Below, in pieces: positions 1 to 64,000 of a stretch of 64,000 nt of DNA. The notes under the pieces were generated by a model. The model did no database searches. It saw only the letters and a list, made by a program, of their open reading frames with translations, and was not told the DNA's origin. The stretch comes from Bacteroidales bacterium. GTDB taxonomy: Bacteria; Bacteroidota; Bacteroidia; Bacteroidales; F082. The translations under genes were made by a program, and so were the position numbers. Every line of letters begins with the position of its first letter. Positions within the stretch are counted from its first letter, which is position 1. The stretch covers positions 2,161-66,160 of the forward strand of contig JAFUVT010000006.1 of assembly GCA_017477425.1 (NCBI GenBank). The letters are read 5' to 3'.

Positions 1-968
1 GGATAAGTATCATTGGTATAATCAGGGAAAGTGGAAACGCCATGGCCGAATAACGGTTCGTGCAGAAAAGCGTCCCAGGCTATTTCAACAATATTATCTC
101 TTCCTGTGAGCACATCACCGGCCTTGTGAAACTCTACTGTACGGTCGAGGCCATAAATGGTAATTCCGACGGTTTTGAGTATCGTGTTAAAGAAATCCAA
201 TATATTCCAAAAGTAGATTCCAATCAAGATAGCACCCAAAAGTATCAGCAGGGAACGCCAGCTTTTCATCCTAATGCCATCGCGCTCATTATCGAACGGA
301 AAGATATAGATGGCAACAATTGTAAAAATCAAAGAAAGGACAACACCTCGGGAACCGGACGAAAGAATCAGGTACATGAACAGCATATTGACGGCAACCA
401 GTAACCACATGAACATTTTCTGCAGTCGCCTGTCATAACGGATATACTTCAGCAAATACACTATTGTGCATACTGCTGGCAACATGAACGCATACGAAGT
501 ACCCATACCCAGGCTATCCTCCTGCGAAACATACAAGAACAGGGTGTCGATAAAGGGCAAGCCAATCAGCGGCATCAGCATGGACGTGAGCAGGAAGGCG
601 CGCGCATTAATCTTCACCTGCACCATCAGGAAACTTAAAATGACTTCGCAGAAAAACACGACAAAGGTAGCTGAAGTCTTGTATTGCGAATACATGACGG
701 TGAACAGATAGGCAATCAGACACACAACCATCATCACGAATGCCGGAGCAGACATCTTCAGCCCTTTGCCTGCCGAGAAAAAAGTGACGAGAACCCATGC
801 CGTCGCAACAGCAATATAAAGGTATGTCATGATGCCATGCAATGAGGGCGATGCAATGAGCAAAAGGGTTGTCAACGTCCATACACCAGCACTGAGTGCC
901 AAGAGAATGGAGTAGGCGTTGGACACTTGATTATTACTATGTGCTGTAATCTTAAGTCGTTTCTGCAT
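1..968 (-). CDS. O-antigen/capsule repeat-unit polymerase (Wzy-like) integral membrane protein; 3' end runs off the window
   Basis: My own translation from the ATG at 968-966 stays open to base 1. It is missing from the ORF track because there is no in-window stop. MQKRLKITAHSNNQVSNAYSILLALSAGVW... is hydrophobic with multiple TM segments and has an SSGSRG loop typical of O-antigen polymerase/ligase domains. Adjacent to Wzx and GT2. Confidence 0.55.
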   Translation of the reverse strand, partial: MQKRLKITAHSNNQVSNAYSILLALSAGVWTLTTLLLIASPSLHGIMTYLYIAVATAWVLVTFFSAGKGLKMSAPAFVMMVVCLIAYLFTVMYSQYKTSATFVVFFCEVILSFLMVQVKINARAFLLTSMLMPLIGLPFIDTLFLYVSQEDSLGMGTSYAFMLPAVCTIVYLLKYIRYDRRLQKMFMWLLVAVNMLFMYLILSSGSRGVVLSLIFTIVAIYIFPFDNERDGIRMKSWRSLLILLGAILIGIYFWNILDFFNTILKTVGITIYGLDRTVEFHKAGDVLTGRDNIVEIAWDAFLHEPLFGHGVSTFPDYTNDTY

Positions 969-984
969 AAACGTAAACTAAATA

Positions 985-2478
985 TTAGGGTATGAACCGC
1001 ACTAACTTCTTATTGACCCGAGGAAGAAGACCCGCCATGATTTCCTTGTAGGAAACCTTGGCAATCAGACATGCTACATAGTAGATAACGCCAAACAGCG
1101 CAACGGTTATGGCGGCTAATACAAATTTGTTGACCACGATGAAGAACGTGAGCGCATAGGCTATGCCCGTTGATGCCAGACAAGCGACAAGTATCATGGT
1201 CAGTTCCTTAACAGGGATAAGCTGACGCATAGGACGCTGGGCATAGTCGGCTACAACACGCATCATGAGATAGAGCTTAAACACCTGGCAACACTCAGAG
1301 ATAACAGCTAAAGCAACAGGTGAGTCTATCGTCTTGACAAAACCAAACTCTAACACCACAATCAGTATGGCTGTCACCATGTGAATATTGGCAAAAGCCT
1401 TTGTCCTTCCGATGGCGAGCATTATGGGCGCAAACGGAACTATATAAAAGAGGCTGCTAATGTTCTTGATCATGAAATAGACACCAGAAGCGTCATAGAT
1501 GTCGCCATACAGGCAGACCATTATCAGACGGGCAAAGACAACGGAGAAAATCAGAATCGGGAAAATAATCTTGGCGGATTTGACCAGTGCCGACCGCCAG
1601 AGGGCAAGCACCTCCTCCTTTTTGTCGCTGTTGCCATTTTCTAACTCAGACAGTCTTGGCAGCAACACGGCGGCCACAGCGGAGACGACCATCGTAGCGA
1701 AAGGTATCTCCATAAAGCCGTTGGAGAAGTCGGCAAACTCCTCATTGCCATAGTAGCGACTAATGAAGAACTGCGTGGCGGAGGTGATGATAAGTCCCCA
1801 GATGGAGGCATACAGCAACGGCAGGGAGAATGAAAGTATCTTCTTGTAGGTCAGGTCGGATTTTTGGTGCGTTTCATGGCGCACTGGAGCATCCTTCATC
1901 CATAGGGCGATAACGAATATCAGGAAGGAGGCCACATCGAAACCGACGATGGCATGGATATAGTTGCCATTGAACAGAAACACAGGAAGAACGGTAATAC
2001 CCACTTTCAGCACACGAGTAGCCACGGTATAGATGGCCAGGTACTGCGTCTTGCGGAACGAAGCATAGATGCCGTCGAGACCGAAGGAAGGCAACAAAAA
2101 GAAGGGCGTGGGCGAGAATACCTTCAAGGCCAATGACAAGTCATCATTGTTTAACCACTTGGCAATAAGGCCTGACCCAAAGAATATGACCAACGAGAAC
2201 ACAATACCCATCAGGAAAAACAGGTTGGTGATCTTGTTGATGATATCTTTCGAGTAGGTATTGTCATACTTTGGCAGGAAATAGGAGTAAGCACGAGGCA
2301 GTCCTATGGTAAAGACCGTAACAAGCGATGAATAGACAAACATCACCTGTTTGTAAGTCCCGTAGTCAGCCTTGGTGAAAACACGGCTGAGAATCATGGG
2401 ACTCACAATGGCTACCAAGAAGGAGAAGAAACTCCCGATGCCTATCCAAAGTGCCTGACGTGAGTTATTTGTTGACAT
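985..2478 (-). CDS. wzx: Polysaccharide/oligosaccharide flippase (Wzx, MOP superfamily)
   Basis: 497 aa with about 12-14 predicted TM segments. The N-terminus, WIGIGSFFSFLVAIVSPMILSRVFTKADYGTYKQVMF, is typical of polysaccharide biosynthesis/flippase proteins. Lies in a capsule-locus context. Confidence 0.8.
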   Translation of the reverse strand: MSTNNSRQALWIGIGSFFSFLVAIVSPMILSRVFTKADYGTYKQVMFVYSSLVTVFTIGLPRAYSYFLPKYDNTYSKDIINKITNLFFLMGIVFSLVIFFGSGLIAKWLNNDDLSLALKVFSPTPFFLLPSFGLDGIYASFRKTQYLAIYTVATRVLKVGITVLPVFLFNGNYIHAIVGFDVASFLIFVIALWMKDAPVRHETHQKSDLTYKKILSFSLPLLYASIWGLIITSATQFFISRYYGNEEFADFSNGFMEIPFATMVVSAVAAVLLPRLSELENGNSDKKEEVLALWRSALVKSAKIIFPILIFSVVFARLIMVCLYGDIYDASGVYFMIKNISSLFYIVPFAPIMLAIGRTKAFANIHMVTAILIVVLEFGFVKTIDSPVALAVISECCQVFKLYLMMRVVADYAQRPMRQLIPVKELTMILVACLASTGIAYALTFFIVVNKFVLAAITVALFGVIYYVACLIAKVSYKEIMAGLLPRVNKKLVRFIP

Positions 2479-2494
2479 ATATGATATTATCTTC

Positions 2495-3418
2495 TTATTT
2501 TACGATGTATTTAGCGTTCTTTCTCTCGTTCTTGAGAAAACGTTTGAAGCCGGGAAACAGTTTTTGGGTGTTGATGAAGATGTTCTGCTTGTACTGCCAT
2601 GCTTCCTTCAACATCATCCAAAGTTTTGAAAAACCGTACTCTCTACTCTGATATAGGAAATGGATAACCATTGCCTGATGTTTCCCTAGTTTTTCGCTTT
2701 TAAGTAATTGATTACGCCTGAGTGCAACTAAATACCTTGAATGAAGTACTTCAAAATCACGACGTTTTGTAAGACTTCCGCTTGATACCGTGACAACATA
2801 GGCATCTGCATCTATTGCAGATATGCTTTTCGCTAAGAGGCCGGCTTTTGTTGCAAACATTGCGTCATTAGCCGCCCTCACTTCATCAAATGTAATACTA
2901 TTCTCTTTCACCAGAGAATGTCGTATCATTTTTGCCCATGGCACAATATGCTTTATTCTTAGAGATAGTTCATCTTCTTTTTCAAGATAATCAATTATCA
3001 TCTTGGAATAAGGTTCTGCCCTATCGGAATACTCGCCTGTATCAGTATATATACCTGTTGACTTAAAAAAAACGATATCAGCTTGTGTATTTAACTGCTT
3101 TTGGAATAAGTCAAATGCCCCTTCTGTAAAATAATCATCAGCATCGGAAAAGATTAACCATTTCCCGGTAGCAGCTTCAAGCCCCACATTCCGTGCACCC
3201 CCAGCATGACGGGACGGCTCTGACCAGAGAAGTTTATAATCGCGCTCGACTCCAATCTCTTCCTTGGTCACTGGCGTAGGAGTATTATCAACCACGATAA
3301 TCTCAATCCTGTCCGAAACGGGTATGCTGTTGAACAGTCTTGGCAACGTCTGGATCGAATTCCGCTGCGGTATAATGACCGAGAAATCCACATTATTTGA
3401 ACTCGCTTCTTTTTCCAT
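2495..3418 (-). CDS. Family 2 glycosyltransferase
   Basis: FSVIIPQRNS...IIVVDNTPTP...IFSDADDY is the GT2 DxD architecture. The likely start is M36 (MEKEASS) at 3418; the ORF-track start at 3523 adds an unlikely Cys/Arg-rich extension. AT-rich. Confidence 0.8.
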   Translation of the reverse strand: MEKEASSNNVDFSVIIPQRNSIQTLPRLFNSIPVSDRIEIIVVDNTPTPVTKEEIGVERDYKLLWSEPSRHAGGARNVGLEAATGKWLIFSDADDYFTEGAFDLFQKQLNTQADIVFFKSTGIYTDTGEYSDRAEPYSKMIIDYLEKEDELSLRIKHIVPWAKMIRHSLVKENSITFDEVRAANDAMFATKAGLLAKSISAIDADAYVVTVSSGSLTKRRDFEVLHSRYLVALRRNQLLKSEKLGKHQAMVIHFLYQSREYGFSKLWMMLKEAWQYKQNIFINTQKLFPGFKRFLKNERKNAKYIVK

Positions 3419-3614
3419 ATAAATATCTTGTTTTCTACATAGGATTGTTCCACTTTCCGGCAGAAGGATCTGATGACGAAAACCATCTGTGCATGGAGGG
3501 TTTCGGCAAATCAAATCCAGCATGTTAACTGTTAACCGTTAATTGCTTTTATTGTTCTGGCAGGCAGTATCGAACTGCAAACTTCCGTTCCACCTATGCT
3601 GCCAGAAAGGTTGT

Positions 3615-4370
3615 TTAGATATGCTCCTCAAAGCCTCTGAAGTGAACATTCAGTTCATGCAGATGCTCCAACAGCGTTCCCAGCGGGGTTCCGGCAGTCA
3701 TCTTGGCAAAGGCGTTGACATCCTTGGGGAAGCACTTACCACCATAACCGAACTTACCGTCAGGGCCGGGGACGTAAGTGTGGGTATCGTTGATATAGCC
3801 AGAAAGCAGCACGCCCGTGTGCACCTTGCGCCAGTCAGCCCCCATTTGCTCGCAGTACTCGCGACAGGCGTTGAAATAGGTGACCTTATAGGCCCCGAAC
3901 ACGTTGTGCATGTACTTGGTGAGCTCTGCCTCTAACGGGGTCATGACGGTAAACTTCTTGCCCACGAAGATCTTGGTGAGCAGTTCGTGGGCTCCGGTGA
4001 AGACCATGGTCTGCTTGCGGAAGTCCTCAAGGTGTGTACGCTCGGTGAGGAACTCGGGCATGTAGCATACCTGATGGCCGTTATCCTTGGAGAGGCGGTC
4101 ACTGGTGCCGGGAAGGATGGTGGTGCGCACGAAGACGGGCACATCGGGGAGCTTGGTGATGAGTTCCTTCATCAGCGTGAGGTCCTGCGTGCCGTCGTCC
4201 TCGGTGGGGACGTGGATCTGCAGGAACGCGATATCGATACCACTCAGGTCATCGTTGTAACCCTTGGGAGGGTCGCTGATGAACAGTTTACACTCGGGGT
4301 TGTTATGCTCCAACCAGTCTTTCAAGGCTCCGCCTACGAAGCCGCATCCGATAATTCCAACGTTAATCAT
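3615..4370 (-). CDS. Short (251 aa) UDP-glucose/GDP-mannose dehydrogenase-family-like protein, copy 1
   Basis: N-terminal Rossmann motif VGIIGCGFVGGAL and the catalytic-Cys motif GYGGKCFPKDVNAF of nucleotide-sugar dehydrogenases. It lacks the usual C-terminal UDP-binding domain. Paralog of 13073..13828. Confidence 0.6.
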   Translation of the reverse strand: MINVGIIGCGFVGGALKDWLEHNNPECKLFISDPPKGYNDDLSGIDIAFLQIHVPTEDDGTQDLTLMKELITKLPDVPVFVRTTILPGTSDRLSKDNGHQVCYMPEFLTERTHLEDFRKQTMVFTGAHELLTKIFVGKKFTVMTPLEAELTKYMHNVFGAYKVTYFNACREYCEQMGADWRKVHTGVLLSGYINDTHTYVPGPDGKFGYGGKCFPKDVNAFAKMTAGTPLGTLLEHLHELNVHFRGFEEHI

Positions 4371-4446
4371 TGTGTGTATGTTTTAGTGTTTATTGTTTTA
4401 GTTAGTTGTTGTTTGGTTAAGAAGAATCAAGGGATATGAATCATGG

Positions 4447-4643
4447 GACGGTTCCTCGATCACTTTTCTCTATTCTAACTTGTTAATCACTCCATAAGTT
4501 ACTCTTGTGAGCCGTGAGAGCTGGCGCAGACCAACACCCAGTTCCAAGTAGCTCATGATAAGCTCGTTTCTCTTATCTTTCTCCAGTTCATGCACCTTTA
4601 TCGGGTCTGCTGCAGAATCGTAGAATCGGGAGACGGTTCCTTG
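4447..4643. repeat. 197-bp direct repeat, copy 1 (partner at 7495..7692)
   Basis: Aligned by eye to 7495..7692, about 90+% identical. Both copies begin and end with GACGGTTCCT. Contains most of the small HTH ORF 4470..4676. Confidence 0.8.
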
Positions 4644-4676
4644 CACTTTGGTTGCTTGGTTCAGACGTGTTATCAC
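4470..4676 (-). CDS. Small helix-turn-helix ORF (possible remnant of a resolvase/transposase/sigma-like HTH)
   Basis: 68 aa ending GVGLRQLSRLTRVTYGVINKLE, which looks like an HTH. It lies inside a repeat whose second copy has no ATG start, so it may be a gene fragment. Confidence 0.3.
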   Translation of the reverse strand: MITRLNQATKVQGTVSRFYDSAADPIKVHELEKDKRNELIMSYLELGVGLRQLSRLTRVTYGVINKLE

Positions 4677-4777
4677 GACACAATGTCGCGAAAGATGTCG
4701 CGAAAAACATTGTCGTAATAATCAAAACAAATATTCGCGACACAATGTCGTAAAAAGAGTCGCAATTGTTCTCTTCT

Positions 4778-6298
4778 CTAATCCTTACTATCTTCTGCAA
4801 CGACATAAACGGTTCCCCTTCCTTCACCCCTACGCTCTATTCTTTTCTTTTCAACAAGTGATTTCATCAACCGCTCTGCCGTCTTTTTCTCCAACTTAAG
4901 ATATTCTTCTACATTTTTTCTGGTTGTTTCTCCGTTTAAACGGATAAAGTCAAATGCTTTCCTTTCTTTCTCTGTCAACTTATCTTCACTGACACCCTCA
5001 GTGTTTCGTGACAAAACAAACGAAAGATAAGGTGCTTCCCATTTTGCTACAGGCAGAGGAAAGCTATATACATCAGGCAAATCCCGCATGGTTTTGAACC
5101 CCAAACCTCTCTGCTCAGACAAATTCATAACACCAAACACGAACATCATTCTGGGATTACGACTTATCGTTGGAGCCGAAAAGTTGTTTATTTGTTCCAG
5201 AGTTATAGGTTCTACAGGGTATCCAGGCGACTTTACAACTATCTCACGACTACTGATTGTAAGATAGATTGGAGAACCAGAAATCTCATACTGGCGATGT
5301 ATGATGGCATTGATAAGTACTTCTCTTATCACCTTCAAAGGATAATCATATATGGGTTGTCTTTCCGGGTGCGACCGATCTATTTGCTTGCCTATTTTTT
5401 GTTCATACCATTGATAAGCATTGTCAGGTTGCTTCACCAATGGGCCTACAATGTCGACAATATCACCTTCAGTGCCATCATCATTTATGAATGTAGCCTT
5501 GATGATTGCATTGGGGAACGACACTTCAGGATGCTTTCCGAACAACAATAATCCTGTACCGGACGGAACATACCCATTTTTGGTCGAGACCAAAATGCCA
5601 AATTGTGTAAGCAGCTGCATACATTCCCTCTCACCAAACTTTACATCCCATCCCGCTTTATCCAAAAAGGCTTGAACAAGTTCCGTATCAAGCGATTCAA
5701 GGGTACAATTCTTGACAGGTGCATCAAGCGTGCCTTCTGCCTCTTTCATCTTTTTAGATTCATCTTTTGCGAGTAGGCTCCTTTCGTTTGCCGCATTAAG
5801 GAATTCCGCATTACATTTCCTGATTTCTTCTTGAAGATCTCTGTCAAACAGAGCAACTTCAACGCCATGCGTTTTAAGGTGGTCACAGCCTTTGCCACTG
5901 ACAGTCGGGTCTGGATCTTCTATACCATAATACACTTTGGCAATACGTGCATTAGTAATGCGTTCAGCACACGAAAGCTTCGGTGACTTCCTTGCTCCTG
6001 GAGCACATGGCTCAAGAGTGGCAAATAGTATAGCCCCAGTAAGATTTTGGTCTCTACACTTGCGTTCAATGAGAGTATATTCTGCATGGTCTCCCTCTCG
6101 CAGTTCACCCCGGTAGGCTGTTTCTATGGTTCCATCTGGTTTGACAATAAGTGCACCAACTTTGGGCGTTGGCTTTCCGTCTTCCCTAACTTCGGCTACG
6201 GAGTTCTTCATTACATTCACCACCTCCTCCATATACCTTCTAATCTGTTCCTTCGTCAGTTCTATCATAGTATGTATTAATGTATTGTTACAAATCAA
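4778..6298 (-). CDS. Fusion protein: RibD/CDA-fold zinc deaminase + AlbA_2-like region + HATPase_c_4 (RecG-C-like) + C-terminal winged helix
   Basis: The deaminase has the HAE (DHAEYTLIE) and PC...C (TLEPCAPGARKSPKLSCAE) zinc motifs. GLLLFGKHPEVSFPNAIIKA is AlbA_2-like. REVLINAIIHRQYEISGSPIYL...RNPRMMFVFGVMNLSEQRGLGFKTM matches HATPase_c_4. The C-terminus FDFIRLNGETTRKNVEEYL...RGEGRGTVYVV is a wHTH. The start may be M11 (6268). Confidence 0.7.
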   Translation of the reverse strand: MICNNTLIHTMIELTKEQIRRYMEEVVNVMKNSVAEVREDGKPTPKVGALIVKPDGTIETAYRGELREGDHAEYTLIERKCRDQNLTGAILFATLEPCAPGARKSPKLSCAERITNARIAKVYYGIEDPDPTVSGKGCDHLKTHGVEVALFDRDLQEEIRKCNAEFLNAANERSLLAKDESKKMKEAEGTLDAPVKNCTLESLDTELVQAFLDKAGWDVKFGERECMQLLTQFGILVSTKNGYVPSGTGLLLFGKHPEVSFPNAIIKATFINDDGTEGDIVDIVGPLVKQPDNAYQWYEQKIGKQIDRSHPERQPIYDYPLKVIREVLINAIIHRQYEISGSPIYLTISSREIVVKSPGYPVEPITLEQINNFSAPTISRNPRMMFVFGVMNLSEQRGLGFKTMRDLPDVYSFPLPVAKWEAPYLSFVLSRNTEGVSEDKLTEKERKAFDFIRLNGETTRKNVEEYLKLEKKTAERLMKSLVEKKRIERRGEGRGTVYVVAEDSKD

Positions 6299-6382
6299 TT
6301 TCTTATCTTTGCATCATACCTTTGGCACCTTCGAAAAACAGGGGACGGGGCTTTGATCCGTCAATTGCAATTCGATTCTTTA

Positions 6383-7291
6383 TCATATTTGCAATAAGCC
6401 CCCAAAATCACTTTTCATTCGTTCCAAGGCAAAAGATTCCGATTCTGCCACCTCTCCCAGTGTAGTGTTAACAACTGCCTTGATTGACAAAGAAGGGTCT
6501 TCTGAAAGTAGCCGTATAAACACCTTTGCAATTTTGGAATCCACTCTATATGAAGCAGTGAATTGTTGACCAAATTCAAGTTTTACTGGATAGCTGTTGG
6601 TATCTATTACTGTTAATATGCTGAAAGCATCAGCATTTCCATCAAAGGGTCTTGACATTTTAAAGAAAGGCTCTTGAAAGTATCGATGTTCCTTTGATGA
6701 GTTGGTGACAGTTACCCTGATTTGCAATCCTCTTTTGCCAGAATACATATAATTATATGTCTCAAACACATGGTAAAAACTTAAATAAACTAAGGCCACA
6801 GTATCTTTTCTTTCTCCATGTTTCAATGTTGTCGATCTAAGTACACTAGGAAGCGGCCTCTCGTTTTGCAGAGCCTCTACCATCTCCTTGATAACAGTAT
6901 CGTATTGACTATCATCCGTCATGTCATCGCCTTTCCTGCCTTGAAGAATCGGTGGAAATGACGTCTCGAAAGTTCCTGCCCGTAAGACGGGGTAGTATTT
7001 TGTCGTATCAATATCATTCATCATCTCTGCACCGATAATCGACTCCTCAAATGCCACCCCTTTGCCTGTTTCGGCTTTTTGCTTGTATTGAGGCGTACCA
7101 ATAACCAGAACTTTATCCGCCTTCGACAAGCCAAGCTCCATAAAACGAGTGAAAGAAGAACCCTTGGGCATGTACTGGTCGAGAAGGATTTCAAAACCAC
7201 CCAAGGCCGACAAATCATCGGCAAATTTCTTCACCCATGCTTTATGCTCTTCACTATCGTGTGAATATGAAATAAAAATCACTTTAGCCAT
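6383..7291 (-). CDS. SEFIR/TIR-like domain protein with an uncharacterised ~160-aa C-terminal domain
   Basis: The N-terminus KVIFISYSHDSEEHKAWVKKFADDLSALGGFEILLDQ...VLVIGTPQYKQKA...GVAFEESII...YYPVLRAG matches the bacterial SEFIR/TIR_2 pattern. AT-rich. Confidence 0.7.
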   Translation of the reverse strand: MAKVIFISYSHDSEEHKAWVKKFADDLSALGGFEILLDQYMPKGSSFTRFMELGLSKADKVLVIGTPQYKQKAETGKGVAFEESIIGAEMMNDIDTTKYYPVLRAGTFETSFPPILQGRKGDDMTDDSQYDTVIKEMVEALQNERPLPSVLRSTTLKHGERKDTVALVYLSFYHVFETYNYMYSGKRGLQIRVTVTNSSKEHRYFQEPFFKMSRPFDGNADAFSILTVIDTNSYPVKLEFGQQFTASYRVDSKIAKVFIRLLSEDPSLSIKAVVNTTLGEVAESESFALERMKSDFGGLLQI

Positions 7292-7494
7292 ATTTCTATT
7301 ATTTCAGTTACAAAACACAGATCGGGGTCTGGCTTTTTGCTTGTTTTCCCTGTTATTGCCCTAAGCTATTTATTTCTTTAAAAGTCTCTGTCAAGCGTTC
7401 AACCTACCAGGAGCCGACTTTCCCATGAGCTTTTCTTCAGATGTTCGGACATCTATCTGAATATTAAAAATTGGATCATGAATCAGAATCAGAA

Positions 7495-7692
7495 GACGGT
7501 TCCTCGATCACTCTTCTCCAATCTAACTTGTTAATCACTCCATAAGTTACTCTTGTGAGCCGTGAGAGCTGGCGCAGACCAACACCCAGTTCCAAGTAGC
7601 TCGTGATAAGCTCGTTTCTCTTATCTTTTTCCAGTTCTTGCACCTTTATCGGGTCTGCTGCAGAATCGCAGAATCAGGGGACGGTTCCTTGA
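7495..7692. repeat. 197-bp direct repeat, copy 2 (degenerate copy of the HTH ORF, no ATG start)
   Basis: Aligns with 4447..4643. The reading frame is retained (..DPIKVQELEKDKRNELITSYLELGVGLRQLSRLTRVTYGVINKLD..), but both Met start codons of copy 1 (M1 and the internal M41, which reads ITSYLELG here) and the stop are changed. Confidence 0.8.
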
Positions 7693-7706
7693 TCCGTAAT
7701 AACTTG

Positions 7707-7997
7707 TCAGTTATCCTTCAAAGCAGAAAGTATGCCCACTCTTATGCTAGTTTTTATCTGTTCTGTTGCCGAAACGATAACGACTTTTTCAAAAAAGCTA
7801 GCTTGCCCCATTTTTTTACAAAGCTGTCCAAATATCTGTTTGGCACAGAAAGTGGCCATTGTTTTAACATCTTGCATGTCAATTGTTACAGAACCTTCTT
7901 CTTCAATGCAATCGCTAATTGTCTTGTATATTCTACTGCCCAGTTCTTCGTCACTGATTATAGTTCCAAAATCTTTTATTATTATTATCGTGTTCAT
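7707..7997 (-). CDS. 96-aa STAS-like (DUF4325-like) protein, cassette A
   Basis: Small alpha/beta-type sequence with an IDMQDV motif followed by Thr49. Its start overlaps the stop of the upstream ATPase gene (ATGA). Same length and motif layout as 11652..11942. Confidence 0.6.
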   Translation of the reverse strand: MNTIIIIKDFGTIISDEELGSRIYKTISDCIEEEGSVTIDMQDVKTMATFCAKQIFGQLCKKMGQASFFEKVVIVSATEQIKTSIRVGILSALKDN

Positions 7998-8938
7998 TGA
8001 AAATTGATTAATAAGTCATTTAATTGTTCATTGTTTTTTTCGATATCATCAATCGTAATCGGATTAGTCAAAAAGAGTTTTACATACACTATTGTCCCAT
8101 GCCATGTCGCAGAAGTGTAAAAACGCGTTTTGCCTGCCATGTTCTCATAGCAATACTCTTCTGACCGCAATAAGAATCGGCTTCCCGATTTGGTGACTAT
8201 TTCGTTGATAAGCCACAACCCATACCCCATGTGGTTGCTACCTTTTTTTGAGGTTACGTCTTTTTTTAATGCCATCTTCAACGCATCTTCTTTTTTGCAA
8301 CGCGGAAATGCATCTGTAATGCTTTTTACAACCCCTTCGCCAGAATCGGCACATGCAATCTCAATCATTTCCTGGTTTCCATGGGCAACAATAACAGACT
8401 TCGAGTCGCCCAAGGCATGAGCCCAGAAGTTCAAAAACATCTCTGAAAAAACAGTGAAGATCATCGCGTTGACCTTATGATTATGATAATAACCCTCAAT
8501 CTTCCGCGAATAATCGTTATTCAAGTAGTCGGAAGAGCTGGTCTCCTTCAGTAATGCCATAGGAGCGATGATAAAATCATCGGAAACACTTACCTGTAAG
8601 TTTTTGTATTGTCTATCTGAATCCTTGTTTTTCTTCAAGTCGTCTATTAAATTTTTGAACCCATAGTAGGCCACTCGGTCTCTAATAGTTCTGTTTTCTT
8701 CATAATTCAGAAGACAAGGGTTGAAAAAACACTTGTTGACAACTGAATAATCCAAAAACTTATATAGGATAAGCAGCCCTAATAAGTCAAGTTCGACCAC
8801 GTCTTGAAAATCCAAGTAGAAAGAATGCTTTTGTAATTGTTTGTATCTATAAAAACAGCCTAACTTTCTTATGATTTCGTCATCGTAGTTTTTGACCATC
8901 CTGCTTGGAACCTTTAATATTGTAGGGCTATTGGCCAT
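7994..8938 (-). CDS. GHKL (histidine-kinase-like/SpoIIAB-RsbW-like) ATPase with an N-terminal STAS-like region, cassette A
   Basis: Bergerat-fold boxes: N box SEMFLNFWAHA, G1 ADSGEGV, G2 GYGLWLINEI. The N-terminal LDFQDVVELDLLGLLILYKF is STAS-like. Overlaps both neighbouring genes. Confidence 0.65.
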   Translation of the reverse strand: MANSPTILKVPSRMVKNYDDEIIRKLGCFYRYKQLQKHSFYLDFQDVVELDLLGLLILYKFLDYSVVNKCFFNPCLLNYEENRTIRDRVAYYGFKNLIDDLKKNKDSDRQYKNLQVSVSDDFIIAPMALLKETSSSDYLNNDYSRKIEGYYHNHKVNAMIFTVFSEMFLNFWAHALGDSKSVIVAHGNQEMIEIACADSGEGVVKSITDAFPRCKKEDALKMALKKDVTSKKGSNHMGYGLWLINEIVTKSGSRFLLRSEEYCYENMAGKTRFYTSATWHGTIVYVKLFLTNPITIDDIEKNNEQLNDLLINFQ

Positions 8939-9422
8939 AGTACAATTTATGGTATTCGTCGAATAATTTTTCTTCCTTTTTTAGATCTTTTTTTGTTAAA
9001 TCTGAATTAATCCTTTTATAATAGTCCAGAATGGTTATTGAATGATGATATATTTTCTTTGAATAGAAAATCCTGTTTTTCGACATAAGACATTCCACAT
9101 TGGAAATGTTATCTAGCAATGTATGTTCTTCTCCCTTTGTAAACAGCGATATCTTTTCCAATTTTTCAAACAATTCAGCTTCTTTTTCAATTGATAATTC
9201 CGTGATTTTCCTTGTCCTATAATGCTCGTTTTCCTTCTTGCCGTTACTTCTATCCAAGAAAAACTTCACTATTATCAAAAGAAGATTTATCAGAACTATA
9301 ACAAGAATCCATATAGAAGAACCTGTCCAACTGCTATTACTTACTTCATTTGATACCGAATCTGAATTCATAGAAGTAAATTGCTCAACGCCTATTTGTA
9401 TTAAAACCAGTAAATTGTTCAT
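8928..9422 (-). CDS. Single-pass membrane protein with a charged helical cytoplasmic tail, cassette A
   Basis: 164 aa. One TM helix (IWILVIVLINLLLIIVKFFL) followed by a K/E-rich helical region. 11-nt overlap with the downstream ATPase gene. No homology recognised. Confidence 0.5.
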   Translation of the reverse strand: MNNLLVLIQIGVEQFTSMNSDSVSNEVSNSSWTGSSIWILVIVLINLLLIIVKFFLDRSNGKKENEHYRTRKITELSIEKEAELFEKLEKISLFTKGEEHTLLDNISNVECLMSKNRIFYSKKIYHHSITILDYYKRINSDLTKKDLKKEEKLFDEYHKLYYGQ

Positions 9423-9618
9423 TGTTAATATTTTTGCATTATTTCGTTATTGTTTATGGTTTTTGAACCAAAAGTAGTCCATTTTTCCGTTTTCCCAAAA
9501 TTCCCAGTCGCACCTGCCAAGCGCAGGAGGACACAGAAGACTAGCCGTTAGCTCCCCATCCTTCTTCAAGGCTCCGCCCCGTTAATCACATTTCGTGGCG
9601 ACAAATGGCTGTTGATCA

Positions 9619-9690
9619 ATAAATTGATTCAGAATCCATTTTTTGGTCCTTTTTGGTCCTTTTGGTCTGAAACGTCTTCTGCAAATATAG
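9619..9690 (-). promoter_or_regulatory. Promoter-leader module A (TATATTTG -7 box plus conserved leader hairpin)
   Basis: The minus strand reads TATATTTGCAGAAGAC..TTCAGACC..GGACCAAAAAGGACCAAAAAATGGATTCTGAATCAATTTAT. The -7 box is the reverse complement of 9682..9689. The same module occurs at 12851..12920 and 14021..14090. Confidence 0.5.
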
Positions 9691-9742
9691 TAAAAAAACT
9701 GGGTCATAAACAAACAAATTATTGGTCGGTTTTTTGCTTTTC

Positions 9743-9806
9743 AAGCCGCCTCCCACAGATGCCCGCTCTCCCATGGGCCCACGTTGGCATGACATGGGAG
9801 GCTAAC
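9743..9806. repeat. 64-bp hairpin repeat element, copy a (type 1 centre)
   Basis: CAAGCCGCCTCCCACAGATGCCCGCTCTCCCATGGGCCCACGTTGGCATGACATGGGAGGCTAAC. The arms GCCTCCCA/TGGGAGGC and ATGCC/GGCAT can pair. Confidence 0.8.
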
Positions 9807-9856
9807 TGTCAGCCATCCGTTAATTCTTTGGACACAGCGCTTCTTAATGATAAACT

Positions 9857-10072
9857 TCATACCTTTGCGTATTCCTCATGGATGGCAGCGTGAACCATAG
9901 CACGTGCCTCTTCAATACTCATTGTCTCTTCATCTTCCATTCGCATTTGCTGCATACGGTGGTCAACAAGTTCCTGTGCCCATAGGCGAATGGCTGCCGT
10001 GGTGTCCAGCTCCGGGCGCATGTCCCGAAGCGCAGCCTCATCGACGTTTATACTTACCATGCACATAGTCAA
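9857..10072 (-). CDS. Hypothetical 71-aa acidic protein
   Basis: GC3-rich ORF. A TAACTTTG -7 box (reverse complement of 10093..10100) lies about 20 nt upstream of its ATG. No confident family assignment. Confidence 0.35.
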   Translation of the reverse strand: MTMCMVSINVDEAALRDMRPELDTTAAIRLWAQELVDHRMQQMRMEDEETMSIEEARAMVHAAIHEEYAKV

Positions 10073-10164
10073 ATCGATTTATGTTTGTTTTTGCAAAGTT
10101 ACTACTTTTCAATCTCATTCAGAGGAATCAAGGAATCAGGGGAAGATTCCTTTGTCCATTTTTT

Positions 10165-10229
10165 CAAGCCGCCTCCCATAGATGCCCGCTCTCACACAAG
10201 CCTGCATCGGCATGACATGGGAGGCTAAC
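10165..10229. repeat. 64-bp hairpin repeat element, copy b (type 2 centre)
   Basis: CAAGCCGCCTCCCATAGATGCCCGCTCTCACACAAGCCTGCATCGGCATGACATGGGAGGCTAAC. Ends 3 nt before the epimerase stop codon. Confidence 0.8.
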
Positions 10230-10232
10230 CGA

Positions 10233-11276
10233 TTAGGCCAAATAAAACTCCTTATACCACTCCGCGAACTTCCGCAAGCCCTCTCTCAACGTAATCTTCG
10301 GAGTAAATCCAAAATCCCTTTCCAATGCCGTGGCATCGGCGTATGTGGTAGGCACGTCGCCAGGCTGCATCGGGACGAGTTCCTTGTGCGCCTCGAAGTC
10401 GTAGTCTTGCGGCAATACGCCCGCACGAACCAATTCCTCTTGGAGGATGGTCACAAAATCCAACAGGTTCTCGGGCTGGCCGCCGCCGATGTTATATATC
10501 TTATATGGTGGAATCGGCAGACCATCCTCGCCCATCTTGCGTTCTGGGGCTTTGGCCATCACGCGTACAATGCCTTCAACGATGTCGTCAACGTAGGTGA
10601 AGTCGCGGCGGCAGTTGCCGTAGTTGTAGATCTGTATCTTCTCGCCTTTCACCAACTTGTTCGTGAAACCGAAATAGGCCATGTCGGGGCGACCCGCAGG
10701 ACCATAGACCGTGAAGAAACGCAAACCCGTGGTGGGAATGTCGTAAAGCTTGCTATAACAGTGCGCAAAGAGTTCGTTGCTCTTCTTGGTGGCGGCATAA
10801 AGGCTCACGGGATTGTCAACGCGGTCGTCAACCGAGAAAGGCACTTTCTTGTTGCCGCCATACACGCTGCTGGAACTGGCATAGACCAGATGCTGCACGG
10901 GATGATGACGGCAGGCTTCGAGGACGTTGTAGAAGCCAATGATGTTGCTCTCGATGTAAGCATCAGGATTCTCGATGCTGTAGCGCACACCAGCTTGGGC
11001 GGCGAGGTTCACCACGATGTCGAAGTGGTATTGCTCGAAGAGACTATCGATAAGGGCCTTGTCGGCAAGGTTGCCTTTGATGAACGTCCAATGGTTATCA
11101 ACATCCTTGGCGGTTTCTTCTATTTGCGCCAGCCGATATGCCTTCAGCCGCACATCGTAATAGTCGTTGATGCTATCAAGGCCGACGATATGAATGTCAT
11201 TTTCGGTCTTCAGCAATCGAAGTGCCAGATTGGCGCCGATGAAACCGGCGGCACCAGTGAGAAGTATATTTTTCAT
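10233..11276 (-). CDS. NAD-dependent nucleotide-sugar epimerase (UDP-glucuronate 4-epimerase-like, SDR family)
   Basis: MKNILLTGAAGFIGANLALRLL (GxxGxxG), YAATKKSNE (YxxxK), 347 aa. Resembles Cap1J/WbnF-type UDP-GlcA epimerases. Confidence 0.8.
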   Translation of the reverse strand: MKNILLTGAAGFIGANLALRLLKTENDIHIVGLDSINDYYDVRLKAYRLAQIEETAKDVDNHWTFIKGNLADKALIDSLFEQYHFDIVVNLAAQAGVRYSIENPDAYIESNIIGFYNVLEACRHHPVQHLVYASSSSVYGGNKKVPFSVDDRVDNPVSLYAATKKSNELFAHCYSKLYDIPTTGLRFFTVYGPAGRPDMAYFGFTNKLVKGEKIQIYNYGNCRRDFTYVDDIVEGIVRVMAKAPERKMGEDGLPIPPYKIYNIGGGQPENLLDFVTILQEELVRAGVLPQDYDFEAHKELVPMQPGDVPTTYADATALERDFGFTPKITLREGLRKFAEWYKEFYLA

Positions 11277-11326
11277 GCTTTGTTTTTGTTAAGAATCAAG
11301 AATCAGGGGTCGGTTCCTTGATCCGC

Positions 11327-11463
11327 TATCCGCCTCCCCCAGATACCCGCTCTCCCTCGGGCCCACGTTGGCATGACATGGGAGGCTAACTTCCAACTGA
11401 ACAACTGAACAACTCCCAACTAAAATACAGCTTCGCTCCGTCAGTCACATTCCGTGGTGACAA
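11327..11463. repeat. Composite repeat: hairpin element copy c + (CAACTGAA)2 + conserved leader block
   Basis: TATCCGCCTCCCCCAGATACCCGC...GGCATGACATGGGAGGCTAAC, then TTCCAACTGAACAACTGAACAACTCCCAACTAAAA, then CAGCTTCGCTCCGTCAGTCACATTCCGTGGTGACAA. Collinear with 13859..14006. Confidence 0.8.
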
Positions 11464-11651
11464 GGGTTTGGTATTTAATGAGTTATAAACTCTGTTCACA
11501 ACAAGGTATTGAAGATGAACTTTGTTCTTATCGTGCAAAGATAAGGATTTATTTTTTGAGAATTGAAAAAAATTACCAACACTCATGAGCGGGACAACCA
11601 GCTTCCGCAATTTCACAAAACATACGGTCAAAAACTTTCGCCATCAACCTA

Positions 11652-11942
11652 TCATGCAGTAACCCCATACTTGACAATATAATCTCTAAGACGCATAGCT
11701 TGTTGTTTGGTAATCATTGTAAATACCATATTATTCTTCAACTTGTCTACCCCCCACTCGTCAATAAGTCGGCCTATAGACACATTCAAGAAGACCGAAG
11801 GCAATGCGGTAACGTCTGACATGTCAACAATAACCTTATCAGAATCCTCCATTCCTTTCACAATCTGTGAATAAAACAAGTTGCCCGCTTCGGGTAGCAG
11901 TGTCGAGGAATCCATTATGTCCTTTAATACTATTGTACACAT
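11652..11942 (-). CDS. 96-aa STAS-like (DUF4325-like) protein, cassette B
   Basis: VDMSDV motif at residues 39-44 followed by Ser49, the same layout as 7707..7997. Lies downstream of the GHKL ATPase gene. AT-rich. Confidence 0.6.
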   Translation of the reverse strand: MCTIVLKDIMDSSTLLPEAGNLFYSQIVKGMEDSDKVIVDMSDVTALPSVFLNVSIGRLIDEWGVDKLKNNMVFTMITKQQAMRLRDYIVKYGVTA

Positions 11943-12026
11943 GTTTTTTATCTATTTAGTTAAAAAAATCAAATTCATCAATAATTTCCTCATCATCCAT
12001 TTGAGACAAGTCTATCTCATAATATA

Positions 12027-12839
12027 TTAGTGCCCAGGGAAAGACATCTCACAATAAAAGCCTTCAATAATTCCATCATGCTTGTAAACCAATCCGTTAT
12101 GGCTAAATATCCTTGCTTCCTTCGCTGGAGCTATGATAATACTTAATCCCATACCTTTGTTTCTATCCGTCGATTTCACCGTGAAATTATCTTCCAGAGC
12201 TTTAAGGATAGCATCTTTATCGTTTGTTATATCTTTGTCAAAATCACTTACAGATTGCGCAATTCCTATGCCAAAATCGGAAACTGCAACATGTAAAATG
12301 CTTGTTTCTTTGTCATATTGAATCAAAGAAAACGCATTCCCTTTAGCATGTGCATGATCAAAAACATTATAATAAGCTTCAACCAAACCAACAGAAACTA
12401 CACTTAAATCCTTGTTTGTAAAATATGTTCTTCTTAAGTATTCCTCTACTCGTTTTGCATATAAGTCTTTCTCGGGTTCTGTAATTCTCCACAAATTGAA
12501 AACGCTCTCATGAGTTGGTGCTTCTACATAATTCTTCCCTCCTCTCCAATATTCCGAAAACCCCAAATCCTTATATATATACTGAAAAACATCTTGGTTA
12601 TTCTTAGAAATAAACACATTCATTTTAAGGTCAATCAAAAAATGAATCAAGCAAGCAAGAGTAACCAAATGAAATGGTTTGATTTTATCAGGAGCGATAG
12701 CTGTATCAAAGTCAAATACAATGTCATGAGTTGATATGACACCACTATGGCAATTATACTCATTATGAACTTTTGTTATGGTCTCAAGCCAATAACTTCT
12801 TTCGGTATTTTGAAACACTATCTTCGTTTCTCTTTTCAT
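12027..12839 (-). CDS. GHKL (SpoIIAB/RsbW-like) ATPase with an N-terminal STAS-like region, cassette B
   Basis: N box LVEAYYNVFDHAHAKG, G1 VSDFGIGIAQSV, G2 DRNKGMGLSIIIA. The N-terminal IVFDFDTAIAPDKIKPFHLVTLACLIHFL is STAS-like. 270 aa. Confidence 0.65.
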   Translation of the reverse strand: MKRETKIVFQNTERSYWLETITKVHNEYNCHSGVISTHDIVFDFDTAIAPDKIKPFHLVTLACLIHFLIDLKMNVFISKNNQDVFQYIYKDLGFSEYWRGGKNYVEAPTHESVFNLWRITEPEKDLYAKRVEEYLRRTYFTNKDLSVVSVGLVEAYYNVFDHAHAKGNAFSLIQYDKETSILHVAVSDFGIGIAQSVSDFDKDITNDKDAILKALEDNFTVKSTDRNKGMGLSIIIAPAKEARIFSHNGLVYKHDGIIEGFYCEMSFPGH

Positions 12840-12850
12840 AGCATCACTAG

Positions 12851-12920
12851 ATAAGTTGACTCAGAATCCATTTTTGGTCCATTTTGGTCCATTTCATCTG
12901 AATTGTCTTCCGCAAATATA
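12851..12920 (-). promoter_or_regulatory. Promoter-leader module B
   Basis: The minus strand reads TATATTTGCGGAAGACAATTCAGATGAAATGGACCAAAATGGACCAAAAATGGATTCTGAGTCAACTTAT and ends 12 nt before the ATG at 12839. The -7 box is the reverse complement of 12913..12920. Confidence 0.5.
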
Positions 12921-12974
12921 GTGAGAAAAGCTGTGACACAAACAAATTTTTTGGGTGGTTTTTTTGTGTTTTCC

Positions 12975-13036
12975 TATCCGCCTCCCCTAGATGCCCGCTC
13001 TCACACAAGCCTACGTCGGCATGACACGGGAGGTTG
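12975..13036. repeat. 64-bp hairpin repeat element, copy d (type 2 centre)
   Basis: TATCCGCCTCCCCTAGATGCCCGCTCTCACACAAGCCTACGTCGGCATGACACGGGAGGTTGC. Confidence 0.8.
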
Positions 13037-13072
13037 CGGACAATGGTTCCAAGCAGCGGAATAGACTTGAAA

Positions 13073-13828
13073 CTAAATGTGTTCCTCCACGCCCCTGAAA
13101 TGCACATTCAACTCATGAAGATGCTCCAAAAGTGTTCCGAGCGAAGTGCCCTCGGTCATCTTGGCGAAGGCGTTCACGTCCTTCGGGAAGCACTTGCCAC
13201 CGTAGCCGTATTTGCCATCGGGACCAGGGACGTAGGTATGCGTGTCGTTGATATAGCCAGAGAGCAACACACCCGTGTGCACCTTGCGCCAGTCGGCACC
13301 CATCTGCTCGCAGTACTCACGGCAGGCGTTGAAATAAGTCACCTTGTAGGCGCCGAAGACGTTGTGCATGTACTTGGTCAGCTCGGCCTCCAACGGGGTC
13401 ATCACGGTGAACTTCTTGCCGACGAAGATCTTGGTGAGCAGCTCGTGGGCACCGGTGAAGACCATCGTCTGCTTCTTGAAGTCTTCGATGAAGGTGCGCT
13501 CGGTCAGGAACTCGGGCATGTAGCACACCTGATGATGGGTCTCCCGCGAAAGCATCTCGCTGGTGCCTGGAAGGATGGTGGTGCGCACAAACACGGGCAC
13601 GTCCGGAAGCTTGGTGATGAGCTCCTTCATCAGCGTCAAGTCCTGCGAACCGTCGTCCTCGGTGGGGACATGGATCTGCAGAAAAGCAATGTCGATATTA
13701 CTCAAGTCATCATTATACCCCTTGGGCGGGTCGCTGATGAACAGTTTGCACTCTGGGTTGTTGTGTTCCAACCAGTCCTTGAGGGCTCCGCCTACGAAGC
13801 CACATCCGATAATTCCAACGTTAATCAT
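13073..13828 (-). CDS. Short (251 aa) UDP-glucose/GDP-mannose dehydrogenase-family-like protein, copy 2
   Basis: Same length as 3615..4370 and differs at only about 15-20 residues. The DNA differs mostly at third codon positions, so both copies appear to be under purifying selection. Confidence 0.6.
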   Translation of the reverse strand: MINVGIIGCGFVGGALKDWLEHNNPECKLFISDPPKGYNDDLSNIDIAFLQIHVPTEDDGSQDLTLMKELITKLPDVPVFVRTTILPGTSEMLSRETHHQVCYMPEFLTERTFIEDFKKQTMVFTGAHELLTKIFVGKKFTVMTPLEAELTKYMHNVFGAYKVTYFNACREYCEQMGADWRKVHTGVLLSGYINDTHTYVPGPDGKYGYGGKCFPKDVNAFAKMTEGTSLGTLLEHLHELNVHFRGVEEHI

Positions 13829-13858
13829 ATTTTTATTAAATTGTTATTTTTCAAAATC

Positions 13859-14006
13859 CAAGCCGCCCCCCCCACAGATGCCCGCTCTCCCTCGGGCCGA
13901 GGCTGGCATGACATGGGAGGTTAACTTCCAACTGAACAACTGAACAACTGAACAACTCCCAACTAAAACACAGCTTCGCCAGGTCGGTCACATTCCATAA
14001 CGACAA
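13859..14006. repeat. Composite repeat: hairpin element copy e + (CAACTGAA)3 + conserved leader block
   Basis: Collinear with 11327..11463 but carries one extra octamer unit. Confidence 0.8.
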
Positions 14007-14020
14007 CTCCCTGTTTTCCA

Positions 14021-14090
14021 ATAAATTGATTCAGAATCCAACATAGGTTCTTATTGGCTTTATCTTTCTGAATACGTTCCCGCAAAAATA
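14021..14090 (-). promoter_or_regulatory. Promoter-leader module C
   Basis: The minus strand reads TATTTTTGCGGGAACGTATTCAGAAAG...GGATTCTGAATCAATTTAT (ATTCAGAA/TTCTGAAT stem). The -7 box is the reverse complement of 14083..14090. Confidence 0.45.
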
Positions 14091-14106
14091 GAAAAAAAAT
14101 AAATAC

Positions 14107-14685
14107 TCAACCTTCAGCCAACATTATCTTCCTCCATCTCAAATACCCAAACACGGCGATGACGACATAAACGGCATAAAGCGAGGCCTTGAAAGGGATG
14201 TCCTTGTAGAAATAGAGCCCGCAGGTGACCACATCCACCACGATCCAAACGAACCACTGCTCCAGGTATTTTCGTGCCAAGGCCCAGATGCCTACGACGC
14301 TCAAGGCGGTGGTGAAGGCGTCGAGGACGGGGACGTTGCTGTTGGTGAAACGCGACAGCAGGAAATAGATGGCTACCCATATCAAGGCCGCGAGGCCGAG
14401 CCAAATGAAGGCTTTCTTGCGGGGCATGTGACGGATGGGCAAGTCGGTGGCCTTCTGCTTGTGGCGCATCCAGGCAATGAAGCCGTAGACGGTCATGGCC
14501 AGGTAGTAGAACTCCATGCCACAATCAGCGTAAAGGCCTTTTTGATAATACAATACGATGCCGAGGCTTTGCATCACGAAGCCTACGACCCACATCCAGA
14601 CGCTGGCCTTGTATTCCAAAAGGATGTAGGCCAGGCCAAGGGCCGTGGTGGTGATGTCGAGCCAATGGGCGGAGAGGAAATCCAT
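14107..14685 (-). CDS. pnuC: Nicotinamide riboside/mononucleotide transporter PnuC
   Basis: 192 aa, about 7 TM segments. LGLAYILLEYKASVWMWVVGFVMQSLGIVLYYQKGLYAD is typical of PnuC. Confidence 0.8.
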   Translation of the reverse strand: MDFLSAHWLDITTTALGLAYILLEYKASVWMWVVGFVMQSLGIVLYYQKGLYADCGMEFYYLAMTVYGFIAWMRHKQKATDLPIRHMPRKKAFIWLGLAALIWVAIYFLLSRFTNSNVPVLDAFTTALSVVGIWALARKYLEQWFVWIVVDVVTCGLYFYKDIPFKASLYAVYVVIAVFGYLRWRKIMLAEG

Positions 14686-14725
14686 ATTAATGTTAATTGA
14701 GAATTGAGAATTTTTTAATTGACAA

Positions 14726-15073
14726 TTATTTGTCTTTTAGGGATTTGATGATTGAAGTAAGAATTTTTATTATTTCATTACAATCCTTTGCAAGAGAGTC
14801 ATACATTTGATTGTCCAAATAATCTGTGGCATGGAGAAGGTCAAGCCAATAATCGGTTTCATCAGCTTCTTTTAAGGCTATGCTCAACTTGCTGATAAAG
14901 TCGTTTCGAGATTGAGCGTTTTTGCTTTCACGTGTGTTTGCCCCTATACTTGTTCCACTGCGAACCAACTGTTTCGATAGGATATATTCGTGTTGCTCTT
15001 CAATCAAATACTTATAACAATTGATTATCTTTATTGCAAAATCCCTGCTTTTATCCTGTATCAAATTAGCCAT
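14726..15073 (-). CDS. Four-helix-bundle protein (23S rRNA intervening-sequence protein family)
   Basis: FAIKIINCYKYL...LSKQLVRSGTSIGANTRESKNAQSRNDFISKLSIALKEADETDYWLDLL is the family signature. The likely start is MANLIQ at 15073. Confidence 0.8.
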   Translation of the reverse strand: MANLIQDKSRDFAIKIINCYKYLIEEQHEYILSKQLVRSGTSIGANTRESKNAQSRNDFISKLSIALKEADETDYWLDLLHATDYLDNQMYDSLAKDCNEIIKILTSIIKSLKDK

Positions 15074-15093
15074 AATTCTCAATTCTTTAATTC

Positions 15094-16440
15094 TCAATTA
15101 TCAATTCTATTATTTTCAATTCTCCTAGACATTTCCTCCGCCAAATCCACAAACTCCTCCGCAGTCATTTCCTTCAAAAAGATCAACCCATGCGTGGCGC
15201 GGATAAGCGGATGCTCGTTTTCATAGAAGAAGTCCTTTCCCAGGATGAGTTGTATGTCCTTGTATTGCTTCACCCAGATGCTTTCCGCCAACTCGCTGAA
15301 AGGCCCGTCGAAGTCGGGATTGGGAAACTCGGCCTTCACTTGCGTCAGGTAGCTGTCCTTGAAGGCTTTTTCGAAGACGGCGAAGGCGTTGAGCGACACG
15401 GGCACATACATGTTGGCTTCGGCAGGATGGAAGGTCGACCACACGTTACGATAACCGAAGATTCTCAAGTTCTTAAGGTCTGCTTCCTTATTCCACAACC
15501 TCACGGCCTCCGCAATGCTTTGCATGACCTTGTAGTGGGTGTTGGGCCCTTGCCCCTCCGAGTCAATGGCCACTGTGATGATGGTAGGCTTCAGAGCCCG
15601 CAGTTGGTTGAGGATGGGAGCGACGTCACGCAAGAAGTCAGGATCCTTTGTTTTCTTATCGTCATACAAGCCCAACCTCAGATGATGGATATGATTCAAC
15701 GCCGTGCCGGCATAGGCCCAGACGAGTTCCTCTTCAAACTCACGCACCTGCCCCTTGAGTTTCTGGATCTCGGTGCTGTTGGCCTTACCTTCCCTTAGGT
15801 TCTCTATCTCCGTCTTGAAGCGAGCCTCGACGTCTTCCACGCTTTTCAACTCCCACAGCCCTACGGCGTCGCGGAGGATGCGATGGCAGAAGCCACGGCG
15901 CATCTCCTCGGGGTTCTTGCGGGCGACATTGTCGAGATAATGGTGGATGTCTTTCTCCTGCTTGAAGCGATAGCCTTGTTCGAAGAAGTCGGGGTAATGC
16001 ACCATCTGGATACGGTCTTGTCGCAGGCATTCCAAAGTATCTTCCAAGGCCTGGCGCAGGATGGCATCGGTGACAGAGTGGTAGCCCGAAGTCATGATGG
16101 CGAAATGCACTTGGTTGGTGGCCGACCGTAGCTGTCTGTTGATGAGCGGCATGAGACCCAGCATGATGTCGTCGTGATGAGGCCCCGTGTGGTAGATGAC
16201 CTCGTTTTCGAAAGGTTTGGCGCCGCGCCAGAGCTTGGCTTCGACGTCGGCGATGACTTCTTGCACACGTTCCAGGCTGAGGTTGGGGATGCGGGCGCAA
16301 CGGGGGTCGTTTTGTAGGTCCTCGAGTGTCAGATTATGGGCGTAGCGGTCAAGGATTTTGCAGAGTCCGAGGACGGCGCGTTCGGTCTTCTCGAAGCTCC
16401 ACTCGCCGTCAAAATAGGATGGGTCGGTTTTGTTGAACAT
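15094..16440 (-). CDS. PIG-L/LmbE-family-like protein (homolog of the C-terminal domain of long Bacteroidetes NagB proteins)
   Basis: HTGPHHDDIMLG resembles the PHPDD metal-binding motif of LmbE/PIG-L deacetylases. 448 aa. Sits in an operon with nagB. Confidence 0.45.
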   Translation of the reverse strand: MFNKTDPSYFDGEWSFEKTERAVLGLCKILDRYAHNLTLEDLQNDPRCARIPNLSLERVQEVIADVEAKLWRGAKPFENEVIYHTGPHHDDIMLGLMPLINRQLRSATNQVHFAIMTSGYHSVTDAILRQALEDTLECLRQDRIQMVHYPDFFEQGYRFKQEKDIHHYLDNVARKNPEEMRRGFCHRILRDAVGLWELKSVEDVEARFKTEIENLREGKANSTEIQKLKGQVREFEEELVWAYAGTALNHIHHLRLGLYDDKKTKDPDFLRDVAPILNQLRALKPTIITVAIDSEGQGPNTHYKVMQSIAEAVRLWNKEADLKNLRIFGYRNVWSTFHPAEANMYVPVSLNAFAVFEKAFKDSYLTQVKAEFPNPDFDGPFSELAESIWVKQYKDIQLILGKDFFYENEHPLIRATHGLIFLKEMTAEEFVDLAEEMSRRIENNRIDN

Positions 16441-16446
16441 GAAACA

Positions 16447-17745
16447 TTAATCCCTTTTGAAAATATCACGCGTGTATACCTTTTCAATGACGTTGTCGAG
16501 GCAGGCGTCGTAGCGGTTGGCGATGATGGCCTGGCTCATGGCCTTGAACTTGGTCAAGTCGTTGACCACAAGGCTACCGAAGAATGTGGTGCCATCGGGC
16601 AAGGTGGGCTCGTAGATGATGACCTCGGCGCCTTTGGCTTTGATGCGTTTCATCACGCCTTGGATGCTGCTCTGGCGGAAGTTGTCGCTGTTCGACTTCA
16701 TCGTCAGGCGATAGACACCGATGACGCAATGGCGTTCCTGTGAGGCGTCGTATTGTCCCTGGTCGTAGTAGTCGTAATAGCCCGCTTTCTTCAGCACCTG
16801 GTCGGCGATGAAGTCCTTGCGGGTGCGGTTGCTGTCGACGATGGCGCGGATGAGGTCCTCGGGCACGTCCTCGTAGTTGGCCAGCAGTTGCTTGGTGTCC
16901 TTGGGCAGGCAGTAGCCACCGTAACCGAAGCTGGGATTGTTGTAGTGGTTGCCGATACGGGGGTCGAGGCAGATGCCGTCGATGATGGCTTGGGTGTCGA
17001 GACCTTTCACCTCGGCATAGGTGTCCAACTCATTGAAATAGCTCACACGCAAGGCGAGGTAGGTGTTGGCGAAGAGCTTCACGGCCTCGGCCTCCTTCAT
17101 GCCCATGAAGAGCGTGGGGACGTCTTCCTTGATGGCACCCTGCTGCAATAAGGCGGCAAACTGGTGCGCTTTGGCCTCAAGGTCGACGCTGACCATCTTC
17201 ATGATGGCTTCGTTTTCCTCATCGTAACCGGCAATTTTCTTCGGGAAGCCCACGATGATGCGGCTGGGGTAGAGGTTGTCGTAGAGGGCCTTGCTCTCAC
17301 GCAGGAACTCGGGTGAAAAAAGCAGGTTGAACTTCTTGACGCCCTTGGCGGCGTATTTGACATACAAGCCACGGGTGTACCCCACGGGGATGGTGCTCTT
17401 GATGACCATTACCGCATCGGGGTTGACGCTGAGAATCAGGTCGATGACTTCTTCCACGTGCGAGGTGTCGAAGAAGTTCTTCTGCGGGTCGTAGTTGGTC
17501 GGGGCGGCGATGACGACGAACTCGGCGTCTTTATAGGCCGTTGCGCCATCGAGGGTGGCCGTCAGGTCGAGTTCTTTCTCGGCGAGGTATCTCTCGATGT
17601 ATTCGTCCTGGATGGGCGACTTCCGCTGGTTGATGAGGTCGACCTTTTCGGGGACGACATCCACGGCGGTGACATGGTTATGTTGCGCCAACAAGGTGGC
17701 GATGCTCAGGCCGACATAGCCTGTGCCTGCTACTGCGATGTTCAT
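16447..17745 (-). CDS. ugd: UDP-glucose 6-dehydrogenase (full-length nucleotide-sugar dehydrogenase)
   Basis: [34 protein letters not shown] catalytic Cys motif, 432 aa. Confidence 0.85.
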
Positions 17746-17788
17746 TTCAGTTGTTCAGTTGTTCAGTTGTCAGTTGTTCAGTTGGTTG
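17746..17788. repeat. Octamer tandem repeat (TTCAGTTG)n filling the ugd/wbpB-like intergenic spacer
   Basis: TTCAGTTGTTCAGTTGTTCAGTTGTCAGTTGTTCAGTTGG. This is the reverse-complement orientation of the CAACTGAA repeats at 11394.. and 13929... Confidence 0.8.
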
Positions 17789-17789
17789 G

Positions 17790-19548
<1,759 letters not shown>

Positions 19549-19549
<1 letters not shown>

Positions 19550-21750
19550 TACTGTTTATATTTTTGAATTAATTTCACGAAATTCTCCGTCTCCTGACGG
19601 ATTTCCTTAACGAAACTCACATCGTCGATGCTGCCGATGACAGCCAGTTTCTCGGCTTCGTTGCGGAAGGTGGCGTTGCGGAACTCGTTGTCGTAGTCCT
19701 TCTTGCGGCTTTCGTAGACCTGGTCGCAGATGTAGTGCTGGATGCGAACGGCCTTGTCGAGGTTCTCGTGCCACATCTCCTCGGTCAGCACGTCAGCATC
19801 GTCCTTGTAGAGGAACATCAGCGAGAAATAGGCGTGACGCAGCTTTTCCTTCTGATAATTAGCCCACAGCTCGTCATAGCGATGGTGGATTTCGTCCCAG
19901 GTGTCGAGCACGCCGTCGCGGATGTCGGCGCGCAGCTGGTCGACGTATTCCTCGGGCATCGTCTGACCGCCCAAGTTGATCCATTTGCGGAGGCGCTTGC
20001 CCTTCATGTGGTTGACGATGGCTTCCATGTCAACGTCGGGATGGGCTTCGAGATAGCGCAGGCAGGTCTTGACGGCGTAATAGGTAATCATGTCGCCGTA
20101 GGCATGATAGGCCTGCAAAGGCTTCAGGATGCGCACCTTGCGTTTGCCTTTCTCCATGTGTTCGCCAAAGACTTCAAGTTTTTTGACGGTTTCGGGTTCG
20201 TTGTCGAGGAGGTTCTTGCCGCATTCGCGGAGGTCGTAGTACTCATATTTCTCAGGGTCTTCGCCTTTCGTGCGGAGATAGGCCTTAGCTACCCAGACCT
20301 CAAGGAGTTTTCGGGCCTCGATGGTCTCCTCGATGGTATCGGGAGCAAGCGTCTCGAACTCAATGTTTTGGATTTTGCGTTTGCGTTTGTCGCGCTTTTG
20401 GTATTTCGACGTGTTGCGTGCGATGGCGTACATGTTGTACATCCACCAATAAGCCGGCATGACCTCTAGCTCGTTGTTGGTCACGTTGTTGTTGACCAAG
20501 CAGAACGGCAGCATGATGTTGAGCTCGCTGGGATAGTCGGCCTTGCTGAGCAAGGTGAACGAAGCGAACTTCGACGAGTGCTTCACACTGGAGCAAAGTC
20601 CCGGCCAGAAGCCGCGTGAGGCCACGATTTCGCCGTCGGTGGCGCGACTGTTGTGGTTGGAGCCGATGGTGGCGCCAGCGGCCATGTTGCTCTGACCCAT
20701 CACGCAGGCGGAGATGAGGAACGAGTTGTTGTGGTGCTGCTCGTGCGAGGGGAAGATCAGGTTGTTCAAGACCTCGCAGCACGAAATCGTGGAGTTGTCG
20801 CCCATCACCGAGTGAATGAGGCGCGCGCCGTATTTCAGGTTGCAGTTGTCGCCCAGCACGAAGCGCGTGGCCACCACCGAATAGAAGATGCGGCAGCCGT
20901 AGCCCGTCACGCCGTTCACCAAGATGACACCCTCACCGATTTGCGAAGGCTCTTCTTTCGACGAGTTAATGGTGACATTCTTCAGCTTGCTAGCCCCTTT
21001 GATGTAGCAATGCGGTCCCACCTTGGCATCCTTCAGGATCCAGCAGTTCTTGATGACACACGACTCGCCGATGGTGCCATAGTAGCCACGATGGAAGTCG
21101 ACACTGGCTTGGGTGATTTCCGCGAGGCGTTCCTGGAGTTTGGTGTCGTCGGTGTACTTGGCCCAAAGGTAGGCATCAGCCGTGGTCATGCCGTCGAAAG
21201 GCATGATCTTGCGGCTTCCGATTTCGTTCATCACTTCGAGCCACACGCGCACGTCCTCGGGCTCGCCTTCCTTGATGGTGCCATTGCCGAACTTGGAGTG
21301 GTCGGTGGTGGAGAGTTCCTGGATGTTGAAGAGGATGCTGCGGTCGCCGATGATGTAGTTGGCCATGTAGTGCACATCGTGGATGGCCACGTCGTCGCCG
21401 ATGTCGCACGAGATGATGCTACTGCTGGTGATGCCGATGGGAACACGCAGGTCGTGGTATTGCAGCACTTTACGGGACACTCTTCCGATACGCACCATGC
21501 CAAAGAAGTGGTTGTTGCGGATCATGTTGGTGTCGAACTCATCGGTGACCCAAATGTCGTCCCAGTTGGTGGCCGAGTTGCTGTTCTTGACGAGACGTTC
21601 GATCTCGTCGGAATGCAGATGCCTCCAGCCGCCTTCGGGCTTTTTCACCTGCTGGTTGCGATAATAGTATTCGTCGTGACCGTGCAGATACTTCTCGTCG
21701 ATGAAGTTCTTGTAGATCCGGTCGTAGTCAATGATGGTTACCTGGTCCAT
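19549..21750 (-). CDS. DUF4954-like protein with a left-handed beta-helix (hexapeptide-repeat) core
   Basis: 733 aa. The N-terminus, [32 protein letters not shown], and the repetitive beta-helix middle are typical of Bacteroidetes DUF4954 proteins. Assignment is from memory only. Confidence 0.5.
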
Positions 21751-22989
21751 TTATCTTCCTTTGTACATGTCGTCGTAATATTTCTGGTAGTCACCTGATG
21801 TGACGTTGTCCATCCAGTCTTGGTTGTCCAAGTACCAGCGGACGGTCTTTTCGATGCCTTCCTCAAACTGCAGGCTCGGCTCCCAACCCAATTCCTTCTG
21901 GAGTTTGCTGGAGTCGATGGCGTAACGCAAATCGTGTCCGGCACGGTCAGTGACGTAGGTGATAAGGTTCATGTCCTCGCCTTCCTTACGCCCCAACAGA
22001 CGGTCGGTCGTGTTGATAAGCACCTTCACAATGTCAATGTTCTTCCATTCGTTAAAGCCGCCAATGTTGTAAGTCTCAGCGATCTTCCCTTCGTGGAAAA
22101 TCAAGTCGATGGCGCGAGCGTGGTCTTCCACATAGAGCCAGTCGCGCACGTTCTCGCCCTTGCCGTAGACGGGCAACGGCTTGCGGTGGCGTATGTTGTT
22201 GATGAACAGCGGGATCAGTTTCTCGGGGAACTGGTATGGGCCGTAGTTGTTCGAGCAGTTGGTCACGATGGTGGGCAGGCCATAGGTGTCGTGGAAGGCA
22301 CGCACGAAATGGTCGCTGCTGGCCTTGGCGGCACTGTAGGGGCTGTGGGGCTGGTATTTCAGGTCCTCGGTGAAGAACTTGTCGCCATAGGCCAGATGGT
22401 GCTTGCCGCTGCTGGCCTTGGTGGTAAACGGCGGCTCGATGCCTTGCGGGTGGGTCAGTTCGAGAGCGCCGTAGACCTCATCGGTCGAGATGTGGTAGAA
22501 ACGGCAAGGAACGCAGGTCGTTGAGCCTGTCGAAACGCCGTCAGTATAGGTCGGCCCTTCGATGCTTCGGCTTTGCTCAGCAACCGCAAGCTCAGGGACC
22601 TCAACTTTATACGGCTCTGGCAGGTTTTCCCAATACAATTTCGCGGCCTGCAACAGGCTCAGCGTGCCCATCACGTTGGTTTGCGCGAAGGTGAACGGGT
22701 CTTTGATGCTGCGGTCCACATGGCTCTCAGCGGCCAAGTGAATGATGCCGTCGACGTGTTCGTCCTGCATCAGCTTCAGCACGCCTTCGAAGTCGCAGAT
22801 GTCCATCTTGACGAACTTGTAATTCGGTTTGTCCTCGATGTCCTTTAGGTTAGCAAGATTGCCGGCGTAGGTCAGCTTGTCGAGGTTGATGATCTTGTAT
22901 TCAGGGTACTTGTTGACGAACAGGCGCACGACGTGGCTCCCGATGAAGCCCGCGCCGCCCGTGATGATGATTGATCGATTGTATGTCAT
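21751..22989 (-). CDS. rfbB: dTDP-glucose 4,6-dehydratase, unusually long (412 aa) because of internal insertions
   Basis: [42 protein letters not shown], plus an extra segment PELAVAEQSRSIEGPTYTDGVSTGSTT. Confidence 0.85.
   Translation of the reverse strand: MTYNRSIIITGGAGFIGSHVVRLFVNKYPEYKIINLDKLTYAGNLANLKDIEDKPNYKFVKMDICDFEGVLKLMQDEHVDGIIHLAAESHVDRSIKDPFTFAQTNVMGTLSLLQAAKLYWENLPEPYKVEVPELAVAEQSRSIEGPTYTDGVSTGSTTCVPCRFYHISTDEVYGALELTHPQGIEPPFTTKASSGKHHLAYGDKFFTEDLKYQPHSPYSAAKASSDHFVRAFHDTYGLPTIVTNCSNNYGPYQFPEKLIPLFINNIRHRKPLPVYGKGENVRDWLYVEDHARAIDLIFHEGKIAETYNIGGFNEWKNIDIVKVLINTTDRLLGRKEGEDMNLITYVTDRAGHDLRYAIDSSKLQKELGWEPSLQFEEGIEKTVRWYLDNQDWMDNVTSGDYQKYYDDMYKGR
22521..22605. repeat. Palindromic-element-like sequence embedded in frame within rfbB
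   Basis: GAGCCTGTCGAA...GGCCCTTCGA...CAAGCTCAGGGACC shares its halves with the intergenic palindrome at 50121..50190. Confidence 0.35.
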
Positions 22990-23022
22990 GTTTTTTTATT
23001 CGTTTGGTCAGGGAGATTGGTA

Positions 23023-23946
23023 CTAATTCCTATTCAGGTGTGTCAGCGTATCCGAGGTGATCTCCGACTTGTATTCGTCGATGACGCGGAGCAGGTATTG
23101 TCCGTATTGGTTCTTCAGCATCGGCTGCGCCAACTGGCGCATTTTCTCTTCGTCGATCCAGCCGTTGCGGTAGGCGATGCCTTCGAGGCAGGCGATTTTC
23201 AGGCCTTGGCGCTTCTCGATGACTTCGACGAAGGTCGAAGCCTCGCTAAGGCTGTCGTGGGTTCCTGTGTCGAGCCAAGCGAAACCGCGTCCGAAGACCT
23301 GCACTTTCAGTTCGCCGTCTTCCAGAAAACGCTGGTTCACCGTGGTGATTTCCAGCTCGCCGCGTGCCGAAGGCTTGATGGTCTTGGCCACGTCGACGAC
23401 CTTGTTGGGGTAGAAATAGAGTCCCACGACGGCGTAGTTGCTCTTGGGAACCTTGGGTTTCTCTTCGATGCTGAGGCAGTTTCCGTTTTTGTCGAACTCG
23501 GCCACACCGTAACGCTCGGGGTCGCTGACCCAGTAACCGAACACGGTGGCCTTTTTGTTCTCCTCTGCATCTTTGACGGCATTGCGGAGCAGACCCGTAA
23601 ACCCACTTCCATAGAATATGTTATCCCCTAGCACAAGGCAGGCGCAGTCGTTGCCGATGAACTTCTCACCGATGATGAAAGCCTGTGCGAGGCCATCGGG
23701 AGAAGGTTGTTCGGCATACTCGAAATGGACGCCATAGTCGGAGCCGTCGCCCAGCAGACGCTGGAAACCCGGCAGGTCATATGGAGTGCTGATGATGAGG
23801 ATGTCGCGGATGCCAGCGAGCATCAAGGCCGAGATGGGGTAATACACCATGGGCTTGTCGTAGATGGGGAGCAGCTGCTTGCTCACACCCTTGGTGATAG
23901 GGTAAAGGCGGGTACCCGAACCGCCTGCTAATACTATTCCTTTCAT
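23023..23946 (-). CDS. rfbA: Glucose-1-phosphate thymidylyltransferase
   Basis: [37 protein letters not shown]... is the canonical RmlA N-terminus. Confidence 0.9.
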
Positions 23947-23977
23947 ATGTTTTGTTTTTATCTTTTGAATACAAAAC

Positions 23978-24988
23978 TCAATACCCGTCGGGATTATTGC
24001 GCTGCCAATTCCAGGCGTCGCGGCACATCTCTTCGAGACCGTATTGTGCCTTCCAGCCTAGCTCGCGTTCCGCCTTGGCGGGGGCGGAATAACAGGTGGC
24101 AATGTCGCCCGCACGACGCGGCTTGATGCTGTACGGAATCTTGATACCGTTGACCTTTTCAAAAGCCTTCACCAACTGCAACACCGAGTAGCCTTGTCCC
24201 GTACCGAGGTTGTAAATCGCGCAGCCACAACTTCTTTCGATGGCTTTCAATGCCGCCACATGGCCACGGGCCAAGTCGACAACGTGGATGTAATCGCGGA
24301 CCCCCGTGCCGTCGGGCGTATCATAGTCGTTGCCAAACACGCCAAGTTCAGGACGTTTGCCCACGGCCACTTGCGTGACGTAAGGCATCAGGTTGTTCGG
24401 GATGCCGTTGGGGTTCTCCCCTATCCTGCCGCTCGGATGCGCACCGATGGGGTTGAAATAGCGCAGCAGCACCACGTTCCATTCCTTGTCGGCCTTTTGC
24501 ATGTCCATCATGATCTCTTCGAGCATGCTCTTGGTCTGGCCATAAGGGTTGGTGCAATGGCCCTTGGGACACTCCTCCGTAATCGGGATGATGGCCGGGT
24601 CTCCGTAGACCGTGGCCGACGACGAGAAGATGATGTTTTTGCAGCCATGCTGGCGCATCACGTCGAGCAGCGTCAAGGTGCCGCCGATGTTGTTTTCGTA
24701 GTATTCCCAAGGCTTCTCCACGCTCTCGCCCACGGCTTTCAGTCCCGCAAAATGGATACAGGCATCAAAGCGATGGGCACTCATCACGCGGTTGAGGCCT
24801 TCGCGGTCGCGGATGTCGACTTCGTAAAAAGGGATTTGCTTTCCTGTCAGCTCCGCCACGCGTTCCAAGGATTTGCGGTTGGCATTGCTGAGGTTATCGA
24901 CGACTACGGTCTCGTGTCCCGCAGTGTTCAGTTCCACTAAAGTATGGCTGCCGATGAAGCCGGCTCCGCCTGTGACTAAGATGTTCAT
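23978..24988 (-). CDS. galE: UDP-glucose 4-epimerase
   Basis: [25 protein letters not shown] (YxxxK), 336 aa. Confidence 0.85.
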
Positions 24989-26697
24989 TGTAGTTCGCTT
25001 ATGATTTTAGTTTCTTCTGTATCAAATTGATACAAATCAAAAATAACCTTATCGATTTCTTCAACCGCTCCCACATCGCCTTTCAAAGCCTCGTCAACCA
25101 AGGCGCTTAATTTGGCATTGACATCTTCCGTGATCTTTGGGAACGGCAAGGCCGAAAGGTTGCCCTTCAGGATCTTCAAGTCTCCAAAACGCTTGACATA
25201 CAAAAAGTTGAACAAAGACGAATTCAAGAACGCCATCACTGTTTTGATGCTCATGCCGTCCACCTCGGGAATGAGAATGTTGGCGCTATTGAGGAAGAGG
25301 CTTTGCGCATTGTCGTAAGCGAAGCAAAGGTGGCTCGAAACGAACTTGTACACCAACTTCTCAGGCGCACGGTAGAACTCATCCTTGGCACATTGCTGAA
25401 AGTCAGGGCGATGGTATTTGATGTAACGACTGGCAGGACGCAAGCGGTATTTGCCGATGTCCTTACCCGTATAGATCCGCTCCAAGCCCTTGGCGGGACG
25501 TTCCTTCAGCACCTTGGCGTTGTTGCCCGTGATGATGCCCAAGGCCCAGCGGCTGTGCGAGAGGTCGTCGTGACGCTGACGCTCCACCTTGCTGATGATG
25601 GCCTCGTCGCGGTCGTTGAGCATCGGGATGGCACAGAAGTCGTCCTCGCGAGGCTTGAACTCCTTGCGCGACACCGTGTTGTTCTCGGTCGTGACGGTGT
25701 AATTCTGCGTCCCAAAAACAGGTTTCTTGCTGACTTTCAGGCTGATGAAGTCCGTAAACACCCCTTTGAAGCGCTCGCGATAGCATTTGATGCTCTCCAT
25801 ACGTGTTTCGTGCGTCACGAAACGACGCAGGTCGGCATGCACCTTAATCTTCATCAGCGAAGAAGGCAAAAGGAAATGCTGAATGCCATTCTTGTTCAGA
25901 AACTTGAACGACTCGGTGAAAAACAGCGACGCTTTTTCTTTCGAATGGATGGTTTCGGAATGATGGAGTTTGCCTTTCTCGGTGCCCCAAGGCGGGTTGG
26001 TGACGATGTAGTCGAACTTCAAGTCGCCCAAGGCCGAGGCCGCATGCTGCAGGAAATCCATCTGGTAGATCTGAGGATAGACCGTCGACGCGTTGTATTT
26101 CACCATCAGGTTGGTTTTAGCGATCATCACCGCCAGCGGGTCGTTGTCGATGCCATAGAGTTGCTCCAGCTCGGCATGTTCCACTTTCAGCAGGAAGATG
26201 CCACTGCCGCAGCAGGGGTCGAGGAAGCGTTCGCCCGACAAGACATGGATGTCAGAAAGCATCTCACTGACGATGACGGGCTTGGTGTAATAAAGGCCTT
26301 TCAGGATACGGCTGCCTTCTGTCGTCAGTGACTGGTAGATGAAACCAATCCAGTCGTCTTGCCTGTTTTTAAGGATCTGGCGCGGCACACTGAGACCCAG
26401 CCGCTGATATTGGGTATATTCCGCAAAAAATCGGTTCTTGTTGGCCTCGCTCACCCTGTTGTGCTCGATATACGAGGCACAAAGTGTGTAAATCAAGTCA
26501 TCGATGGGATAGGTGGTATCCCTGAGCTCTTCCACAAAACGCGGCAGACTGCCTGCCATCACATAGCCTTCGGGGGTGATGATTTTCTGTGAACGGCTCT
26601 TGTTGGCACGACTCGTCAAGCGGTCGCCGCCGTCGTGCTGCAATTTGTCCCAGTTGCGTTGCGTGGCCTTCGAGATGAAAAAGTTGGATTCCTTCAT
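24985..26697 (-). CDS. N6-adenine DNA methyltransferase (gamma class, TaqI/Eco57I-like with a C-terminal target-recognition domain); no partner endonuclease in the window
   Basis: Motif [14 protein letters not shown] and motif [12 protein letters not shown]. TaqI_C-like C-terminus ([10 protein letters not shown]...[11 protein letters not shown]). Its stop overlaps the galE start (ATGA). Confidence 0.8.
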
Positions 26698-26794
26698 GGT
26701 AAAGCTTCGCCTTCTAAGTCACATTGAATTAACTCAAGTAACTAAAAATCAATAAACTAAGCAATCTATCCATTTTGGTAGGATAAAATTCACG

Positions 26795-26802
26795 CAAAAG
26801 TA
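26795..26802 (-). promoter_or_regulatory. Candidate -7 box (TACTTTTG) for the methyltransferase-galE-rfb operon
   Basis: CAAAAGTA on the plus strand, about 100 nt upstream of the ATG at 26697. A divergent TATTTTTG box at 26908..26915 precedes tsaB. Confidence 0.4.
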
Positions 26803-26935
26803 AGGAAATTTGTCGGTTCTCTTCTTATTTATTTTTTAAAAATATTAAAAAAACGATGAAAAAAAAGAATCCGTCACCAAAACGGCTTTCTTCTCAACTT
26901 AATTCCTTATTTTTGCCTGACAAAAACGACAAAAT

Positions 26936-27634
26936 ATGATTCTGTGTTTGGAAACGGCCACTCCAGTATGTTCGGTGGCGCTCAACGAAAGCTGTTGCAC
27001 GATTGCCTTGCGCGAGACGGAAGGACAAAATGCGCATTCCGAGAAGATTACCAACTTCATCCGCGAAGTGATGGAGGTGGCCCATGTCGATTATCGACAG
27101 TTGGACGCCGTCGCGGTCAGCCAAGGGCCAGGCTCGTATACGGGCTTGCGCATCGGGGTGAGCACGGCTAAGGGCATCTGCTATGCCGCCGACCTGCCTT
27201 TGATGGCCATCGACACCTTGGAGGCCATGGCCTACGGCATGAAGACGAAACTGGGCAGCCAAATCGGTGAAAACGACCTGCTGATCCCGATGATCGACGC
27301 ACGCAGGATGGAAGTCTACGCCTCCGTTTTCGATGCCCAACTGAACAAAATCAACGACACGGCCGCACTCGTCATCGACGAGCATTCTTTTGAAGACATG
27401 CTGAAAGACCATCGTCTCTGGCTCTTCGGCGATGGAGCGCCCAAGCTCGGCAAACTCTTTGAGAACCAACCTAATATCAGCATCGTTGACGGCTTCAAGC
27501 CTTCGGCTGCCTTCATGCTTCCTTTGGCAGAAAAGGCTTTGCGCGAACAAAAGTTTGTCGACGTGGCGTATTTCGAACCGTTTTACTTGAAGGATTTCAT
27601 TGCGGGCAAACCTCATGTGAAAGGGTTGAGCTAG
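26936..27634 (+). CDS. tsaB: tRNA N6-threonylcarbamoyladenosine biosynthesis protein TsaB
   Basis: MILCLETATPVCSVAL...AVAVSQGPGSYTGLRIGVSTAKG. Confidence 0.8.
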   Translation: MILCLETATPVCSVALNESCCTIALRETEGQNAHSEKITNFIREVMEVAHVDYRQLDAVAVSQGPGSYTGLRIGVSTAKGICYAADLPLMAIDTLEAMAYGMKTKLGSQIGENDLLIPMIDARRMEVYASVFDAQLNKINDTAALVIDEHSFEDMLKDHRLWLFGDGAPKLGKLFENQPNISIVDGFKPSAAFMLPLAEKALREQKFVDVAYFEPFYLKDFIAGKPHVKGLS

Positions 27635-27644
27635 GAGTGGGGAG

Positions 27645-27708
27645 TTTGGCTCCGCTCATGTCATTCCTGCGGAGGATGTGCGATGGCTGGAATCTATGAG
27701 CGGGAGAA
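27645..27708. other. Long-loop hairpin downstream of tsaB, possibly a distant member of the hairpin-element family, followed by an (AGTTTAG)2 tandem repeat
   Basis: CTCCGCTCAT...ATGAGCGGGAG stem. The internal CATGTCAT and GAGCGGG blocks echo the 64-bp element in the opposite orientation. Confidence 0.3.
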
Positions 27709-27733
27709 GTTTAGAGTTTAGAGTTATAAATTA

Positions 27734-28957
27734 TTGTATATGAAGAAATTATTATTTATCGGCTTGCTTTTGGCGGGAGGATTATTGGCTAAGGCCCAGG
27801 CGCCTCACATTTATGAACACGATTATCCCGTCGTTACGGGCGTCGACCCTCACCTCCGCATCCTGATGGATTCGGTCTCGGTCGACAGCATCCAGGCCAA
27901 CATCGAACACCTCAGCTTCTATTGGACACGTCGCTACGACAGCCGTTACATATGGGAGGTACAAGACTGGCTGATAGCGCGTTACAAAGGCTTCGGCGTC
28001 GACACGGTGATGCTGCACGACTTCCCCGTGCCCGAATCCGACATCGAGACGGCCGACAATATTCTTGCCGTGAAATGGGGCACTACGAAGCCCGAAGAAT
28101 TCGTCATTTGCGGAGCGCATTATGACTCGTGGAACTCCGACGGCGCTGACCCCGACACCATCCGCTCGCCTGGCGCCGATGACAACGCCTCGGGCGTGGC
28201 CGGTATCCTTGAGACGGCACGTCTGCTCAGCCCTTATACCTTCGACCGTTCCATCATCTTCGCCAACTGGTGTGCCGAAGAAATCGGCTTGGTGGGCAGC
28301 GCTGCTTATGCGCACGATATGGCCGAACAGGGCATGGACATCGTGGCCTATTTCAACCTCGACATGACGGGCTATCTCGCCGAAGGCTCCGACATCCATG
28401 TCAACCTGATGTACACCACCCAAGACTCGCTCCTGGGCGACTACGTCAAGAGCTTCAGCCGCACCTATTTCCCCGACATGCGCATCTGGCAGGACTGGCT
28501 CGCTTGGGGCGACAGCGACTACTCGTCGTTCAACCGCAACGGCTATGCCGCCATCCATCCCTTCGAAGACACCCACGCCAGCTCGCCTTTCATCCATAGC
28601 AGACAGGACGTCATAGGCCTGAGCGTCAACAACTTGGACCAATGCAAACGCTTCACCGAACTCAACCTGGGCACGGTGGCCCTTATGGCGGGACTCAACA
28701 ACTGGTCGGTGGCCGAACACGACGACCTGACGGTGGCCCTGTTTCCCAACCCCACCAGCGAGGCCGTGAACATCAAGTCGGCTGAGGGTTTATGGAACAT
28801 TGACATTTTCAACCTGTTAGGACAGCGTGTGGCGACATTGGAACTGAACGGCCAAGACCATTGCTCGATGGCCACAACCGGGATGGCTGAAGGCGTCTAT
28901 TTGGTTAAAATCACCACAGGAAAAGGGGTTGCCACTCAGCGGCTGATGATTCGATAA
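27734..28957 (+). CDS. M28-family aminopeptidase with a T9SS C-terminal sorting domain
   Basis: GADDNASGVAGILE and CAEEIGLVGS motifs. C-terminus LFPNPTSEAVNI...GVYLVKITTGKGVATQRLMI. Confidence 0.8.
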   Translation: MYMKKLLFIGLLLAGGLLAKAQAPHIYEHDYPVVTGVDPHLRILMDSVSVDSIQANIEHLSFYWTRRYDSRYIWEVQDWLIARYKGFGVDTVMLHDFPVPESDIETADNILAVKWGTTKPEEFVICGAHYDSWNSDGADPDTIRSPGADDNASGVAGILETARLLSPYTFDRSIIFANWCAEEIGLVGSAAYAHDMAEQGMDIVAYFNLDMTGYLAEGSDIHVNLMYTTQDSLLGDYVKSFSRTYFPDMRIWQDWLAWGDSDYSSFNRNGYAAIHPFEDTHASSPFIHSRQDVIGLSVNNLDQCKRFTELNLGTVALMAGLNNWSVAEHDDLTVALFPNPTSEAVNIKSAEGLWNIDIFNLLGQRVATLELNGQDHCSMATTGMAEGVYLVKITTGKGVATQRLMIR

Positions 28958-28965
28958 TTAATACA

Positions 28966-29017
28966 AAAACCTGCCCTCTATAGATTCCCAAGGGAATGAC
29001 ATAGAGGGCAGGTTTTT
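28966..29017. terminator. Bidirectional intrinsic terminator between the convergent M28 peptidase gene and gltX
   Basis: AAAAACCTGCCCTCTAT / ATAGAGGGCAGGTTTTT forms a perfect 12-bp GC-rich stem with flanking A and T runs. Confidence 0.75.
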
Positions 29018-29036
29018 GTCGTGTAAAGGCGATTGG

Positions 29037-30554
29037 TTACCCCAAAACCTTCACGCCAGCATCGATGCGCTTGAGGGTCTCTTCCTTGCCCAAGAGTTCA
29101 AGGATCTCGCCAATGTGGGGGCCTTTGCCGGCGCCGACCACCATCAAGCGGAGACCATTCATCACGAGGCCCATGTTGAGCTCGTTGCTGGTAATCCAAT
29201 TGTTCAAGGTCTCGTCAATGTTGGCCAAGCTGAAAGGCTCGATGCCGTTGATGACTTCCTTCACCTTGAGCATCGTCTCGGCGCTGTTTTCCTTCCAGCG
29301 CTTCTTGACGGTGACGGGATCGTATTCCGTGGGCGCCTCGAAGAAGAAGAAGCTCTGGTCCCAGATTTCCTTCACGAAGTTCACTCTATCTTTCACCAAG
29401 CCAGCCACTTTCACGGCAAAGTCGAGCGAGGTCTCGATGCCTTTTTCGGCCTTCAGCCAAGCCTGGTAGTCCTTGCCGACTTCCTCGTTCGACTTGCGCA
29501 TCAGCCACTCGTGGTTGAACCACTTGGTTTTCTCCACATTGAACTTGGCGCCGCTCTTGCTGCAACGCTCCAACGAGAAGGCTTGGATGAGTTCGTCCAT
29601 GGTAAAGATTTCTTGCTCGGTGCCCGGATTCCAACCCAGCAGTGCCAGCATGTTGATGAAAGCTTCGGGATAGTAACCCGACTGCTTGTAGCCCGAAGCC
29701 GTGTCGCCAGTCTTCGGGTCTTGCCAGAACAACGGGAAGACGGGGAAACCGAGGCGGTCGCCGTCGCGCTTGCTGAGTTTGCCGTTGCCATCAGGCTTGA
29801 GCAGCAGGGGCAGGTGGGCGAACTGCGGAGCTTCCCAACCGAAAGCCTCGTAGAGCATCACGTGAAGCGGCATCGAAGGCAGCCATTCCTCGCCACGGAT
29901 GACGTGGCTGATTTGCATCAGGTGGTCGTCAACAATGTTGGCCAAGTGGTAGGTGGGCATGCCGTCGCTCTTGAACAAGACCTTGTCGTCGAGGGTGTTG
30001 GTCTGCACATGCACCTCGCCACGAATCAGGTCGTGCATGACGATTTCGCGGTCCTCGGGAATCATGAAACGCACCGTGTAAGGCGTGCCGTCAGCGATGA
30101 GTTTGTCAACCTCTTCCTTGCTCATCGTCAGGCTGTTGCGCAGGTGCTTGCGGCTTTGGCAGTTGTAGATGAAGGTTTGCTTGTTGGCTTCGGCCTCCTT
30201 GCGGTATTTGTCCAACTCCTCGGCCGTGTCGAAGGCGATGTAGGCGCAGCCTTTGGCCAGCAGCTCGTCGCTGTATTGTTTGTAGAGGTGTTTACGGTTG
30301 CTTTGCTTGTATGGACCGAATTCGCCGCCCACATAGTCGCTTTCGTCGAACTTGATGCCGCACCAGTCGAGCGACTCGACGATGTATTGTTCGGCACCCG
30401 GCACGAAGCGGGTTTGGTCGGTGTCCTCGATGCGGAGAATCATCTTGCCGCCGTTCTTTTTGGCAAACAGATAGTTATATAACGCTGTGCGCACGCCCCC
30501 GATGTGCAAAGGGCCCGTCGGGCTGGGGGCGAATCTTACTCTTACTTCTTTCAT
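29037..30554 (-). CDS. gltX: Glutamate--tRNA ligase
   Basis: [33 protein letters not shown] (HIGH) and KLSKR. The start is set at M73 of the track ORF, because the longer form would overlap the promoter and tRNA-Cys. Confidence 0.9.
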
Positions 30555-30647
30555 TGTGTTATGGTTTTTCGGCTGCAAAAATACGGATTCCAAATGATTT
30601 AGGGCACATAAAATGAAAAAAGCCCACTGAAATTCAGCAGGCTTTTG

Positions 30648-30718
30648 AGGTACCTGGCGGACTCGAACCGCCGTCCCCGGTTTTGCAGACCGGTCCCTAA
30701 CCGCTCGGGCAAGGTACC
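30648..30718 (-). tRNA. tRNA-Cys (GCA)
   Basis: Folded by hand. Acceptor GGTACCT/AGGTACC, anticodon arm CCGGT-CTGCAAA-ACCGG, T arm GGCGG-TTCGAGT-CCGCC, U73 discriminator. CCA is not encoded. A TATCTTTG box lies upstream (reverse complement of about 30727..30734). Confidence 0.85.
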
Positions 30719-30779
30719 CTTTTGCGGCTGCAAAGATACAACTTTTTGCTGAACCGCAACATATTTTCATTTAAATTTT

Positions 30780-32189
30780 TCAAACGAGACCCCGTGCCGA
30801 GAGTTTCAACCCATTCCAAACGACCAAGGCAATCAAGAGCAATACACAATATACATAAAAGATTTTCAAGTCTTTATGGCGCAAATGCGTCATGGCATAA
30901 GCCGCCATCAGTATGATTAATGGTATGGCGGGCTCGTGATACCGTTCGCTGTTGGCCGCAAAAGAGAACATGATGATGGCCAGATACGACAACTCATAGG
31001 CACCCATGAGCGAGAAATCGCGCCACTTCTTTTGCCTGAAAGCGATCGCGATGGCCATCATGGCGAAGAAGGCGAGGAAATTCTTGACATAGGTGCTGCC
31101 ATGGATCATCTTATTATGGTCGGGGCTTTCCTCCACCATGGGCGATAGAGGCAACACAAATGCACCGGGAGCCATAATCCAACTTTGCGCCAACTCTCCG
31201 TGCTTCATCCCTAAAGATTCATATTTTTCCGACTGATAGCTCAAGTCGCTAAACTTCAGGCGATAGATAATCCGCATCTCGCGTCCTACAGGTGTCAACA
31301 AAAAGACCAAAAAAACCAACACGGTTGCAGCCCCAGTGATGATTTTCCCCTTTTTGCCGACTAAGTCTTTCGACGAAAGTACCACAAAGACCAAAAAGGC
31401 GAAAATGAGGCACATCCCAATGATGGTGCGGAAGCCGAAGGTCAAGCCCGTCAGCAGAATGGGACAAAAGACATTCCAGAAGGTGTATTTCTTGCTGCGG
31501 ATGAGGTAGTCCATACGCTCAAGAGCAAGGATGGACAGGAATATCATCTCCATCTCCTTGGTGTGCAGTCCGCAGCTTTGGATGAAGATGGGCATGAAAA
31601 CCGTCATCACAGCGGCCAATCGACCCGTGCGCTCGCCGAAGGTGCGTGTACCTAATCGATAGATAACGACACAGAGGTAGGCACTCATCAGCGCCTTGAA
31701 GAGTCGCGGGAAAAGCAGGTTGCGACCAAAGATGGAATAAACCAATGTCAGCCAAAGCGGATAGCCTTGGTCGGAGAACCCCATCGTGTAGGCATTCAAA
31801 TACTTGAAAATGTACAGGAAATAACCATGGCGCACACATTGCGATAGATAGGCCGCGGTGGCATGATAGGCGCGGCTGTCGCCGGCATGGTATTCGAAGG
31901 CGATGCCTGTCTCGTAATAGTAATAGTAAGAGACCAAGACCGCGTAGACGGCTCTTATCACGAGTGCCGTCAGGAAAACCTTCCACAGGAACCGTTTCGT
32001 GTCGTCGCTCTTCCAACGGGGATAGAAAACGGCCGTCAGCACGAAGAAGAACAGCACCTCCCCTACTCCCCACATTATCCATTTGAACTGCAGGACATGA
32101 CCGGAAAAAGCCACGCTGATGACGACTAGTGCCAACAAGTATAAGCCGACACCGCAGAGGAAGAGATGACGTAGGAGCTTCGTGGACAT
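30780..32189 (-). CDS. Polytopic membrane protein, GT-C-fold glycosyltransferase-like (ArnT/PMT_2-like)
   Basis: About 12 TM segments and about 470 aa. The start is set at MSTKLL (32189), directly after the stop of the upstream lipoprotein gene. Confidence 0.4.
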   Translation of the reverse strand: MSTKLLRHLFLCGVGLYLLALVVISVAFSGHVLQFKWIMWGVGEVLFFFVLTAVFYPRWKSDDTKRFLWKVFLTALVIRAVYAVLVSYYYYYETGIAFEYHAGDSRAYHATAAYLSQCVRHGYFLYIFKYLNAYTMGFSDQGYPLWLTLVYSIFGRNLLFPRLFKALMSAYLCVVIYRLGTRTFGERTGRLAAVMTVFMPIFIQSCGLHTKEMEMIFLSILALERMDYLIRSKKYTFWNVFCPILLTGLTFGFRTIIGMCLIFAFLVFVVLSSKDLVGKKGKIITGAATVLVFLVFLLTPVGREMRIIYRLKFSDLSYQSEKYESLGMKHGELAQSWIMAPGAFVLPLSPMVEESPDHNKMIHGSTYVKNFLAFFAMMAIAIAFRQKKWRDFSLMGAYELSYLAIIMFSFAANSERYHEPAIPLIILMAAYAMTHLRHKDLKIFYVYCVLLLIALVVWNGLKLSARGLV

Positions 32190-32190
32190 G

Positions 32191-33030
32191 TCAGTCCATG
32201 ATGAAAATCGGACTACCCTTCTCGCGTTTAACAACGCGTTGTCTCGTTGACAAGGCTTTCATGATTTCATGGTATTCCTGTGGCGTGATGACACCCACCT
32301 TACGCATGTCGGCACGTTCCCAGAAGTGGGATTGCCATTCGTGGATGAAACGATAGAGCGAGTCGCTGGCGGTCAGCACATTGACATCATAGTTTTCAGG
32401 GCTTCCGTCCATCAACTCGAACTCAAAGTGCAGGATTTGGTTCATTGGGTCATATTCATAATGGAAAGGCCAGAAGGCGATCGTATCGGTGTGGTGATCA
32501 CGCTGCACGCCCTCACCATTTTCGAGGAAATACAAGTGGTATCCCGTCGTGGTATCATAGGGATTGTAGGTGGAATCGTGGTAGGTGTCCTCGATGATCT
32601 CGCCAAAGTAGTCTGTGTTCCAGTGTTCCAGATGCATCACCCCGAAAATCTTGTTGATGAGGCCGTGGAATTCAAGCTTGTTCTGTGAGATGAACACCGT
32701 GCGACGGATGTGGCCGCCAGGCGAAGTGACGACGATATAGGTGCTGCGGAAGTCCTCATTCTCCATAGGCTCGACACTGACGGTAATGGTGCCATCCTTC
32801 TTGCCGTTGTCGGGAGTGATGGTATACCATGTTTCGTTATCGCTGAACGTGACAGTCCATTTGCAGTTGGCAGTAACTTCAATGGTCTGCGATTCCGCCT
32901 CAAAGCCGAACCATAAGTCTTGCGACGAGACGTGGAGGTCGTATTTCTTGATGCAGCCAACGAGGGTGACGGCTGTCATGACTAACAGGGCGGCCATGGT
33001 AAAGAGTGTGTTTCTTTTTTTCATATTCAT
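32191..33030 (-). CDS. BACON-domain lipoprotein
   Basis: Lipobox LVGC. FGFEAESQTIEVTANCKWTVTFSDNETWYTITPDNGKKDGTITVSVEPMENEDFRSTYIVV is BACON-like. A TACTTTTG box lies upstream. Confidence 0.6.
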   Translation of the reverse strand: MNMKKRNTLFTMAALLVMTAVTLVGCIKKYDLHVSSQDLWFGFEAESQTIEVTANCKWTVTFSDNETWYTITPDNGKKDGTITVSVEPMENEDFRSTYIVVTSPGGHIRRTVFISQNKLEFHGLINKIFGVMHLEHWNTDYFGEIIEDTYHDSTYNPYDTTTGYHLYFLENGEGVQRDHHTDTIAFWPFHYEYDPMNQILHFEFELMDGSPENYDVNVLTASDSLYRFIHEWQSHFWERADMRKVGVITPQEYHEIMKALSTRQRVVKREKGSPIFIMD

Positions 33031-33078
33031 TAATACTTATTAATCGGATTAATTCGGTGCAAAAGTACATATTTTTAT

Positions 33079-35286
33079 TTAATAGAGATGTTTTTTCTGT
33101 TTTCCTTTCTTTTTGGAGGCAGGCGCGTCAGCCAGCATCTCGAAGTCCATCTTGTGCTTAAAGAGGTCGACAGCCTTGACGATGACGCGCACTTCGTCGC
33201 CCAACTGGATGACGCGGCCCGTCTCCTGCCCGATGACGCGGAAGTTGTCGTCGTCGAGGTAATAGTAGTCGCCAGGAAGGTTCTCGTAGCGCACCAAGCC
33301 CTCGCATTTGTTGCCTTTCAGCTCGACGAAGAGGCCCCATTTGCTCACGCCGCTCACCAGACCCTCAAACACCTGCCCGATCTTGTCTTGCAGATACTCG
33401 GCCTGCTTGTACTTGATGCTCTGGCGTTCCATCTCCTCGGCTTGCTTCTCCATCTCGCTGGCGTGGACGCACATGTCCTCGTAGTGCTTCTTGTCGGCCG
33501 AGCCCTGACCTTCGATGAGGTATCTTTCTATTAATCGGTGCACCATCAGGTCGGGATAGCGGCGGATGGGCGAGGTGAAGTGGGTGTAGTAGTCGAACGA
33601 GAGGCCGTAGTGCCCGATGTTGTCGGTACTGTAGACGGCCTTGGCCATAGTGCGGATGGCCACGCTCTCGATGAGGTTCTTCTCGCCCTTGCCTTCCACG
33701 TCCTCAAACAGTTTGTTATAGGAATGCACGAGTTTGCTGCGCGAGCTGACGTCCATCGAATAGCCGAGGCGCGAGATGAGCAGCATGAACTTGTTCAGCT
33801 TCTCGGGGTTAGGCTCGTCGTGGACACGATACACGAAGGTGTTGTTGTGCCATTGGCTCTCAGGTTTGCCGAAGGTCTCGGCCACGGTGCGGTTGGCCAG
33901 CAGCATGAAGTCCTCGATCAGTTCATGGCTTTCGTTTTGCACACGCACGTAGGTGTCGATGGGTTTCTTGTTCTCGTCCAAGACAAACTTCACCTCTTCG
34001 GAGTGGAAATTGATGCTGCCCAAGGCCATGCGTTGCTCGCGCAACTTGGTGGCCAAATGGTGGAAGGTCAAGATTTCATCTTTATAGTCGCCGCCGCCGC
34101 CTTCAATCATCGTCTGCACCTCCTCGTAGGTATAGCGGCGGCACGACTTGATGATGGTCTTGCCGATCCAGCGGTCGTAGATCTGGGCTTCGTCGTCCAT
34201 CTCGAAGACCACGCTGAAGGTCAGCTTCTCTTCGTCGGGGCGGAGCGAGCAGACGTTGTTGCAGAGCTTTTCGGGCAGCATGGGGATGGTGCGGTCGACG
34301 AGATAGACCGAGGTGCCGCGTTCGAGAGCCTCTTGGTCGAGGGCCGAGCCGGGGCGGACGTAATACGACACGTCGGCGATGTGGACGCCCACTTCCCAAT
34401 GGCCGTTTTTCATCTTTTGCAGGCTAATAGCGTCGTCGAAGTCCTTGGCATCGGCCGGGTCGATGGTGACGGTGAACACCTTACGGAAGTCGCGGCGCTG
34501 CTTGATTTCGTCCTTGCTGATTTTCACAGGAATTTTGGCGGCTTCACGTTCCACCTCTTCGGGGAACTCGATGGGATATTCGTGGGCGGCCAGGATGCTC
34601 TCCATCTCCACGTCGTTCTCGCCAGGTTTGCCGAGCACGCGGGTGATTTCGCCGAAGGGGTTGCCCGAGCCGTCAGGCCAATCCACGAGGTGGGCGATGA
34701 CCTTTTGGCCGTCTTTGGCACCGTGCAGGTCGCCACGCGGGATGAAGATGTCGACTGGCATCCATTCCACGTCGGGGCGCACATAGACATAGCCGTGCGA
34801 GATGCTCAGCAAGCCCACGAAGTCGGTGTGGCGGCGTTCGAGCACCTCCACGATCTCTCCTTCGGGCTTGGCGTTATTGCGCTTGGGGAACATGGCCACG
34901 CGCACGCGGTCGCCATGCAACGCCTTGTAAGTGTTGTTGGCCGCGATGAAGATGTCTTCGCTCTCGCCGTCGTCGAGCACCACGTAGGCCTTGCCCGTCG
35001 ACTTCATCTCCACCGTGCCTTCCACGTATTTCTGCTTCGGCCCGAACTGCGCCAGACCCGCCTTGCTCATCACATAGCTATAGGGGCGCGCCTCGTCGAG
35101 CAGGCCTTCGTCTTTCAAATTAATTAGGAGTTTATAGACCACATCTTTGCCCGCCTGGTCCTTGATACCCATGATCTTGCAGACCTGCTTGTAGTTTTTC
35201 GGGCGGAAAGGCTCGTCGGCAAAGATGCCCATAATCACACCGGTGAAAGTGCTGAGTTTGTTCTCTATTTTTTTCTTTTTTGCCAT
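33079..35286 (-). CDS. rnr: Ribonuclease R
   Basis: 735 aa. RNB domain (TIDPADAKDFDDA, HFTSPIRRYPD) and a C-terminal S1 domain. Confidence 0.9.
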   Translation of the reverse strand: MAKKKKIENKLSTFTGVIMGIFADEPFRPKNYKQVCKIMGIKDQAGKDVVYKLLINLKDEGLLDEARPYSYVMSKAGLAQFGPKQKYVEGTVEMKSTGKAYVVLDDGESEDIFIAANNTYKALHGDRVRVAMFPKRNNAKPEGEIVEVLERRHTDFVGLLSISHGYVYVRPDVEWMPVDIFIPRGDLHGAKDGQKVIAHLVDWPDGSGNPFGEITRVLGKPGENDVEMESILAAHEYPIEFPEEVEREAAKIPVKISKDEIKQRRDFRKVFTVTIDPADAKDFDDAISLQKMKNGHWEVGVHIADVSYYVRPGSALDQEALERGTSVYLVDRTIPMLPEKLCNNVCSLRPDEEKLTFSVVFEMDDEAQIYDRWIGKTIIKSCRRYTYEEVQTMIEGGGGDYKDEILTFHHLATKLREQRMALGSINFHSEEVKFVLDENKKPIDTYVRVQNESHELIEDFMLLANRTVAETFGKPESQWHNNTFVYRVHDEPNPEKLNKFMLLISRLGYSMDVSSRSKLVHSYNKLFEDVEGKGEKNLIESVAIRTMAKAVYSTDNIGHYGLSFDYYTHFTSPIRRYPDLMVHRLIERYLIEGQGSADKKHYEDMCVHASEMEKQAEEMERQSIKYKQAEYLQDKIGQVFEGLVSGVSKWGLFVELKGNKCEGLVRYENLPGDYYYLDDDNFRVIGQETGRVIQLGDEVRVIVKAVDLFKHKMDFEMLADAPASKKKGKQKKHLY

Positions 35287-35501
35287 AGTTCTTTTGTCGC
35301 ATTCTAAATTTCGGCTGCAAAGATAATGAAATCACACAATTAGCCATGTTGATAATTTTGTTGACAAAAAAAAGAAGAATTAATTTGGTCGGAGACACCA
35401 AAATGATATACCTTTGCAAAACAAGGTTCACCGAGAGCTATCTATCATGAACCAATTGAAAACCAGCAACTTTACTACCAACAGAAAACGAGCATTCTTT
35501 T

Positions 35502-37613
35502 ATGAGCAACGGAGGATTGTACATTACCAAACGAGACGGCAAGCAGGAAGCCTTCTCTCTTGAAAAAATCAAAGTGGCCATCAGCAAGGCCTTCCTCGCC
35601 TCGGGGTTCTACGCCACCGACGAGGACCTCAACGGCATCCTGAGCCGCGTCCGCGTGACCAACGGCATGACCGTCGAAGAAATCCAAAACCAAGTGGAGA
35701 CGGCATTGATGGCCGAACAGTACTACACGGTGGCCAAAAACTACATCCTGTACCGCCAAAAACACACCGAGGACCGCGAGATCCGTGAGAAAATCGACTT
35801 CCTGAGCAACTACGTCAACGCCTCGAACGCCGCCACGGGCTCGAAGTACGATGCCAACGCCAACGTGGAGAAGAAGAACATCGCCACGCTCATCGGCGAG
35901 CTGCCCAAGTCGAGCTTCATCCGCATCAACCGGCGCCTGCTCACCGACCGCATCAAGGAGATGTTTGGCAAGGAACTGGCCGACCGCTACCTCTATTTGC
36001 TCAACAACCACTTCATCTACAAGAACGACGAGACCAGCCTGGCCAACTACTGCGCCTCCATCACCATGTACCCGTGGCTCAACGAAGGCACGGCCTCCAT
36101 CGGCGGCAACAGCACCGCCCCTACCAAGCTGCGCTCGTTCTGCGGCGGCTTTATTAATATGGTGTTCATGGTGTCGTCGCAACTGTCGGGGGCCTGCGCC
36201 ACGCCCGAGTTCCTGATGTACATGAACTATTTCATCGGCCTCGACTACGGCAAGGACTACTACAAACGCGCCGACCAAGTGGTCGACTTCTCGCTGAAAC
36301 CGCGCACCATCGACAAGGTCATCACCGACTGCTTCCAGCAAATCGTCTATTCCTTGAACCAACCTGCGGGCGCAAGGAACTACCAGTCGGTGTTCTGGAA
36401 CATTGCCTACTACGACAAGAACTACTTCGAGTCGCTGTTCGGCAACTTCTACTTCCCCGACGGCTCGCAACCCGACTGGGAATCGCTGAGCTGGCTCCAG
36501 AAACGCTTCATGAAGTGGTTCAACGCCGAGCGCCTGAAGAGCGTGTTGACCTTCCCTGTCGAGACGATGGCCCTGCTCTCAAAAGACGGCGACGTCATCG
36601 ACCAGGAATGGGGCGACTTCACCGCCGAGATGTACGCCGAAGGCCACTCCTTCTTCACCTACCTCAGCGACAACGCCGACTCGCTGTCGTCGTGCTGCCG
36701 CCTGCGCAACGAAATTCAGGACAACGGCTTCAGCTACACGCTGGGCGCTGGTGGCGTCAGCACGGGCTCGAAGAGCGTGCTCACCATCAACCTGAACCGC
36801 TGCATCCAGTATGCCGCACGCAACAACATGCACTACCTCACTTTCCTGGAGGAAATCGTCGACCTCTGCCACAAGGTGCAGATCTGCTACAACGAGAACC
36901 TGAAGGAGCTGCAAAAGAAAGGCATGTTGCCGCTCTTCGATGCCGGATACATCAACTTGGGTCGCCAATATCTCACCATCGGCGTGAACGGTCTCGTGGA
37001 AGCAGCCGAGTTCTTGAAGATTCCGATTAACGACAATCCTGATTATGAGCATTTTGTGCAAGACGTGCTCGGCCTCATCGAACGCTACAACAAGAAATAT
37101 TACTCGAAAGAAAACGGCCTGATGTTCAACTGCGAGATGATCCCCGCCGAGAACGTGGGCGTGAAGCACGCCAAGTGGGACAAGGAAGACGGCTACGAGG
37201 TGCACCGCGACTGCTACAACAGCTACTTCTACATCGTGGAAGACCCCAACACCAACGTCCTCGACAAGTTCCGCCTGCACGGCGAGAAATACATCAAGCA
37301 CCTCACTGGTGGCTCGGCGCTGCACTGCAACCTGGAGGAGCACCTCACCAAGGAACAATACCGCCAGCTGCTGCGCGTGGCTGCCCGCGAAGGCTGCAAC
37401 TACTTCACCTTCAACATTCCGAACACCATTTGCAACGACTGCGGCCACATCGACAAGCGCTACCTGAAGGAGTGCCCCGAGTGCCACAGCCATAATATCG
37501 ATTACCTGACCCGCATCATCGGTTACCTCAAGCGCGTGAGCAACTTCAGCGAGCCGCGCCAAGAGGAAGCCGCACGTCGTCACTATGGAAAAATGGAGAT
37601 GGACAGATGCTAA
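35502..37613 (+). CDS. nrdD: Anaerobic ribonucleoside-triphosphate reductase
   Basis: N-terminal ATP-cone, C-terminal CNDCGH...CPECHS zinc site and RIIGYL glycyl-radical motif. 703 aa. Confidence 0.9.
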   Translation: MSNGGLYITKRDGKQEAFSLEKIKVAISKAFLASGFYATDEDLNGILSRVRVTNGMTVEEIQNQVETALMAEQYYTVAKNYILYRQKHTEDREIREKIDFLSNYVNASNAATGSKYDANANVEKKNIATLIGELPKSSFIRINRRLLTDRIKEMFGKELADRYLYLLNNHFIYKNDETSLANYCASITMYPWLNEGTASIGGNSTAPTKLRSFCGGFINMVFMVSSQLSGACATPEFLMYMNYFIGLDYGKDYYKRADQVVDFSLKPRTIDKVITDCFQQIVYSLNQPAGARNYQSVFWNIAYYDKNYFESLFGNFYFPDGSQPDWESLSWLQKRFMKWFNAERLKSVLTFPVETMALLSKDGDVIDQEWGDFTAEMYAEGHSFFTYLSDNADSLSSCCRLRNEIQDNGFSYTLGAGGVSTGSKSVLTINLNRCIQYAARNNMHYLTFLEEIVDLCHKVQICYNENLKELQKKGMLPLFDAGYINLGRQYLTIGVNGLVEAAEFLKIPINDNPDYEHFVQDVLGLIERYNKKYYSKENGLMFNCEMIPAENVGVKHAKWDKEDGYEVHRDCYNSYFYIVEDPNTNVLDKFRLHGEKYIKHLTGGSALHCNLEEHLTKEQYRQLLRVAAREGCNYFTFNIPNTICNDCGHIDKRYLKECPECHSHNIDYLTRIIGYLKRVSNFSEPRQEEAARRHYGKMEMDRC

Positions 37614-38116
37614 AATACGCTAATTTCGATATCGTCTTTCAGGAAGTTCCTGAAGAGGTGACGCTTGCCATCAATATCTCCAACTGTCCCAACCAATGCC
37701 CAGGTTGCCACAGCAGATACTTGTGGGACAACATCGGCAAGGAGTTGGATACCAATGAGTTAAATCGTCTTGTAGAGCAATACAAGTCGGGCATCACCTG
37801 TGTGTGTTTCATGGGTGGCGATGCCGAGCCGAAGGCCGTCGCCGACTTGGCCAAGCAGGTGAAAGCCAGCCATTCCAACCTGAAACTGGCTTGGTATTCC
37901 GGCAAGAACGAACTGCCCGAAAACGTCTCGACCGACCATTTCGACTACATCAAGTTGGGACGATACATGGCCGAGCTGGGGCCTTTGGACAGCGCCACCA
38001 CCAACCAACGCATGATGAAACGTCTGGCCGACGGCCGCGTGAAGGACATCACGGAGTGGTTCCGACGAAACAAACACGTCGAAATCCTCGAGGTAGAAAA
38101 AAATCCGGCAGTTTAG
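37607..38116 (+). CDS. nrdG: Anaerobic ribonucleotide reductase activating protein (radical SAM)
   Basis: CPNQCPGCHS cluster motif. Overlaps the nrdD stop by 7 nt. Confidence 0.85.
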   Translation: MLKYANFDIVFQEVPEEVTLAINISNCPNQCPGCHSRYLWDNIGKELDTNELNRLVEQYKSGITCVCFMGGDAEPKAVADLAKQVKASHSNLKLAWYSGKNELPENVSTDHFDYIKLGRYMAELGPLDSATTNQRMMKRLADGRVKDITEWFRRNKHVEILEVEKNPAV

Positions 38117-38132
38117 GCTGTCGGATTTTTTT
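38098..38132 (+). terminator. Intrinsic terminator after nrdG
   Basis: ATCCGGCAG-TTTAGG-CTGTCGGAT followed by a T run. Confidence 0.6.
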
Positions 38133-38195
38133 GATTAATGCCATTTATTTTGAAAAAATATCTATTTTTGCGAACTGAAAATACGAAAATTTCGG

Positions 38196-38765
38196 ATGAT
38201 TGGTTCGCAAGAAAATATCATGTTAGGCCTGAGCGGGTCGCCTCGGACAGCTTTCAGCACAAAGAGTATTTCATTGTTACTCAATGAAAAACGAGACGCT
38301 TCTCTTACAAAAAAGTTGAACTATTATGTGCAGAAAGGCTTGTTGCTCAATCCCCGAAAAGGGATTTATGCCAAAAGAAACAACAATCCAGAGGAATTGG
38401 CGGGATTGGTTTTCGTGCCGTCGTACATCTCTTTAGAGTATGTGCTGCAAAAGGCAGGAGTGATTTTCCAATATGATTCGGCCATCACTTCTGTCAGTTA
38501 TTTGAGCCGCGAAATAGAAATGCTGGGACAAACTTTCCGCTATCGGCAAATCAAAGGTGAAATTCTTTATAACCTTGCCGGAATCGAGCAACACGACAAC
38601 ATCAACATGGCTACGCCAGAAAGAGCCGTTTTAGACTTGATGTACCTGAACCCTGAATGTTATTTCGATAACCTAAATGCGGTCAACAAGAAAGTCATCA
38701 AACAACTGCTTCCTATTTACCAATCAAAGCGACTGGAAGAAAGAGTTAATGAAATGTTTAAATAA
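38196..38765 (+). CDS. AbiEi-like type IV toxin-antitoxin antitoxin
   Basis: Size, position directly upstream of an AbiEii nucleotidyltransferase, and the ATPERAVLDLMYL motif typical of AbiEi_4-like proteins. A TATTTTTG box lies at 38163..38170. Confidence 0.6.
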   Translation: MIGSQENIMLGLSGSPRTAFSTKSISLLLNEKRDASLTKKLNYYVQKGLLLNPRKGIYAKRNNNPEELAGLVFVPSYISLEYVLQKAGVIFQYDSAITSVSYLSREIEMLGQTFRYRQIKGEILYNLAGIEQHDNINMATPERAVLDLMYLNPECYFDNLNAVNKKVIKQLLPIYQSKRLEERVNEMFK

Positions 38766-38773
38766 TCGATGCC

Positions 38774-39472
38774 ATGGATCTCAATAAACACAAATTCTAC
38801 ATGTTGCAGATTCTGAAAGACTTTTTTTCGGATGCAGAATTGGCAGACTGTTTAGGTTTCAAAGGCGGAACTGCGTTGATGTTTTTCTACGACCTGCCTC
38901 GTTTTTCCGTGGATTTGGATTTCAACTTACTTGACCCGAACGAGGAAAAATCGGTGTATGAAAAAGTGAGAAACATTTTGTTGAAATACGGGAAAATCCA
39001 TGACGAGGCGTTGAAGTTTTTCGGGGCTGTCTTTGTCTTGGATTACGGACAAAACGAGCGAAAACTAAAAGTGGAAATCTCCAATAGGCAATACGACAAC
39101 CATTACGAAATCAAGAACTTACTGGGAATCGAAATGCGAGTATTAGTCAAATCGGATATGTTTGCCCACAAACTGTGCGCATTGCTCGACAGAACCGAAA
39201 TCACGGGGCGCGACATTTTCGACTGTTGGTTTTTCCTGAGCTCGCATACACCTGTAAATGCGGCTATCGTAGAAAGCAGGATGGGAATGCCATTGCAGGA
39301 TTACCTCCAACGCTGCATCGAAACCGTGGAACAAGTGAGCGACAAAACCATCATGAACGGCTTGGGCGAACTGACTGACGGTAAAACGAAGAAATTCGCC
39401 AAAACCAAGCTCAAGAAAGAAACCGTTTCGTTGCTGATGTTCTTTAAGGCGTTTCCTGTGACGGTGTCATAA
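38774..39472 (+). CDS. AbiEii/AbiGii-family nucleotidyltransferase toxin (DUF1814)
   Basis: GFKGGTALMFFYDLPRFSVDLDFNL is the family's NTase motif. 232 aa. Confidence 0.75.
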   Translation: MDLNKHKFYMLQILKDFFSDAELADCLGFKGGTALMFFYDLPRFSVDLDFNLLDPNEEKSVYEKVRNILLKYGKIHDEALKFFGAVFVLDYGQNERKLKVEISNRQYDNHYEIKNLLGIEMRVLVKSDMFAHKLCALLDRTEITGRDIFDCWFFLSSHTPVNAAIVESRMGMPLQDYLQRCIETVEQVSDKTIMNGLGELTDGKTKKFAKTKLKKETVSLLMFFKAFPVTVS

Positions 39473-39473
39473 C

Positions 39474-39512
39474 AAAATCGGCTCAAATCCTTCGCGAATT
39501 TGAGCCGATTTT
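39474..39512. terminator. Bidirectional intrinsic terminator between abiEii and proS
   Basis: AAAATCGGCTCAAAT / ATTTGAGCCGATTTT, a 12-bp stem. Confidence 0.7.
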
Positions 39513-39531
39513 AGGTAAAAAATGAGCCGAT

Positions 39532-41259
39532 TTAGTCTTCGGGCGTCAAAGCCGCAATCATTTCAGCAATCTTGGCCTTCACCTCGTCGACGAAATTGTC
39601 GGGGTTGAGGTCGGCCTTGAAGCTCTTGTCGCGCGAGGCGAACTCAAGGGCGTTGCGCTCCAGCGTCTTGGGGCTGACCACGATGCGCAGCGGCACGCCG
39701 AGCAAGTCGGCATCGGAGAACATCACGCCGGCGCTGATGTTGCGGTCGTCGTAGATGACCTCAACGCCAGCTTTCTTCAGGTCTTCGTAGACCTTGTCGG
39801 CCACGCGACGCACGTTCTCGTCGGCCACGCGCAAGGCGCACACCTCGACCTGCCACGGGGCGATGGTGATGGGCCAAATGGGGCCGTAGTCGTCGCGGCT
39901 CACCTGGCAGACCGAAGCCATCAAACGACCCACGCCGATGCCATAGCAGCCCATGATGGGATATTTCAGCGTGTTGTCGCTGTCGAGGTACTGCATGTTC
40001 ATCGACTCGGTGTATTTCGTGCCGAGTTGGAAGATATTACCCACCTCGATGCCACGGCTGATGGTGATGCTGTGCTTGCCGCACACGGGGCAGATGCCGC
40101 CTTCGGTGGCCTTGGCGATGCTGTCGTATTTCACTTCGCCAAGGTCGCGGGCCATGTTCATGCCTTTGTAGTGATAGTTCGTCTTGTTGGCGCCAGCCAC
40201 AAACGAGTTCAAGGTCTTCAGCGACTCGTCGTACACCACGGTGATGCCTTCCGGCAGACCCTTCGGTCCGATGAAGCCTGGGCAGATGCCCATCTCGGGC
40301 GTGACATTGGCCGCGTGGACTTCAGCGCCGAGCAGGTTGCGGAGCTTGGTCTCGTTCACTTCGAGGTCGCCGCGCAAAAAGGCGATGACCAACGAATCAT
40401 CCATATTACGCTGATACAGCACAGCTTTGCACGATTGCAGCGGCGAAGCGTGGAGGTAGTTGCACACATCCTCGATGGTCTTTTGGTCGGGGGTGTAGAC
40501 CTCTTCCAAAGGCTCGATGGGATACTCCTCGTTATGAACAATGCAGTCGGCGGCTTCGCTGTTGGAGCGGTAACCGCATTCGGGGCAGATGACGATGGTG
40601 TCCTCACCGATTTCCGTGAGCAGCATAAACTCGTGTGAGATGCGGCCACCCATCATGCCCGAGTCGGACTTCACAGCCACCACCTGCGGCACGCCACAGC
40701 GGCTGAAAATGCGCTCGTAGGCGCGATAAGCCAAGGCATAGTAGCGTTCCAAATCCTCCTGCGAGGTGTGGAAGCTGTAGGCATCCTTCATCGTGAACTC
40801 GCGAGTGCGGATGAGGCCGGCACGCGAACGGGGTTCATCGCGGAACTTGGTCTGGATTTGGTAAATCATGAAGGGATACTGCGTGTAGCTCTTCGCGGCG
40901 TCGCGGGCGAGTTGCACGGCGGCTTCCTCGTGGGTCATGCCCAGCACCATGTCGATGCCGTTGCGGTCCTTGAAGCGGAGCAGCTCCGAGCCGATGCTCG
41001 TGTAGCGCCCCGACTCCTGCCAAAGCGTTCCAGGCATCACCACGGGAAACATAACCTCTTGACCATCAATGCGGTCCATTTCCTCACGGATGATGTTCTC
41101 TATCTTTTTCGCGATGCGTTTGGCGGGCATGAAGAAGGAAAACAAGCCCGTGCCGACCGACTTGATGTAGCCGCCACGCACCATCAGTGCCTGACTCTCG
41201 ACGACGCAATCAGCAGGTGCCTTCTTGAATCTTTCTCCCAATAAAACTGAAACTTTCAT
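39532..41259 (-). CDS. proS: Proline--tRNA ligase, bacterial type with INS editing domain
   Basis: 575 aa. The class II motifs and an inserted editing domain of about 180 aa are visible. Confidence 0.9.
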   Translation of the reverse strand: MKVSVLLGERFKKAPADCVVESQALMVRGGYIKSVGTGLFSFFMPAKRIAKKIENIIREEMDRIDGQEVMFPVVMPGTLWQESGRYTSIGSELLRFKDRNGIDMVLGMTHEEAAVQLARDAAKSYTQYPFMIYQIQTKFRDEPRSRAGLIRTREFTMKDAYSFHTSQEDLERYYALAYRAYERIFSRCGVPQVVAVKSDSGMMGGRISHEFMLLTEIGEDTIVICPECGYRSNSEAADCIVHNEEYPIEPLEEVYTPDQKTIEDVCNYLHASPLQSCKAVLYQRNMDDSLVIAFLRGDLEVNETKLRNLLGAEVHAANVTPEMGICPGFIGPKGLPEGITVVYDESLKTLNSFVAGANKTNYHYKGMNMARDLGEVKYDSIAKATEGGICPVCGKHSITISRGIEVGNIFQLGTKYTESMNMQYLDSDNTLKYPIMGCYGIGVGRLMASVCQVSRDDYGPIWPITIAPWQVEVCALRVADENVRRVADKVYEDLKKAGVEVIYDDRNISAGVMFSDADLLGVPLRIVVSPKTLERNALEFASRDKSFKADLNPDNFVDEVKAKIAEMIAALTPED

Positions 41260-41317
41260 ATCTGGTTATTTTATTTGTTCGTTTTGGGCGGCAAAGGTAC
41301 GGAATTTTTCGTTGTCC

Positions 41318-43975
41318 TTAATGTTGAATGACGACCTTTCTCGTCACCACCTTGCCACCGACCACATGCACAAAGTACATTCCCGACGGCAGGTCGCTCA
41401 CGTCGATGGTGGTCGAGCCCTTCACGCTAAAGCCACGCACCTTGGCACCCAGCGAATTGATGATCACGACGCTGGCACTGCCTTTGTCATAATCCGTGGT
41501 GATGGTCAAATGGTCGTTGGCGGGATTGGGAGTGATGGACAAATGGAACGGCTCGGCATCCACATCGGGCAGTTCGGGGACTTCCGTCAGGATGTCGGTG
41601 TTGTGGCTGTAGGTCACCACCTTAGCCGAAACCCTCAGAATCGGGTTGCTGGAGTTGTTGCAATCGGGGCAGCTGTTTTGGCCGCTCACGCAGTCGGGAT
41701 AGTTGGGGTGGCATTGGTCGACATAGGTCGGGTCGAACTCATAAAGCAGGTCGGCACTGCCATTGGCGAGATAGCTGTCGAGGCTGTAGTCCCACACCAT
41801 CGTCATGCTGCCTGGACACCATCCGGCGCGGTTATAGGTCCAAGTGCCGTTTTGGGGTTGGCAGCCAGCGGGGTTGGGATTACAGGTCTGCCAGAGATCC
41901 TGCGTGTAAACCGTGCCTCCGTTGATGTTGATGTTGTGGGTGGCGTGATAGAACTCAGCGGCATTGCCCGTGTTGTAGGCGCCGTTGCCCGTATCGCTCC
42001 AGTTGTGGCCCGAAGTGGTGAGTTGTAGTTTGGCTTTCTCGACGCAAGGGTCAAATTCCACCGTGCGCATTGGGATGGGGCAAAGGTTTTCGTAATCGCC
42101 GAAAGAATAGTTGCCGTACCAGATTTCCTGCATGTCAACATATGGATACTCGGGCATACCTTTGGTATACTCAAAGACGGCCGTGGGATTGTAGCCATCG
42201 CCCGTGGCGTAGTTCTCGCAGTAGTATTCAAACTCGACGAGGCCTTGCAGCACGGAGGTGAAATCAGTCACATCGAGGTCGTCGATGCATTCCACGCCGA
42301 AGGGGGTGATGTAGCGGCAAAGCTCCACCCATTCGCCACGGTAGTTCTTCACGCGCACATGGCTGGCATGGTCGTAGGTGTTGCAGTTGCCGTTGACGCA
42401 GTTGTGCAAATAATGCAAGTTAATGGCATTGAATGCGTTGACATGCGTCGGGAAGGGGAACTCGCCGTAGGCAGTGAAATTCGTATTGTCGACGATCACC
42501 TCACCATTGAGGGCGGTCACCACCATGTCATCGTAATCGGTGGTCACCTCAAAAGTGTTGGAAGCCGTCGTGACCTTGCCGCCGGTTTGGGTGATGCTCA
42601 CGGTCATGTTGTAGGAGCCTTCGCCCGAGGGTGTCCAAGTGGTGTACCAATAGCCGTTGTCAGGGTTGTCGGGATAGTCGGTCTTCAAATAGAGCTCTTG
42701 ACCATCGACATTGCATGTCATCTGCTCAAACTTGATGGCGTTGGCATGGTCGATGTAGGCGCTCAACACAATCATCACGGGGTTGTCGAAGTTGGGCATA
42801 TACACCTTGGTGCCCTCGTAGGGACGACGGATGGTGATTTTTGGCGCATAGTTCTCAGGGTCAACCACATAGAAGGTACGCATCACCGAGGGAGCGGGTT
42901 GCCATTGCGTGCCGTCACCAGGCTGGATGGCACGAACTTTCACTGTGCCTTCCTCGCCCGTGAGGGTGAGGATGTTGCCATCGATGGTAGCGGGGCCTTG
43001 CACGACCTCGAAGGTCACGGGCAGGCCCGAGGTAGCCGTGGCTTGCAGCGTGATAGGCTCGTTGTAAACCAACTGGTCGGGGATTTCGGCGAAGTCGATG
43101 AACTGTGCTGCCAAGCCGCCAGGAATGTAGCGGATGACGAGGTTGTCGAAGCCGCACCAGCCACTGTTGAGCATGAAGATCTTATCCCACTTGGCGGGGT
43201 CGAATTTGTCGCCGCTGCCTGGGGTCAGACCCACATTCAGGCCTTGGCATTCCGGCACGGCTTCCCACTCGCCGTTGGGCACATTGGCATACATACCGTA
43301 AAGCGTTACGGCACCTGCGCCATCGTTGGCATCCAGGTCGATGGAGACCTTCCAACGAACCCATTCCTTCTCCGGCACTGGCACCGGGAAATTGCAAGCG
43401 GGTGTGTTATTAGGCAGGACAATGCCTTTGATGAAGAGCGGGTCCGTGTCGCTGCCCGTGAGAAGCATATACACGCCGCCATCGGGGCTGGTGCTGTTCG
43501 CGTCGGGGTTGATGGGCTCGTAATTGGCGTGACCAGGAGCCGGCGTAACGGGAGGCAGGACGGAGCCGTCGCCATCGCCGTCGTAGCCGATGCCGAACAA
43601 AGTGCCCCACCATTCGCGCAGCTGGTCGCATTCAATCTCGATGATACCGCCGTTGGAGAAGTCGAAGCCATACTGCGAGATGTCGTGCGTGGCGATGTCG
43701 CCAAAGCCCGTACCCGAGGCGTGCGAAAACACGCCGATGGTCTCGTCGGCCGTGGGGGTCACCGGCGTGGTGCCCCAAAACTGGCCCAAGTAATCGGTGT
43801 ACATGGGACCCATGCTACCGTTGCCGGCGCTGTGCACGCGGACGTACCAGCCGTCTTGGCCATTCAGGATTTGTCCTTCAGCGTAATTGTTGAAGTCGAA
43901 GACTTTTTCAACTTGGGCCATCAGCCCGATGCTCGTCAGGAGCATCATTACAAGGAGAGATAAGGTTTTTTTCAT
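41318..43975 (-). CDS. Secreted multidomain protein with a peptide-N-glycosidase F-like domain and a T9SS C-terminal sorting domain
   Basis: CNTYDHASHVRVKNYRGEWVELCRYITPFG and NRAGWCPGSMT parallel PNGase F (CDEWDRYANVYVKN..GEWYEIGRFITPY, DRAGWCPGM). C-terminus ITPNPANDHLTI...GMYFVHVVGGKVVTRKVVI. Confidence 0.65.
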   Translation of the reverse strand: MKKTLSLLVMMLLTSIGLMAQVEKVFDFNNYAEGQILNGQDGWYVRVHSAGNGSMGPMYTDYLGQFWGTTPVTPTADETIGVFSHASGTGFGDIATHDISQYGFDFSNGGIIEIECDQLREWWGTLFGIGYDGDGDGSVLPPVTPAPGHANYEPINPDANSTSPDGGVYMLLTGSDTDPLFIKGIVLPNNTPACNFPVPVPEKEWVRWKVSIDLDANDGAGAVTLYGMYANVPNGEWEAVPECQGLNVGLTPGSGDKFDPAKWDKIFMLNSGWCGFDNLVIRYIPGGLAAQFIDFAEIPDQLVYNEPITLQATATSGLPVTFEVVQGPATIDGNILTLTGEEGTVKVRAIQPGDGTQWQPAPSVMRTFYVVDPENYAPKITIRRPYEGTKVYMPNFDNPVMIVLSAYIDHANAIKFEQMTCNVDGQELYLKTDYPDNPDNGYWYTTWTPSGEGSYNMTVSITQTGGKVTTASNTFEVTTDYDDMVVTALNGEVIVDNTNFTAYGEFPFPTHVNAFNAINLHYLHNCVNGNCNTYDHASHVRVKNYRGEWVELCRYITPFGVECIDDLDVTDFTSVLQGLVEFEYYCENYATGDGYNPTAVFEYTKGMPEYPYVDMQEIWYGNYSFGDYENLCPIPMRTVEFDPCVEKAKLQLTTSGHNWSDTGNGAYNTGNAAEFYHATHNININGGTVYTQDLWQTCNPNPAGCQPQNGTWTYNRAGWCPGSMTMVWDYSLDSYLANGSADLLYEFDPTYVDQCHPNYPDCVSGQNSCPDCNNSSNPILRVSAKVVTYSHNTDILTEVPELPDVDAEPFHLSITPNPANDHLTITTDYDKGSASVVIINSLGAKVRGFSVKGSTTIDVSDLPSGMYFVHVVGGKVVTRKVVIQH

Positions 43976-44020
43976 TGTATTATGAGTTTTATTTTAAAAA
44001 TCAATTGTTTAACAGTCTGT

Positions 44021-45709
44021 TCATCTATCATTCCACCACACCTTGGTTTGTCGCGTGTCGCCGTGCGACATTCGGGCAAGTTGCGTGGTGTAGTTCTCGT
44101 AGTTGTATTCGATTTCCTTCTGGGGGTATTCCATGCGGAATGAGGTCAGCTTGGCGTGGTTGGTGGTGGTGGGCGTCGCCATGGTGCGGCGTGCCAGAGC
44201 CCAAGCTTCCCAAGGCTGACGGAAGAGGTTGAGCCAACGCTGCTGATAAATCATGTTCAGATAGGCCTCATTGGAATAGTCGAAGTTGGGGTTCATATAC
44301 ACGGCATAGTTCATCACATTGGCCGCCATGTTGTTGCAGTAAGCCCAAATGTTCAAATCGCCAATGTAGTTGGTATACTGTGGGTAGAAATAGGTCCAGC
44401 GACTGGTTTGCTGCGGCATATGGGTCCAGAAGAGGAACGACTGATAGATGCCCGAACGGATGGATTCGTCGGCGTTGAGCGGCGGCGTGATGCCACCGAT
44501 ATTTCTCACCTCAATTTCGGCCTTCATGAAGAGCACATCAGCGTAGGTCACGAGGATTTGGGGAACATATTTCTCATCGCGAGTGAGATAATAGTTGAAC
44601 GGCGAATAGAGGCACGAGGGGCCTTTGAAGGTGTAGCTGCCGTCGCGGCTCTGGGCGTAAGGCGAACCGCCTTCAGTGGGCGTCTCCGTGGTGCGGATTT
44701 GCGGATAGGCGTGCCAGGCACCATCGGGGAAGCTGTCGGTCTTGTGGCTCGTGTCGAAGAAGAGGAAGGTGCGATAGTCGAAGATGCCGCTGCCGTCCAT
44801 GTCGTCGGTCGAGGAGAGGACGCTCCAGATGGTTTCGCCCATGCGGAGGTGCTTGTGTTCGCGGAACGACCAGTTGACATCCCAACTCGTACCCAACACA
44901 CTGGGCCACAAGCAGATGCCGCCACCCGTAGCCATACCGCCCGAAGAGCTCATCTTGGTGTAGATGAAGTTGTAGGCCTTGACCAATAATGGTGTGGCAT
45001 ATTCAGAGTCTTTGTCGTACATGCGCAAGCCGTGGCGCAGGATGAGCGAGTTGGCGAACTCGGCCCAAAGTGTGTAGTCGTTGTTGAGCAGCACGTCGTA
45101 GGGCAGCTTATAGTATTCGTTGCCGCTGACGGTGGTGGCTGAATCGGCATGGAGCACGTCGCGCGACCAAACCAAGTCTTCCAACAGCGACTTGTAGATG
45201 CTTTCCTGGGTGTCCCACTCGGGTTTCATCGTGGCCTGCGAAGCGGCGTTTTCCCAGATGCGACCCGCCTGTGAATAGGGCATGTCGCCGAAGATGTCCG
45301 TGACCTTGAAGGTCTGATAGGCCTTCAGGATGTTGAGTTGGGCGCGAGCCTTGTCGCACACGGCAGCGTCGCCTTGCTCCTCGCCGTAGGCATCGAAGCG
45401 ATTCTCAATCTCGCGGATATTGGACAGCATGAGGTAGTAGTCCGACCATACATTCGAGGTTCCGATTTGGGAGTTGCCCCACGACTCTGACGTCAGGGCG
45501 CCGAGCTCCGTTTCGGGATACCAGATCTCATTTTGCAGATAGAACTGCTCGTTCATGCTCTGCTGCATGGAGCTCACCACGCCGTTAAACAAGGCCTCGA
45601 TGGTCGTCCCCGTCGGCGAAAACGGGTCTTGGTTCATCTCTTCGAAGCCTTTAGTACATGAAGCCAACAATAGGGCAATTGCACTTATTACAATGATACT
45701 TTTTTTCAT
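44021..45709 (-). CDS. SusD/RagB-family nutrient-binding outer-membrane lipoprotein
   Basis: Lipobox LLASC, 562 aa, immediately downstream of SusC. Confidence 0.85.
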   Translation of the reverse strand: MKKSIIVISAIALLLASCTKGFEEMNQDPFSPTGTTIEALFNGVVSSMQQSMNEQFYLQNEIWYPETELGALTSESWGNSQIGTSNVWSDYYLMLSNIREIENRFDAYGEEQGDAAVCDKARAQLNILKAYQTFKVTDIFGDMPYSQAGRIWENAASQATMKPEWDTQESIYKSLLEDLVWSRDVLHADSATTVSGNEYYKLPYDVLLNNDYTLWAEFANSLILRHGLRMYDKDSEYATPLLVKAYNFIYTKMSSSGGMATGGGICLWPSVLGTSWDVNWSFREHKHLRMGETIWSVLSSTDDMDGSGIFDYRTFLFFDTSHKTDSFPDGAWHAYPQIRTTETPTEGGSPYAQSRDGSYTFKGPSCLYSPFNYYLTRDEKYVPQILVTYADVLFMKAEIEVRNIGGITPPLNADESIRSGIYQSFLFWTHMPQQTSRWTYFYPQYTNYIGDLNIWAYCNNMAANVMNYAVYMNPNFDYSNEAYLNMIYQQRWLNLFRQPWEAWALARRTMATPTTTNHAKLTSFRMEYPQKEIEYNYENYTTQLARMSHGDTRQTKVWWNDR

Positions 45710-45720
45710 GACAATTCGAA

Positions 45721-48700
45721 TTACAGGTTGACTTTAAAGGTAAGCATAAACGACCGCGTTCCAGGATAGGAGGCGTATTCCAGGCCTTGGGCGTTGCCGG
45801 AGCCTTGGGTGCCTTCGGGGTTGATGTTGTCGGGAAGGGTCTTGTAAATATAGAACAGGTCGCGGCCCACGAGGGAGATGGAAGCCTGCTTGAAGAGGTT
45901 CTGCTTGTCGAGCCACTTGCGCGGGAAGTCGTAGGTGAGCGAGAGCTCGCGCAGCTTAATCCAAGTGTTGTTGACGATGCCAGGGGTGCTGAGGATGTTG
46001 CCCCAGCCGCCGAAGTTGGGCATGTATTTATAGAGGTAATGCACCACATGGTCGTTCTCGACAGCCTCGCCCGTCTCGGTGTTGATGCAATAGCCAGGCA
46101 AGATGACGCCGTAGTTGCCAAGGAACTCGTCGTTTTCGTAGTAGGGCAGGCCATTGCCGTCGCGCTCATACAGCGTTTCGAGGCTTTGGCCCGTCTGCAT
46201 GGCCACCACATAGGAAGCGCAATAGATCTGGCCTCCCAACTTGGCATCGACCAAGGCATAGAGCGACCAATTCTTGTAGGAAGCCCTTAAATTGACACCG
46301 CCCGTGACCAAAGGCGCACAGTTGCCTACCGGCACGCGGTTGCTGGTCTTCAGATAGGTGGTGCCCGTCTCGTTGAGCAACGGCATCGGCTTGCCGTTTT
46401 CGTCGTAGAAAGGTCCCACCGTCGAGCCGTCGGGCATGGTGTATTCATACACATAGTCCCAGCCGTAGATGGTGCCGTACTCCTCCCCTTCTTCCACGGC
46501 GATGGCGGGACCATTGGAGCCCCAAATCTCCGAAAGCAGGTACATGTCGGAGCCCGCCAGGTCGACGATGCGGTTCTTGTTGCGGGCCAAGTTGAGGCCA
46601 ACTTGCACGCCGTAGTCCTTGCCTTGGGCAAGGTCGTAGGTCAAAATGGCCTCGATGCCCTTGTTGGTCACCACGCCCGTGTTGATGGTCACGTTGTTGG
46701 CGCCCGACGAAGGTGCCAGCGGCGAGGAAAGGATTTGGTCCCAGCTGTAGATGTCGTAATAGGTGAAGTCCATGTTGAAACGGGCACCCAAGCCGAGGTC
46801 GAAGCCCAATTCATAGGCGCGTTGGCGCTGGGGTTTCAGCTCCAACGGTGGCACCACGGTCGGCAAGGTGGCGGACAACTGATTGCCGAACGAACCCGTG
46901 TTGTATGTATAAGTCAACTGATACGGCTCGGTGTCGCTGGCGGTTTGTGCCCACGACGCTCTCAGTTTCAGGAAGCTCACCGGACCCCAGTTCCAGTTCT
47001 TGAAGGCCGAAGTCGGCACAAAACTCAAGGTGGCCGAAGGATAGAAATAGCTGTTGTTGGTAATCGGCAAGGTCGACGACCAGTCGTTACGCCCCGTGAT
47101 GTCCAGGAACATCCAGTCGCTGTAACTCAAGTTGAAGAAGGCATAGAGCGAATTGACTTGCTTCTCCCACATCGACTCGCCGAAGGTGCGTTCGGTGGCG
47201 TTGGAGTAGTTGTTGATGGCATAGAGGTTGGCGTAGGCCCATCTGCCCGAGGTGCCGTTCAGTCCGTCGCGATAGCCATAGTATTGTTCACCGCCCGCCG
47301 AGAGACGCACGTTGAACTTCGAGCCGAAAATCTTGTCTTTGTAGGCCGTCAGCAGGAAGTCCATGTCGCGGGTCACTGAGTTCGACTTGCTCTTCGAGTA
47401 GTAGCCGCCCGCCATGCCGTCGATGGTGGTAGGCTTGTGCTTGGTGGTATAGCTGTCGGCAGTCCAGTCCAAAGCCACTTTCGCGCTGGCGCTCAGCCAA
47501 GGCGTGATGTCGTACATCAGGCGTACGGAGCCGTACATCTTGTCGCGGTCGAGGGTCGTGTTGTTGTTGTAGAACGTCCAGAACGTACTATTGTAGATGT
47601 ACATGTAGGGATAGCCGTCGAATTGGTTCATCGTACCGTCTTCGTTCTCGTAGGTCGTAGTCTCGAGGCCTTTCCAGCTACGCGGCCAGCTGTAAAGCAA
47701 GCCCTTGTTGAAGTTGCTGTTCGACTCACCGATTTCAGGCGAGTTCAAGCGGTAGTAGTCCAAGTAGTTGAACGCCACGTCGACTTTGATTTTGTCGGAG
47801 ACATTAATTAAGGTACCCACGTTGACCGTGGTCTGACGCAAGTTGCAGTTGTCGATGATGGCATTGGTGCGCGAGTCGGTGAACGACACGCGGACGCTGC
47901 CGAAGTCGCCGGCATTCTGGAACGCCACGTTGTGGTTCATCGTGTGGCCGTTCTTGAAGAGCATCTTCAAGTTGTCGGGTTGCGGATCGTATTTTCGGAT
48001 TTGTCCATCCCACCAAAGGACGCTTTCGCCATTCATCTCGGGGCCCCAACTCTGGGCGCCGCCATAGTAGCCGAAGGTGGTGTTGGTGGGTTCGCCTGCG
48101 GGACCGTCGTCGACGCTGTAAATGCCCGGATATTCATACACTTGGTTGCCGTTCTCGTCGGTCATGCCCTCGATAGGCTTCAAGGTCGGCGTGTGGAAGG
48201 TAATGGGGCCGCCAGCACCGTATTTGTTCTGCACCGTGCGGTACATATACGGCGTAGTCACCTTGAAACTAGCGGAATAGCTGATGCCGAGGCCGCGTTG
48301 TTTCGAGCCTTTCTTGGTCGTGATGAGCACCACGCCGTTGCCGCCACGCGAGCCGTAAAGGGCCGCTGCCGTGGGGCCTTTCAGGATGTCGAGGCTCTCA
48401 ATGTCCTCCTGGTTGATGTTGTTGAGGGCCGTACCCCAGTCGCGACCGCCGCTCCACGAGGTGACACCGCCTTCGTTGGTCATCGGAACGCCGTCCACGA
48501 CGATGAGCGGTTGGTTGTCGCCGAAGATGCTGTTGTTGCCACGGATGGTGATACGCGACGAGCCGCCGTCGACGCCGTTCGGGTTGATGATCTGCACACC
48601 TGCCGAGCGGCCGCTCAAGGCGCTGATGACGCTGCCCGAGCCCGACTTGGCAATCATCTCGCCGCCGATTTCTTCGGTGGCATAGCCCAACTCGCGTTTC

Positions 48701-49053
48701 TGACGTTTGATGCCGAGGGCGGTGACCACCACGTCGTCGAGTGTTTGTGCGTCCACTTCAAGGGTCACGTCGATTTTGGTTTTGCCTTTGATGGCGACTT
48801 CTTTGGTTTTGTAGCCTACAAAGCTGAAAACCAGCACGTCCTGACCGTCGGCTTTCACCATGTAGTTACCGTCCATGTCGGTCACGGTACCATTTGAAGT
48901 GCCTTTCACTTGCACGGTCACGCCAGGCAGTCCGTAGCCGTCGTCGCTCGAGACCACCTTACCGCTCACCGCGATGCTTTGTGCGAGGACGGCAAAAGGC
49001 GAAAACAACATGGCAAGAAAGAAAAAGAAAAGGAGTAAAGTTTTCTTGTTCAT
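45721..49053 (-). CDS. SusC/RagA-family TonB-dependent outer-membrane transporter
   Basis: Signal peptide, carboxypeptidase-regulatory-like domain (VSGKVVSSDDGYGLPGVTVQVKGTSNGTVTDMDGNY), plug and barrel. The start is set at MNKKTLL (49053). A TATCTTTG box lies upstream. Confidence 0.9.
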   Translation of the reverse strand: MNKKTLLLFFFFLAMLFSPFAVLAQSIAVSGKVVSSDDGYGLPGVTVQVKGTSNGTVTDMDGNYMVKADGQDVLVFSFVGYKTKEVAIKGKTKIDVTLEVDAQTLDDVVVTALGIKRQKRELGYATEEIGGEMIAKSGSGSVISALSGRSAGVQIINPNGVDGGSSRITIRGNNSIFGDNQPLIVVDGVPMTNEGGVTSWSGGRDWGTALNNINQEDIESLDILKGPTAAALYGSRGGNGVVLITTKKGSKQRGLGISYSASFKVTTPYMYRTVQNKYGAGGPITFHTPTLKPIEGMTDENGNQVYEYPGIYSVDDGPAGEPTNTTFGYYGGAQSWGPEMNGESVLWWDGQIRKYDPQPDNLKMLFKNGHTMNHNVAFQNAGDFGSVRVSFTDSRTNAIIDNCNLRQTTVNVGTLINVSDKIKVDVAFNYLDYYRLNSPEIGESNSNFNKGLLYSWPRSWKGLETTTYENEDGTMNQFDGYPYMYIYNSTFWTFYNNNTTLDRDKMYGSVRLMYDITPWLSASAKVALDWTADSYTTKHKPTTIDGMAGGYYSKSKSNSVTRDMDFLLTAYKDKIFGSKFNVRLSAGGEQYYGYRDGLNGTSGRWAYANLYAINNYSNATERTFGESMWEKQVNSLYAFFNLSYSDWMFLDITGRNDWSSTLPITNNSYFYPSATLSFVPTSAFKNWNWGPVSFLKLRASWAQTASDTEPYQLTYTYNTGSFGNQLSATLPTVVPPLELKPQRQRAYELGFDLGLGARFNMDFTYYDIYSWDQILSSPLAPSSGANNVTINTGVVTNKGIEAILTYDLAQGKDYGVQVGLNLARNKNRIVDLAGSDMYLLSEIWGSNGPAIAVEEGEEYGTIYGWDYVYEYTMPDGSTVGPFYDENGKPMPLLNETGTTYLKTSNRVPVGNCAPLVTGGVNLRASYKNWSLYALVDAKLGGQIYCASYVVAMQTGQSLETLYERDGNGLPYYENDEFLGNYGVILPGYCINTETGEAVENDHVVHYLYKYMPNFGGWGNILSTPGIVNNTWIKLRELSLTYDFPRKWLDKQNLFKQASISLVGRDLFYIYKTLPDNINPEGTQGSGNAQGLEYASYPGTRSFMLTFKVNL

Positions 49054-49154
49054 AACGAATTGTATTAAAATTTCGGCAAAGATAAGGTTTTTCCGAAATA
49101 TGCTTAGCCAAAACAAATATTTCCTATCTTTGACCCCGAAAAACTTCAAGAATA

Positions 49155-50117
49155 ATGACAGAAGACAACGAGAAATGGCTGGTCATCGTCAACCCGAAAG
49201 CCTCCATCGGGAAGGCGGAAAGAGACTGGCCTCAAATAAAACAATTCCTTGAAAACGAGGGAATTGACTTTGATTTTTTGATTACCCAACACCAAGGTCA
49301 TGCCATCGAATTGGTGCGCGACAACATCACCGAGAATGGCTATCGAAAAGTTGTTGCCGTGGGTGGCGATGGCACTAACAACGAAGTGATCAACGGCATC
49401 TTCACGCAGCAACGCTTCCCTACCGAAGAAATCACGATGGGCATCATCCCTATCGGCACGGGCAACGACTGGCGTCGCACTTTCGGCTTCAACATCGACC
49501 ATCAGGAAAACGTGAAAATCCTCAAGGCAGGACATACTTTCAAGCACGACATCGGCAAGGTGACGTATTACAACCACGGCGACCCGCAGGTGCGCTATTT
49601 CCTGAACGCTGCCGGCACGGGCCTCGATGAAGCTGTCTGCAACAGCACCAACCTGATGAAGCAACAAGGCAAAGGCGGATCGGCGCGTTACATGCTGAAT
49701 GTGGCGAAATGCCTATTCAAGTTCGACTGCATCCATATCCAACTCGAAGTGGACGACCAACTCGTCCTCGACGACGAAATCCTCAGCCTCTCGTTGGGCA
49801 ACTGCCGCTTCAATGGCGGCGGCATGATGATGATGCCCAACGCCGTGCCCAACGACGGCATCTTCGACATCACCGCCATCCGCAAGGTAGGTATTCCGAA
49901 GTTTGCCGCCAACATCGGCAACATCTACGACGGCACCTTCATCAAGAAACTGAAGGAAGTCAGCACATTCCGCGGCCGCAAGATACGAATCGTCTCCATT
50001 CCGTCCCATACCCTCAACTTGGAGACCGAGGGCGAAAACCTCACCAACTCGCCCTTCGATTTCGAGATGCTGCAACAGTCCATTAATATGGTAGTCCCTG
50101 AAAAACATCCATTCTGA
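49155..50117 (+). CDS. Diacylglycerol/lipid kinase family protein (YegS/BmrU-like)
   Basis: VVAVGGDGTNNEVINGI and IIPIGTGNDW motifs. 320 aa. Confidence 0.8.
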   Translation: MTEDNEKWLVIVNPKASIGKAERDWPQIKQFLENEGIDFDFLITQHQGHAIELVRDNITENGYRKVVAVGGDGTNNEVINGIFTQQRFPTEEITMGIIPIGTGNDWRRTFGFNIDHQENVKILKAGHTFKHDIGKVTYYNHGDPQVRYFLNAAGTGLDEAVCNSTNLMKQQGKGGSARYMLNVAKCLFKFDCIHIQLEVDDQLVLDDEILSLSLGNCRFNGGGMMMMPNAVPNDGIFDITAIRKVGIPKFAANIGNIYDGTFIKKLKEVSTFRGRKIRIVSIPSHTLNLETEGENLTNSPFDFEMLQQSINMVVPEKHPF

Positions 50118-50120
50118 ATA

Positions 50121-50190
50121 CGGCCCTTCGACAAGCTCAGGGACCTTTGCTGTTCAGAAGTTGAAGGCGCCTGAGCCTGTCGAAGGCCCG
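50121..50190. repeat. Intergenic palindromic (REP/MITE-like) element
   Basis: CGGCCCTTCGACAAGCTCAGG ... CCTGAGCCTGTCGAAGGCCCG. The arms are near-perfect inverted repeats of about 20 nt around a 28-nt loop. Confidence 0.75.
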
Positions 50191-50230
50191 ACATAAACTG
50201 AAATCTTAAATCCTTAAATACAGAAATATC

Positions 50231-51484
50231 ATGGTAAACATCGATCAAATCAATTTCGAAAACAAGCGCGTGGTGATTCGCGTGGATTTCAACGTCCCGT
50301 TGGACGACAACTTCAACATCACCGACGACACCCGCATGCGTGCCGCCCTGCCGACCATCAATAAGGTCTTGAACGACAAAGGCATGGTCGTGCTGATGTC
50401 GCACCTCGGAAGGCCGAAGAAAAACCCCGACCCGAAGTACTCCATCAAGCCGATTATCAAGCATTTGGAAGAACTTCTGGGCCGTCCCGTGCAGTTTGCC
50501 GACGACTGCATGAAAGCCGCCGACCAAGTGAATGCCTTGAAACCTGGTGAGGTGCTCGTGCTCGAAAACCTCCGCTTCTATGCCGAGGAAGAAGGCAAGC
50601 CGCGTGGCATCGAGAAAGGCGAAGAAGGTTACGACGAAGCCAAGAAAGCCATCAAGGCCTCGCAAAAGGAATTCACCAAGACGCTGGCCAGCTATGGCGA
50701 GTATTACATCAACGACGCCTTCGGCACCGCCCACCGCGCCCATGCCTCCACCGCTCTGATTGCCGACTACTTCGATGCCGACCACAAGATGTTCGGCTAC
50801 CTGATGGGCAAGGAAGTGGCTGCCGTCAACAAGGTGATGAATGAAATTCAGCATCCTTTCACCGCCATCATGGGTGGCTCGAAGGTCTCCACGAAGATCG
50901 AAATCATCGAGAACCTGCTCACCAAGGTCGACAACCTCATCCTCTGCGGCGGCATGACCTACACCTTCAAAAAGGCCCTCGGCGGCAAAATCGGCAACTC
51001 GATTTGCGAGGAAGACAAACTCGACCTCGCCTTGGAAATCATCGAGAAAGCCAAGCAAAAGGGCGTCAACCTCTACCTCTCGTTCGACGTGGTGGTGGCC
51101 GACTCGTTCTCCAACGACGCCAAGACGCAAGTCGTTGACCCGATGAATGTTCCCGACGGTTGGGAAGGCCTCGACTGCGGTCCCGAGAGCCGCAAGTTCT
51201 ACGCCGAAATCATCAAGAAGTCGAAGACCATCCTTTGGAACGGTCCCTGCGGCGTGTTCGAGTTCGACAACTTCGCCCACGGCTCGCGTGCCTTGGCCGA
51301 AGCCATCGTGGAAGCCACCGAGAAGAACGGTGCCTACTCGCTCATCGGCGGTGGCGACAGCGTGAGCTGCATCAACAAGTTCGGCTTGGCCGACCGCGTG
51401 AGCTACGTCTCGACCGGCGGCGGCGCCCTACTCGAAGCCATCGAAGGCAAAGAACTGCCAGGCATTGCAGCCATCAAGAAGTGA
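50231..51484 (+). CDS. pgk: Phosphoglycerate kinase
   Basis: 417 aa. [20 protein letters not shown] motifs. Confidence 0.95.
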
Positions 51485-51504
51485 TGAATCTAATAAAAAC
51501 CAAC

Positions 51505-51540
51505 AAAGGGGTGTAGAATAAACCACTACACCCCTTTATC
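51505..51540. terminator. Intrinsic terminator after pgk
   Basis: AAAGGGGTGTAG / CTACACCCCTTT stem. Confidence 0.7.
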
Positions 51541-51567
51541 TTGTGATGCCATAATATATGGCAACCT

Positions 51568-52062
51568 TTATCTATCTTTCTTTATAATTATGTTTTGCGT
51601 CTCTAAACTTAATTCAAAACAACCATCTGTAATACGGATAGTATCATTATCTTCCTTCAATGCCTGCATATTAAAGTAGCCACATAACAAGTCAGATTCT
51701 TCTTTTGTAATTTCCAATGTTGCATCTATTGCTGGGTAACTATTGCCTGACTCATGATAATAAACTAACCTATTATCAAAATCTTCTATGTTAAAACTAG
51801 TTTTTAAAGAAGTACTGTCAATCACTTGAAAATAAACACCGCCATTCACTTCATCTATCCCATTTATGGTATATTTATTGTACATAAAACCACCATCGTC
51901 TTGTCGAAAAACTGCCTTAAGTGCATAGCACTGCACTCCAAAAGACACCTTCTTTCCATTTACATTAGCGGTCATCGTCAATATCTCTTTAGGTTTGTTG
52001 CAAGCTGCAAAACACAATAACCCTAAAACAATATAAATAATATTTTTGATCCTATTTAACAT
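51568..52062 (-). CDS. Hypothetical lipoprotein (164 aa)
   Basis: Lipobox LLCFAAC. AT-rich. No homology recognised. Confidence 0.5.
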   Translation of the reverse strand: MLNRIKNIIYIVLGLLCFAACNKPKEILTMTANVNGKKVSFGVQCYALKAVFRQDDGGFMYNKYTINGIDEVNGGVYFQVIDSTSLKTSFNIEDFDNRLVYYHESGNSYPAIDATLEITKEESDLLCGYFNMQALKEDNDTIRITDGCFELSLETQNIIIKKDR

Positions 52063-52085
52063 ATCTAATTTGAATATACCGTTTA

Positions 52086-53549
52086 TTACATTGTTTTTCC
52101 TGGAATTGGAATGATATATGATTTAAAACTCCATTTAAAGCCATTAATCGAATACTCATTTGTAACATATGGATTATCCCAGTAATAAACAGAAGTGAAA
52201 CCTACTGGTCCATTATTACTAACATTAAATGTCAAAGTTCCTCCAAAATCAAAAGTACCAGTAGTTTTGTTCTCATACTTTGCTGTCAAAGTAATACTGC
52301 TAAGCAATGTATTATCCTCCTCTTCCCAATCAAAGACCAATATACTTCCTAAAACATCTGTATACCAATTTGTTATATTTATCAAATTATTCCACCATTG
52401 GCCAACAATTGCATCACGACTTGGTGGTGAAATAATACTAGACCTATATACATATTCAGCAGTTGAACTATTGGCTAATCCTCTTATCACCCTAACTCGA
52501 AGTTCAGGAACCCCTCTAATCCATGATTCAACTTGATTTAAATCACTAGTTGTGTTAAACATCATGCGACTTATTGAAAGATTTTGACCATCTGTTCTTG
52601 CAGATGCTATAGTCGTACTTATTGGTGAAAAAGCAGATTCTCCATCGTTATTATAAGACTTAATCTTATACCAATATCTTTTACCATAACTAAGATATTT
52701 ATCAATATAACCATTATTATTAGCTGATACGGTGGCACGCAGAGAAAAATCTCCCGCATCAACTTTACGATAAATTTTATAACCGTTTTCTCCTATAACA
52801 TCTGGCCATTCAAGAATAATCTCATTAGCTGCTCCGTGATGTAATGTAAGAGAAGAAGGATTAACTGGAATATCCCTTGATGTGATACTTAAAGAATCGA
52901 ATGAAGATAATAAAGTAACTGGTTCCTCTTCTTCCCATCTGAACTTGCCGTTTTCATCGATCCTTTCCGAAACACTCACTACAATAATAGGTATATCAGG
53001 ATCTTCTTTAAGGCTAAATGTATACTGATTACCCAACCTATCATATCCATCAATAAAATCATTGTTGATATCATCAAAATCAACTGGTACAGGTACTACA
53101 GGTGGAATGAAGTTAACTTCGTCCCACTCATCGCATTTTATAGGAATTGATACTTGTAGATTAGGGATTAGTGAAGCAACTTCATCTAAATAATCATCTT
53201 CAATTTTTATTCCATTTTTTTCGAGGTTTTCTAAAAGAAATTCTCCAACTAAAACCCCTTTGTTTTCTAGTTTTCTTTTTTGTAATGAGGTAGCAAGGAT
53301 GTCATAATCACCATCAAACTTTTTTTGGGCTTCTTCCTTAATTATGCTACGAAATTCTTCATCACAAAGAGAGATTGCTATACCAAGAGCATACAACTCT
53401 ATGTAATCATTCACCTCTGATAATAAAGACTTATTATCAGTAGTTGTAAAATTCGTCTTATTAATACGTTCTTCTTCTTTCTTACAACATGCGAGTAAAA
53501 GAAAGGTTGTCATTATTATGACAAACCACGAGATGTGCTGTGTTTTCAT
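52086..53549 (-). CDS. Hypothetical lipoprotein with a fibronectin type III-like domain (487 aa)
   Basis: Lipobox LLLACC. PSSLTLHHGAANEIILEWPDVIGENGYKIYRKV...YWYKIKSYNNDGESAFSP is FN3-like. AT-rich. Confidence 0.5.
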   Translation of the reverse strand: MKTQHISWFVIIMTTFLLLACCKKEEERINKTNFTTTDNKSLLSEVNDYIELYALGIAISLCDEEFRSIIKEEAQKKFDGDYDILATSLQKRKLENKGVLVGEFLLENLEKNGIKIEDDYLDEVASLIPNLQVSIPIKCDEWDEVNFIPPVVPVPVDFDDINNDFIDGYDRLGNQYTFSLKEDPDIPIIVVSVSERIDENGKFRWEEEEPVTLLSSFDSLSITSRDIPVNPSSLTLHHGAANEIILEWPDVIGENGYKIYRKVDAGDFSLRATVSANNNGYIDKYLSYGKRYWYKIKSYNNDGESAFSPISTTIASARTDGQNLSISRMMFNTTSDLNQVESWIRGVPELRVRVIRGLANSSTAEYVYRSSIISPPSRDAIVGQWWNNLINITNWYTDVLGSILVFDWEEEDNTLLSSITLTAKYENKTTGTFDFGGTLTFNVSNNGPVGFTSVYYWDNPYVTNEYSINGFKWSFKSYIIPIPGKTM

Positions 53550-53845
53550 TTGGTTAATAGTTTACTTATTCTTTTAATATGACTTTGGTTTCGTTTTTGC
53601 GTTGCAAAAGTATATAAAATACCTTTTGTTTCCTTCGTTTCATCATTGATTTTTTCGTGATAAATGTAACTTGTTGACGTAATGATTAAGAACAATGATA
53701 GCTGATACTTCTTTTCTGTTTCAAATTTTACTCTGTAAAGTAAAAAATGAAGTCGGTTTTTAACTTTCAAAAGTAAAAAATTGGGTTGAAATTTGTTTTT
53801 CTAAAGTAAAAAATCGTATTTTTGCAACCGAAAAATAGTTACAAA

Positions 53846-54103
53846 ATGACCAAAAAAGACAAACTCATTCAAAGACTTTGCCAACAGCCAAAAGACTTCA
53901 CTTTTGCGGAATTGGAAAGCGTATTCCTAAGGCTCGGCTTCGAAAAAGACGACAAAGGAAGAACATCAGGGTCGCGAGTGAGATTCTATAATAAAGACAA
54001 ACATCTGCAATACCTGGCACACAAACCACACCCATCAAGTATAATAAAGGAAAAAGCTCTGAAAGACATCGTAAATTATCTTACCGAAAACAATCTCATA
54101 TAA
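53846..54103 (+). CDS. hicA: HicA-family mRNA interferase toxin
   Basis: MTKKDKLIQRL...FTFAELESVFLRLGFEKDDKGRTSGSRVRFYNK...LAHKPHP. The start is set at 53846 because the track start overlaps the TATTTTTG promoter box (53817..53824). Confidence 0.7.
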   Translation: MTKKDKLIQRLCQQPKDFTFAELESVFLRLGFEKDDKGRTSGSRVRFYNKDKHLQYLAHKPHPSSIIKEKALKDIVNYLTENNLI

Positions 54104-54104
54104 A

Positions 54105-54440
54105 ATGGATACACTGAAATACAAAGGTTTTATCGGAAGCATCGAAGCGGAACTGGAAGACAATACGCTTTATGGAAAAATCCTCGGATTGGACAAAGGA
54201 ACATTGATTACATACGAGGGAAGTACGCTTGCGGAATTGAAGGAAGACTTCATCAATGCCGTGGAAGACTACATCGAACACTGCAAAGCCAATGGATTGC
54301 CACTTCACAAGTCGTACACTGGCTGTTTCAATGTCCGTATTCCTGCTGATCTTCACGCCAGGGCCGTCGCTATGGCGCAAGCGGAAGGCGTTTCTTTGAA
54401 TGCCTTTGTTAAAGAAAGCATTTATCGTGCTGTTATGTAA
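54105..54440 (+). CDS. hicB: HicB-family antitoxin
   Basis: YKGFIGSIEAELEDNTLYGKILGLDKGTLITYEGSTLAELKEDF... with a C-terminal RHH-like FNVRIPADLHARAVAMAQAEGVSLNAFV. Confidence 0.75.
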   Translation: MDTLKYKGFIGSIEAELEDNTLYGKILGLDKGTLITYEGSTLAELKEDFINAVEDYIEHCKANGLPLHKSYTGCFNVRIPADLHARAVAMAQAEGVSLNAFVKESIYRAVM

Positions 54441-54476
54441 TTCATCGAAAACCAGTACTTATCAAAACCAAATACT

Positions 54477-55904
54477 ATGCTAAAACAATCCATACACAAA
54501 ACTCTCTTTGTTCTGATACTCTTTCTCGGCCTTGTCCCGATGATGAACGCCCAATGGACCAGCCCAGGCAACGGAACGACTTACACCCTGCCCGATTTGG
54601 CGGCAGTCTCCAATGGCGTCGTCACCAACGACGGCAATGTGTTTGCCATCCACAGCGACCTCACTATTTCGCAAAACGATGTGCTGCAAATCGACGACCA
54701 AGTGTCGAGAATCGACGCGGGCAACGTGCTCATCACTATACAAGGATCAATGGTTTGCACCAATACGCAACGGGTGAAACTCTACGGCACCATGACCGAG
54801 CATTTCAGCATAAGGTTCGAAAACGCCACCGATTGCGAGCTGAAAACCATGTATTTCAGCGACGGCGCAGGCATCAAACTGATTGAGTCGGAGGTAACTT
54901 TTGATGATGTGAAATTCGTTTATTTCACGAGGGACTACTGCAATGCAGTCATCGACGCTTTCAATTGCGACCCGACCATCAGCAACTGCTACTTTATGCT
55001 GAACGAAGGCGCAGCCATCAGCTCGCCGGCCAATGGACAAAGCTCGCCGCAAATCATCAATTGCGAATTCGACACGAATGTGGATGGCCTCAACAGTCCG
55101 CAAATCAACCTCGGTCCCGGTGGCGAAGACACGATTCGCATCGTTGGGAACGAAATCTACACGATTATGGCATCGTGGTATGTCGGGGGCGTTTCCGTCG
55201 CCGACCTCATGGGAACCGGTTCGACCAAAGTGCTGCTCAAGGACAACGTCATCAAGGAAGGCCGCTACGGATACAACCAGCAGGGCCTGACGATATCGTC
55301 GGTAATCGAAGGCAACCAATTCGTCAACAACTATCACGAGGACAACCCGATGAACGGCGGCAGCGGCATCAGCATCTATGGCATGGACGAGAACAACAAG
55401 GCCATCATCCGCAACAACGTCATCACGGGCAACCTGTGGGGCATCACCGCCATCAATGGCTTCGACATCGACCTAGGCACCGAAGACGACTGGGGCCACA
55501 ACGAAATCCACGACAACGGCAACGGTGGCGTCATTTATGACTTGTACAACAACTCCGCCTACGACATTATGGCCGTGGGCAACAACTGGGGCACCAGCAA
55601 CGCTGACGAAATCGAGGCGCACATCTTCCACCAAAACGACGACCCAAGCCTCGGATTGGTCACCTATGTGCCTTTCATCGATTATGACGCTGTTGGCGAG
55701 AATAATACCCACATTTTTGAAGTTTGGCCCAATCCTGCTCAAGGGCATTTCACGGTGGAAGGCTCGGGGGTGATGACCATCACCAACACCCTTGGGCAAA
55801 CCGTCCTGACCCGAGAAATCGACGGAAAGGAAACCATCGAATTGCCGCGAGGCCTTTATGTTGTGAAAATGGGCAACGCCACGCAAAAGGTCATCGTTGA
55901 ATAA
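54477..55904 (+). CDS. Right-handed beta-helix repeat protein with a T9SS C-terminal sorting domain
   Basis: Repetitive N/G-rich beta-helix segments. C-terminus FEVWPNPAQGHFTVEG...GLYVVKMGNATQKVIVE. Confidence 0.7.
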   Translation: MLKQSIHKTLFVLILFLGLVPMMNAQWTSPGNGTTYTLPDLAAVSNGVVTNDGNVFAIHSDLTISQNDVLQIDDQVSRIDAGNVLITIQGSMVCTNTQRVKLYGTMTEHFSIRFENATDCELKTMYFSDGAGIKLIESEVTFDDVKFVYFTRDYCNAVIDAFNCDPTISNCYFMLNEGAAISSPANGQSSPQIINCEFDTNVDGLNSPQINLGPGGEDTIRIVGNEIYTIMASWYVGGVSVADLMGTGSTKVLLKDNVIKEGRYGYNQQGLTISSVIEGNQFVNNYHEDNPMNGGSGISIYGMDENNKAIIRNNVITGNLWGITAINGFDIDLGTEDDWGHNEIHDNGNGGVIYDLYNNSAYDIMAVGNNWGTSNADEIEAHIFHQNDDPSLGLVTYVPFIDYDAVGENNTHIFEVWPNPAQGHFTVEGSGVMTITNTLGQTVLTREIDGKETIELPRGLYVVKMGNATQKVIVE

Positions 55905-55946
55905 TCATTGAATAAATTCCGTATCTTTGTAGCCAAATTTCGTTTT

Positions 55947-57107
55947 ATGTCAAAGACCATCGTCAATATCATCGACCAAAGCAATCCGTTGCCTGCCTAT
56001 CTTTTCACCAAGGAATATTACGAAGAAGGCGACGAATTGCTGTTTATCTCCACTGAAGAGGAAGCCCATTGCATTCAACTCTTAACCCATCAGTTATCGG
56101 TGGATGAAAAGCTGGTGAAGAGCATTATCGTCAAGCGGTATCAGGACAACCTGCTCTACGAGCGCATCTGCCGCACCATCAAGGGCAACCTGATTCCGAA
56201 CAAGCAATATTACCTGAACTTGGCGGGCGGCAACCGTTATATGACGCTTTCGGTGCAGCACGTCTTCGAAGAGTTCAACACCTTGTTTTTCTACACACAA
56301 ACGCGTGAAAACCAGATTGTAAAGACCATCTTCGACAATAGCATTTATGACGATGACGACGAGGTGTTTCCCGTCAAGCACCGCATGACCTTGAAGGAAT
56401 ATTTCGGCCTTTACGGACTGCAAAGCGACGTGGACCAGCCCCGAAAGATGGTGAAAGACGTGGCTTTTTCGCAGCACTTGTTCACGATGTTCTCGCAAAA
56501 CCTACTCGGACAAGGCGACTACAAAGTGATGGAGTTACTCCGCGAGAAGTACCGCAACTGGAAGTTCCTCATCGTCTCGCAAGTAGAAAAACCCGAGAAA
56601 GACTATATGACCGCCATCCCCAACTTGGGCAAGTTTCTGGATTTCATTGGCTTTGAGCCCGAGCGGAAAGGCTCGTTGCAAAGTTATGAAATCGAGTACC
56701 TCACGGGCGGCTGGTTTGAGGAATACGTCTATTCGCTCATCAAGGAGGTGCTGCAGCCCGACGACATCGCCATGGGCGTGCACATCTCCAACGGGAAAAT
56801 CAAGCACAACAACGAACTGGACGTTTGCTTCATCAAGGCCAACAAACTGTTCGTCATCGAGTGCAAGACCGGCGTGACCAGCGAGAGCCTCTTCAACGAA
56901 ATCGTCTACAAGGTCTGCGCCCTAAAGGAAGTGCTACTCGGCAGCGGCAATTCCTACATCTTCTCGCTCAAGAAAGACTCGAAAGGCACCTGGAAAAAGA
57001 CGGCCAAATACATGGGCATCACCTTCTGCGACTGGCTCAACCTGACCAAACCCGAAAATCTGAAGCATATCTTGAAGGAAATGAACCGGATTGCGAAGGA
57101 GGCGTGA
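55947..57107 (+). CDS. CARF-like + PD-(D/E)xK nuclease protein (Card1/Can2-like, DUF1887 family)
   Basis: N-terminal Rossmann-like domain with LNLAGGNRYMTL. C-terminal LTGGWFEEYVYSLI and ELDVCFIKANKLFVIECKTG (D...ExK). A TATCTTTG box lies at about 55922. No cas genes or CRISPR array in the window. Confidence 0.6.
   Translation: MSKTIVNIIDQSNPLPAYLFTKEYYEEGDELLFISTEEEAHCIQLLTHQLSVDEKLVKSIIVKRYQDNLLYERICRTIKGNLIPNKQYYLNLAGGNRYMTLSVQHVFEEFNTLFFYTQTRENQIVKTIFDNSIYDDDDEVFPVKHRMTLKEYFGLYGLQSDVDQPRKMVKDVAFSQHLFTMFSQNLLGQGDYKVMELLREKYRNWKFLIVSQVEKPEKDYMTAIPNLGKFLDFIGFEPERKGSLQSYEIEYLTGGWFEEYVYSLIKEVLQPDDIAMGVHISNGKIKHNNELDVCFIKANKLFVIECKTGVTSESLFNEIVYKVCALKEVLLGSGNSYIFSLKKDSKGTWKKTAKYMGITFCDWLNLTKPENLKHILKEMNRIAKEA
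57013..57105 (+). repeat. 93-bp direct repeat, copy 1 (3' end of the Card1-like gene)
   Basis: TGGGCATCACCTTCTGCGACTGGCTCAACCTGACCAAACC...GAAGGAGGCGT. Partner at 58423..58515 with 2 mismatches. Confidence 0.9.
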
Positions 57108-57285
57108 GTTCATTTGTCTTGACAACTTCCGGCATATAAATGACATTTTTTCTGACGAGTTTTGAGCCGTTAGCATATCTTCCCGAAAAGAAAAAACATA
57201 AAATCTTGGATTATACTCCAAAAAAAATACTAAAATTTTGGATTATATTCCAAAAAATACATATTTTTGCAGTGCTAATACAAAT

Positions 57286-58419
57286 ATGATGATACAAAGA
57301 GCCTTAAAAGAAGTCATAGAAAGACAACTATATCATGGCAAAGCCATCGTGTTGGTGGGTGCCCGTCAGGTGGGAAAGACCACCTTGCTCAGCCTATTGG
57401 CAAATGAAAGCAACCAACCCGTCTTGATGCTCAATTGCGACGAAACGGAAGCACGCAACCTATTGGAAAACACCAATGTTGCCAAACTGAAAATGCTGAT
57501 TGGCACCAACAAACTCGTTATTATCGATGAAGCGCAAAAGGTGGACAACATCGGCTTGACGCTGAAACTCATCGTTGACAATTTCAAGGATATACAGGTG
57601 ATAGCCACAGGCTCGTCTGCCTTCGAGTTGCGCAACCGACTGAACGAACCCCTTACGGGACGCAAGTTGGAATACCATCTCTATCCCATATCAAGTGCCG
57701 AAATCGTGCAGACCTATGGCCTGCTCGAAGAAAAACGGACTTTGGAAAACCGACTGATATACGGCAGCTATCCCGACATCATCCAGCATCCGGAACAGGC
57801 TCGCAGATACCTTACCGAACTGACACAAAGCTATTTATATAAGGACATTTTCTCGTTGGGCGACATTCGCAAACCCGAGTTGGTCGAAAAATTGGTGCAG
57901 GCACTTGCGTTTCAGATTGGAAGCGAGGTCTCGACGAACGAATTGGCCAAAATGCTGCAAACCGATAGCAAGACCATCGACAAATACATCGACTTGTTGG
58001 AGAAATGCTATGTGGTGTTCCGTTTGAGCGGCCTCAACCGCAACCTGAGGAACGAACTGAAAAAAAGCAAGAAGATATATTTTTACGATACAGGTGTTCG
58101 AAACGCTGTCATTCAGCAGTTTGCGCCTGTTTCCTTGCGTGGCGACATGGGGCCTTTGTGGGAAAACTTCTTCATCGCTGAGCGAAAAAAGCGCAACCAT
58201 TACAACGAGCATCTCTGCAATTCCTATTTTTGGCGCACCACACAACAGCAGGAGATTGACCTCGTTGAGGAATGTGACGGCCAAATGACCGCATTCGAGA
58301 TGAAATGGAACCCCGAAAAGAAAGCGCATTTCCCCAAGAGCTTCTTGGAGGCCTACCCCGTGAAAGAAACCGTGGTGATTACTCCCGAAAACTATCTGGA
58401 TGCCTTGATGACCCCTTAA
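57286..58419 (+). CDS. AAA_14/DUF4143-type ATP-binding protein
   Basis: Walker A GARQVGKTTL, Walker B VIIDEAQ, C-terminal DUF4143-like region (EIDLV..). The start is set after the TATTTTTG box. Confidence 0.75.
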   Translation: MMIQRALKEVIERQLYHGKAIVLVGARQVGKTTLLSLLANESNQPVLMLNCDETEARNLLENTNVAKLKMLIGTNKLVIIDEAQKVDNIGLTLKLIVDNFKDIQVIATGSSAFELRNRLNEPLTGRKLEYHLYPISSAEIVQTYGLLEEKRTLENRLIYGSYPDIIQHPEQARRYLTELTQSYLYKDIFSLGDIRKPELVEKLVQALAFQIGSEVSTNELAKMLQTDSKTIDKYIDLLEKCYVVFRLSGLNRNLRNELKKSKKIYFYDTGVRNAVIQQFAPVSLRGDMGPLWENFFIAERKKRNHYNEHLCNSYFWRTTQQQEIDLVEECDGQMTAFEMKWNPEKKAHFPKSFLEAYPVKETVVITPENYLDALMTP

Positions 58420-58422
58420 GAT

Positions 58423-58515
58423 TGGGCATCACCTTCTGCGACTGGCTCAACCTGACCAAACCTGAGAATCTGAAGCATATCTTGAAGGAAATGAACCGGA
58501 TTGCGAAGGAGGCGT
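58423..58515 (+). repeat. 93-bp direct repeat, copy 2
   Basis: Duplicates the last 31 codons of the Card1-like gene directly after the AAA_14 gene. Confidence 0.9.
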
Positions 58516-58534
58516 AAAATAGCCTGCTCTCAAT

Positions 58535-59443
58535 TCAATTGGCTTTCACAACGACTTGGCTGGGCAACTGCCCAAAATGTTTCTTGAACGCCCTTGAGAA
58601 ATGTTGCGGATACTCGAAACCCAGCATTTCGGAAGTCTCGCCTACGGTCTTGCCCGTGCTGAGCAAGGAATAAGCCCGTTGCATCGTGTAGTTTTGGATG
58701 ATATGAAAGGCCGTATCACCCGTTTGCTGGCGAATGAGGTCGCCGAAATAATTGGCTGAGAGGCAAAGTTGCTCAGCAAAATACTTCACCGAAGGAAGCC
58801 CGAATTGTCGAGCCATATTTTGCTGGAAATACATGGCCAACAGGTTTTCGAACTGACGCAGCAAGTTGGTGGATTCTTGGGTAACCGTGGCCAATTGCTG
58901 CGCATAATAGCGGTTCACATATTCCAACAACAGCCCGATGTAAGACATGACGATGGGGTTGACATGCTCCTTATCTTCATCGGCCAGCAGTTCCCTGCGG
59001 ATTTGCTCCAAAAGCGAAACGATGGTCTGCCGCTGCTCGTCGGACAAGGCCAATGCTTCGCTCGTGTCGTAGGAAAAATAAGTGTAATTGGGCATCCGTC
59101 GTCCCAACTCCGTGCCATGCAAAATCTTTGGGTCGAACAAGAAACCCCAGCCTTTTTGTTGCACAGCATCGTCGGGACTGGCTATGCCGCACACTTGCCC
59201 TGGTGCGCCACATATCAGCGTATGAGCATGAAAATCACCTTTTTGCGTTCCATAAACAAAACCATTCACCTCGTTGTCGCTCAAAAACATCCCATAAACT
59301 TCCACATAATTCACGGCATTGCGGCATTGCTCCAATTCATCGAAATGAATCACGCTGACCAAGGAATGCAGCTCTGGGGCACCCAAAAAGCGTGCTTGGT
59401 CGTTCACATTGCTGATTTTCAAAAAGTTCTTGTCTTTTGGCAT
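58535..59443 (-). CDS. AraC-family transcriptional regulator
   Basis: C-terminal dual HTH (LSANYFGDLIRQQTG...GFEYPQHFSRAFKKHFG). 302 aa. Confidence 0.8.
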   Translation of the reverse strand: MPKDKNFLKISNVNDQARFLGAPELHSLVSVIHFDELEQCRNAVNYVEVYGMFLSDNEVNGFVYGTQKGDFHAHTLICGAPGQVCGIASPDDAVQQKGWGFLFDPKILHGTELGRRMPNYTYFSYDTSEALALSDEQRQTIVSLLEQIRRELLADEDKEHVNPIVMSYIGLLLEYVNRYYAQQLATVTQESTNLLRQFENLLAMYFQQNMARQFGLPSVKYFAEQLCLSANYFGDLIRQQTGDTAFHIIQNYTMQRAYSLLSTGKTVGETSEMLGFEYPQHFSRAFKKHFGQLPSQVVVKAN

Positions 59444-59936
59444 AATGGTTTCCTTCTCGGTTTAGCGACTGCAAAAATACGAAAAAACCGTTTTTGTCAG
59501 TAAAAATGGTAGATTTTTATTGAAATTGGTAGATGGATTCTTTTTTTGACCTATCCTTCACTATGGCAAAACGCCATGCGAATGAATGAATTTCGGTTGC
59601 CGTCAAACCTAGACCTGAGGCCAAAAATCGTAAAGCAGGTACATTTTCCGTAAAAATGGTTGATTTTCAGCTGATTCAAGCAAAAAAGTTCCGCGAAAAT
59701 GGTTGATTTTGCCCTGAAAATGGTCGGTTTCGGGTCAGAAATCCGTTATACTTTTGCAGCGTTTTCGAAAACAAAAAATCAACCTAATGCTTAACAATTA
59801 AAAAGAAAATGAAATGTTTAAGAAACAACGATTAAAATCAAAACTTCTCACCAACTATCCAAATAAAGCCACACAAATCAACCAATTGTTTACTAGCTAT
59901 GGCTACTAACAAACAAAAAAAAAGGAGAATAGAAAT

Positions 59937-60437
59937 ATGAAGCACAGAATTCATTTCACATCAAAAAGAATAGCAGTATTAGCTGTCTTGTTTGTCACTT
60001 TAACCATCGCTTCATGCAAACCTCGCGTTCCTGTGGAGTTTAAAGCGGTCTACAATCCAACTATCGCAATAGATACCATTACTTTTGAAGGATGGAGCTT
60101 GGGAAACCTCGTCAAGAAGAATACAGCCGTGTTCTACCCAACCCCTTCCAGCATACAGAATGGACAATACGAAGAACTGCCCATCTTCATATATGAAGGC
60201 ATAAGAAATGTCTCTACACAAGACGCTTTCAGATTCCTTTCCTCTGACTATGACAGCGTCAGATTCATCCGTAGTTCTGATGGTGCCTCTACCATCACCT
60301 ACTGCCATGACGAGAACGCCACGGAAAATCAGCGTTTATTCTTTAAGCGTGAAGCTTGGACTTGCAATCCTGACGATGAAGGATATGTTGGAACACGAAC
60401 CTACACCTTCAAACTTACTGATGATATGTTCAAGTAA
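59937..60437 (+). CDS. Hypothetical lipoprotein (166 aa)
   Basis: Lipobox LTIASC. Downstream of a TACTTTTG box at 59749..59756. Confidence 0.5.
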   Translation: MKHRIHFTSKRIAVLAVLFVTLTIASCKPRVPVEFKAVYNPTIAIDTITFEGWSLGNLVKKNTAVFYPTPSSIQNGQYEELPIFIYEGIRNVSTQDAFRFLSSDYDSVRFIRSSDGASTITYCHDENATENQRLFFKREAWTCNPDDEGYVGTRTYTFKLTDDMFK

Positions 60438-60456
60438 TGTCGCTTTTGAATCAAAA

Positions 60457-60493
60457 AAACGCCTCAATCCTTCATTCGGATTGGGGCGTTTTC
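60457..60493 (+). terminator. Intrinsic terminator (duplicated sequence, copy 1)
   Basis: AAACGCCTCAATCC-TTCATTC-GGATTGGGGCGTTT. Confidence 0.65.
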
Positions 60494-60551
60494 GAAAACA
60501 AATATTGTTTTTACGGTTTTAATGATACTATTTGTTTAAACTTTATAAAAC

Positions 60552-60845
60552 ATGAAAAAACCACAAAATAAAAACTACCTTATCCTACTTGCTATCTGTG
60601 TAGTCATTATGGCTATCGTTGTAGCGCTTTCCAAAAACAAAGAGACAGCAATAGCTGTATTACTTACAGGAATTGGAGCTGTTGTAGGCCTTACCATTGG
60701 CATTTTGGCCAGAAAAAAAACGGCCGTTGGCAAGGCTGTAGACGAAATGGAACCCAAAGCATATCGCCAACTAACTGTTTTCTTAATGCTTGGTGCTGCA
60801 CTGACAATGGTAGCCATTGTTTTGTTAGTTCTCTATTTGAAATGA
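60552..60845 (+). CDS. Small membrane protein (97 aa, 3 TM)
   Basis: Three hydrophobic helices. No homology recognised. Confidence 0.45.
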   Translation: MKKPQNKNYLILLAICVVIMAIVVALSKNKETAIAVLLTGIGAVVGLTIGILARKKTAVGKAVDEMEPKAYRQLTVFLMLGAALTMVAIVLLVLYLK

Positions 60846-60852
60846 ACATAAT

Positions 60853-60889
60853 AACGCCTCAATCCTTCATTCTGATTGGGGCGTTTTTT
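60853..60889 (+). terminator. Intrinsic terminator (duplicated sequence, copy 2)
   Basis: AACGCCTCAATCC-TTCATTCT-GATTGGGGCGTTTTTT. Nearly identical to 60457..60493. Confidence 0.65.
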
Positions 60890-60999
60890 CATATGCAGAT
60901 TGCCAAGGAAGCATAAATTTTTTGCCGCCAATCTGTAAGATTTTCAAGACACAGACGATATAAGATAAAGATAATGTTTAACCCTTAAAACTTATCATT

Positions 61000-61740
61000 A
61001 TGTGCGCAAAAATCGTAAAAACCTGTGCCATTGCGGCTGCGTTTCTTTTCGTTTTGGCCATCCAATCCTGCATCAGGTTCCAAGTGGCCATTCCCAACCG
61101 TTGGAACGAGCGTTATGCACAGAAGCAAGACTTCATCGAATGCCTCAATGCTCAACAATTGAAAGAAATGATTGTCTCCGACACGGCACATTACAAAGTC
61201 GTGATGATTTACAGCACGGGTTGCGGGGCTTGCTCACAACATCTGCAAAGAACCTATGCGCCTGCCTATGCCCAGCATCGAGAGGATGTGAAGTTTTACT
61301 TCGTTAGCGAAAGCACGGGAGGCATCAAGTATTGTCGCGAGGAGTTGGAACGCTATGGCCTTTATGATGGCAAGGTGCTATGTTTCCTCGACGACGACCC
61401 CGATTTCGACCAACAAAACCAAGGAAAGGACTATAATTTGGAAAGCCTCAACAACATAACGAATCATATCTTCAGCAATGGGCCAAAAGTGACAGGAAAC
61501 ATTGGGCTCCCGTGTGAGTTCATCGTCAGCAAGGACAACCGTGTCTTGAAACAGCTTACCACCACGCCTACTTCAGGTTCGGCCATCACGACAACCCAAC
61601 TGTGGCAAATCGATTTCGCCCATATCCAAGAAATTGATTTCGACTCCATTTATCGCCAAGACTTGGACTTCGACTTTTTTGAAGGAATTCCCATCTGTAA
61701 TGATGACCGATGCGTAATTCCTGAAAAAGAAAGGAAATAG
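61000..61740 (+). CDS. Thioredoxin-fold-like lipoprotein
   Basis: Lipobox AIQSC. CxxC motif YSTGCGACSQH. Confidence 0.4.
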   Translation: MCAKIVKTCAIAAAFLFVLAIQSCIRFQVAIPNRWNERYAQKQDFIECLNAQQLKEMIVSDTAHYKVVMIYSTGCGACSQHLQRTYAPAYAQHREDVKFYFVSESTGGIKYCREELERYGLYDGKVLCFLDDDPDFDQQNQGKDYNLESLNNITNHIFSNGPKVTGNIGLPCEFIVSKDNRVLKQLTTTPTSGSAITTTQLWQIDFAHIQEIDFDSIYRQDLDFDFFEGIPICNDDRCVIPEKERK

Positions 61741-61818
61741 TCTGATTTCCAAGTGCAATTTCCGTATGTTTGCCTTTTTATAGATTCACCAAAACCATCT
61801 TCCTTACAGCAGATGGAG

Positions 61819-63126
61819 TTATGATCTCGCTTTCAGCGCTTCTTTGAACGCAAACAGGGGAAGGTTCTCCACCCACCCTTGGTCGATGTGGTTCTGCATG
61901 GAGAGGCGCAGCGCCTTTAATTCGGGGTGGTCTTGGATGAAGGTCTTCAACGACTTGGACTGCAAACTGACTTCAGATTTCACCTCAACGGGATAGACGT
62001 TTTCCCCGATTTGCACGGCAAAATCAATCTCGATAGTGGAATTGTCGACGCTATGGTAATAAACAGGAATGCCCGTTGTGACCAACTGGGTATAGGCAAA
62101 CAGTTCGGTGAACGCGCCTTTGTATTCCTTGAAAATGTCGTTGCCAATAAGGACGAGCGAAGAAGGTGCCTTCACCATGGCACCCATCAGACCCACATCG
62201 AGGAGAAACAGCTTGAAGGCCGAAAAATCCTCGTAGAATTTGAGCGGCATTTTGATGTCGCTCACCCGATTCACTTTGTGGACCAGTCCGGCATCAATGA
62301 GCCACTGGATGGCCATCTCGAATTGGGAGGCGCGCGCACCTTTTTTCAGTGCGCCGTAAATGAATTTCTTGTTGTCTTTGGCTAATTGCGCAGGGATGCT
62401 GTCCCACACCATACCAATGCGCGGCACTTCGCTGGAGGGTGCGTGTTTCGAGAAATCGAAGCGATAGGCCGCCAAAATCCGCTCCTGAATCTGCCGCACT
62501 TCCTGCAGGCCACGGCCTTCAGTGTAGGCTAGCACCGCCTCGGGCATACCGCCAACGTAATAATATTGCCGCAAAAGGTCAATATAGACCTCGTTCATGT
62601 TGTTGACAATTTCCCAATTTTGCTCCTGCAAGGCTTTCAGCAGGCTTTGTCGGCCCATGGCGGCAAGAAATTCCTCGTAAGTCATGGGAAACAACCGCAT
62701 CATGTCCACCTTGCCAACTGGAAACGAGGCGTTGCCGTGCAAGGAAATCCCCAACAGCGAACCCGCCACAACGATGTGATATTGAGGCATTTCCTCTTGG
62801 AAATACTTCAACGATTCCAATGCGGCAGGACATTCTTGTATTTCATCGAGAATGACAAGGGTGTCGCCAGCGGTGATGTCGGTTTCGGTATGTGCCGAGA
62901 GCAACCTGACAAGCCTTTCCGCGCCGCCGCCTTCGCTGAAGAACTGCCGCGCCTTTTCGTCGCGGTCGAAGCTGATGTGCACCGTTTTGGCATACTCCGA
63001 ACGGCCGAATTCCTTCAAAATGTAGGTCTTGCCCACCTGTCGTGCGCCTTGCAAGATGAGCGGTTTTCTGTTGGTGCTTTGTTTCCACCGTATTAAATCC
63101 TCAATTACAGCTCTATACATAATCAA
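61819..63126 (-). CDS. AAA ATPase with a DUF4143-like C-terminal domain
   Basis: Walker A GARQVGKTY, Walker B LVILDEIQ. 435 aa. A TAATTTTG box lies upstream (reverse complement of about 63157..63164). Confidence 0.75.
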   Translation of the reverse strand: MIMYRAVIEDLIRWKQSTNRKPLILQGARQVGKTYILKEFGRSEYAKTVHISFDRDEKARQFFSEGGGAERLVRLLSAHTETDITAGDTLVILDEIQECPAALESLKYFQEEMPQYHIVVAGSLLGISLHGNASFPVGKVDMMRLFPMTYEEFLAAMGRQSLLKALQEQNWEIVNNMNEVYIDLLRQYYYVGGMPEAVLAYTEGRGLQEVRQIQERILAAYRFDFSKHAPSSEVPRIGMVWDSIPAQLAKDNKKFIYGALKKGARASQFEMAIQWLIDAGLVHKVNRVSDIKMPLKFYEDFSAFKLFLLDVGLMGAMVKAPSSLVLIGNDIFKEYKGAFTELFAYTQLVTTGIPVYYHSVDNSTIEIDFAVQIGENVYPVEVKSEVSLQSKSLKTFIQDHPELKALRLSMQNHIDQGWVENLPLFAFKEALKARS

Positions 63127-63189
63127 ATGACATTTTTCTTGACGACTTTCCGCTGCAAAATTACACTTTTTATGACGACTTTTCGTCTA

Positions 63190-63309
63190 AAAATGACATT
63201 TTTTCTGACGAGTTTTGAGCCATTAGGGTATCTCTCCGAAAGGAAAAAACATAAAATCGTGAACGAGATGAACCAGGTCGCCAAGGAGGCGTGAGTTCAT
63301 TTGTCGCCA
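63190..63309 (+). repeat. Permuted copy of the Card1-AAA junction: block X (63190..63257) directly joined to a remnant of the Card1-like 3' end (63261..63309)
   Basis: X = AAATGACATTTTTTCTGACGAGTTTTGAGCC.TTAG..TATCT.CCGAAA.GAAAAAACATAAAATC, also at 57128..57195. The remnant GAGATGAACCAGGTCGCCAAGGAGGCGTGAGTTCATTTGTC matches 57077..57118. Confidence 0.8.
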
Positions 63310-63578
63310 TAATGGCCGTAGGCGGAAATCACTTCAACAATAACCCTATCATCTATGATTTTGTAAATCATACGATGTTTCTGTGAAATTCGCCTCGACC
63401 AAACCCCTCGTTTGTCGTATTTCAAATATTCTGGCTTGCCTGTTCCCGACCTTGGATGTACCTTCAATTCGTCGACCATCTTCATTAATTTGTCAAACGA
63501 CTTGGGCTCTTCTCTTTTCAATTTGAGCGCATCGCGCGAGGCATCATCCCAAAATGTAACCTTATAACTCATGCTCAA
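63297..63578 (-). CDS. yoeB: YoeB/Txe-family toxin
   Basis: YKVTFWDDASRDALKLKREEPKSFDKLMKMVDELKVHPRSGTGKPEYLKYDKRGVWSRRISQKHRMIYKIIDDRVIVEVISAYGHY. Confidence 0.8.
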   Translation of the reverse strand: MSMSYKVTFWDDASRDALKLKREEPKSFDKLMKMVDELKVHPRSGTGKPEYLKYDKRGVWSRRISQKHRMIYKIIDDRVIVEVISAYGHYGDK

Positions 63579-63903
63579 TTCTGGTTAAGAAATCATCCAA
63601 CGATTCGTCTGGAAGCATTTCATGAAACACGGCATCTTCCTTCTCTGATTTTTTTAGCCTTTCCTCTATCATGTCGATATTTCTTTGGTCGGCGAAGAAC
63701 GGGTCGCCACTGGGGCTGATTTCGTAAGGGTCGCGACGATATTCTGGCGGAATGTTGAGTATGGCATCATCCCTTTTCACGGGCTTGATGCTGACCTTAA
63801 ACGAGCCATGGTCGCGGGTCTTGACGATGAAATCATCACCGTTTGACTCCGTGAAATAACTCATCATGTTCGTTCTGAACTCTCTGCTACTGACTACTAC
63901 CAT
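63562..63903 (-). CDS. Antitoxin partner of YoeB (Phd/YefM-like N-terminus)
   Basis: MVVVSSREFRTNMMSYF. Overlaps the yoeB start by 17 nt. The start is set at 63903 because the longer ORF overlaps the TATTTTTG box at about 63927..63934. Confidence 0.6.
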   Translation of the reverse strand: MVVVSSREFRTNMMSYFTESNGDDFIVKTRDHGSFKVSIKPVKRDDAILNIPPEYRRDPYEISPSGDPFFADQRNIDMIEERLKKSEKEDAVFHEMLPDESLDDFLTRIEHEL

Positions 63904-64000
63904 AATGTTTTTCCTTTCTTGTTTTATGGCGCAAAAATACACAAACTTTTCGGTTTGTTACCAATTTGGTACCAAAATGTTACCAATTGCTTTCAAAAAC

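Follow-up and report, generated by a model that had tools for sequence, protein, structure and literature searches.

The bSEFIR protein of Bacillus sp. NIO-1130 constitutes a single-gene defence system (Millman et al. 2022, 10.1101/2022.05.11.491447), and this Bacillus protein, the one characterised, works alone and responds to infection by depleting NAD+ (10.1101/2022.05.11.491447). Schlafen effectors are frequently joined to a GHKL ATPase (PF13749), whose binding of ATP drives oligomerisation of the effector; 60,692 SLFN+GHKL proteins have been counted, and most of them are small, with nothing added beyond, in some cases, a short HTH at the C-terminus (10.64898/2026.05.29.728809). The Schlafen-HisKinase-HTH architecture accounts for 19% of prokaryotic Schlafens (PMC13056530), and in BREX loci it has been described as an effector held in reserve (PMC12839542). 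Deaminases also serve as anti-phage effectors, such as the dCTP deaminase (10.1101/2021.04.26.441389), the dCMP/dCTP deaminase AvcD (PMC10511110) and, according to a citation in PMC13462974, the ATP deaminase Cad1. The anticodon nucleases PrrC and RloC are linked to type I restriction-modification (R-M) loci (PMC2610378, PMC3458546), and this linkage is genetic in the case of PrrC (PMC2610378).

In the window (the whole 64,000-nt stretch of Bacteroidales DNA analysed here), a SEFIR gene and a gene encoding a fusion of deaminase, GHKL and winged helix-turn-helix (wHTH) domains lie side by side inside a polysaccharide (capsule) biosynthesis locus (Table 1). The earlier note had described them correctly as two co-directional, AT-rich ORFs with the coordinates, strand and spacing listed in the table; both are located in a low-GC patch, with a GC content of 0.40-0.43 across the pair versus 0.50-0.58 over most of the window. 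Both ORFs are real genes, with full-length homologues reaching E=0 and E=7.7e-195. Homologues of the fusion begin with MIELTKEQ or MVELTKEQ, so translation may in fact begin at the ATG at 6268; the protein would then have 496 aa and the spacer 114 nt. The only RNA element found by an Rfam search of the whole window is a tRNA at 30648-30718. The window also contains repeats of ~91 nt (D1); these were considered as integron attC sites and rejected, their terminal motifs, judged by eye, being a poor fit to RYYYAAC/GTTRRRY.

Table 1. Positions of the two genes, their domains and the flanking repeats in the window
Feature	Position	Strand	Remarks
SEFIR gene	6383-7291	(-)	302 aa; ORF; Pfam TIR_2/SEFIR; PADLOC bSEFIR; ~100 full-length homologue clusters
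N-terminal SEFIR/TIR-fold domain	6848-7282	(-)	residues 4-148; 5y8e match; invariant D38, E82
C-terminal domain of SEFIR protein	6386-6805	(-)	residues ~163-302; predicted beta-sandwich; putative sensor
Intergenic spacer	6299-6382	(-)	84 nt; contains homology breakpoints of both genes
Deaminase-GHKL-wHTH gene	4778-6298	(-)	506 aa; ORF; Pfam; 2931 homologues
RibD-like zinc deaminase domain	5789-6253	(-)	residues ~16-170; 3zpc, phmmer RibD, invariant columns
Linker/N-terminal subdomain before GHKL core	5354-5731	(-)	residues ~190-315; called AlbA_2-like in the earlier note
GHKL (Bergerat-fold) ATPase core, PF13749	5003-5353	(-)	residues ~316-432; Pfam 1.4e-10; invariant E326, N330
C-terminal winged helix-turn-helix	4793-4981	(-)	residues ~440-502; Penicillinase_R/TrmB/MarR-type matches
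Direct repeat copy 1	4438-4643	no strand	206 nt; 94% identical to 7486-7691
Direct repeat copy 2	7486-7691	no strand	206 nt; pairs with 4438-4643

The SEFIR protein combines a SEFIR/TIR-type N-terminal domain with an unassigned C-terminal domain, as had been proposed from the letters alone. Residues 5-125 match the Pfam families TIR_2 (8e-12) and SEFIR (1.1e-10), with TIR_2 scoring slightly higher (46.2 versus 42.5 bits), and residues 4-148 match the PADLOC bSEFIR model (PDLC03957) at 2.6e-40 and 137.5 bits, a match that covers positions 40-187 of 412 and thus only the N-terminal third of the model. The closest solved relative is the SEFIR domain of B. cereus (5y8e), which ranks first both in sequence (4e-19 with the SEFIR family profile, as compared with 0.03 for the best TIR structure) and in fold (TM 0.78). 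The criterion for SEFIR over TIR in 10.1101/2022.05.11.491447 used HHsearch, whereas our assignment compares the family profile with solved structures and adds Pfam. The catalytic glutamate on which the earlier note made a TIR role depend has a candidate in E82, which, like D38, is among the invariant residues of the family. E82 is treated as a candidate catalytic residue only, because the alignments of the family with TIR NADases end at residue 73, upstream of it, and because the AlphaFold model has a pLDDT of <50 at residues 77-94, the loop in which it lies. Together, D38 and E82 are compatible with a predicted depletion of NAD+ on infection and with protection against phage. The C-terminal ~150 aa have no family match in Pfam or NCBIfam; this part is all-beta in the AlphaFold model (pLDDT 80-93), and its fold matches are Ig-like/beta-sandwich domains. 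SEFIR N-domains were also found on 15 viral contigs, an observation that has no bearing on the pairing of the two genes.

We compared this protein with bSEFIR as a whole, and regard the gene as a candidate single-gene bSEFIR-type system matched over the N-terminal domain only. Besides the N-terminal position of the SEFIR domain, the two share a layout of effector domain plus putative C-terminal sensor, a location in defence islands and the lack of a conserved partner, the neighbours of the single gene varying over ~15 distinct contexts; in addition, the invariant D38 lies in the motif in which D40 of bSEFIR is required for defence. The protein in the window differs from bSEFIR in being shorter (302 aa versus a PADLOC model of 412 positions) and in its C-terminal part, an unrelated beta-sandwich of ~140 aa, and similarity to the full-length model was not found. 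Its host belongs to Bacteroidota, and depletion of NAD+ is a predicted activity. The label 'Thoeris-like' given in the earlier note does not fit, as no ThsA-type partner is present; the ThsB1 model matches the SEFIR protein at 17.3 bits (E 6.6e-4), versus 137.5 bits for bSEFIR. In contrast to Thoeris, the neighbouring protein consists of deaminase, GHKL and wHTH domains only, with no SIR2/TM effector and no SLOG or Macro domain, and the two genes show no conserved linkage in the 80 + 19 loci described below.

In the fusion protein, Pfam detects dCMP_cyt_deam_1 (22-125), HATPase_c_4 (341-417) and a wHTH (441-501), so that three of the modules in the earlier description, namely the RibD-like zinc deaminase, HATPase_c_4 and winged helix, were recovered, whereas the AlbA_2-like one was not. 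PF04326, the SLFN_AlbA_2 nuclease domain with the motif Ex4(E/D)xK, has no match at E<=1 in 24 members of the fusion family, in contrast to a true Schlafen-GHKL-HTH protein of 458 aa (L142), which matches it at 1.2e-19. The stretch in question is well folded in the structure model and matches the post-Schlafen linker part of the PADLOC pAgo-associated models. Conservation of the deaminase zinc site is complete: H71-A-E73, P97-C98 and C110 (C-x11-C) are invariant in 24 diverse homologues, with H71, E73, C98 and C110 making up the zinc and catalytic site.

The nearest solved relatives of this domain are the deaminase domains of RibD/RibG (PDB 3zpc, 2hxv and 4g3m; 28-30% identity, rmsd 2.6-3.4 A), 3zpc aligning at 2.7 A and 29% identity, and phmmer links the domain to RibD at 3.5e-14. 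A long Cys-Cys spacing and the P-x-V-G and DPxP motifs are shared, and R103/K107 and D128/D130 fall where RibG, judged by its ligand-contacting residues in PMC8256712, binds phosphate and ribose. The fusion differs from RibD/RibG in lacking a reductase domain, in its attachment to GHKL-wHTH, in its sporadic and mobile distribution, and in an additional invariant motif, RGELRxGDHAE; the NCBIfam RibD model (TIGR00326) gives 68.6 bits over the deaminase part only, against a cut-off of 156.35. On viral contigs the family is essentially absent; in the single partial match (L168), the RGELRxGDHAE deaminase follows an N-terminal domain of another kind. The CDA-fold zinc site (H-A-E, PC...C) that characterises dCTP deaminase and AvcD is intact in the fusion, which by analogy with the deaminase effectors would be a putative immune effector that deaminates a nucleotide. 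However, no PADLOC deaminase-system model matches it at E<=0.01, its deaminase is of the RibD type (C-x11-C, DPxP ribose motif) rather than the dCMP-deaminase type, and its regulatory part is GHKL-wHTH instead of a kinase-like/P-loop domain, an sRNA antitoxin or a CARF domain.

The remainder of the fusion resembles the Schlafen-GHKL ('Schlatpase')-HTH or pSlfn-HisKinase-HTH proteins. PF13749 was found in all 24 family members examined; the fold matches of the core are 3lmm and PDK kinases, and E326 and N330, the predicted Mg/ATP-binding pair, are spaced by four residues, as are E314 and N318 of RzAgo, which bind Mg and the gamma-phosphate (10.64898/2026.05.29.728809). The linker subdomain preceding the GHKL core, the C-terminal winged helix, a comparable size (~460-500 aa) and an occurrence as solitary genes, both within defence islands and at R-M/BREX loci, are also common to both. 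Residues 318-500, which cover GHKL and wHTH, align co-linearly with a Schlafen-GHKL-HTH protein, the wHTH coinciding with its HTH, and the fusion structure matches the representative DIP2311 (PDB 3lmm). The difference lies at the N-terminus, where a RibD-type zinc deaminase replaces the Schlafen/AlbA_2 tRNA nuclease; therefore, the predicted effector chemistry is deamination and not RNA cleavage. We found no description of the deaminase-GHKL-wHTH architecture in the literature searched, and PADLOC has no model for it.

The earlier note had read the two genes as a sensor/effector pair, a pairing that it would regard as coincidental if the families did not co-occur elsewhere. In a linkage-based count, none of the 80 loci examined for the fusion family at species level has a SEFIR homologue within +-10 kb (the fusion gene was called in 75 of them, 65 of which have >=1 kb of upstream sequence). 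Conversely, where >=1.6 kb of downstream sequence is available for the 302-aa SEFIR family, which is the case in 19 loci, no deaminase fusion is present. The fusion has no conserved partner: among its 136 immediate neighbours the only recurrent family is that of type I R-M subunits, and TIR/SEFIR is absent from the 25 commonest families. The sole other co-occurrence is on a 3-kb contig (L155), which derives from the same strain because it is 99.6% identical to the window. A further fusion relative (L004, 84% identity, Bacteroidaceae MAG) has only 241 nt upstream and is uninformative for pairing.

Close relatives of both genes, at 83-88% identity, occupy at least six other contexts. Fusion relatives in this range adjoin an Eco57I-type methylase (L003), GIY-YIG/DpnII/UvrD-DUF2290 genes (L156) or PfkB/PRTase-CE plus SIR2_2 genes (L157-L161), and SEFIR relatives at 84-87% adjoin PRTase/DprA and PIN genes (L001) or KAP NTPase/MTES_1575 (L154). 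All of these differently placed relatives retain their catalytic residues (candidate ones in the case of SEFIR). Nucleotide homology also breaks within the spacer, that of the SEFIR relatives stopping at 6339 and that of the fusion relative starting at 6273. Downstream of SEFIR-family genes, the neighbours are heterogeneous (RES, AAA_15/21, Mrr-nSTAND3, HNH, a sugar gene, or a 114-aa ORF with a PIN-domain gene after it). Because relatives of each gene almost never adjoin those of the other, the adjacency most likely reflects two independent one-gene defence modules.

What the analysis shows directly is how the genes are built, which domains they encode, that catalytic residues are conserved, that a conserved partner is absent, and in which genomic contexts they occur. 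We consider, with a probability of roughly 70%, that two self-contained single-gene defence modules have been juxtaposed in a small defence islet within the capsule locus. This agrees with the earlier view that both products carry domains of anti-phage immunity, and both are found in defence-island-like contexts. Several features count against independence. The 206-nt direct repeat brackets exactly the two genes, which may therefore have arrived as a single unit and be co-transcribed; moreover, they are co-directional, and a terminator scan predicted no terminator-like site between them on the minus strand. The sigma-70 promoter and terminator scan of positions 4300-7800 gave no more matches than shuffled sequence and is uninformative for Bacteroidota.

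It is unlikely, in our estimate, that the fusion is a non-immune protein carried on mobile DNA, i.e. a transcription regulator or a metabolic enzyme such as a ligand-modifying deaminase with a DNA-binding wHTH. The wHTH does resemble MarR/TrmB/BlaI-type repressors, the RibD-like domain is of metabolic origin, 59 of the 75 loci lie away from type I R-M genes, and some neighbours are housekeeping genes, e.g. a tRNA synthetase and sugar genes. However, the family, with 2,931 homologues and, at E<=1e-30, 806 clusters at 50% identity, is distributed sporadically, in 501 of 185,579 species from many phyla and including an archaeon, and its context differs even between close relatives. The family has also been inserted repeatedly into type I R-M operons: the gene lies in or beside such an operon in 16 of the 75 species loci (~20%), and in at least seven of these 16 the order is hsdM-hsdS-X-hsdR or hsdS-X-hsdR, where X is the fusion. 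Other relatives adjoin pAgo, Vsr, Eco57I and SIR2 genes. The scaffold is common to proven defence proteins, and the score far under the RibD cut-off (156), together with the missing reductase domain, further disfavours a role in metabolism.

Whether SEFIR could be a generic module that teams with any downstream effector gene was also considered, and this variable-partner design appears quite improbable. The gene downstream is often co-directional and very near (-12 to 150 nt), and Mrr_cat-nSTAND3 appears as the neighbour in two separate contexts; yet the downstream families are often found by themselves in defence islands, some of the genes are on the opposite strand (HNH, minus) or are housekeeping genes (sugar nucleotidyltransferase), and the SEFIR protein already unites effector and sensor as does single-gene bSEFIR. 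The proposal of one two-gene system, in which the fusion acts as the effector by a Thoeris-like logic and SEFIR/TIR either detects infection or produces a signal derived from NAD, is close to refuted, because co-occurrence is lacking in the 80 + 19 informative loci. The close spacing and shared direction without an intervening terminator-like site, the repeat around just these genes, and an unrelated lineage (L137-L145) in which Schlafen-GHKL-HTH, 590-aa and SEFIR-domain genes stand in tight tandem all speak for it. Against it are the close relatives of each gene that occur elsewhere with catalytic residues intact, the homology breakpoints between the genes, the absence from the fusion of a ThsA-like SLOG, Macro or SIR2 signal-binding domain, and the fact that bSEFIR, as characterised, acts alone. 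That the SEFIR protein supplies an NAD-derived signal to the fusion in this particular strain is likewise hardly to be expected. Finally, an assignment of the SEFIR gene to the operon upstream (164-aa membrane protein, HATPase-like protein and STAS-like DUF4325 protein; 7707-9422) in place of the fusion is scarcely credible: all of the genes are co-directional and the order is identical in L155, but L155 is the same strain, SEFIR relatives at 84-87% identity lack the operon, a second HATPase/DUF4325 pair at 11652-12839 lacks a SEFIR gene, and between the operon and the SEFIR gene there is a 415-nt gap that contains one copy of the repeat. The small number of loci at hand already suggests that DUF4325/HATPase pairs and SEFIR genes do not occur together.

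For the two independent modules, all biochemical activities and the trigger are what we infer. In the SEFIR protein, a component of the phage is probably recognised by the C-terminal beta-sandwich, which would then release or oligomerise the SEFIR domain. The fusion would place a RibD-type deaminase on the GHKL and winged-helix scaffold that normally bears a Schlafen tRNA nuclease and, by analogy, ATP binding to its GHKL domain may cause oligomerisation and thereby assemble or activate the deaminase. Its substrate is predicted to be a ribonucleotide-like small molecule rather than a polynucleotide, because the RibD-like ribose/phosphate-binding positions are conserved. Relatives are often found in type I R-M operons with hsdS on one side and hsdR on the other, which suggests an abortive-infection effector that forms a second line of defence in the manner of PrrC. 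As with PrrC/RloC, a putative ATPase-regulated latent effector is encoded inside the R-M locus; unlike them, it consists of GHKL and deaminase domains instead of an ABC ATPase and a nuclease, which are unrelated folds, and the copy in the window has no hsd genes nearby, the R-M linkage being known from relatives. We propose tentatively, at somewhat less than even odds, that the deaminase-GHKL-wHTH family represents a novel class of immune effectors that act autonomously, in which a RibD-type deaminase has taken the place of the Schlafen tRNA nuclease on a scaffold that oligomerises under the control of ATP. Such an effector would act as a second-line, PrrC-like device, often guarded by type I R-M, and its target would be a ribonucleotide-like metabolite (less likely tRNA) that is untouched by known defence.

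As the co-occurrence test shows, it would have been wrong in this case to take adjacency in a defence island as evidence of a 'system'. What deserves further study is the deaminase-GHKL-wHTH family, which is uncharacterised, is present in at least 501 species of many phyla and appears to have exchanged the effector on the Schlafen/GHKL scaffold, for which the mechanism of ATP-driven assembly has recently been explained. That the family often stands at hsdS-X-hsdR provides a connection to R-M surveillance, of the PrrC type, that can be tested. Defence genes of this sort in Bacteroidales are in many cases located in capsule loci, which may be of interest for the study of the interplay between phages and capsules. 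If the family is active, a RibD-type deaminase would join the nucleotide-modifying immune effectors, and the GHKL-wHTH module would have a second, chemically different read-out of infection sensing.

The SEFIR-domain gene (gene 1) and the deaminase-GHKL-wHTH gene downstream of it (gene 2, the fusion) both lie on the minus strand, and their ORF coordinates leave a spacer of 84 nt. The GC content across this two-gene block is 0.40–0.43, whereas it is 0.50–0.58 over most of the window; the co-directional, AT-rich arrangement described in the earlier note is therefore correct. Both genes are genuine: full-length homologues of the two ORFs were retrieved, at E = 0 and 7.7e-195. Because homologues of gene 2 begin with MIELTKEQ or MVELTKEQ, its true start may be the ATG at 6268, which would extend the spacer to 114 nt.

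Features of the two-gene block and its surroundings in the window
Feature	Position(s)	Strand	Remarks
Flippase	985-2478		polysaccharide locus
GT2	2495-3523		polysaccharide locus
UDP-glucose/GDP-mannose-dehydrogenase-like gene	3615-4370, 13073-13828		251 aa, two copies
206-nt direct repeat	4438-4643, 7486-7691		94% identity
HTH-like ORF	4470-4676		68 aa, ending ...SYLELGVGLRQLSRLTRVTYGVINKLE
Gene 2	4778-6298	-	506 aa
Gene 1	6383-7291	-	302 aa
HATPase-like + STAS-like (DUF4325) gene pairs	7707-9422, 11652-12839		upstream of genes 1 and 2
Interleaved short repeats	9571-9662, 11394-11463, 12851-12894, 13937-14064		44-70 nt
~91-nt repeat	9717-9807, 10140-10230, 11301-11391, 12949-13039, 13836-13926		five copies
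Epimerase	10233-11276		polysaccharide locus
PnuC-type nicotinamide mononucleotide transporter	14107-14685		
UDP-glucose dehydrogenase	16447-17745		polysaccharide locus
AbiEii-family nucleotidyltransferase toxin and preceding ORF	38196-39472		low-GC patch

The earlier note had proposed that the two genes form a sensor/effector pair, possibly of a Thoeris-like kind. A scan of the fusion family using one genome per species yielded 501 loci, and no SEFIR homologue was detected by tblastn or phmmer in any of the best 80 of these, which were examined with ±10-kb flanks; at least 1 kb of upstream sequence was present in 65 of the 75 loci where the fusion gene was called. A metagenome scan of the SEFIR family yielded 70 loci. 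The 302-aa SEFIR architecture was found at 29 loci in all, and the fusion gene was absent from all 19 of those with at least 1.6 kb of downstream sequence. Close relatives of each gene sit elsewhere. Fusion relatives neighbour an Eco57I-type methylase (85% identity), GIY-YIG, DpnII and UvrD/DUF2290 genes (88%) or PfkB/PRTase-CE and SIR2_2 genes (83–85%), and SEFIR relatives neighbour PRTase/DprA and PIN genes (84%) or KAP NTPase and MTES_1575 genes (87%), or are followed by Mrr_cat-nSTAND3 (65–67%). At the nucleotide level, homology between the window and SEFIR relatives stops at 6339 and that with a fusion relative starts at 6273, both breakpoints falling within the spacer. The arrangement in the window recurs only in locus L155, which is 99.6% identical over 3 kb and therefore represents the same strain. 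In the loci examined, the two families do not co-occur in any other strain, the outcome for which the earlier note would call the pairing coincidental. Of the 136 genes that directly adjoin the fusion across 75 species, none belongs to a recurrent family except type I restriction-modification (R-M) subunits, and the genes that follow SEFIR-family members sort into 13 unrelated groups, including RES, AAA_15/21 ATPases, HNH and sugar nucleotidyltransferase. These findings support neither the Thoeris analogy nor the wider pair reading. The adjacency of genes 1 and 2 is that of an ordinary defence island, and the two genes are best explained as autonomous single-gene defence modules with putative activities.

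Two other adjacencies involving SEFIR genes were observed. In L164–L167, the SEFIR relatives with 65–67% identity are followed after 29–46 nt by the Mrr_cat-nSTAND3 gene (~766 aa; in L164 and L166, the SEFIR gene lies at 6001–6912 and the next gene at ~6941–9258), and this adjacency recurs in two different genomic contexts. Human-gut contigs carry a tandem block (L142, 6748–11404; also L137–L145) encoding a Schlafen-GHKL-HTH protein of 458 aa, a protein of 590 aa without annotation and a SEFIR-domain protein of 492 aa, with gaps of 25 and 5 nt. The L137–L145 copies, mutually ~89–99% identical, form a single lineage, and their gene order and SEFIR C-terminus differ from those in the window. We treat this block as a lead and do not count it in favour of a gene 1–gene 2 pair.

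Genes 1 and 2 are located inside a polysaccharide (capsule/LPS) locus, in a ~9-kb defence islet flanked by the two copies of the 251-aa dehydrogenase-like gene. Polysaccharide loci also house relatives of both genes in other rumen/gut Bacteroidales (L001, L003, L163 and L166). The copies of the 206-nt repeat, each containing the 3' portion of a small HTH-like ORF and edged by GGAACCGTC sub-repeats, bracket exactly the gene 1–gene 2 block. This repeat may point to a site of recombination or insertion, and because it encloses just these two genes, they may have moved together in the most recent insertion or duplication; such joint movement bears on their history, not on their function. The ~91-nt repeat is confined to one 4-kb stretch, where each copy lies between islet gene cassettes; it contains an internal, hairpin-bearing inverted repeat (CCTCCCA...ATGCC / GGCAT...TGGGAGG) and had no match in Rfam.

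In both DUF4325 gene pairs, a gene for a HATPase_c_2 histidine-kinase-like ATPase (314 and 270 aa) precedes one for a STAS-like DUF4325 protein of 96 aa; an overlapping gene for a 164-aa membrane protein accompanies the first pair. The pairs had no PADLOC match, DUF4325 is scarcely mentioned in the literature, and the pairs may form a partner-switching module, as yet uncharacterised, with a role in defence or as a toxin. The AbiEii-family toxin gene (232 aa, 6e-22) follows an ORF of 189 aa that matched no family, and the two probably constitute an AbiE-type toxin-antitoxin/defence pair. The PnuC-type gene adjoins the island of the SEFIR gene, whose product is a putative NAD+ depleter; this proximity is probably coincidental.

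Residues 5–125 of gene 1 match TIR_2 (8e-12) and SEFIR (1.1e-10) in Pfam, and the PADLOC bSEFIR model is matched at 2.6e-40, limited to model positions 40–187 of 412. The top solved relative both by sequence and by fold is the Bacillus cereus SEFIR domain 5y8e (3.9e-13 with gene 1 alone and 4e-19 with the family profile; TM 0.78, rmsd 3.1 Å), with TIR domains ranking far behind. The SEFIR/TIR-type N-terminal domain described in the earlier note is correct. Across 24 aligned family members (40–87% identity), the invariant residues include D38 and E82, and E82 pairs with a glutamate in the B. cereus SEFIR protein in the sequence alignment. E82 is the leading candidate for the catalytic Glu, at a place where the predicted model is unreliable (pLDDT below 50 at residues 77–94). 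The C-terminal ~140 residues, predicted with good confidence to form an all-beta sandwich, matched Ig-like or beta-sandwich domains in the fold search and no sequence family in Pfam or NCBIfam. bSEFIR is described as a single-protein defence system in which the N-terminal SEFIR domain depletes NAD+ and defence is abolished by D40A (10.1101/2022.05.11.491447; 10.1101/2024.02.11.579819). Gene 1 shares this N-terminal domain, but its beta-sandwich C-terminus is new, and it is best explained as a candidate NADase of the bSEFIR type.

In gene 2, Pfam identified dCMP_cyt_deam_1 (22–125), HATPase_c_4/PF13749 (341–417) and a wHTH (441–501), in line with three modules of the fusion as originally described; the fourth, an AlbA_2-like module, is absent: none of 24 family members matches PF04326 even at E ≤ 1, and the stretch 175–363 instead aligns with the post-Schlafen region of PADLOC pAgo-associated models. 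The deaminase groups beside RibD in NCBIfam and PDB comparisons (TIGR00326, 68.6 bits, well under the cut-off of 156; 3zpc, 3.5e-14), and the AlphaFold model (pLDDT 80) superposes on RibD deaminase domains with rmsd 2.6–3.4 Å at 28–30% identity, the rest resembling DIP2311 (3lmm) and GHKL kinases in the fold search. In 24 homologues (46–85% identity), the zinc site (H71, E73, C98 and C110), R103 and K107 of the inter-cysteine loop, D128 and D130 of the DPDP motif, E326 and N330, and the RGLGF motif are all invariant; the zinc-deaminase motif given in the earlier note (HAE; PC-x11-C) is present. In B. subtilis RibG, the substrate phosphate is contacted by Lys79 of the inter-cysteine loop and the ribose hydroxyls by Asp101 and Asn103 of the DPNP motif (PMC8256712). 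Equivalents of these positions are conserved in the gene 2 family, suggesting that the substrate may be a ribonucleotide-like small molecule.

The same deaminase subtype (RGELRxGDHAEFTLLE/TLEPC) forms the C-terminal half of a 344-aa protein on a high-GC viral contig (L168, 4282–5316), where it follows an N-terminal region of ~200 aa that is unrelated; the module therefore also exists outside the GHKL-wHTH fusion. A fusion relative beside capsule genes (L163, 258–1349; 86% identity), called at only 363 aa without the deaminase domain, may be a decayed copy.

PF13749 is a GHKL ATPase. When it binds ATP in a Schlafen-Argonaute protein, with E314 and N318 binding Mg and the gamma-phosphate, it drives tetramerisation, by which the active Schlafen nuclease is assembled (10.64898/2026.05.29.728809). 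The SLFN+GHKL supradomain, termed 'Schlatpase', occurs in 60,692 proteins, most of them small, with no further domain or with a short C-terminal HTH (10.64898/2026.05.29.728809). Schlafen-HisKinase-HTH proteins make up 19% of prokaryotic Schlafens (PMC13056530) and, in BREX loci, are viewed as a backup effector (PMC12839542). The 458-aa protein of L142 is a true Schlatpase-HTH example (SLFN_AlbA_2 11–125, PF13749 283–374, HTH 399–441) and is co-linear with gene 2 residues 318–500 (E 7e-15); gene 2 therefore has the Schlatpase-HTH layout, but with a RibD-type deaminase where the Schlafen nuclease sits. The best explanation is that gene 2 encodes a Schlafen-GHKL-HTH-type protein with a swapped, putative deaminase effector. 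No description of the deaminase-GHKL-wHTH architecture was found in the literature searched.

The fusion family comprises 806 clusters at 50% identity (E ≤ 1e-30, fragments counted) and is sporadic in Bacteroidota, Verrucomicrobiota, Proteobacteria, Planctomycetota, Firmicutes and one Thermoplasmatota MAG in the one-genome-per-species scan. In 16 of 75 species, the fusion lies within or next to a type I R-M operon and in the same direction, at least 7 of these having the order hsdM-hsdS-X-hsdR or hsdS-X-hsdR, where X is the fusion gene; L046, L049 and L057 are examples of the four-gene order. Loci with the gene between hsdS and hsdR come from several phyla (L036, L039, L044, L046, L047, L049 and L057), and it lies at ~10000–11500 in those with full flanks. 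The fusion also directly adjoins, among others, genes for Vsr, Eco57I-type enzymes, pAgo (Piwi) and integrases. The linkage to type I R-M genes is of the same kind as that of prrC, which lies between the specificity and restriction genes. PrrC is an anticodon nuclease encoded within its linked type I R-M locus; the R-M enzyme keeps it silent, and anti-restriction factors of the phage set it free (PMC2610378). Unlike the R-M-linked fusion relatives, the copy in the window has no hsd genes near it. The deaminase family is widespread, undescribed in the literature searched and mechanistically tractable.

Follow-up and report, generated by a model that had tools for sequence, protein, structure and literature searches.

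Why would a SpoIIAB-like kinase and a small STAS protein be encoded as one unit with a membrane protein, in a Bacteroidales capsule locus? The question is raised by a contig of a Bacteroidales bacterium (JAFUVT010000006.1), of which 64,000 nucleotides were analysed; this whole stretch of DNA is called the window here. The original prediction, made from the letters of this DNA, described three translationally coupled genes as a candidate partner-switching conflict system. The genes and their junctions are as follows.

9422..8928, minus strand: gene 1, a 164-aa single-pass membrane protein, candidate effector
8938..7994, minus strand: gene 2 (K), a 314-aa CapK/VapK-like kinase
7997..7707, minus strand: gene 3 (S), a 96-aa DUF4325 STAS protein, predicted kinase substrate and antagonist
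8928..8938, minus strand: overlap of genes 1 and 2, 11 nt, ATGGCCAATAG, from direct sequence reading
7994..7997, minus strand: overlap of genes 2 and 3, 4 nt, ATGA, from direct sequence reading

The coordinates were re-read from the sequence, and the three minus-strand reading frames with their 11-nt and 4-nt overlaps are all as first described. The whole cassette is three genes in 1.7 kb. Such packing recurs in its relatives: gene 1 and K overlap or abut in 25 of 27 genome loci (gap -29 to +2 nt), and at the K-S junction most genome loci have overlaps of -4, -1 or -10 nt. The cassette was also said to be AT-rich compared with the sugar genes around it, and this holds up. Its GC content is 35.1%, against 49.5% for the window, and its GC3 of 0.33-0.45 is clearly below the 0.67-0.82 of the epimerase and ugd genes.

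The claim of a promoter and a conserved leader belonging to the cassette fared less evenly. Two candidate -7 boxes lie upstream of gene 1.

9689-9682, minus strand: distal -7 box candidate TATATTTG, 267 nt 5' of the gene 1 ATG, within a 59-nt repeat
9476-9469, minus strand: proximal Bacteroidetes-type -7 box candidate TACTTTTG (TAnnTTTG), 54 nt 5' of the gene 1 ATG, a pattern match only

The 59-nt leader repeat has three copies in the window, at 9640-9698, 12871-12929 and 14041-14099. The candidate box TATATTTG is present as described and the repeat is real, but this leader goes with the host locus rather than with the cassette. It was not found 5' of the triplet in eight other loci, and was rejected as part of the cassette family for that reason.

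Two further features of the window were considered and set aside. The flanking 251-aa UDP-glucose-dehydrogenase-like reading frames were taken as possible fragments marking an insertion, which was rejected: they are intact short paralogues with a GxGxxG motif of their own. A five-copy hairpin repeat was considered as an integron attC site. This is unsupported; its ends are off the R''/R' consensus, its folding z-scores are unremarkable and Rfam is blank.

The protein K has a STAS-like domain at residues 1 to about 125, followed by a SpoIIAB-like GHKL (Bergerat) kinase domain at about 135-295. Some gene callers put its start at Met14 (P0001, 301 aa). The long 314-aa start is favoured, since at least 90% of 48 homologues have Met1 and can be aligned along the N-terminal segment. 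In the same 48 homologues, E166, N170, H174, D198, G200, G202 and H236-W242 are invariant or nearly so. The Bergerat boxes (N, G1 and G2) that had been read from the sequence are thereby borne out.

Sequence databases say little about K. In PADLOC, NCBIfam and Pfam it has sub-cut-off matches at most, among them HATPase_c and HATPase_c_2 in Pfam (E about 7e-4). Against PDB sequences, the K family profile finds only a histidine kinase at chance level (E 0.46). This is uninformative, so a comparison of folds was needed. The AlphaFold2 model of K has a pLDDT of 87, and its best Foldseek matches in the PDB are SpoIIAB structures (1l0o and 1tid, probability 1.0, TM 0.68-0.70). The matches also include 6m37, which is of the SpoIIAB/RsbW type.

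The N-terminal domain was modelled separately (pLDDT 83). Its top Foldseek matches are STAS proteins, with E 0.06-0.7 and a probability of up to 0.97. By hhalign it has no similarity to the DUF4325 family (12 columns, probability 0.8%). On its predicted fold only, this domain appears STAS-like, as had been proposed.

Characterised relatives of K come into view through profile comparison. The K family profile aligns by hhalign to VapK with a probability of 92.8% and E 3.9e-7, over residues 154-290, which is the whole GHKL domain. It also aligns to CapK of E. roggenkampii (probability 87.5%), over the STAS-GHKL linker and the N and G1 boxes. The similarity is remote: BLASTP of the 314-aa protein against VapK gives an E of 1.2.

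The product of the third gene, S, is a DUF4325 domain alone, according to Pfam (score 31.3 bits, cut-off 23, E 1.6e-7). The profile of its family (A4) has a sole match in the PDB, Escherichia VapS (9z7o_A, E 2.9e-4). The motif SMATFCAKQIFG is almost invariant across the family, and Thr49 is invariant, in 24 of 24 members.

7853-7851, minus strand: codon of Thr49, predicted phospho-acceptor, from conservation and alignment to VapS

In the ungapped HMMER alignment, Thr49 falls on position 66 of the VapS chain, which is native Ser48. Both the STAS-like character of the 96-aa protein and the attention drawn to its Thr49 are therefore upheld. Members of the family are 91-108 aa long, and the 96-aa protein ends before the type of C-terminal helix that VapS (116 aa) has. 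Neither K nor S matches a DNA-binding family (HTH or wHTH) in Pfam.

Kinase-STAS pairs were tied to bacterial immunity only in 2026: CapK/CapS turn on immune operons, and VapKSC frees a nuclease toxin (Chambers et al., EMBO J 2026, PMC13373217). VapKSC is made up of the kinase VapK, the STAS antitoxin VapS and the PIN toxin VapC. VapS both binds VapC and inhibits it, and Ser48 lies buried where the two meet. This serine is an experimentally supported phospho-site, and the change S48E releases the toxin. The C-terminal helix of VapS, residues 94-116, reaches the active site of the toxin and is required for inhibition of VapC. Against phage Bas42 the system protects by about 2 logs, and this requires VapC D28, VapS S48 and VapK F54. 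In both CapK and VapK the domain order is STAS then GHKL, the kinase itself senses ssDNA, and the third protein is the effector (all PMC13373217). The ssDNA contacts are W68 in CapK and F54 in VapK.

Like VapKSC, the cassette is a three-gene operon that combines a STAS-GHKL kinase with a small STAS protein whose helix 2 has an invariant Ser/Thr at its start; it is also scattered, mobile and sometimes near other defence genes. It differs in gene order (effector-K-S versus vapK-vapS-vapC) and in its hosts, which are mostly Bacteroidota. No PIN domain or VapC is found inside or adjoining the cassette; what it has instead is an orphan protein that passes the membrane once. In addition, S lacks the inhibitory C-terminal helix of VapS, so its mode of inhibition cannot match that of VapKSC in detail. 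Earlier literature has a DUF4325 protein as the small partner of a toxin-like protein, an association that is probably the one later named VapKSC; here too, the cassette differs by its lack of a PIN domain.

With CapK/CapS, the cassette has the STAS-GHKL kinase core in common, and in the window its pair lies upstream of defence genes, bSEFIR and a deaminase, on the same strand. CapK is about 360 aa long, with an N-terminal HTH before this core, and CapS is about 180 aa, with a STAS domain and then a wHTH (PMC13373217). K, at 314 aa, does not have this HTH; its model begins directly with the first STAS-like strand at residue 6. A wHTH DNA-binding domain is missing from S, which rules out a CapS-style role as repressor. 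Finally, the genes downstream of the cassette are not conserved with the triplet, and differ in every other locus.

SpoIIAB-SpoIIAA and RsbW-RsbV provide the best structural matches of the kinase domain, and their STAS partners have a phospho-acceptor at the position equivalent to the one predicted in the cassette. The differences are more numerous. The cassette has no cognate sigma factor and no PP2C phosphatase, K has an extra STAS-like domain fused to it, a membrane protein is coupled to the pair, and the distribution is sporadic and mobile.

The term partner switching calls for a correction. There is a SpoIIAB-like kinase and there is a STAS partner, but the nearest relative, VapKSC, works by kinase-controlled antitoxin release and not by partner switching on a sigma factor (PMC13373217). 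In the literature searched, no paper joins partner switching with phage defense. What fold, VapK/VapS homology and neighbourhoods agree on is a kinase-antagonist pair of SpoIIAB/STAS type, outside sigma-factor control and coupled to a membrane protein, as a candidate module for conflict or toxin control. The cassette had also been put forward as not being a recognised named defence system. PADLOC-DB v2.0.0, which dates from 2023 and is older than VapKSC, indeed has no match for the three proteins at E up to 0.1, but named relatives do exist, in the form of VapKSC and CapK/CapS.

The preferred reading, to which we give about an even chance, is that the three genes make up a kinase-STAS (KS) conflict module of the CapK/VapK-CapS/VapS type, self-contained and horizontally mobile, with the single-pass membrane protein in place of the VapC nuclease toxin. 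As a defence system, it is probably a membrane-acting variant of VapKSC.

Much then depends on the membrane protein. The 164-aa protein has no match in Pfam, PADLOC, NCBIfam, PHROG or PDB. The profile of its family likewise finds nothing among PDB sequences or in Pfam, and a toxin or pore domain is not recognisable. One 430-aa 'fusion' match of this profile (P0215) looks chimeric and gives no functional clue. Counted on the narrower alignment A6, the family is tiny, with 105 representatives in a set of 1.84 billion proteins. Every member of which the genomic context was examined is part of a triplet.

The protein starts with a short, acidic N-terminal tail. There is one TM helix at residues about 37-55, the sole hydrophobic segment (best 19-residue hydropathy window 2.94, at residue 37), and after it comes a conserved helical domain of about 105 aa with invariant D133/Y134. 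A positive flank follows the helix in 21 of 23 homologues, so the C-terminus is predicted to be inside, which makes the conserved C-terminal domain cytoplasmic by prediction. The N-terminal tail is probably extracytoplasmic. In the alignment it is the least conserved region, and some homologues (P0240, P0241 and P0265) have a signal peptide and an ectodomain of 50-80 aa.

Inside the TM helix lies a polar residue, Asn46. Of 23 homologues, 19 have Asn at this position and the others D or S, making it polar in 23 of 23. Such a conserved Asn suggests regulated helix-helix association, which is commoner in effectors.

The analysis shows the gene anatomy, the folds, the homology to VapK and VapS, the conserved catalytic boxes and Thr49, the strict co-occurrence of the genes and their mobility. 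For the KS conflict module, we infer as follows which proteins bind one another, what the trigger is, that the membrane protein is toxic and that phages are held back. By analogy with VapKSC, unphosphorylated S would hold the cytoplasmic domain of the membrane protein in a resting cell, and so keep it inactive. An infection or stress signal would switch on K; this signal may be ssDNA, as it is for CapK/VapK. K would then phosphorylate Thr49, and S would let the membrane protein go. Once freed, the membrane protein would self-associate via its Asn-containing TM helix and damage the integrity of the membrane. Growth would be arrested before phage progeny appear (abortive infection). Where the module is borne by a prophage, the lysogen would be shielded from other phages.

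The same membrane protein might instead be a non-toxic sensor or anchor that tethers K and S at the inner membrane, with the kinase as the output. What it then reports would be an event at the envelope, for instance the adsorption of a phage, the injection of DNA or stress on the membrane. The effector step would be phosphorylation, of the STAS protein and possibly of other host or phage proteins, or else the freed STAS protein itself. That no toxin-like domain is detectable speaks against an effector, and the variable external tail, expanded behind a signal peptide in the three homologues named above, would fit a sensor or anchor at least equally well. The part that is conserved is the cytoplasmic domain, as expected of a docking surface. 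We nevertheless consider this role unlikely: in the characterised relatives the kinase does its own sensing of ssDNA, with the third protein as effector, the conserved polar Asn (19 of 23 homologues) suggests an association more often met in effectors, and there is no further conserved gene to serve as output.

The triplet keeps together wherever it goes. Of 27 informative genome loci, 26 retain all three genes, mostly in Bacteroidota orders with one Spirochaetota MAG, and every metagenomic context examined has the triplet complete as well. Its members are 145-174 aa with one TM, about 310 aa, and 91-108 aa. It is also rare: a scan of 185,579 species genomes found the family in just 28. A search of PLSDB plasmids gave no match, and one of GenBank phages a single weak partial match. 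In IMG/VR, 16 of 18 viral contigs have the complete triplet, often at the contig end; its neighbours in these contigs include a large terminase subunit and a CI-like repressor.

These viral copies could mean that the triplet is an accessory for prophage lysis or superinfection exclusion, with a holin-like or exclusion membrane protein, K and S in charge of timing, and the phage as beneficiary. Chromosomal copies, the one in the window included, would then be remnants or captured morons. The adjoining terminase and repressor genes would fit this, as would phrog_3364, which is a full-length homologue of K (E 4e-22). However, none of the viral contigs examined shows the triplet within a lysis cassette, and phage genes were not found nearby in the window and at many genome loci. 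Prophage carriage is equally expected of defence systems, and this explanation, which we hold to be improbable, largely overlaps the KS conflict module and is compatible with it.

The surroundings of the triplet vary: it is found in capsule loci, in defence islands, in prophages, beside toxin-antitoxin genes and beside housekeeping genes. In isolate genomes, the latter make up most of the neighbours. One locus has GmrSD and AAA_15/AAA_21 next to the triplet (L005), another AbiU2, PIN and an integrase (L041), and two have YoeB (L008 and L040). Homologues had been expected in variable islands enriched in defence genes. Variable they are, but the enrichment is modest, with only 15 PADLOC family matches among 140 neighbouring proteins. 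For vapKSC, the fraction that has a defence gene less than 10 kb away was 36%. In a tally over 21 genome loci, which covers the 25 most frequent of 141 Pfam families, the commonest neighbour family accounts for 3 of the 140.

The reported lack of a sigma factor and a PP2C phosphatase is confirmed. Neither is found within about 10 kb in the window, and no sigma factor, PP2C phosphatase or other gene is recurrent beside the triplet in the 21 genome loci. One primary sigma-70 is present two genes away, in one lineage. PP2C phosphatases (SpoIIE, RsbU, RsbP) are missing from the annotated neighbours in the window and in the Pfam-annotated contexts.

Four independent Bacteroidales contexts (the window, L004, L006 and L009) place the triplet inside capsule or polysaccharide loci, on the sugar-gene strand. 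Together with a kinase fold closest to the anti-sigma factors SpoIIAB and RsbW, this might indicate a classical partner-switching or capsule regulator, in which the kinase would sequester a distant sigma or transcription factor, the STAS protein would relieve this, and the capsular polysaccharide operon would be tuned; it is very improbable in view of the missing sigma factor and PP2C, the many copies outside capsule loci (prophages included), the so small number of species genomes and the foreign base composition, the lack of a Pfam HTH/wHTH in K and S and of an extra N-terminal domain in the K model, and the other non-capsule genes that share capsule loci (23S_rRNA_IVP, PDDEXK_3, GIY-YIG and SocA_Panacea).

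Closer to home, the TIR and deaminase neighbours that had been pointed out are there: a bSEFIR gene and a deaminase-Schlafen-like gene adjoin the cassette, downstream on the same strand. The window also holds a second kinase-STAS pair.

12839..12027 and 11942..11652: second kinase-STAS pair, a STAS-GHKL kinase and a DUF4325 protein

This pair has the same two-protein core as the cassette, and its GC content is similarly low, at 34.8%. It is nearer to VapK and VapS than the cassette is (BLASTP E 2.5e-7 and 5e-15), and it comes with neither a membrane protein nor VapC. It and its Bacteroidales relatives occur as two-gene units, one of them in a B. salyersiae prophage. The second kinase has only 27% identity to K over 110 aa, and the window copy of its gene has an apparent frameshift near the 3' end, at about 12027-12035. 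A capsule locus with the cassette, bSEFIR, the deaminase-Schlafen-like gene and this second pair points to a hotspot for defence cargo in Bacteroidales polysaccharide operons.

If the KS conflict module is what the cassette encodes, kinase-STAS logic would gain a third type of output, a membrane protein, and would reach into Bacteroidota and prophages. Tentatively, the kinase-STAS switch may gate a new family of membrane effectors, or may take envelope input via the variable external tail of the membrane protein. Should either be true, the cassette would be the first example of a kinase-STAS immune module with a link to the membrane, and a phospho-STAS 'antitoxin' would prove able to govern proteins as unlike as a PIN nuclease, a repressor of transcription and a membrane protein; in the case of envelope input, it would be a KS module that answers phage adsorption or injection rather than ssDNA. 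As a small three-gene system with clear sites for point mutants (K N170 and STAS T49), it would make a simple model for the phospho-release of a membrane effector. Among its hosts are gut Bacteroidales, a group in which tests of defence systems have been few.

The cassette consists of three genes on the minus strand, for a membrane protein, a kinase and a STAS protein. As read from the window sequence, the ORFs overlap by 11 nt (membrane protein/kinase) and by ATGA (kinase/STAS), at the same positions as in the original prediction.

Genes and candidate promoter boxes of the cassette
9422..8928, minus strand: membrane protein gene, 164 aa (ORF)
8938..7994, minus strand: kinase gene, 314 aa (ORF)
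7997..7707, minus strand: STAS protein gene, 96 aa (ORF)
9689-9682: candidate promoter box TATATTTG, 267 nt 5' of the first ATG (pattern match)
9476-9469: second TAnnTTTG box, 54 nt 5' of the first ATG (pattern match)

Some gene callers start the kinase at Met14, which gives a 301-aa product (P0001). The 314-aa start is better backed, because Met1 is kept in at least 90% of 48 homologues, the N-terminal segment can be aligned throughout, and the kinase gene overlaps or abuts the gene 5' of it in 25 of 27 genome loci (gap −29 to +2 nt).

The AT-richness reported earlier is confirmed. The GC content of the cassette is 35.1% versus 49.5% for the window, and its GC3 is 0.33-0.45 versus 0.67-0.82 in the neighbouring sugar genes. 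The first candidate promoter box is also present. The 'conserved leader' does exist, but as a repeat of the locus with three copies in the window (9640-9698, 12871-12929 and 14041-14099). It was not found 5' of the triplet in eight other loci, and is therefore a property of the host region, not of the cassette.

Related systems have been described by Chambers et al. (EMBO J 2026; PMC13373217). CapK is an HTH-STAS-GHKL kinase that single-stranded DNA switches on; it phosphorylates a conserved Ser within the STAS domain belonging to CapS, a STAS-wHTH repressor, and this leads to de-repression of the downstream immune operon. VapKSC is a three-gene toxin-antitoxin system of VapK (STAS-GHKL kinase), VapS (STAS antitoxin) and VapC (PIN toxin). 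Where VapS binds VapC, Ser48 lies hidden inside the interface; the toxin is freed by the S48E phosphomimic. Protection against phage Bas42 by the vapKSC operon amounts to about 2 logs. The word 'transmembrane' is absent from that paper (PMC13373217).

Pfam HATPase_c models match the cassette's kinase only below cut-off. Its N box (E166, N170, H174), G1 box (D198, G200, G202) and G2 box (H236-W242) are invariant or nearly so in 48 homologues. Of all solved structures, the one that best matches the AlphaFold2 model (pLDDT 87, pTM 0.87) is SpoIIAB, an anti-sigma factor kinase, with probability 1.0 and TM 0.68-0.70 on target, which bears out the Bergerat-fold boxes noticed originally. Residues 1-130, modelled on their own (pLDDT 83), have STAS proteins as top structural matches: MlaB, anti-sigma-factor antagonists, SulP STAS domains, RsbS and RsbV. 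These matches have weak E-values (0.06-0.7), probabilities up to 0.97 and TM 0.55-0.68 on target. The N-terminal STAS-like stretch that had been proposed thus holds as a predicted fold, but not as similarity to DUF4325, of which profile comparison finds none. From the two sets of structural matches, the kinase is predicted to join a STAS-like domain to a kinase domain of the SpoIIAB type.

In profile comparison the kinase aligns with the whole GHKL domain of VapK (probability 92.8%, E 3.9e-7), with the N, G1 and G2 boxes in register. The alignment with CapK begins at the inter-domain linker and takes in the G1 box (87.5%, E 3.6e-6). Pairwise BLASTP of the 314-aa kinase against VapK is not significant (E 1.2); the relationship to VapK is remote.

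The 96-aa STAS protein is a DUF4325 (STAS-like) protein and scores above the Pfam cut-off; the literature searched has almost nothing on DUF4325. The motif SMATFCAKQIFG is almost invariant in the family. Compared with all solved structures, the family profile has Escherichia VapS (9z7o_A, E 2.9e-4) as its sole match. The alignment is ungapped and Thr49, the candidate acceptor residue put forward originally, falls on Ser48 of VapS. Thr49 is invariant in 24 of 24 sequences.

The membrane protein is hydrophobic in one place only, residues 37-55, where hydropathy peaks at 2.94. The tail ahead of this helix is acidic and the flank behind it basic, so the conserved C-terminal domain of about 105 residues would be cytoplasmic; 21 of 23 homologues show this pattern. 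A few relatives carry a signal peptide and a longer external segment ahead of the helix, which confirms the N-out, C-in topology. Position 46 within the helix is polar (Asn in 19 of 23 homologues, Asp or Ser in the remainder), and D133 and Y134 of the cytoplasmic domain are invariant. No match was found in Pfam, PADLOC, NCBIfam, PHROGs or solved structures. A profile search of 1.84 billion representative proteins delivers only 105 relatives, nearly all of 145-168 aa.

The three genes travel together. When one genome was scanned for each of 185,579 species, 28 loci came up, most of them from Bacteroidota: Bacteroidales, Flavobacteriales, Cytophagales, Chitinophagales, Sphingobacteriales and Balneola. 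Outside this phylum there is one locus in a Spirochaetota MAG and one contig-end fragment labelled Bosea. The full triplet is present in 26 of 27 informative loci, the exception having a truncated first gene. The gene for a single-TM protein of 145-174 aa comes first, the kinase gene second and the gene for a STAS protein of 91-99 aa last, and the junctions mostly overlap. The triplet is also mobile. Among IMG/VR viral contigs, 16 of the 18 that match hold it complete, often close to the contig end, with the gene for a large terminase subunit or for a CI-like repressor as neighbour. Over its full length the kinase is related to PHROG family 3364.

The surroundings vary. The triplet lies in capsule or polysaccharide loci, on the same strand as the sugar genes, in the window and in three other loci (L004, L006, L009). 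Elsewhere it is found in a defence island with GmrSD and AAA_15/AAA_21 (L005), in an integrated element with integrase, PIN and AbiU2 (L041), next to YoeB toxins (L008, L040), or among plain housekeeping genes (L043). No Pfam family occurs more than 3 times among 140 neighbouring proteins from 21 genome loci, and there is therefore no conserved fourth partner. The defence-island enrichment proposed as a check is modest, because only 15 PADLOC family matches turn up among these 140 proteins.

The cassette has two core features in common with VapKSC and CapKS: a kinase of the STAS-GHKL type, and a putative STAS substrate whose predicted acceptor is conserved. It is not VapKSC, since a PIN toxin is missing and the STAS protein ends without the C-terminal helix; the gene order also differs. 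Nor is it CapKS, since its kinase has no HTH and its STAS protein no wHTH. The statement that it is no named defence system stands in so far as no PADLOC (2023) model matches, and needs the addition that it has named relatives. Having the core features and lacking the defining ones of each named system, it is therefore set apart as a kinase-STAS module with a membrane protein, akin to but distinct from them. A conflict module related to VapKSC and CapKS is very probably the right description. Three corrections aside, the original interpretation agrees with every available computational test.

By analogy with VapKSC, the STAS protein would keep the cytoplasmic domain of the membrane protein inactive. 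The activated kinase would phosphorylate Thr49, and the freed membrane protein would assemble via its Asn-containing helix and compromise the membrane. The overall logic would be that of abortive infection or of a toxin-antitoxin. The analysis establishes the gene arrangement, the folds, the homology, the conservation of catalytic and acceptor residues, the strict co-occurrence of the three genes and their mobility, whereas binding partners, trigger, toxicity and anti-phage effect are inferred. The chances of this specific mechanism, STAS release of a membrane effector, seem about even. Caution is in order: no toxin domain can be recognised in the membrane protein, the genes are ordered unlike vapKSC, and the helix absent from the STAS protein is one that VapS needs.

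It is rather unlikely that the membrane protein is instead a sensor or anchor with the kinase as output, a role that its variable external tail would suit too. A phage accessory for lysis or exclusion, which overlaps largely with the defence reading, is improbable. Slightly less probable still is a classical transcriptional or capsule-regulatory partner switch: there is no DNA-binding domain, neither the sigma factor nor the PP2C phosphatase of such switches is present, as originally stated, and the triplet is sporadic, low-GC and prophage-borne.

Besides the cassette, the window has a second kinase-STAS pair about 3 kb away (11652-12839, minus strand). It encodes a 270-aa STAS-GHKL protein (HATPase_c_2, E 1.4e-6) and a 96-aa DUF4325 protein with Ser49 at the acceptor position, with no membrane protein and no PIN toxin. 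VapK and VapS are nearer to this pair (BLASTP E 2.5e-7 and 5e-15) than to the main cassette. Relatives of the pair are found as units of two genes: L046 lies within the same capsule hotspot, and L048 is in a prophage of Bacteroides salyersiae, beside a DUF2971 gene. The kinase gene is frameshifted near its 3' end (window ~12027-12035, minus strand). Homologues have 291-307 aa, and their last 25-30 residues (…TLIYYEIDLSQMDDEEIIDEFDFFN) lie in another frame just past the stop. The truncated product (P0067) is recorded for seven contigs and the identical 270-aa ORF occurs in two related strains (L001, L002), so the frameshift may be real.

Both modules are among several low-GC insertions between two UDP-glucose-dehydrogenase-family paralogues. 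The units are the second pair, an epimerase gene, a 71-aa ORF, the triplet, a bSEFIR gene and a deaminase gene.

Features around the cassette
13828..13073, minus strand: 251-aa UDP-glucose/GDP-mannose dehydrogenase-family paralogue, intact
4370..3615, minus strand: 251-aa UDP-glucose/GDP-mannose dehydrogenase-family paralogue, intact
6383-7291, minus strand: bSEFIR protein, 302 aa (PADLOC bSEFIR, E 2.6e-40)
4778-6298, minus strand: 506-aa protein, cytidine/dCMP deaminase, Schlafen/AlbA-like HATPase_c_4 domain and C-terminal winged helix (wHTH)
9717-9807, 10140-10230, 11301-11391, 12949-13039, 13836-13926: hairpin repeat, five copies, all in one orientation

The bSEFIR and deaminase genes, directly downstream of the cassette, are likely two further defence genes; the HATPase_c_4 domain of the 506-aa protein matches pAgo-associated PADLOC models. 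A 206-nt direct repeat (94% identical, 4438-4643 and 7486-7691) brackets this block. Within the repeat copy at 7476-7643 is a 55-aa ORF that includes a helix-turn-helix-like stretch; searches of Pfam, PADLOC, NCBIfam and PHROGs give no family for it. The 71-aa ORF (9857-10072, minus strand) has the hairpin repeat on both sides and is kept in related strains L001-L003; it matches no Pfam, NCBIfam or PHROGs family.

The hairpin-containing repeat, imperfect and of about 65 nt, separates the gene units and lies just after them or between them. Its core is GCCTCCCATGTCATGCC…GGCATCTGTGGGAGGC on the minus strand, with loop and stem both conserved. It is confined to one 4-kb stretch of the 64-kb window (5 matches versus 0.02 expected), and related strains (L001-L003, L046) carry copies as well, as do about ten metagenome contigs. 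Rfam does not match it, the transcribed strand has no T-run, and its folding z-scores are unremarkable. It may mark a cassette boundary, be a REP-like element or serve as a site for protein binding. At the gathering threshold Rfam matches the window just once, at a tRNA gene (30648-30718, minus strand). This gene falls within a 577-aa ORF (29037..30770) from a mechanical listing, and the 5' part of that ORF, if not more, therefore cannot be coding as given there.

The two 251-aa paralogues are 84.5% identical over 755 nt and flank the entire low-GC region as direct repeats. Each carries a GxGxxG motif of its own, has no C-terminal UDP-binding domain and is dissimilar to the full-length ugd at 16447-17745. 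A copy also lies 3' of the triplet in another organism (L004). Past the second paralogue, the closely related strain L001 has an AAA ATPase and an S8 peptidase (13508-16362) where a glycosyltransferase and a flippase stand in the window; strains therefore differ in what they carry at this site. The paralogues may be recombination anchors for swapping the cargo between them, and the region looks like a hotspot for conflict genes within a Bacteroidales polysaccharide locus.

Follow-up and report, generated by a model that had tools for sequence, protein, structure and literature searches.

A two-gene cassette of the kinase-STAS superfamily with a frameshifted, probably inactive kinase gene in a Bacteroidales bacterium

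The CapK/VapK-CapS/VapS kinase-STAS superfamily functions in anti-phage defense (Chambers et al., EMBO J 2026; PMC13373217). CapK, which is activated by ssDNA, phosphorylates CapS at Ser54; VapS is an antitoxin that is released by a phospho-mimic mutation of Ser48, and the protection that VapKSC gave against one E. coli phage (Bas42) amounted to about 2 logs (PMC13373217). A conserved aromatic residue in the STAS domain of the kinase (CapK W68, VapK F54) contacts the ssDNA, a conserved Ser/Thr (CapS S54, VapS S48) opens helix 2 of the STAS partner, and two outputs were described in 2026, one a repressor with a wHTH and the other a PIN toxin (PMC13373217). At the level of annotation, a PIN.4 subgroup of VapC proteins has been mentioned as "transcriptionally coupled to DUF4325" (Matelska et al., NAR 2017; PMC5499597), and the Francisella prophage KIRK carries a trio of genes for a 293-aa protein, a DUF4325 protein and a TM protein (PMC7924643). 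Both resemble the cassettes described below in having DUF4325 as a modular partner of varied effectors.

The 64,000-nt stretch of Bacteroidales DNA analyzed here (the window) shows two further kinase-STAS (K-S) architectures side by side in Bacteroidota, a TM-linked form (cassette A) and an effector-less form (cassette B), and both are undescribed in the searchable literature. Cassette B is, by its domain content, a two-gene member of the CapK/VapK-CapS/VapS phospho-switch superfamily. Its kinase gene K_B (12027-12839, minus strand) encodes 270 aa, with a STAS-like domain (about residues 1-105) ahead of a SpoIIAB-like GHKL kinase domain, and S_B (11652-11942, minus strand) is intact and encodes a 96-aa bare STAS protein (DUF4325). 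An ORF check returned exactly the coordinates, lengths and 84-nt separation of the original prediction, and we likewise found the K_B motifs that it had listed (LVEAYYNVFDHAHAKG, VSDFGIGI, GMGLSII and IVFDFD...FHLVTLACLIHFL), VDMSDV at residues 39-44 and Ser49 in S_B, IDMQDV at 39-44 and Thr49 in the cassette A counterpart S_A, and no TM gene in cassette B. Overall, it is likely that cassette B is an effector-less two-gene K-S switch sitting as a promoterless mobile unit in a hotspot, with a kinase that is probably inactive in this copy.

K_B matches the Pfam family HATPase_c_2 (E 1.4e-6; 28.8 bits, above the gathering cut-off of 27.4) and PHROG phrog_3364 (E 1.3e-20). It has 97 homologs, the complete ones about 285-308 aa long, and in the family-B alignment E154/N158 of the N-box, D188-G190-G192 of G1 and G229-G231 of G2 are invariant, the catalytic N-box Asn being the equivalent of CapK N218. 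At E<1e-30 the family-B representatives fall into 138 clusters (50% identity) with a widespread distribution, and nearly all of the full-length ones have lengths of about 280-305 aa and span to the C-terminal end of the profile. As a structure model we used the AF2 prediction for P0010, a 73% homolog of K_B (pLDDT 86), in which a beta-alpha-beta-alpha-beta-alpha-alpha N-terminal domain is joined to a GHKL domain. In Foldseek searches the top PDB match of the GHKL domain is SpoIIAB (E 3e-6, TM 0.70), RsbW being a lower-ranked match of the model, and the top match of the N-terminal domain is the STAS protein RsbS (probability 0.98, TM 0.53-0.56, with an E-value of only 0.11). The N-terminus of K_B had been called STAS-like, and we retain that assignment on the basis of this fold search and of homology to a VapK-like kinase, not of hhalign of the domain against the S profile, which gave a weak alignment of just 18 columns at 1.9% probability.

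The VapK-like kinase is the Deinococcus gobiensis P5 kinase, from a K/STAS/PIN (vapKSC-like) operon that was picked by its gene content and not from the dataset of Chambers et al. By hhalign it matches the family profile with a probability of 97.4% (E 1.2e-11), the 202 aligned columns taking in some of the STAS domain as well as the GHKL domain, and BLASTP aligns it with P0010 at E 1e-8. It lies in phrog_3364 together with K_B and the cassette A kinase K_A; direct BLASTP of K_A against it gave no significant match. Family B has a conserved Phe that closes strand 3 (LxF; F43 in K_B) and a PFH motif that caps helix 2, and a 10-residue loop insertion between K_B and the Deinococcus kinase precludes a confident placing of the equivalent of CapK W68/VapK F54.

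Both small proteins score above the Pfam DUF4325 cut-off of 23 (S_B 39.4, E 4.8e-10; S_A 31.3, E 1.6e-7), and the S-protein profile matches the VapS crystal structure (PDB 9z7o) with an E-value of 1.5e-13. All 124 of the 124 sequences have Ser or Thr at position 49, which shares a column with VapS Ser48 in the profile alignment, so its standing as a conserved site is borne out, and Ser49/Thr49 are the predicted phospho-acceptors of S_B/S_A; Gly57 is also invariant. All but one of 120 S homologs are 82-106 aa long (mostly 92-102 aa), and the Deinococcus VapS-like protein has 121 aa.

The cassettes thus resemble VapKSC in their kinase (STAS plus GHKL, about 290-300 aa, phrog_3364, homology to the kinase of a K/STAS/PIN operon) and in an S protein that is homologous to VapS, has the same phospho-acceptor column and is encoded directly after K in defense islands. 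They differ from it in that Pfam finds no PIN/VapC in cassettes A and B or in adjacent ORFs, and in that the 96-aa S lacks VapS residues 94-116, the C-terminal helix that blocks VapC. Cassette A moreover has a single-pass membrane protein encoded upstream, cassette B lacks a third gene, their hosts are Bacteroidota, and K_B is truncated. With CapK-CapS the cassettes share a GHKL kinase with a STAS domain, a conserved-Ser STAS partner encoded just downstream and a location in defense loci, but the N-terminal HTH of CapK, the C-terminal wHTH of CapS and the conserved downstream immune operon are all missing. A Pfam search found no HTH family, and strand 1 of the STAS-like domain starts at residue 8 in the P0010 model, which leaves no N-terminal HTH.

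The truncation of K_B is due to a 1-nt deletion at about 12030-12035, and the protein ends after Gly269. Full-length family-B homologs all read ...FPGTLIYYEIDLS..DEEI..EF.. at the C-terminus in the protein alignment, and in the DNA alignment the window and the Logan contig L001 have CCTGG-GCACTAA where L064 and L066 have CCTGGCAC(A/G)CTAATA. The deletion turns the invariant GT motif of K into GH-stop within the last conserved beta-strand, and the displaced 3' end of the gene (11956-12033, minus strand) encodes ALIYYEIDLSQMDDEEIIDEFDFFN and a stop in the next frame. Lost from K_B are the last conserved strand (GTLIY) and the acidic tail, which all other complete family-B homologs examined have kept. 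The ancestral stop codon at 11956-11958 would leave 13 nt to the S_B start codon, so that repair of the frameshift brings the 84 nt of the window down to 13 nt; the K-S spacing at family-B loci is 4-20 nt throughout. Of the 84-nt gap, then, the distance is right, but it is the frameshifted 3' end of K_B and not a spacer. The frameshift itself had been overlooked in the original prediction. The truncated allele was seen in three independent sequencing runs, and this copy of K_B is probably inactive, a probable pseudogene, with S_B as the sole intact gene of what is probably a remnant cassette. Independent K lesions occur in other family-B lineages (L017 and L088/L089); a broken K with an intact S is found in three lineages and the reverse in none, a difference that is not significant given the 3:1 ratio of K to S length (p about 0.42). 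These lesions are compatible with a toxin that decays first, and no more than that.

Cassette A begins with a gene for a 164-aa single-pass membrane protein (8928-9422, minus strand; hydrophobic stretch SIWILVIVLINLLLIIVKFFL), a candidate effector. K_A (7994-8938, minus strand; phrog_3364, E 4.3e-22) is a full-length 314-aa kinase of the STAS-like plus GHKL type, and S_A (7707-7997, minus strand) is a 96-aa bare STAS protein (DUF4325) with Thr49, whose gene shares its first 4 nt with the end of K_A. By description alone, the gene sizes and the TM protein are like those of the Francisella KIRK trio. Homologs of the membrane protein, 153-163 aa long, sit before K in all family-A loci examined, the K-S spacing of family A runs from a 4-nt overlap to 1 nt, and conservation of the TM-K-S form extends from gut Bacteroidales as far as Pontibacter and Flavobacteriaceae. 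Most of the 56 K_A homologs are 298-336 aa, two being shorter (226 and 278 aa); E166/H174, D198/G202, G238/G240 and G281 are invariant, N170 and G200 nearly so, and the K_A matches to HATPase_c and HATPase_c_2 (about 7e-4) fall below the cut-off (20 vs 27.4 bits). In BLASTP K_A and K_B are 27% identical over 110 aa (E 8e-8), with the significant match confined to the GHKL core, and K_A aligns full length with family B in MAFFT at 21% identity. S_A and S_B, judged by eye to share about 20-25%, are 26% identical over 88 aa in BLASTP (E 3e-6). The pairwise matches and the common Pfam and PHROG families show the two cassettes to be distant relatives, as had been proposed, and not members of unrelated families.

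Ahead of cassette B lies a promoter-leader (12851-12929, minus strand) with a -7 box (TATATTTG) preceded by TTTG boxes; it also has GGACCAAAA units in tandem and an imperfect palindrome, GATTCTGAGTC. The Bacteroides promoter consensus is TAnnTTTG/TTTG, and the -7 box and TTTG boxes of the leader are a predicted Bacteroidetes-type promoter. Over 80 nt, blastn aligns this copy at 85% identity (E 1.6e-19) with the copy that precedes cassette A (9619-9698, minus strand), so the near-identity of the two copies, on which the proposal of a common promoter-leader was built, holds up. The cassette-specificity does not, because a third, more diverged copy (14021-14099, minus strand; 63-76%; -7 box TATTTTTG) stands upstream of D5 and D1 repeats and of an unrelated 251-aa UDP-glucose-dehydrogenase-like gene (13073-13828). 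DNA homology of cassette B to other genomes ends at the two coding sequences, and none of the further family-B loci checked (L004 and L064-L069) has the leader. A metagenome scan with the leader core ACTATATTTGCRGAAGAC did not find it outside this lineage: its 39 matches, roughly a chance-level number, are generic and -7-box-like, and all are of 18-24 nt except a weak one that covers 31 nt at 87%. By these comparisons the promoter-leader is a local repeat of this locus that does not travel with the cassette.

S follows K directly at 14 of 14 genome loci and at all other family-B loci scanned, and comparison of the related loci revealed no third gene conserved with the pair. Cultured strains with an intact family-B pair include Segatella bryantii DSM 11371 (L011), Bacteroides salyersiae (P0069) and Parabacteroides chinchillae (P0066). 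The nearest genes flanking cassette B are the 251-aa dehydrogenase-like gene and an epimerase gene, and the same slot of a polysaccharide locus, behind the pnuC-like gene (NMN-transporter family) and the 251-aa gene, is occupied by a family-B pair in L004 and L064, two related genomes; this fits the recruitment to a hotspot that had been suggested. The suggested conflict-system setting is likewise supported, since the cassettes lie in a defense island where a bSEFIR gene and a deaminase/Schlafen-like gene adjoin them. Defense neighbors at related loci include HEC-01, PDC-M29, PDC-S05, Menshen-like NsnB/C and GmrSD, whereas PADLOC has no defense model and NCBIfam no equivalog for either cassette. 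The family-B pair is also present on 18 viral contigs, which are prophage-like; in one of three inspected it follows tail-fibre and lysis genes. We suggest that the pair is mobile as a unit of two genes without a promoter, passing among Bacteroidales defense islands, viral contigs of prophage type and ordinary sites on chromosomes, and that cassette B would have landed in the polysaccharide-locus hotspot behind the locally repeated promoter-leader. The case would then be one of cassettes slotted without a promoter behind a reusable local one and later decaying.

Two points in this account of origin and state call for a weighing of alternatives. The two cassettes lie on the same strand within 5 kb and behind 85%-identical promoter-leaders, as would be expected of a local tandem duplication followed by rapid, conflict-driven diversification, which the original prediction had offered as one explanation. 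We regard this as extremely improbable: A and B share only 21-27% identity, against 76-77% for relatives of each elsewhere, the hit lists of homology searches for A and for B do not overlap, and the TM-K-S and K-S operon architectures are each conserved across Bacteroidota families. The leaders that seem to link them also precede an unrelated gene and are absent at the syntenic locus L064 and at L004 and L065-L069. A and B are thus separate subfamilies, with B independently acquired and unlikely to be a local copy of A. A kinase that still functions in spite of the frameshift, or whose frame is restored in translation, so that cassette B works in this genome, is a less remote prospect, though still an unlikely one. 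The STAS-like domain and three boxes (N, G1 and G2) survive in the truncated protein, S_B and the promoter-leader are intact, and the occurrence of the truncated allele in at least three sequencing runs means that it persists in a population. On the other side, G269 is invariant in family B and the Thr after it nearly so, the lost residues belong in the P0010 model to the long beta-hairpin at the end of the GHKL fold, and the GTLIY strand and acidic tail are kept in the other complete homologs, including nearly all full-length representatives. K has been broken separately in L017 and L088/L089, and CCCTGGGCACTAA, read from the sequence, contains no X XXY YYZ slippery site, for which reason we rejected a programmed frameshift at the lesion.

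How an intact K-S pair might act can be proposed by analogy with the characterized systems. K would be turned on by an infection or DNA-damage cue (ssDNA in the case of CapK) and would phosphorylate S, and phospho-S would free a partner that it had held. In cassette A that partner would most likely be the co-encoded single-pass membrane protein. Since family B has no third gene, and its S has neither a wHTH nor the C-terminal helix of VapS, the output there would have to come from K itself or from a factor with its gene elsewhere. Our preferred guess is a toxin-antitoxin-like arrangement in which unphosphorylated S curbs a growth-inhibiting activity of K. It is tentatively possible that the family-B pair is a complete two-gene abortive-infection/TA switch with K as the effector and S as a phospho-labile antitoxin; having phosphorylated and shed S, K would sequester or phosphorylate an essential host factor, for example the primary sigma factor. 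The opposite assignment, S as a toxin neutralized by K, is excluded by the three lineages with a dead K and an intact S. As S_B is intact and lies behind the same promoter-leader as cassette A, a corollary is that the orphaned protein might survive as a decoy substrate, tuning or blunting the signaling of K_A.

CapK and CapS themselves act as transcriptional regulators (PMC13373217), and S could correspondingly repress its neighbors (the downstream epimerase gene, the shared leader) with K relieving the repression; the tandem GGACCAAAA units and the GATTCTGAATC palindrome of the leader could be the operators. This is quite improbable for a bare 96-aa STAS protein without a wHTH and a kinase without an N-terminal HTH, the more so as the genes downstream of the pair vary at every locus and the leader does not co-occur with the cassette at L004 and L064-L069. 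Housekeeping anti-sigma/anti-anti-sigma partner switching of the SpoIIAB-SpoIIAA or RsbW-RsbV type is rated lower still, as very improbable. The likeness lies in the kinase fold (SpoIIAB as top structural match at TM 0.70, RsbW lower), a STAS protein as substrate and a phospho-serine at the corresponding position, and some homologs are annotated by JGI as "anti-sigma regulatory factor". The NCBIfam spIIAB match is weak, however (18.6 against a cut-off of 135), the kinase is fused to an extra STAS-like domain, and no sigma-factor or PP2C phosphatase gene is present in cassette B or its flanks (D1, promoter-leader, D5). Related loci have variable neighbors, with none annotated as a sigma factor or phosphatase beside the pair, and the K-S module is mobile and sporadic, occurring in defense islands and on viral contigs. 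With the toxin-antitoxin-like switch as the preferred reading, the stand-alone pair raises a testable question, namely the role of a sensor-kinase and a bare STAS protein on their own, although the remnant state of the cassette B copy in the window reduces its worth as an experimental subject.

The window contains the D1 hairpin repeat five times, always on the minus strand and within 9717-13926, and its hairpin is conserved with 4 compensatory pairs. Rfam assigns an RNA family to neither the cassettes nor the repeats. We considered integron attC sites and rejected them, given the lack of an integrase and the sequence conservation among the copies, and we retain D1 as a REP-like hairpin. One copy (12949-13039, minus strand) lies upstream of the cassette B promoter and another (11301-11391, minus strand), preceded by a D5 repeat (11394-11463), lies downstream of the cassette; the three Logan contigs that carry cassette B end at this downstream copy.

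Both cassettes lie on the minus strand. Cassette B comprises a 270-aa kinase gene, K_B (12027-12839), followed after 84 nt by the 96-aa STAS partner S_B (11652-11942; VDMSDV at residues 39-44 and Ser49), and cassette A comprises a TM protein (8928-9422), the 314-aa kinase K_A (7994-8938) and the 96-aa S_A (7707-7997; IDMQDV at 39-44 and Thr49). The ORF list bears out the original prediction in its ORFs, gap, motifs (including the GHKL catalytic boxes) and positions, so the observation itself is confirmed; the interpretation placed on it is supported in part. Both S proteins belong to Pfam family DUF4325 ("STAS-like"; E = 4.8e-10 and 1.6e-7), and both kinases match histidine-kinase-like ATPase families in Pfam, K_B scoring 28.8 bits against HATPase_c_2, slightly over the cut-off, and K_A falling under it. 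The kinases share phage protein family phrog_3364 (1.3e-20 and 4.3e-22) and are 27% identical over 110 aa (BLASTP, E = 8e-8), while S_A and S_B are 26% identical over 88 aa (E = 3e-6). By these measures the two cassettes are not members of unrelated families.

They nonetheless represent two subfamilies. A search of 5.8 billion proteins found 97 K_B homologues; family A has 56 homologues, with no overlap with the family-B match list. In family B, an S of 92-99 aa begins 4-14 nt after K in all 14 species-representative genomes (Segatella bryantii, Alistipes, Rikenella and other Bacteroidales among them, and one recorded as Paratractidigestivibacter that may be mis-binned); the same order holds in each further locus scanned, and these loci share no conserved third gene. 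Family A is a conserved three-gene operon (a ~155-aa membrane protein, K and S) of Pontibacter, Flavobacteriaceae and gut Bacteroidales, whose membrane proteins are mutually homologous and mostly have an obvious single hydrophobic helix. Each window cassette has relatives elsewhere that are 76-77% identical, whereas identity between A and B is no more than 21-27%, which argues for independent acquisition and against local duplication, one of the two origins raised for the modules.

The K_B gene of the window is truncated. Complete K_B homologues are ~285-308 aa (query coverage 97-100%), with a minority shorter or less covering, and nearly all full-length matches of a profile search among 1.84 billion representatives are ~280-305 aa and align to the profile end. 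Beyond the point where K_B stops, protein alignment gives all full-length homologues the segment ...FPGTLIYYEIDLSxMDDEEIIxEFDFFN; K_B ends in frame with FPGH-stop, and the adjacent frame reads ALIYYEIDLSQMDDEEIIDEFDFFN-stop. DNA alignment finds one base absent (CCTGG-GCACTAA in the window vs CCTGGCAC(A/G)CTAATA in the related loci L064 and L066). Because this single missing base shifts the frame, the 84 nt between the genes, correctly measured, are not a spacer but the displaced 3' end of K_B; the repaired stop would lie 13 nt ahead of the S_B start, as in its relatives. Among what is lost are the "GT" motif, in which the Gly is invariant and the Thr almost so, a conserved acidic tail and, judged from the AF2 model, roughly half of the last beta-strand of the GHKL fold. 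Three short Logan contigs, each from a different sequencing run, encode the same truncated protein, and their ends coincide exactly with the flanking repeats; this is therefore a real allele and assembly error is ruled out. We predict with reasonable confidence that K_B is inactive in the window; the S_B gene is intact, and this copy of cassette B is probably in decay, its STAS gene left behind as an orphan. The acidic-hydrophobic tail of family-B kinases (MDDEEIIxEFDFF; out of frame at 11956-12033, and residues 282-298 of P0010, a full-length homologue 73% identical to K_B) is modelled with low confidence and can be likened to SSB-type acidic tails; that it is an ssDNA-mimicking auto-inhibitory element is pure speculation.

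Two related systems, CapK-CapS and VapKSC, have been described (Chambers et al., EMBO J 2026; PMC13373217). CapK is an HTH-STAS-GHKL protein that, when activated by ssDNA, causes phosphorylation of a conserved Ser of its STAS-wHTH partner CapS and so de-represses immune operons; VapK is STAS-GHKL, the antitoxin VapS is a STAS domain with a C-terminal helix, and VapC is a PIN toxin that is freed by the VapS phospho-mimic S48E, the system protecting by ~2 logs against a single E. coli phage, Bas42 (PMC13373217). Our S-protein profile matches PDB 9z7o, "Escherichia VapS" (E = 1.5e-13), with Ser49 in the VapS Ser48 column, and position 49 is Ser or Thr in 124/124 S sequences, in which Gly57 is invariant. 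The VapS sequence also located a K/STAS/PIN operon on Deinococcus gobiensis plasmid P5, whose kinase matches the family-B profile (97.4% probability, E = 1.2e-11, 202 columns) from STAS helix 2 through the GHKL domain to the GT strand, as well as P0010 (BLASTP, E = 1e-8) and phrog_3364 (1.4e-41). The AF2 model of P0010 (pLDDT 86, pTM 0.87) has a SpoIIAB-like kinase domain (best Foldseek matches 1l0o, 1tid and 1til; E = 3e-6, TM 0.70), and its N-terminal domain, modelled alone (pLDDT 82), best matches the STAS protein RsbS (prob 0.98, TM 0.53-0.56, E only 0.11), which lends modest support to a STAS-like fold. The VapS alignment, the Ser/Thr conservation and the fold matches agree with the domains and the Ser49/Thr49 sites as originally read.

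The nearest known kind for cassette B is a K-S phospho-switch. The existing named systems fit neither the family A nor the family B form: unlike VapKSC, cassettes A and B have no PIN gene, and the S proteins of both families lack the VapS C-terminal helix and the CapS wHTH because they are bare STAS domains (82-106 aa in all but one of 120 homologues, mostly 92-102 aa). PMC13373217 makes no mention of membrane-linked or effector-less forms, Bacteroidota or DUF4325, and we found no other literature on TM-linked and effector-less K-S forms. These stand-alone and TM-linked architectures, hitherto undescribed, merit follow-up, preferably in a cultured strain whose copy is intact. We also note that the 441-aa profile phrog_5816 is matched from 11652-11942 and 7707-7997 of the window and from 3033-3935 of another locus, L024, with S proteins aligning at ~344-435 and the VapK-like kinase at ~178-312; this suggests that some phages may encode K and S fused in a single polypeptide, which, if so, would be Rosetta-stone support for functional coupling.

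By analogy with CapK and VapK, K would be activated by a signal of infection or damage, perhaps ssDNA, and would phosphorylate Ser49/Thr49 of S, and phospho-S would let its partner go. The most plausible partner in cassette A is the membrane protein encoded alongside, bound at its cytoplasmic domain; once freed, this protein would damage the membrane. For family B, a dead K beside an intact S occurs in three lineages, namely the window, L017 (internal deletion in K) and L088/L089 (mid-gene frameshift, on 18 contigs), so S is not a toxin that needs K for its neutralisation, and that reading is ruled out. The pattern is compatible with a harmful K and an antidote S, the 3:0 ratio of K to S lesions not being significant at a gene-length ratio of 3:1. 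For family B, such K-toxin/S-antitoxin logic is our leading reading, though at less than even odds; a sensor pair acting on an unlinked factor is only slightly less likely, and other possibilities for the output make up the rest.

The promoter-leader repeats ahead of cassettes B and A (12851-12929 and 9619-9698), predicted to be nearly the same, are indeed 85% identical over 80 nt. Each holds a -7 box (TATATTTG) with TTTG boxes upstream, which by the Bacteroidetes-type consensus is a predicted promoter, as well as GGACCAAAA units in tandem and a palindrome, GATTCTGA(A/G)TC. At 9619-9675 and 12851-12905 (minus), GGACCAAAA(A)(T/G) units recur 2-3 times in tandem, one every 9-11 nt, ahead of the palindrome GATTCTGAATC (copy B, GATTCTGAGTC); these could be operator sites for some regulator. 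Another copy, the third and more diverged (14021-14099), lies ahead of a 251-aa gene, the leader is absent from the syntenic L064 and the other related loci checked, and a metagenome scan gave only generic short matches (18-24 nt, and one of 31 nt at 87%). Thus the leader is a repeat of the locus, predicted to supply transcription to whatever lands there: the cassettes do share an element, but not one dedicated to K-S pairs.

The cassettes lie inside a ~8.7-kb mosaic of low GC (38-47% vs ~55% in the flanks), bounded by two minus-strand copies of the 251-aa UDP-glucose/GDP-mannose-dehydrogenase-like gene (3615-4370 and 13073-13828; one 300-nt stretch 83% identical) within a polysaccharide locus. 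A UDPG dehydrogenase lies nearby, as do proteins that from our reading of the sequence are presumably Wzx-like (flippase) and glycosyltransferase-like. One possible origin of the island is recombination between polysaccharide-locus copies. Adjoining cassette A, a minus-strand gene pair (4778-6298 and 6383-7291) encodes a 506-aa fusion (cytidine/dCMP deaminase, Schlafen-associated HATPase_c_4 region, C-terminal wHTH) and a bSEFIR/TIR protein (PADLOC bSEFIR, E = 2.6e-40). L004 and L064, two related genomes with flanking genes ~79-80% identical to the window's, have a full-length family-B pair in the corresponding slot. In L066-L069 the pair lies between aspS/DUF6016 and an M23 peptidase gene, and nucleotide homology to the window is limited to the two coding sequences (12820 to 11665), so what moves is the two genes alone, without a promoter. 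Neighbours in related loci include HEC-01A/B, PDC-M29A, PDC-S05, NsnB/C-like proteins, GmrSD, an FRG-domain protein, SocA/Panacea and an integrase. The pair is also found on 18 IMG/VR viral contigs; in one of three inspected (L070) it follows tail-fibre, holin-like and endolysin genes, a typical "moron" position.

Other repeats punctuate the island. D1, a ~60-70-nt hairpin repeat (CCTCCCATGTCATGCC...GCGGGCATCTnnGGGAGG), has five window copies (9717-9807, 10140-10230, 11301-11391, 12949-13039 and 13836-13926, all minus) and three in L064 (4755-4829, 4914-4985 and 11280-11354), and it brackets every island gene unit: the 251-aa gene, cassette B, an epimerase, a 71-aa ORF and cassette A. Across eight copies RNAalifold finds 15 pairs, 4 with compensatory changes; D1 matches no Rfam family and has no copies elsewhere in the window, and it may be a REP-like recombination/boundary element or a structured RNA. 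The acidic 71-aa ORF (MTMCMVSINVDEAALRDMRPELDTT...; 9857-10072, minus) stands alone between two D1 copies like a mini-cassette and belongs to no Pfam or PHROG family. Two direct copies of a 206-nt repeat (94% identity) follow the deaminase gene (4438-4643) and cassette A (7486-7691); the repeat overlaps a 55-aa ORF (7476-7643) resembling an HTH fragment. Finally, a second Bacteroidetes-like -7 box (TATCTTTG) directly 3' of S_B (~11529-11563, minus) lies within a 35-nt segment that recurs in inverted orientation at 6284-6318, directly upstream of the deaminase gene; this putative box may drive the unit formed by D5 (another repeat of the locus), D1 and the epimerase.
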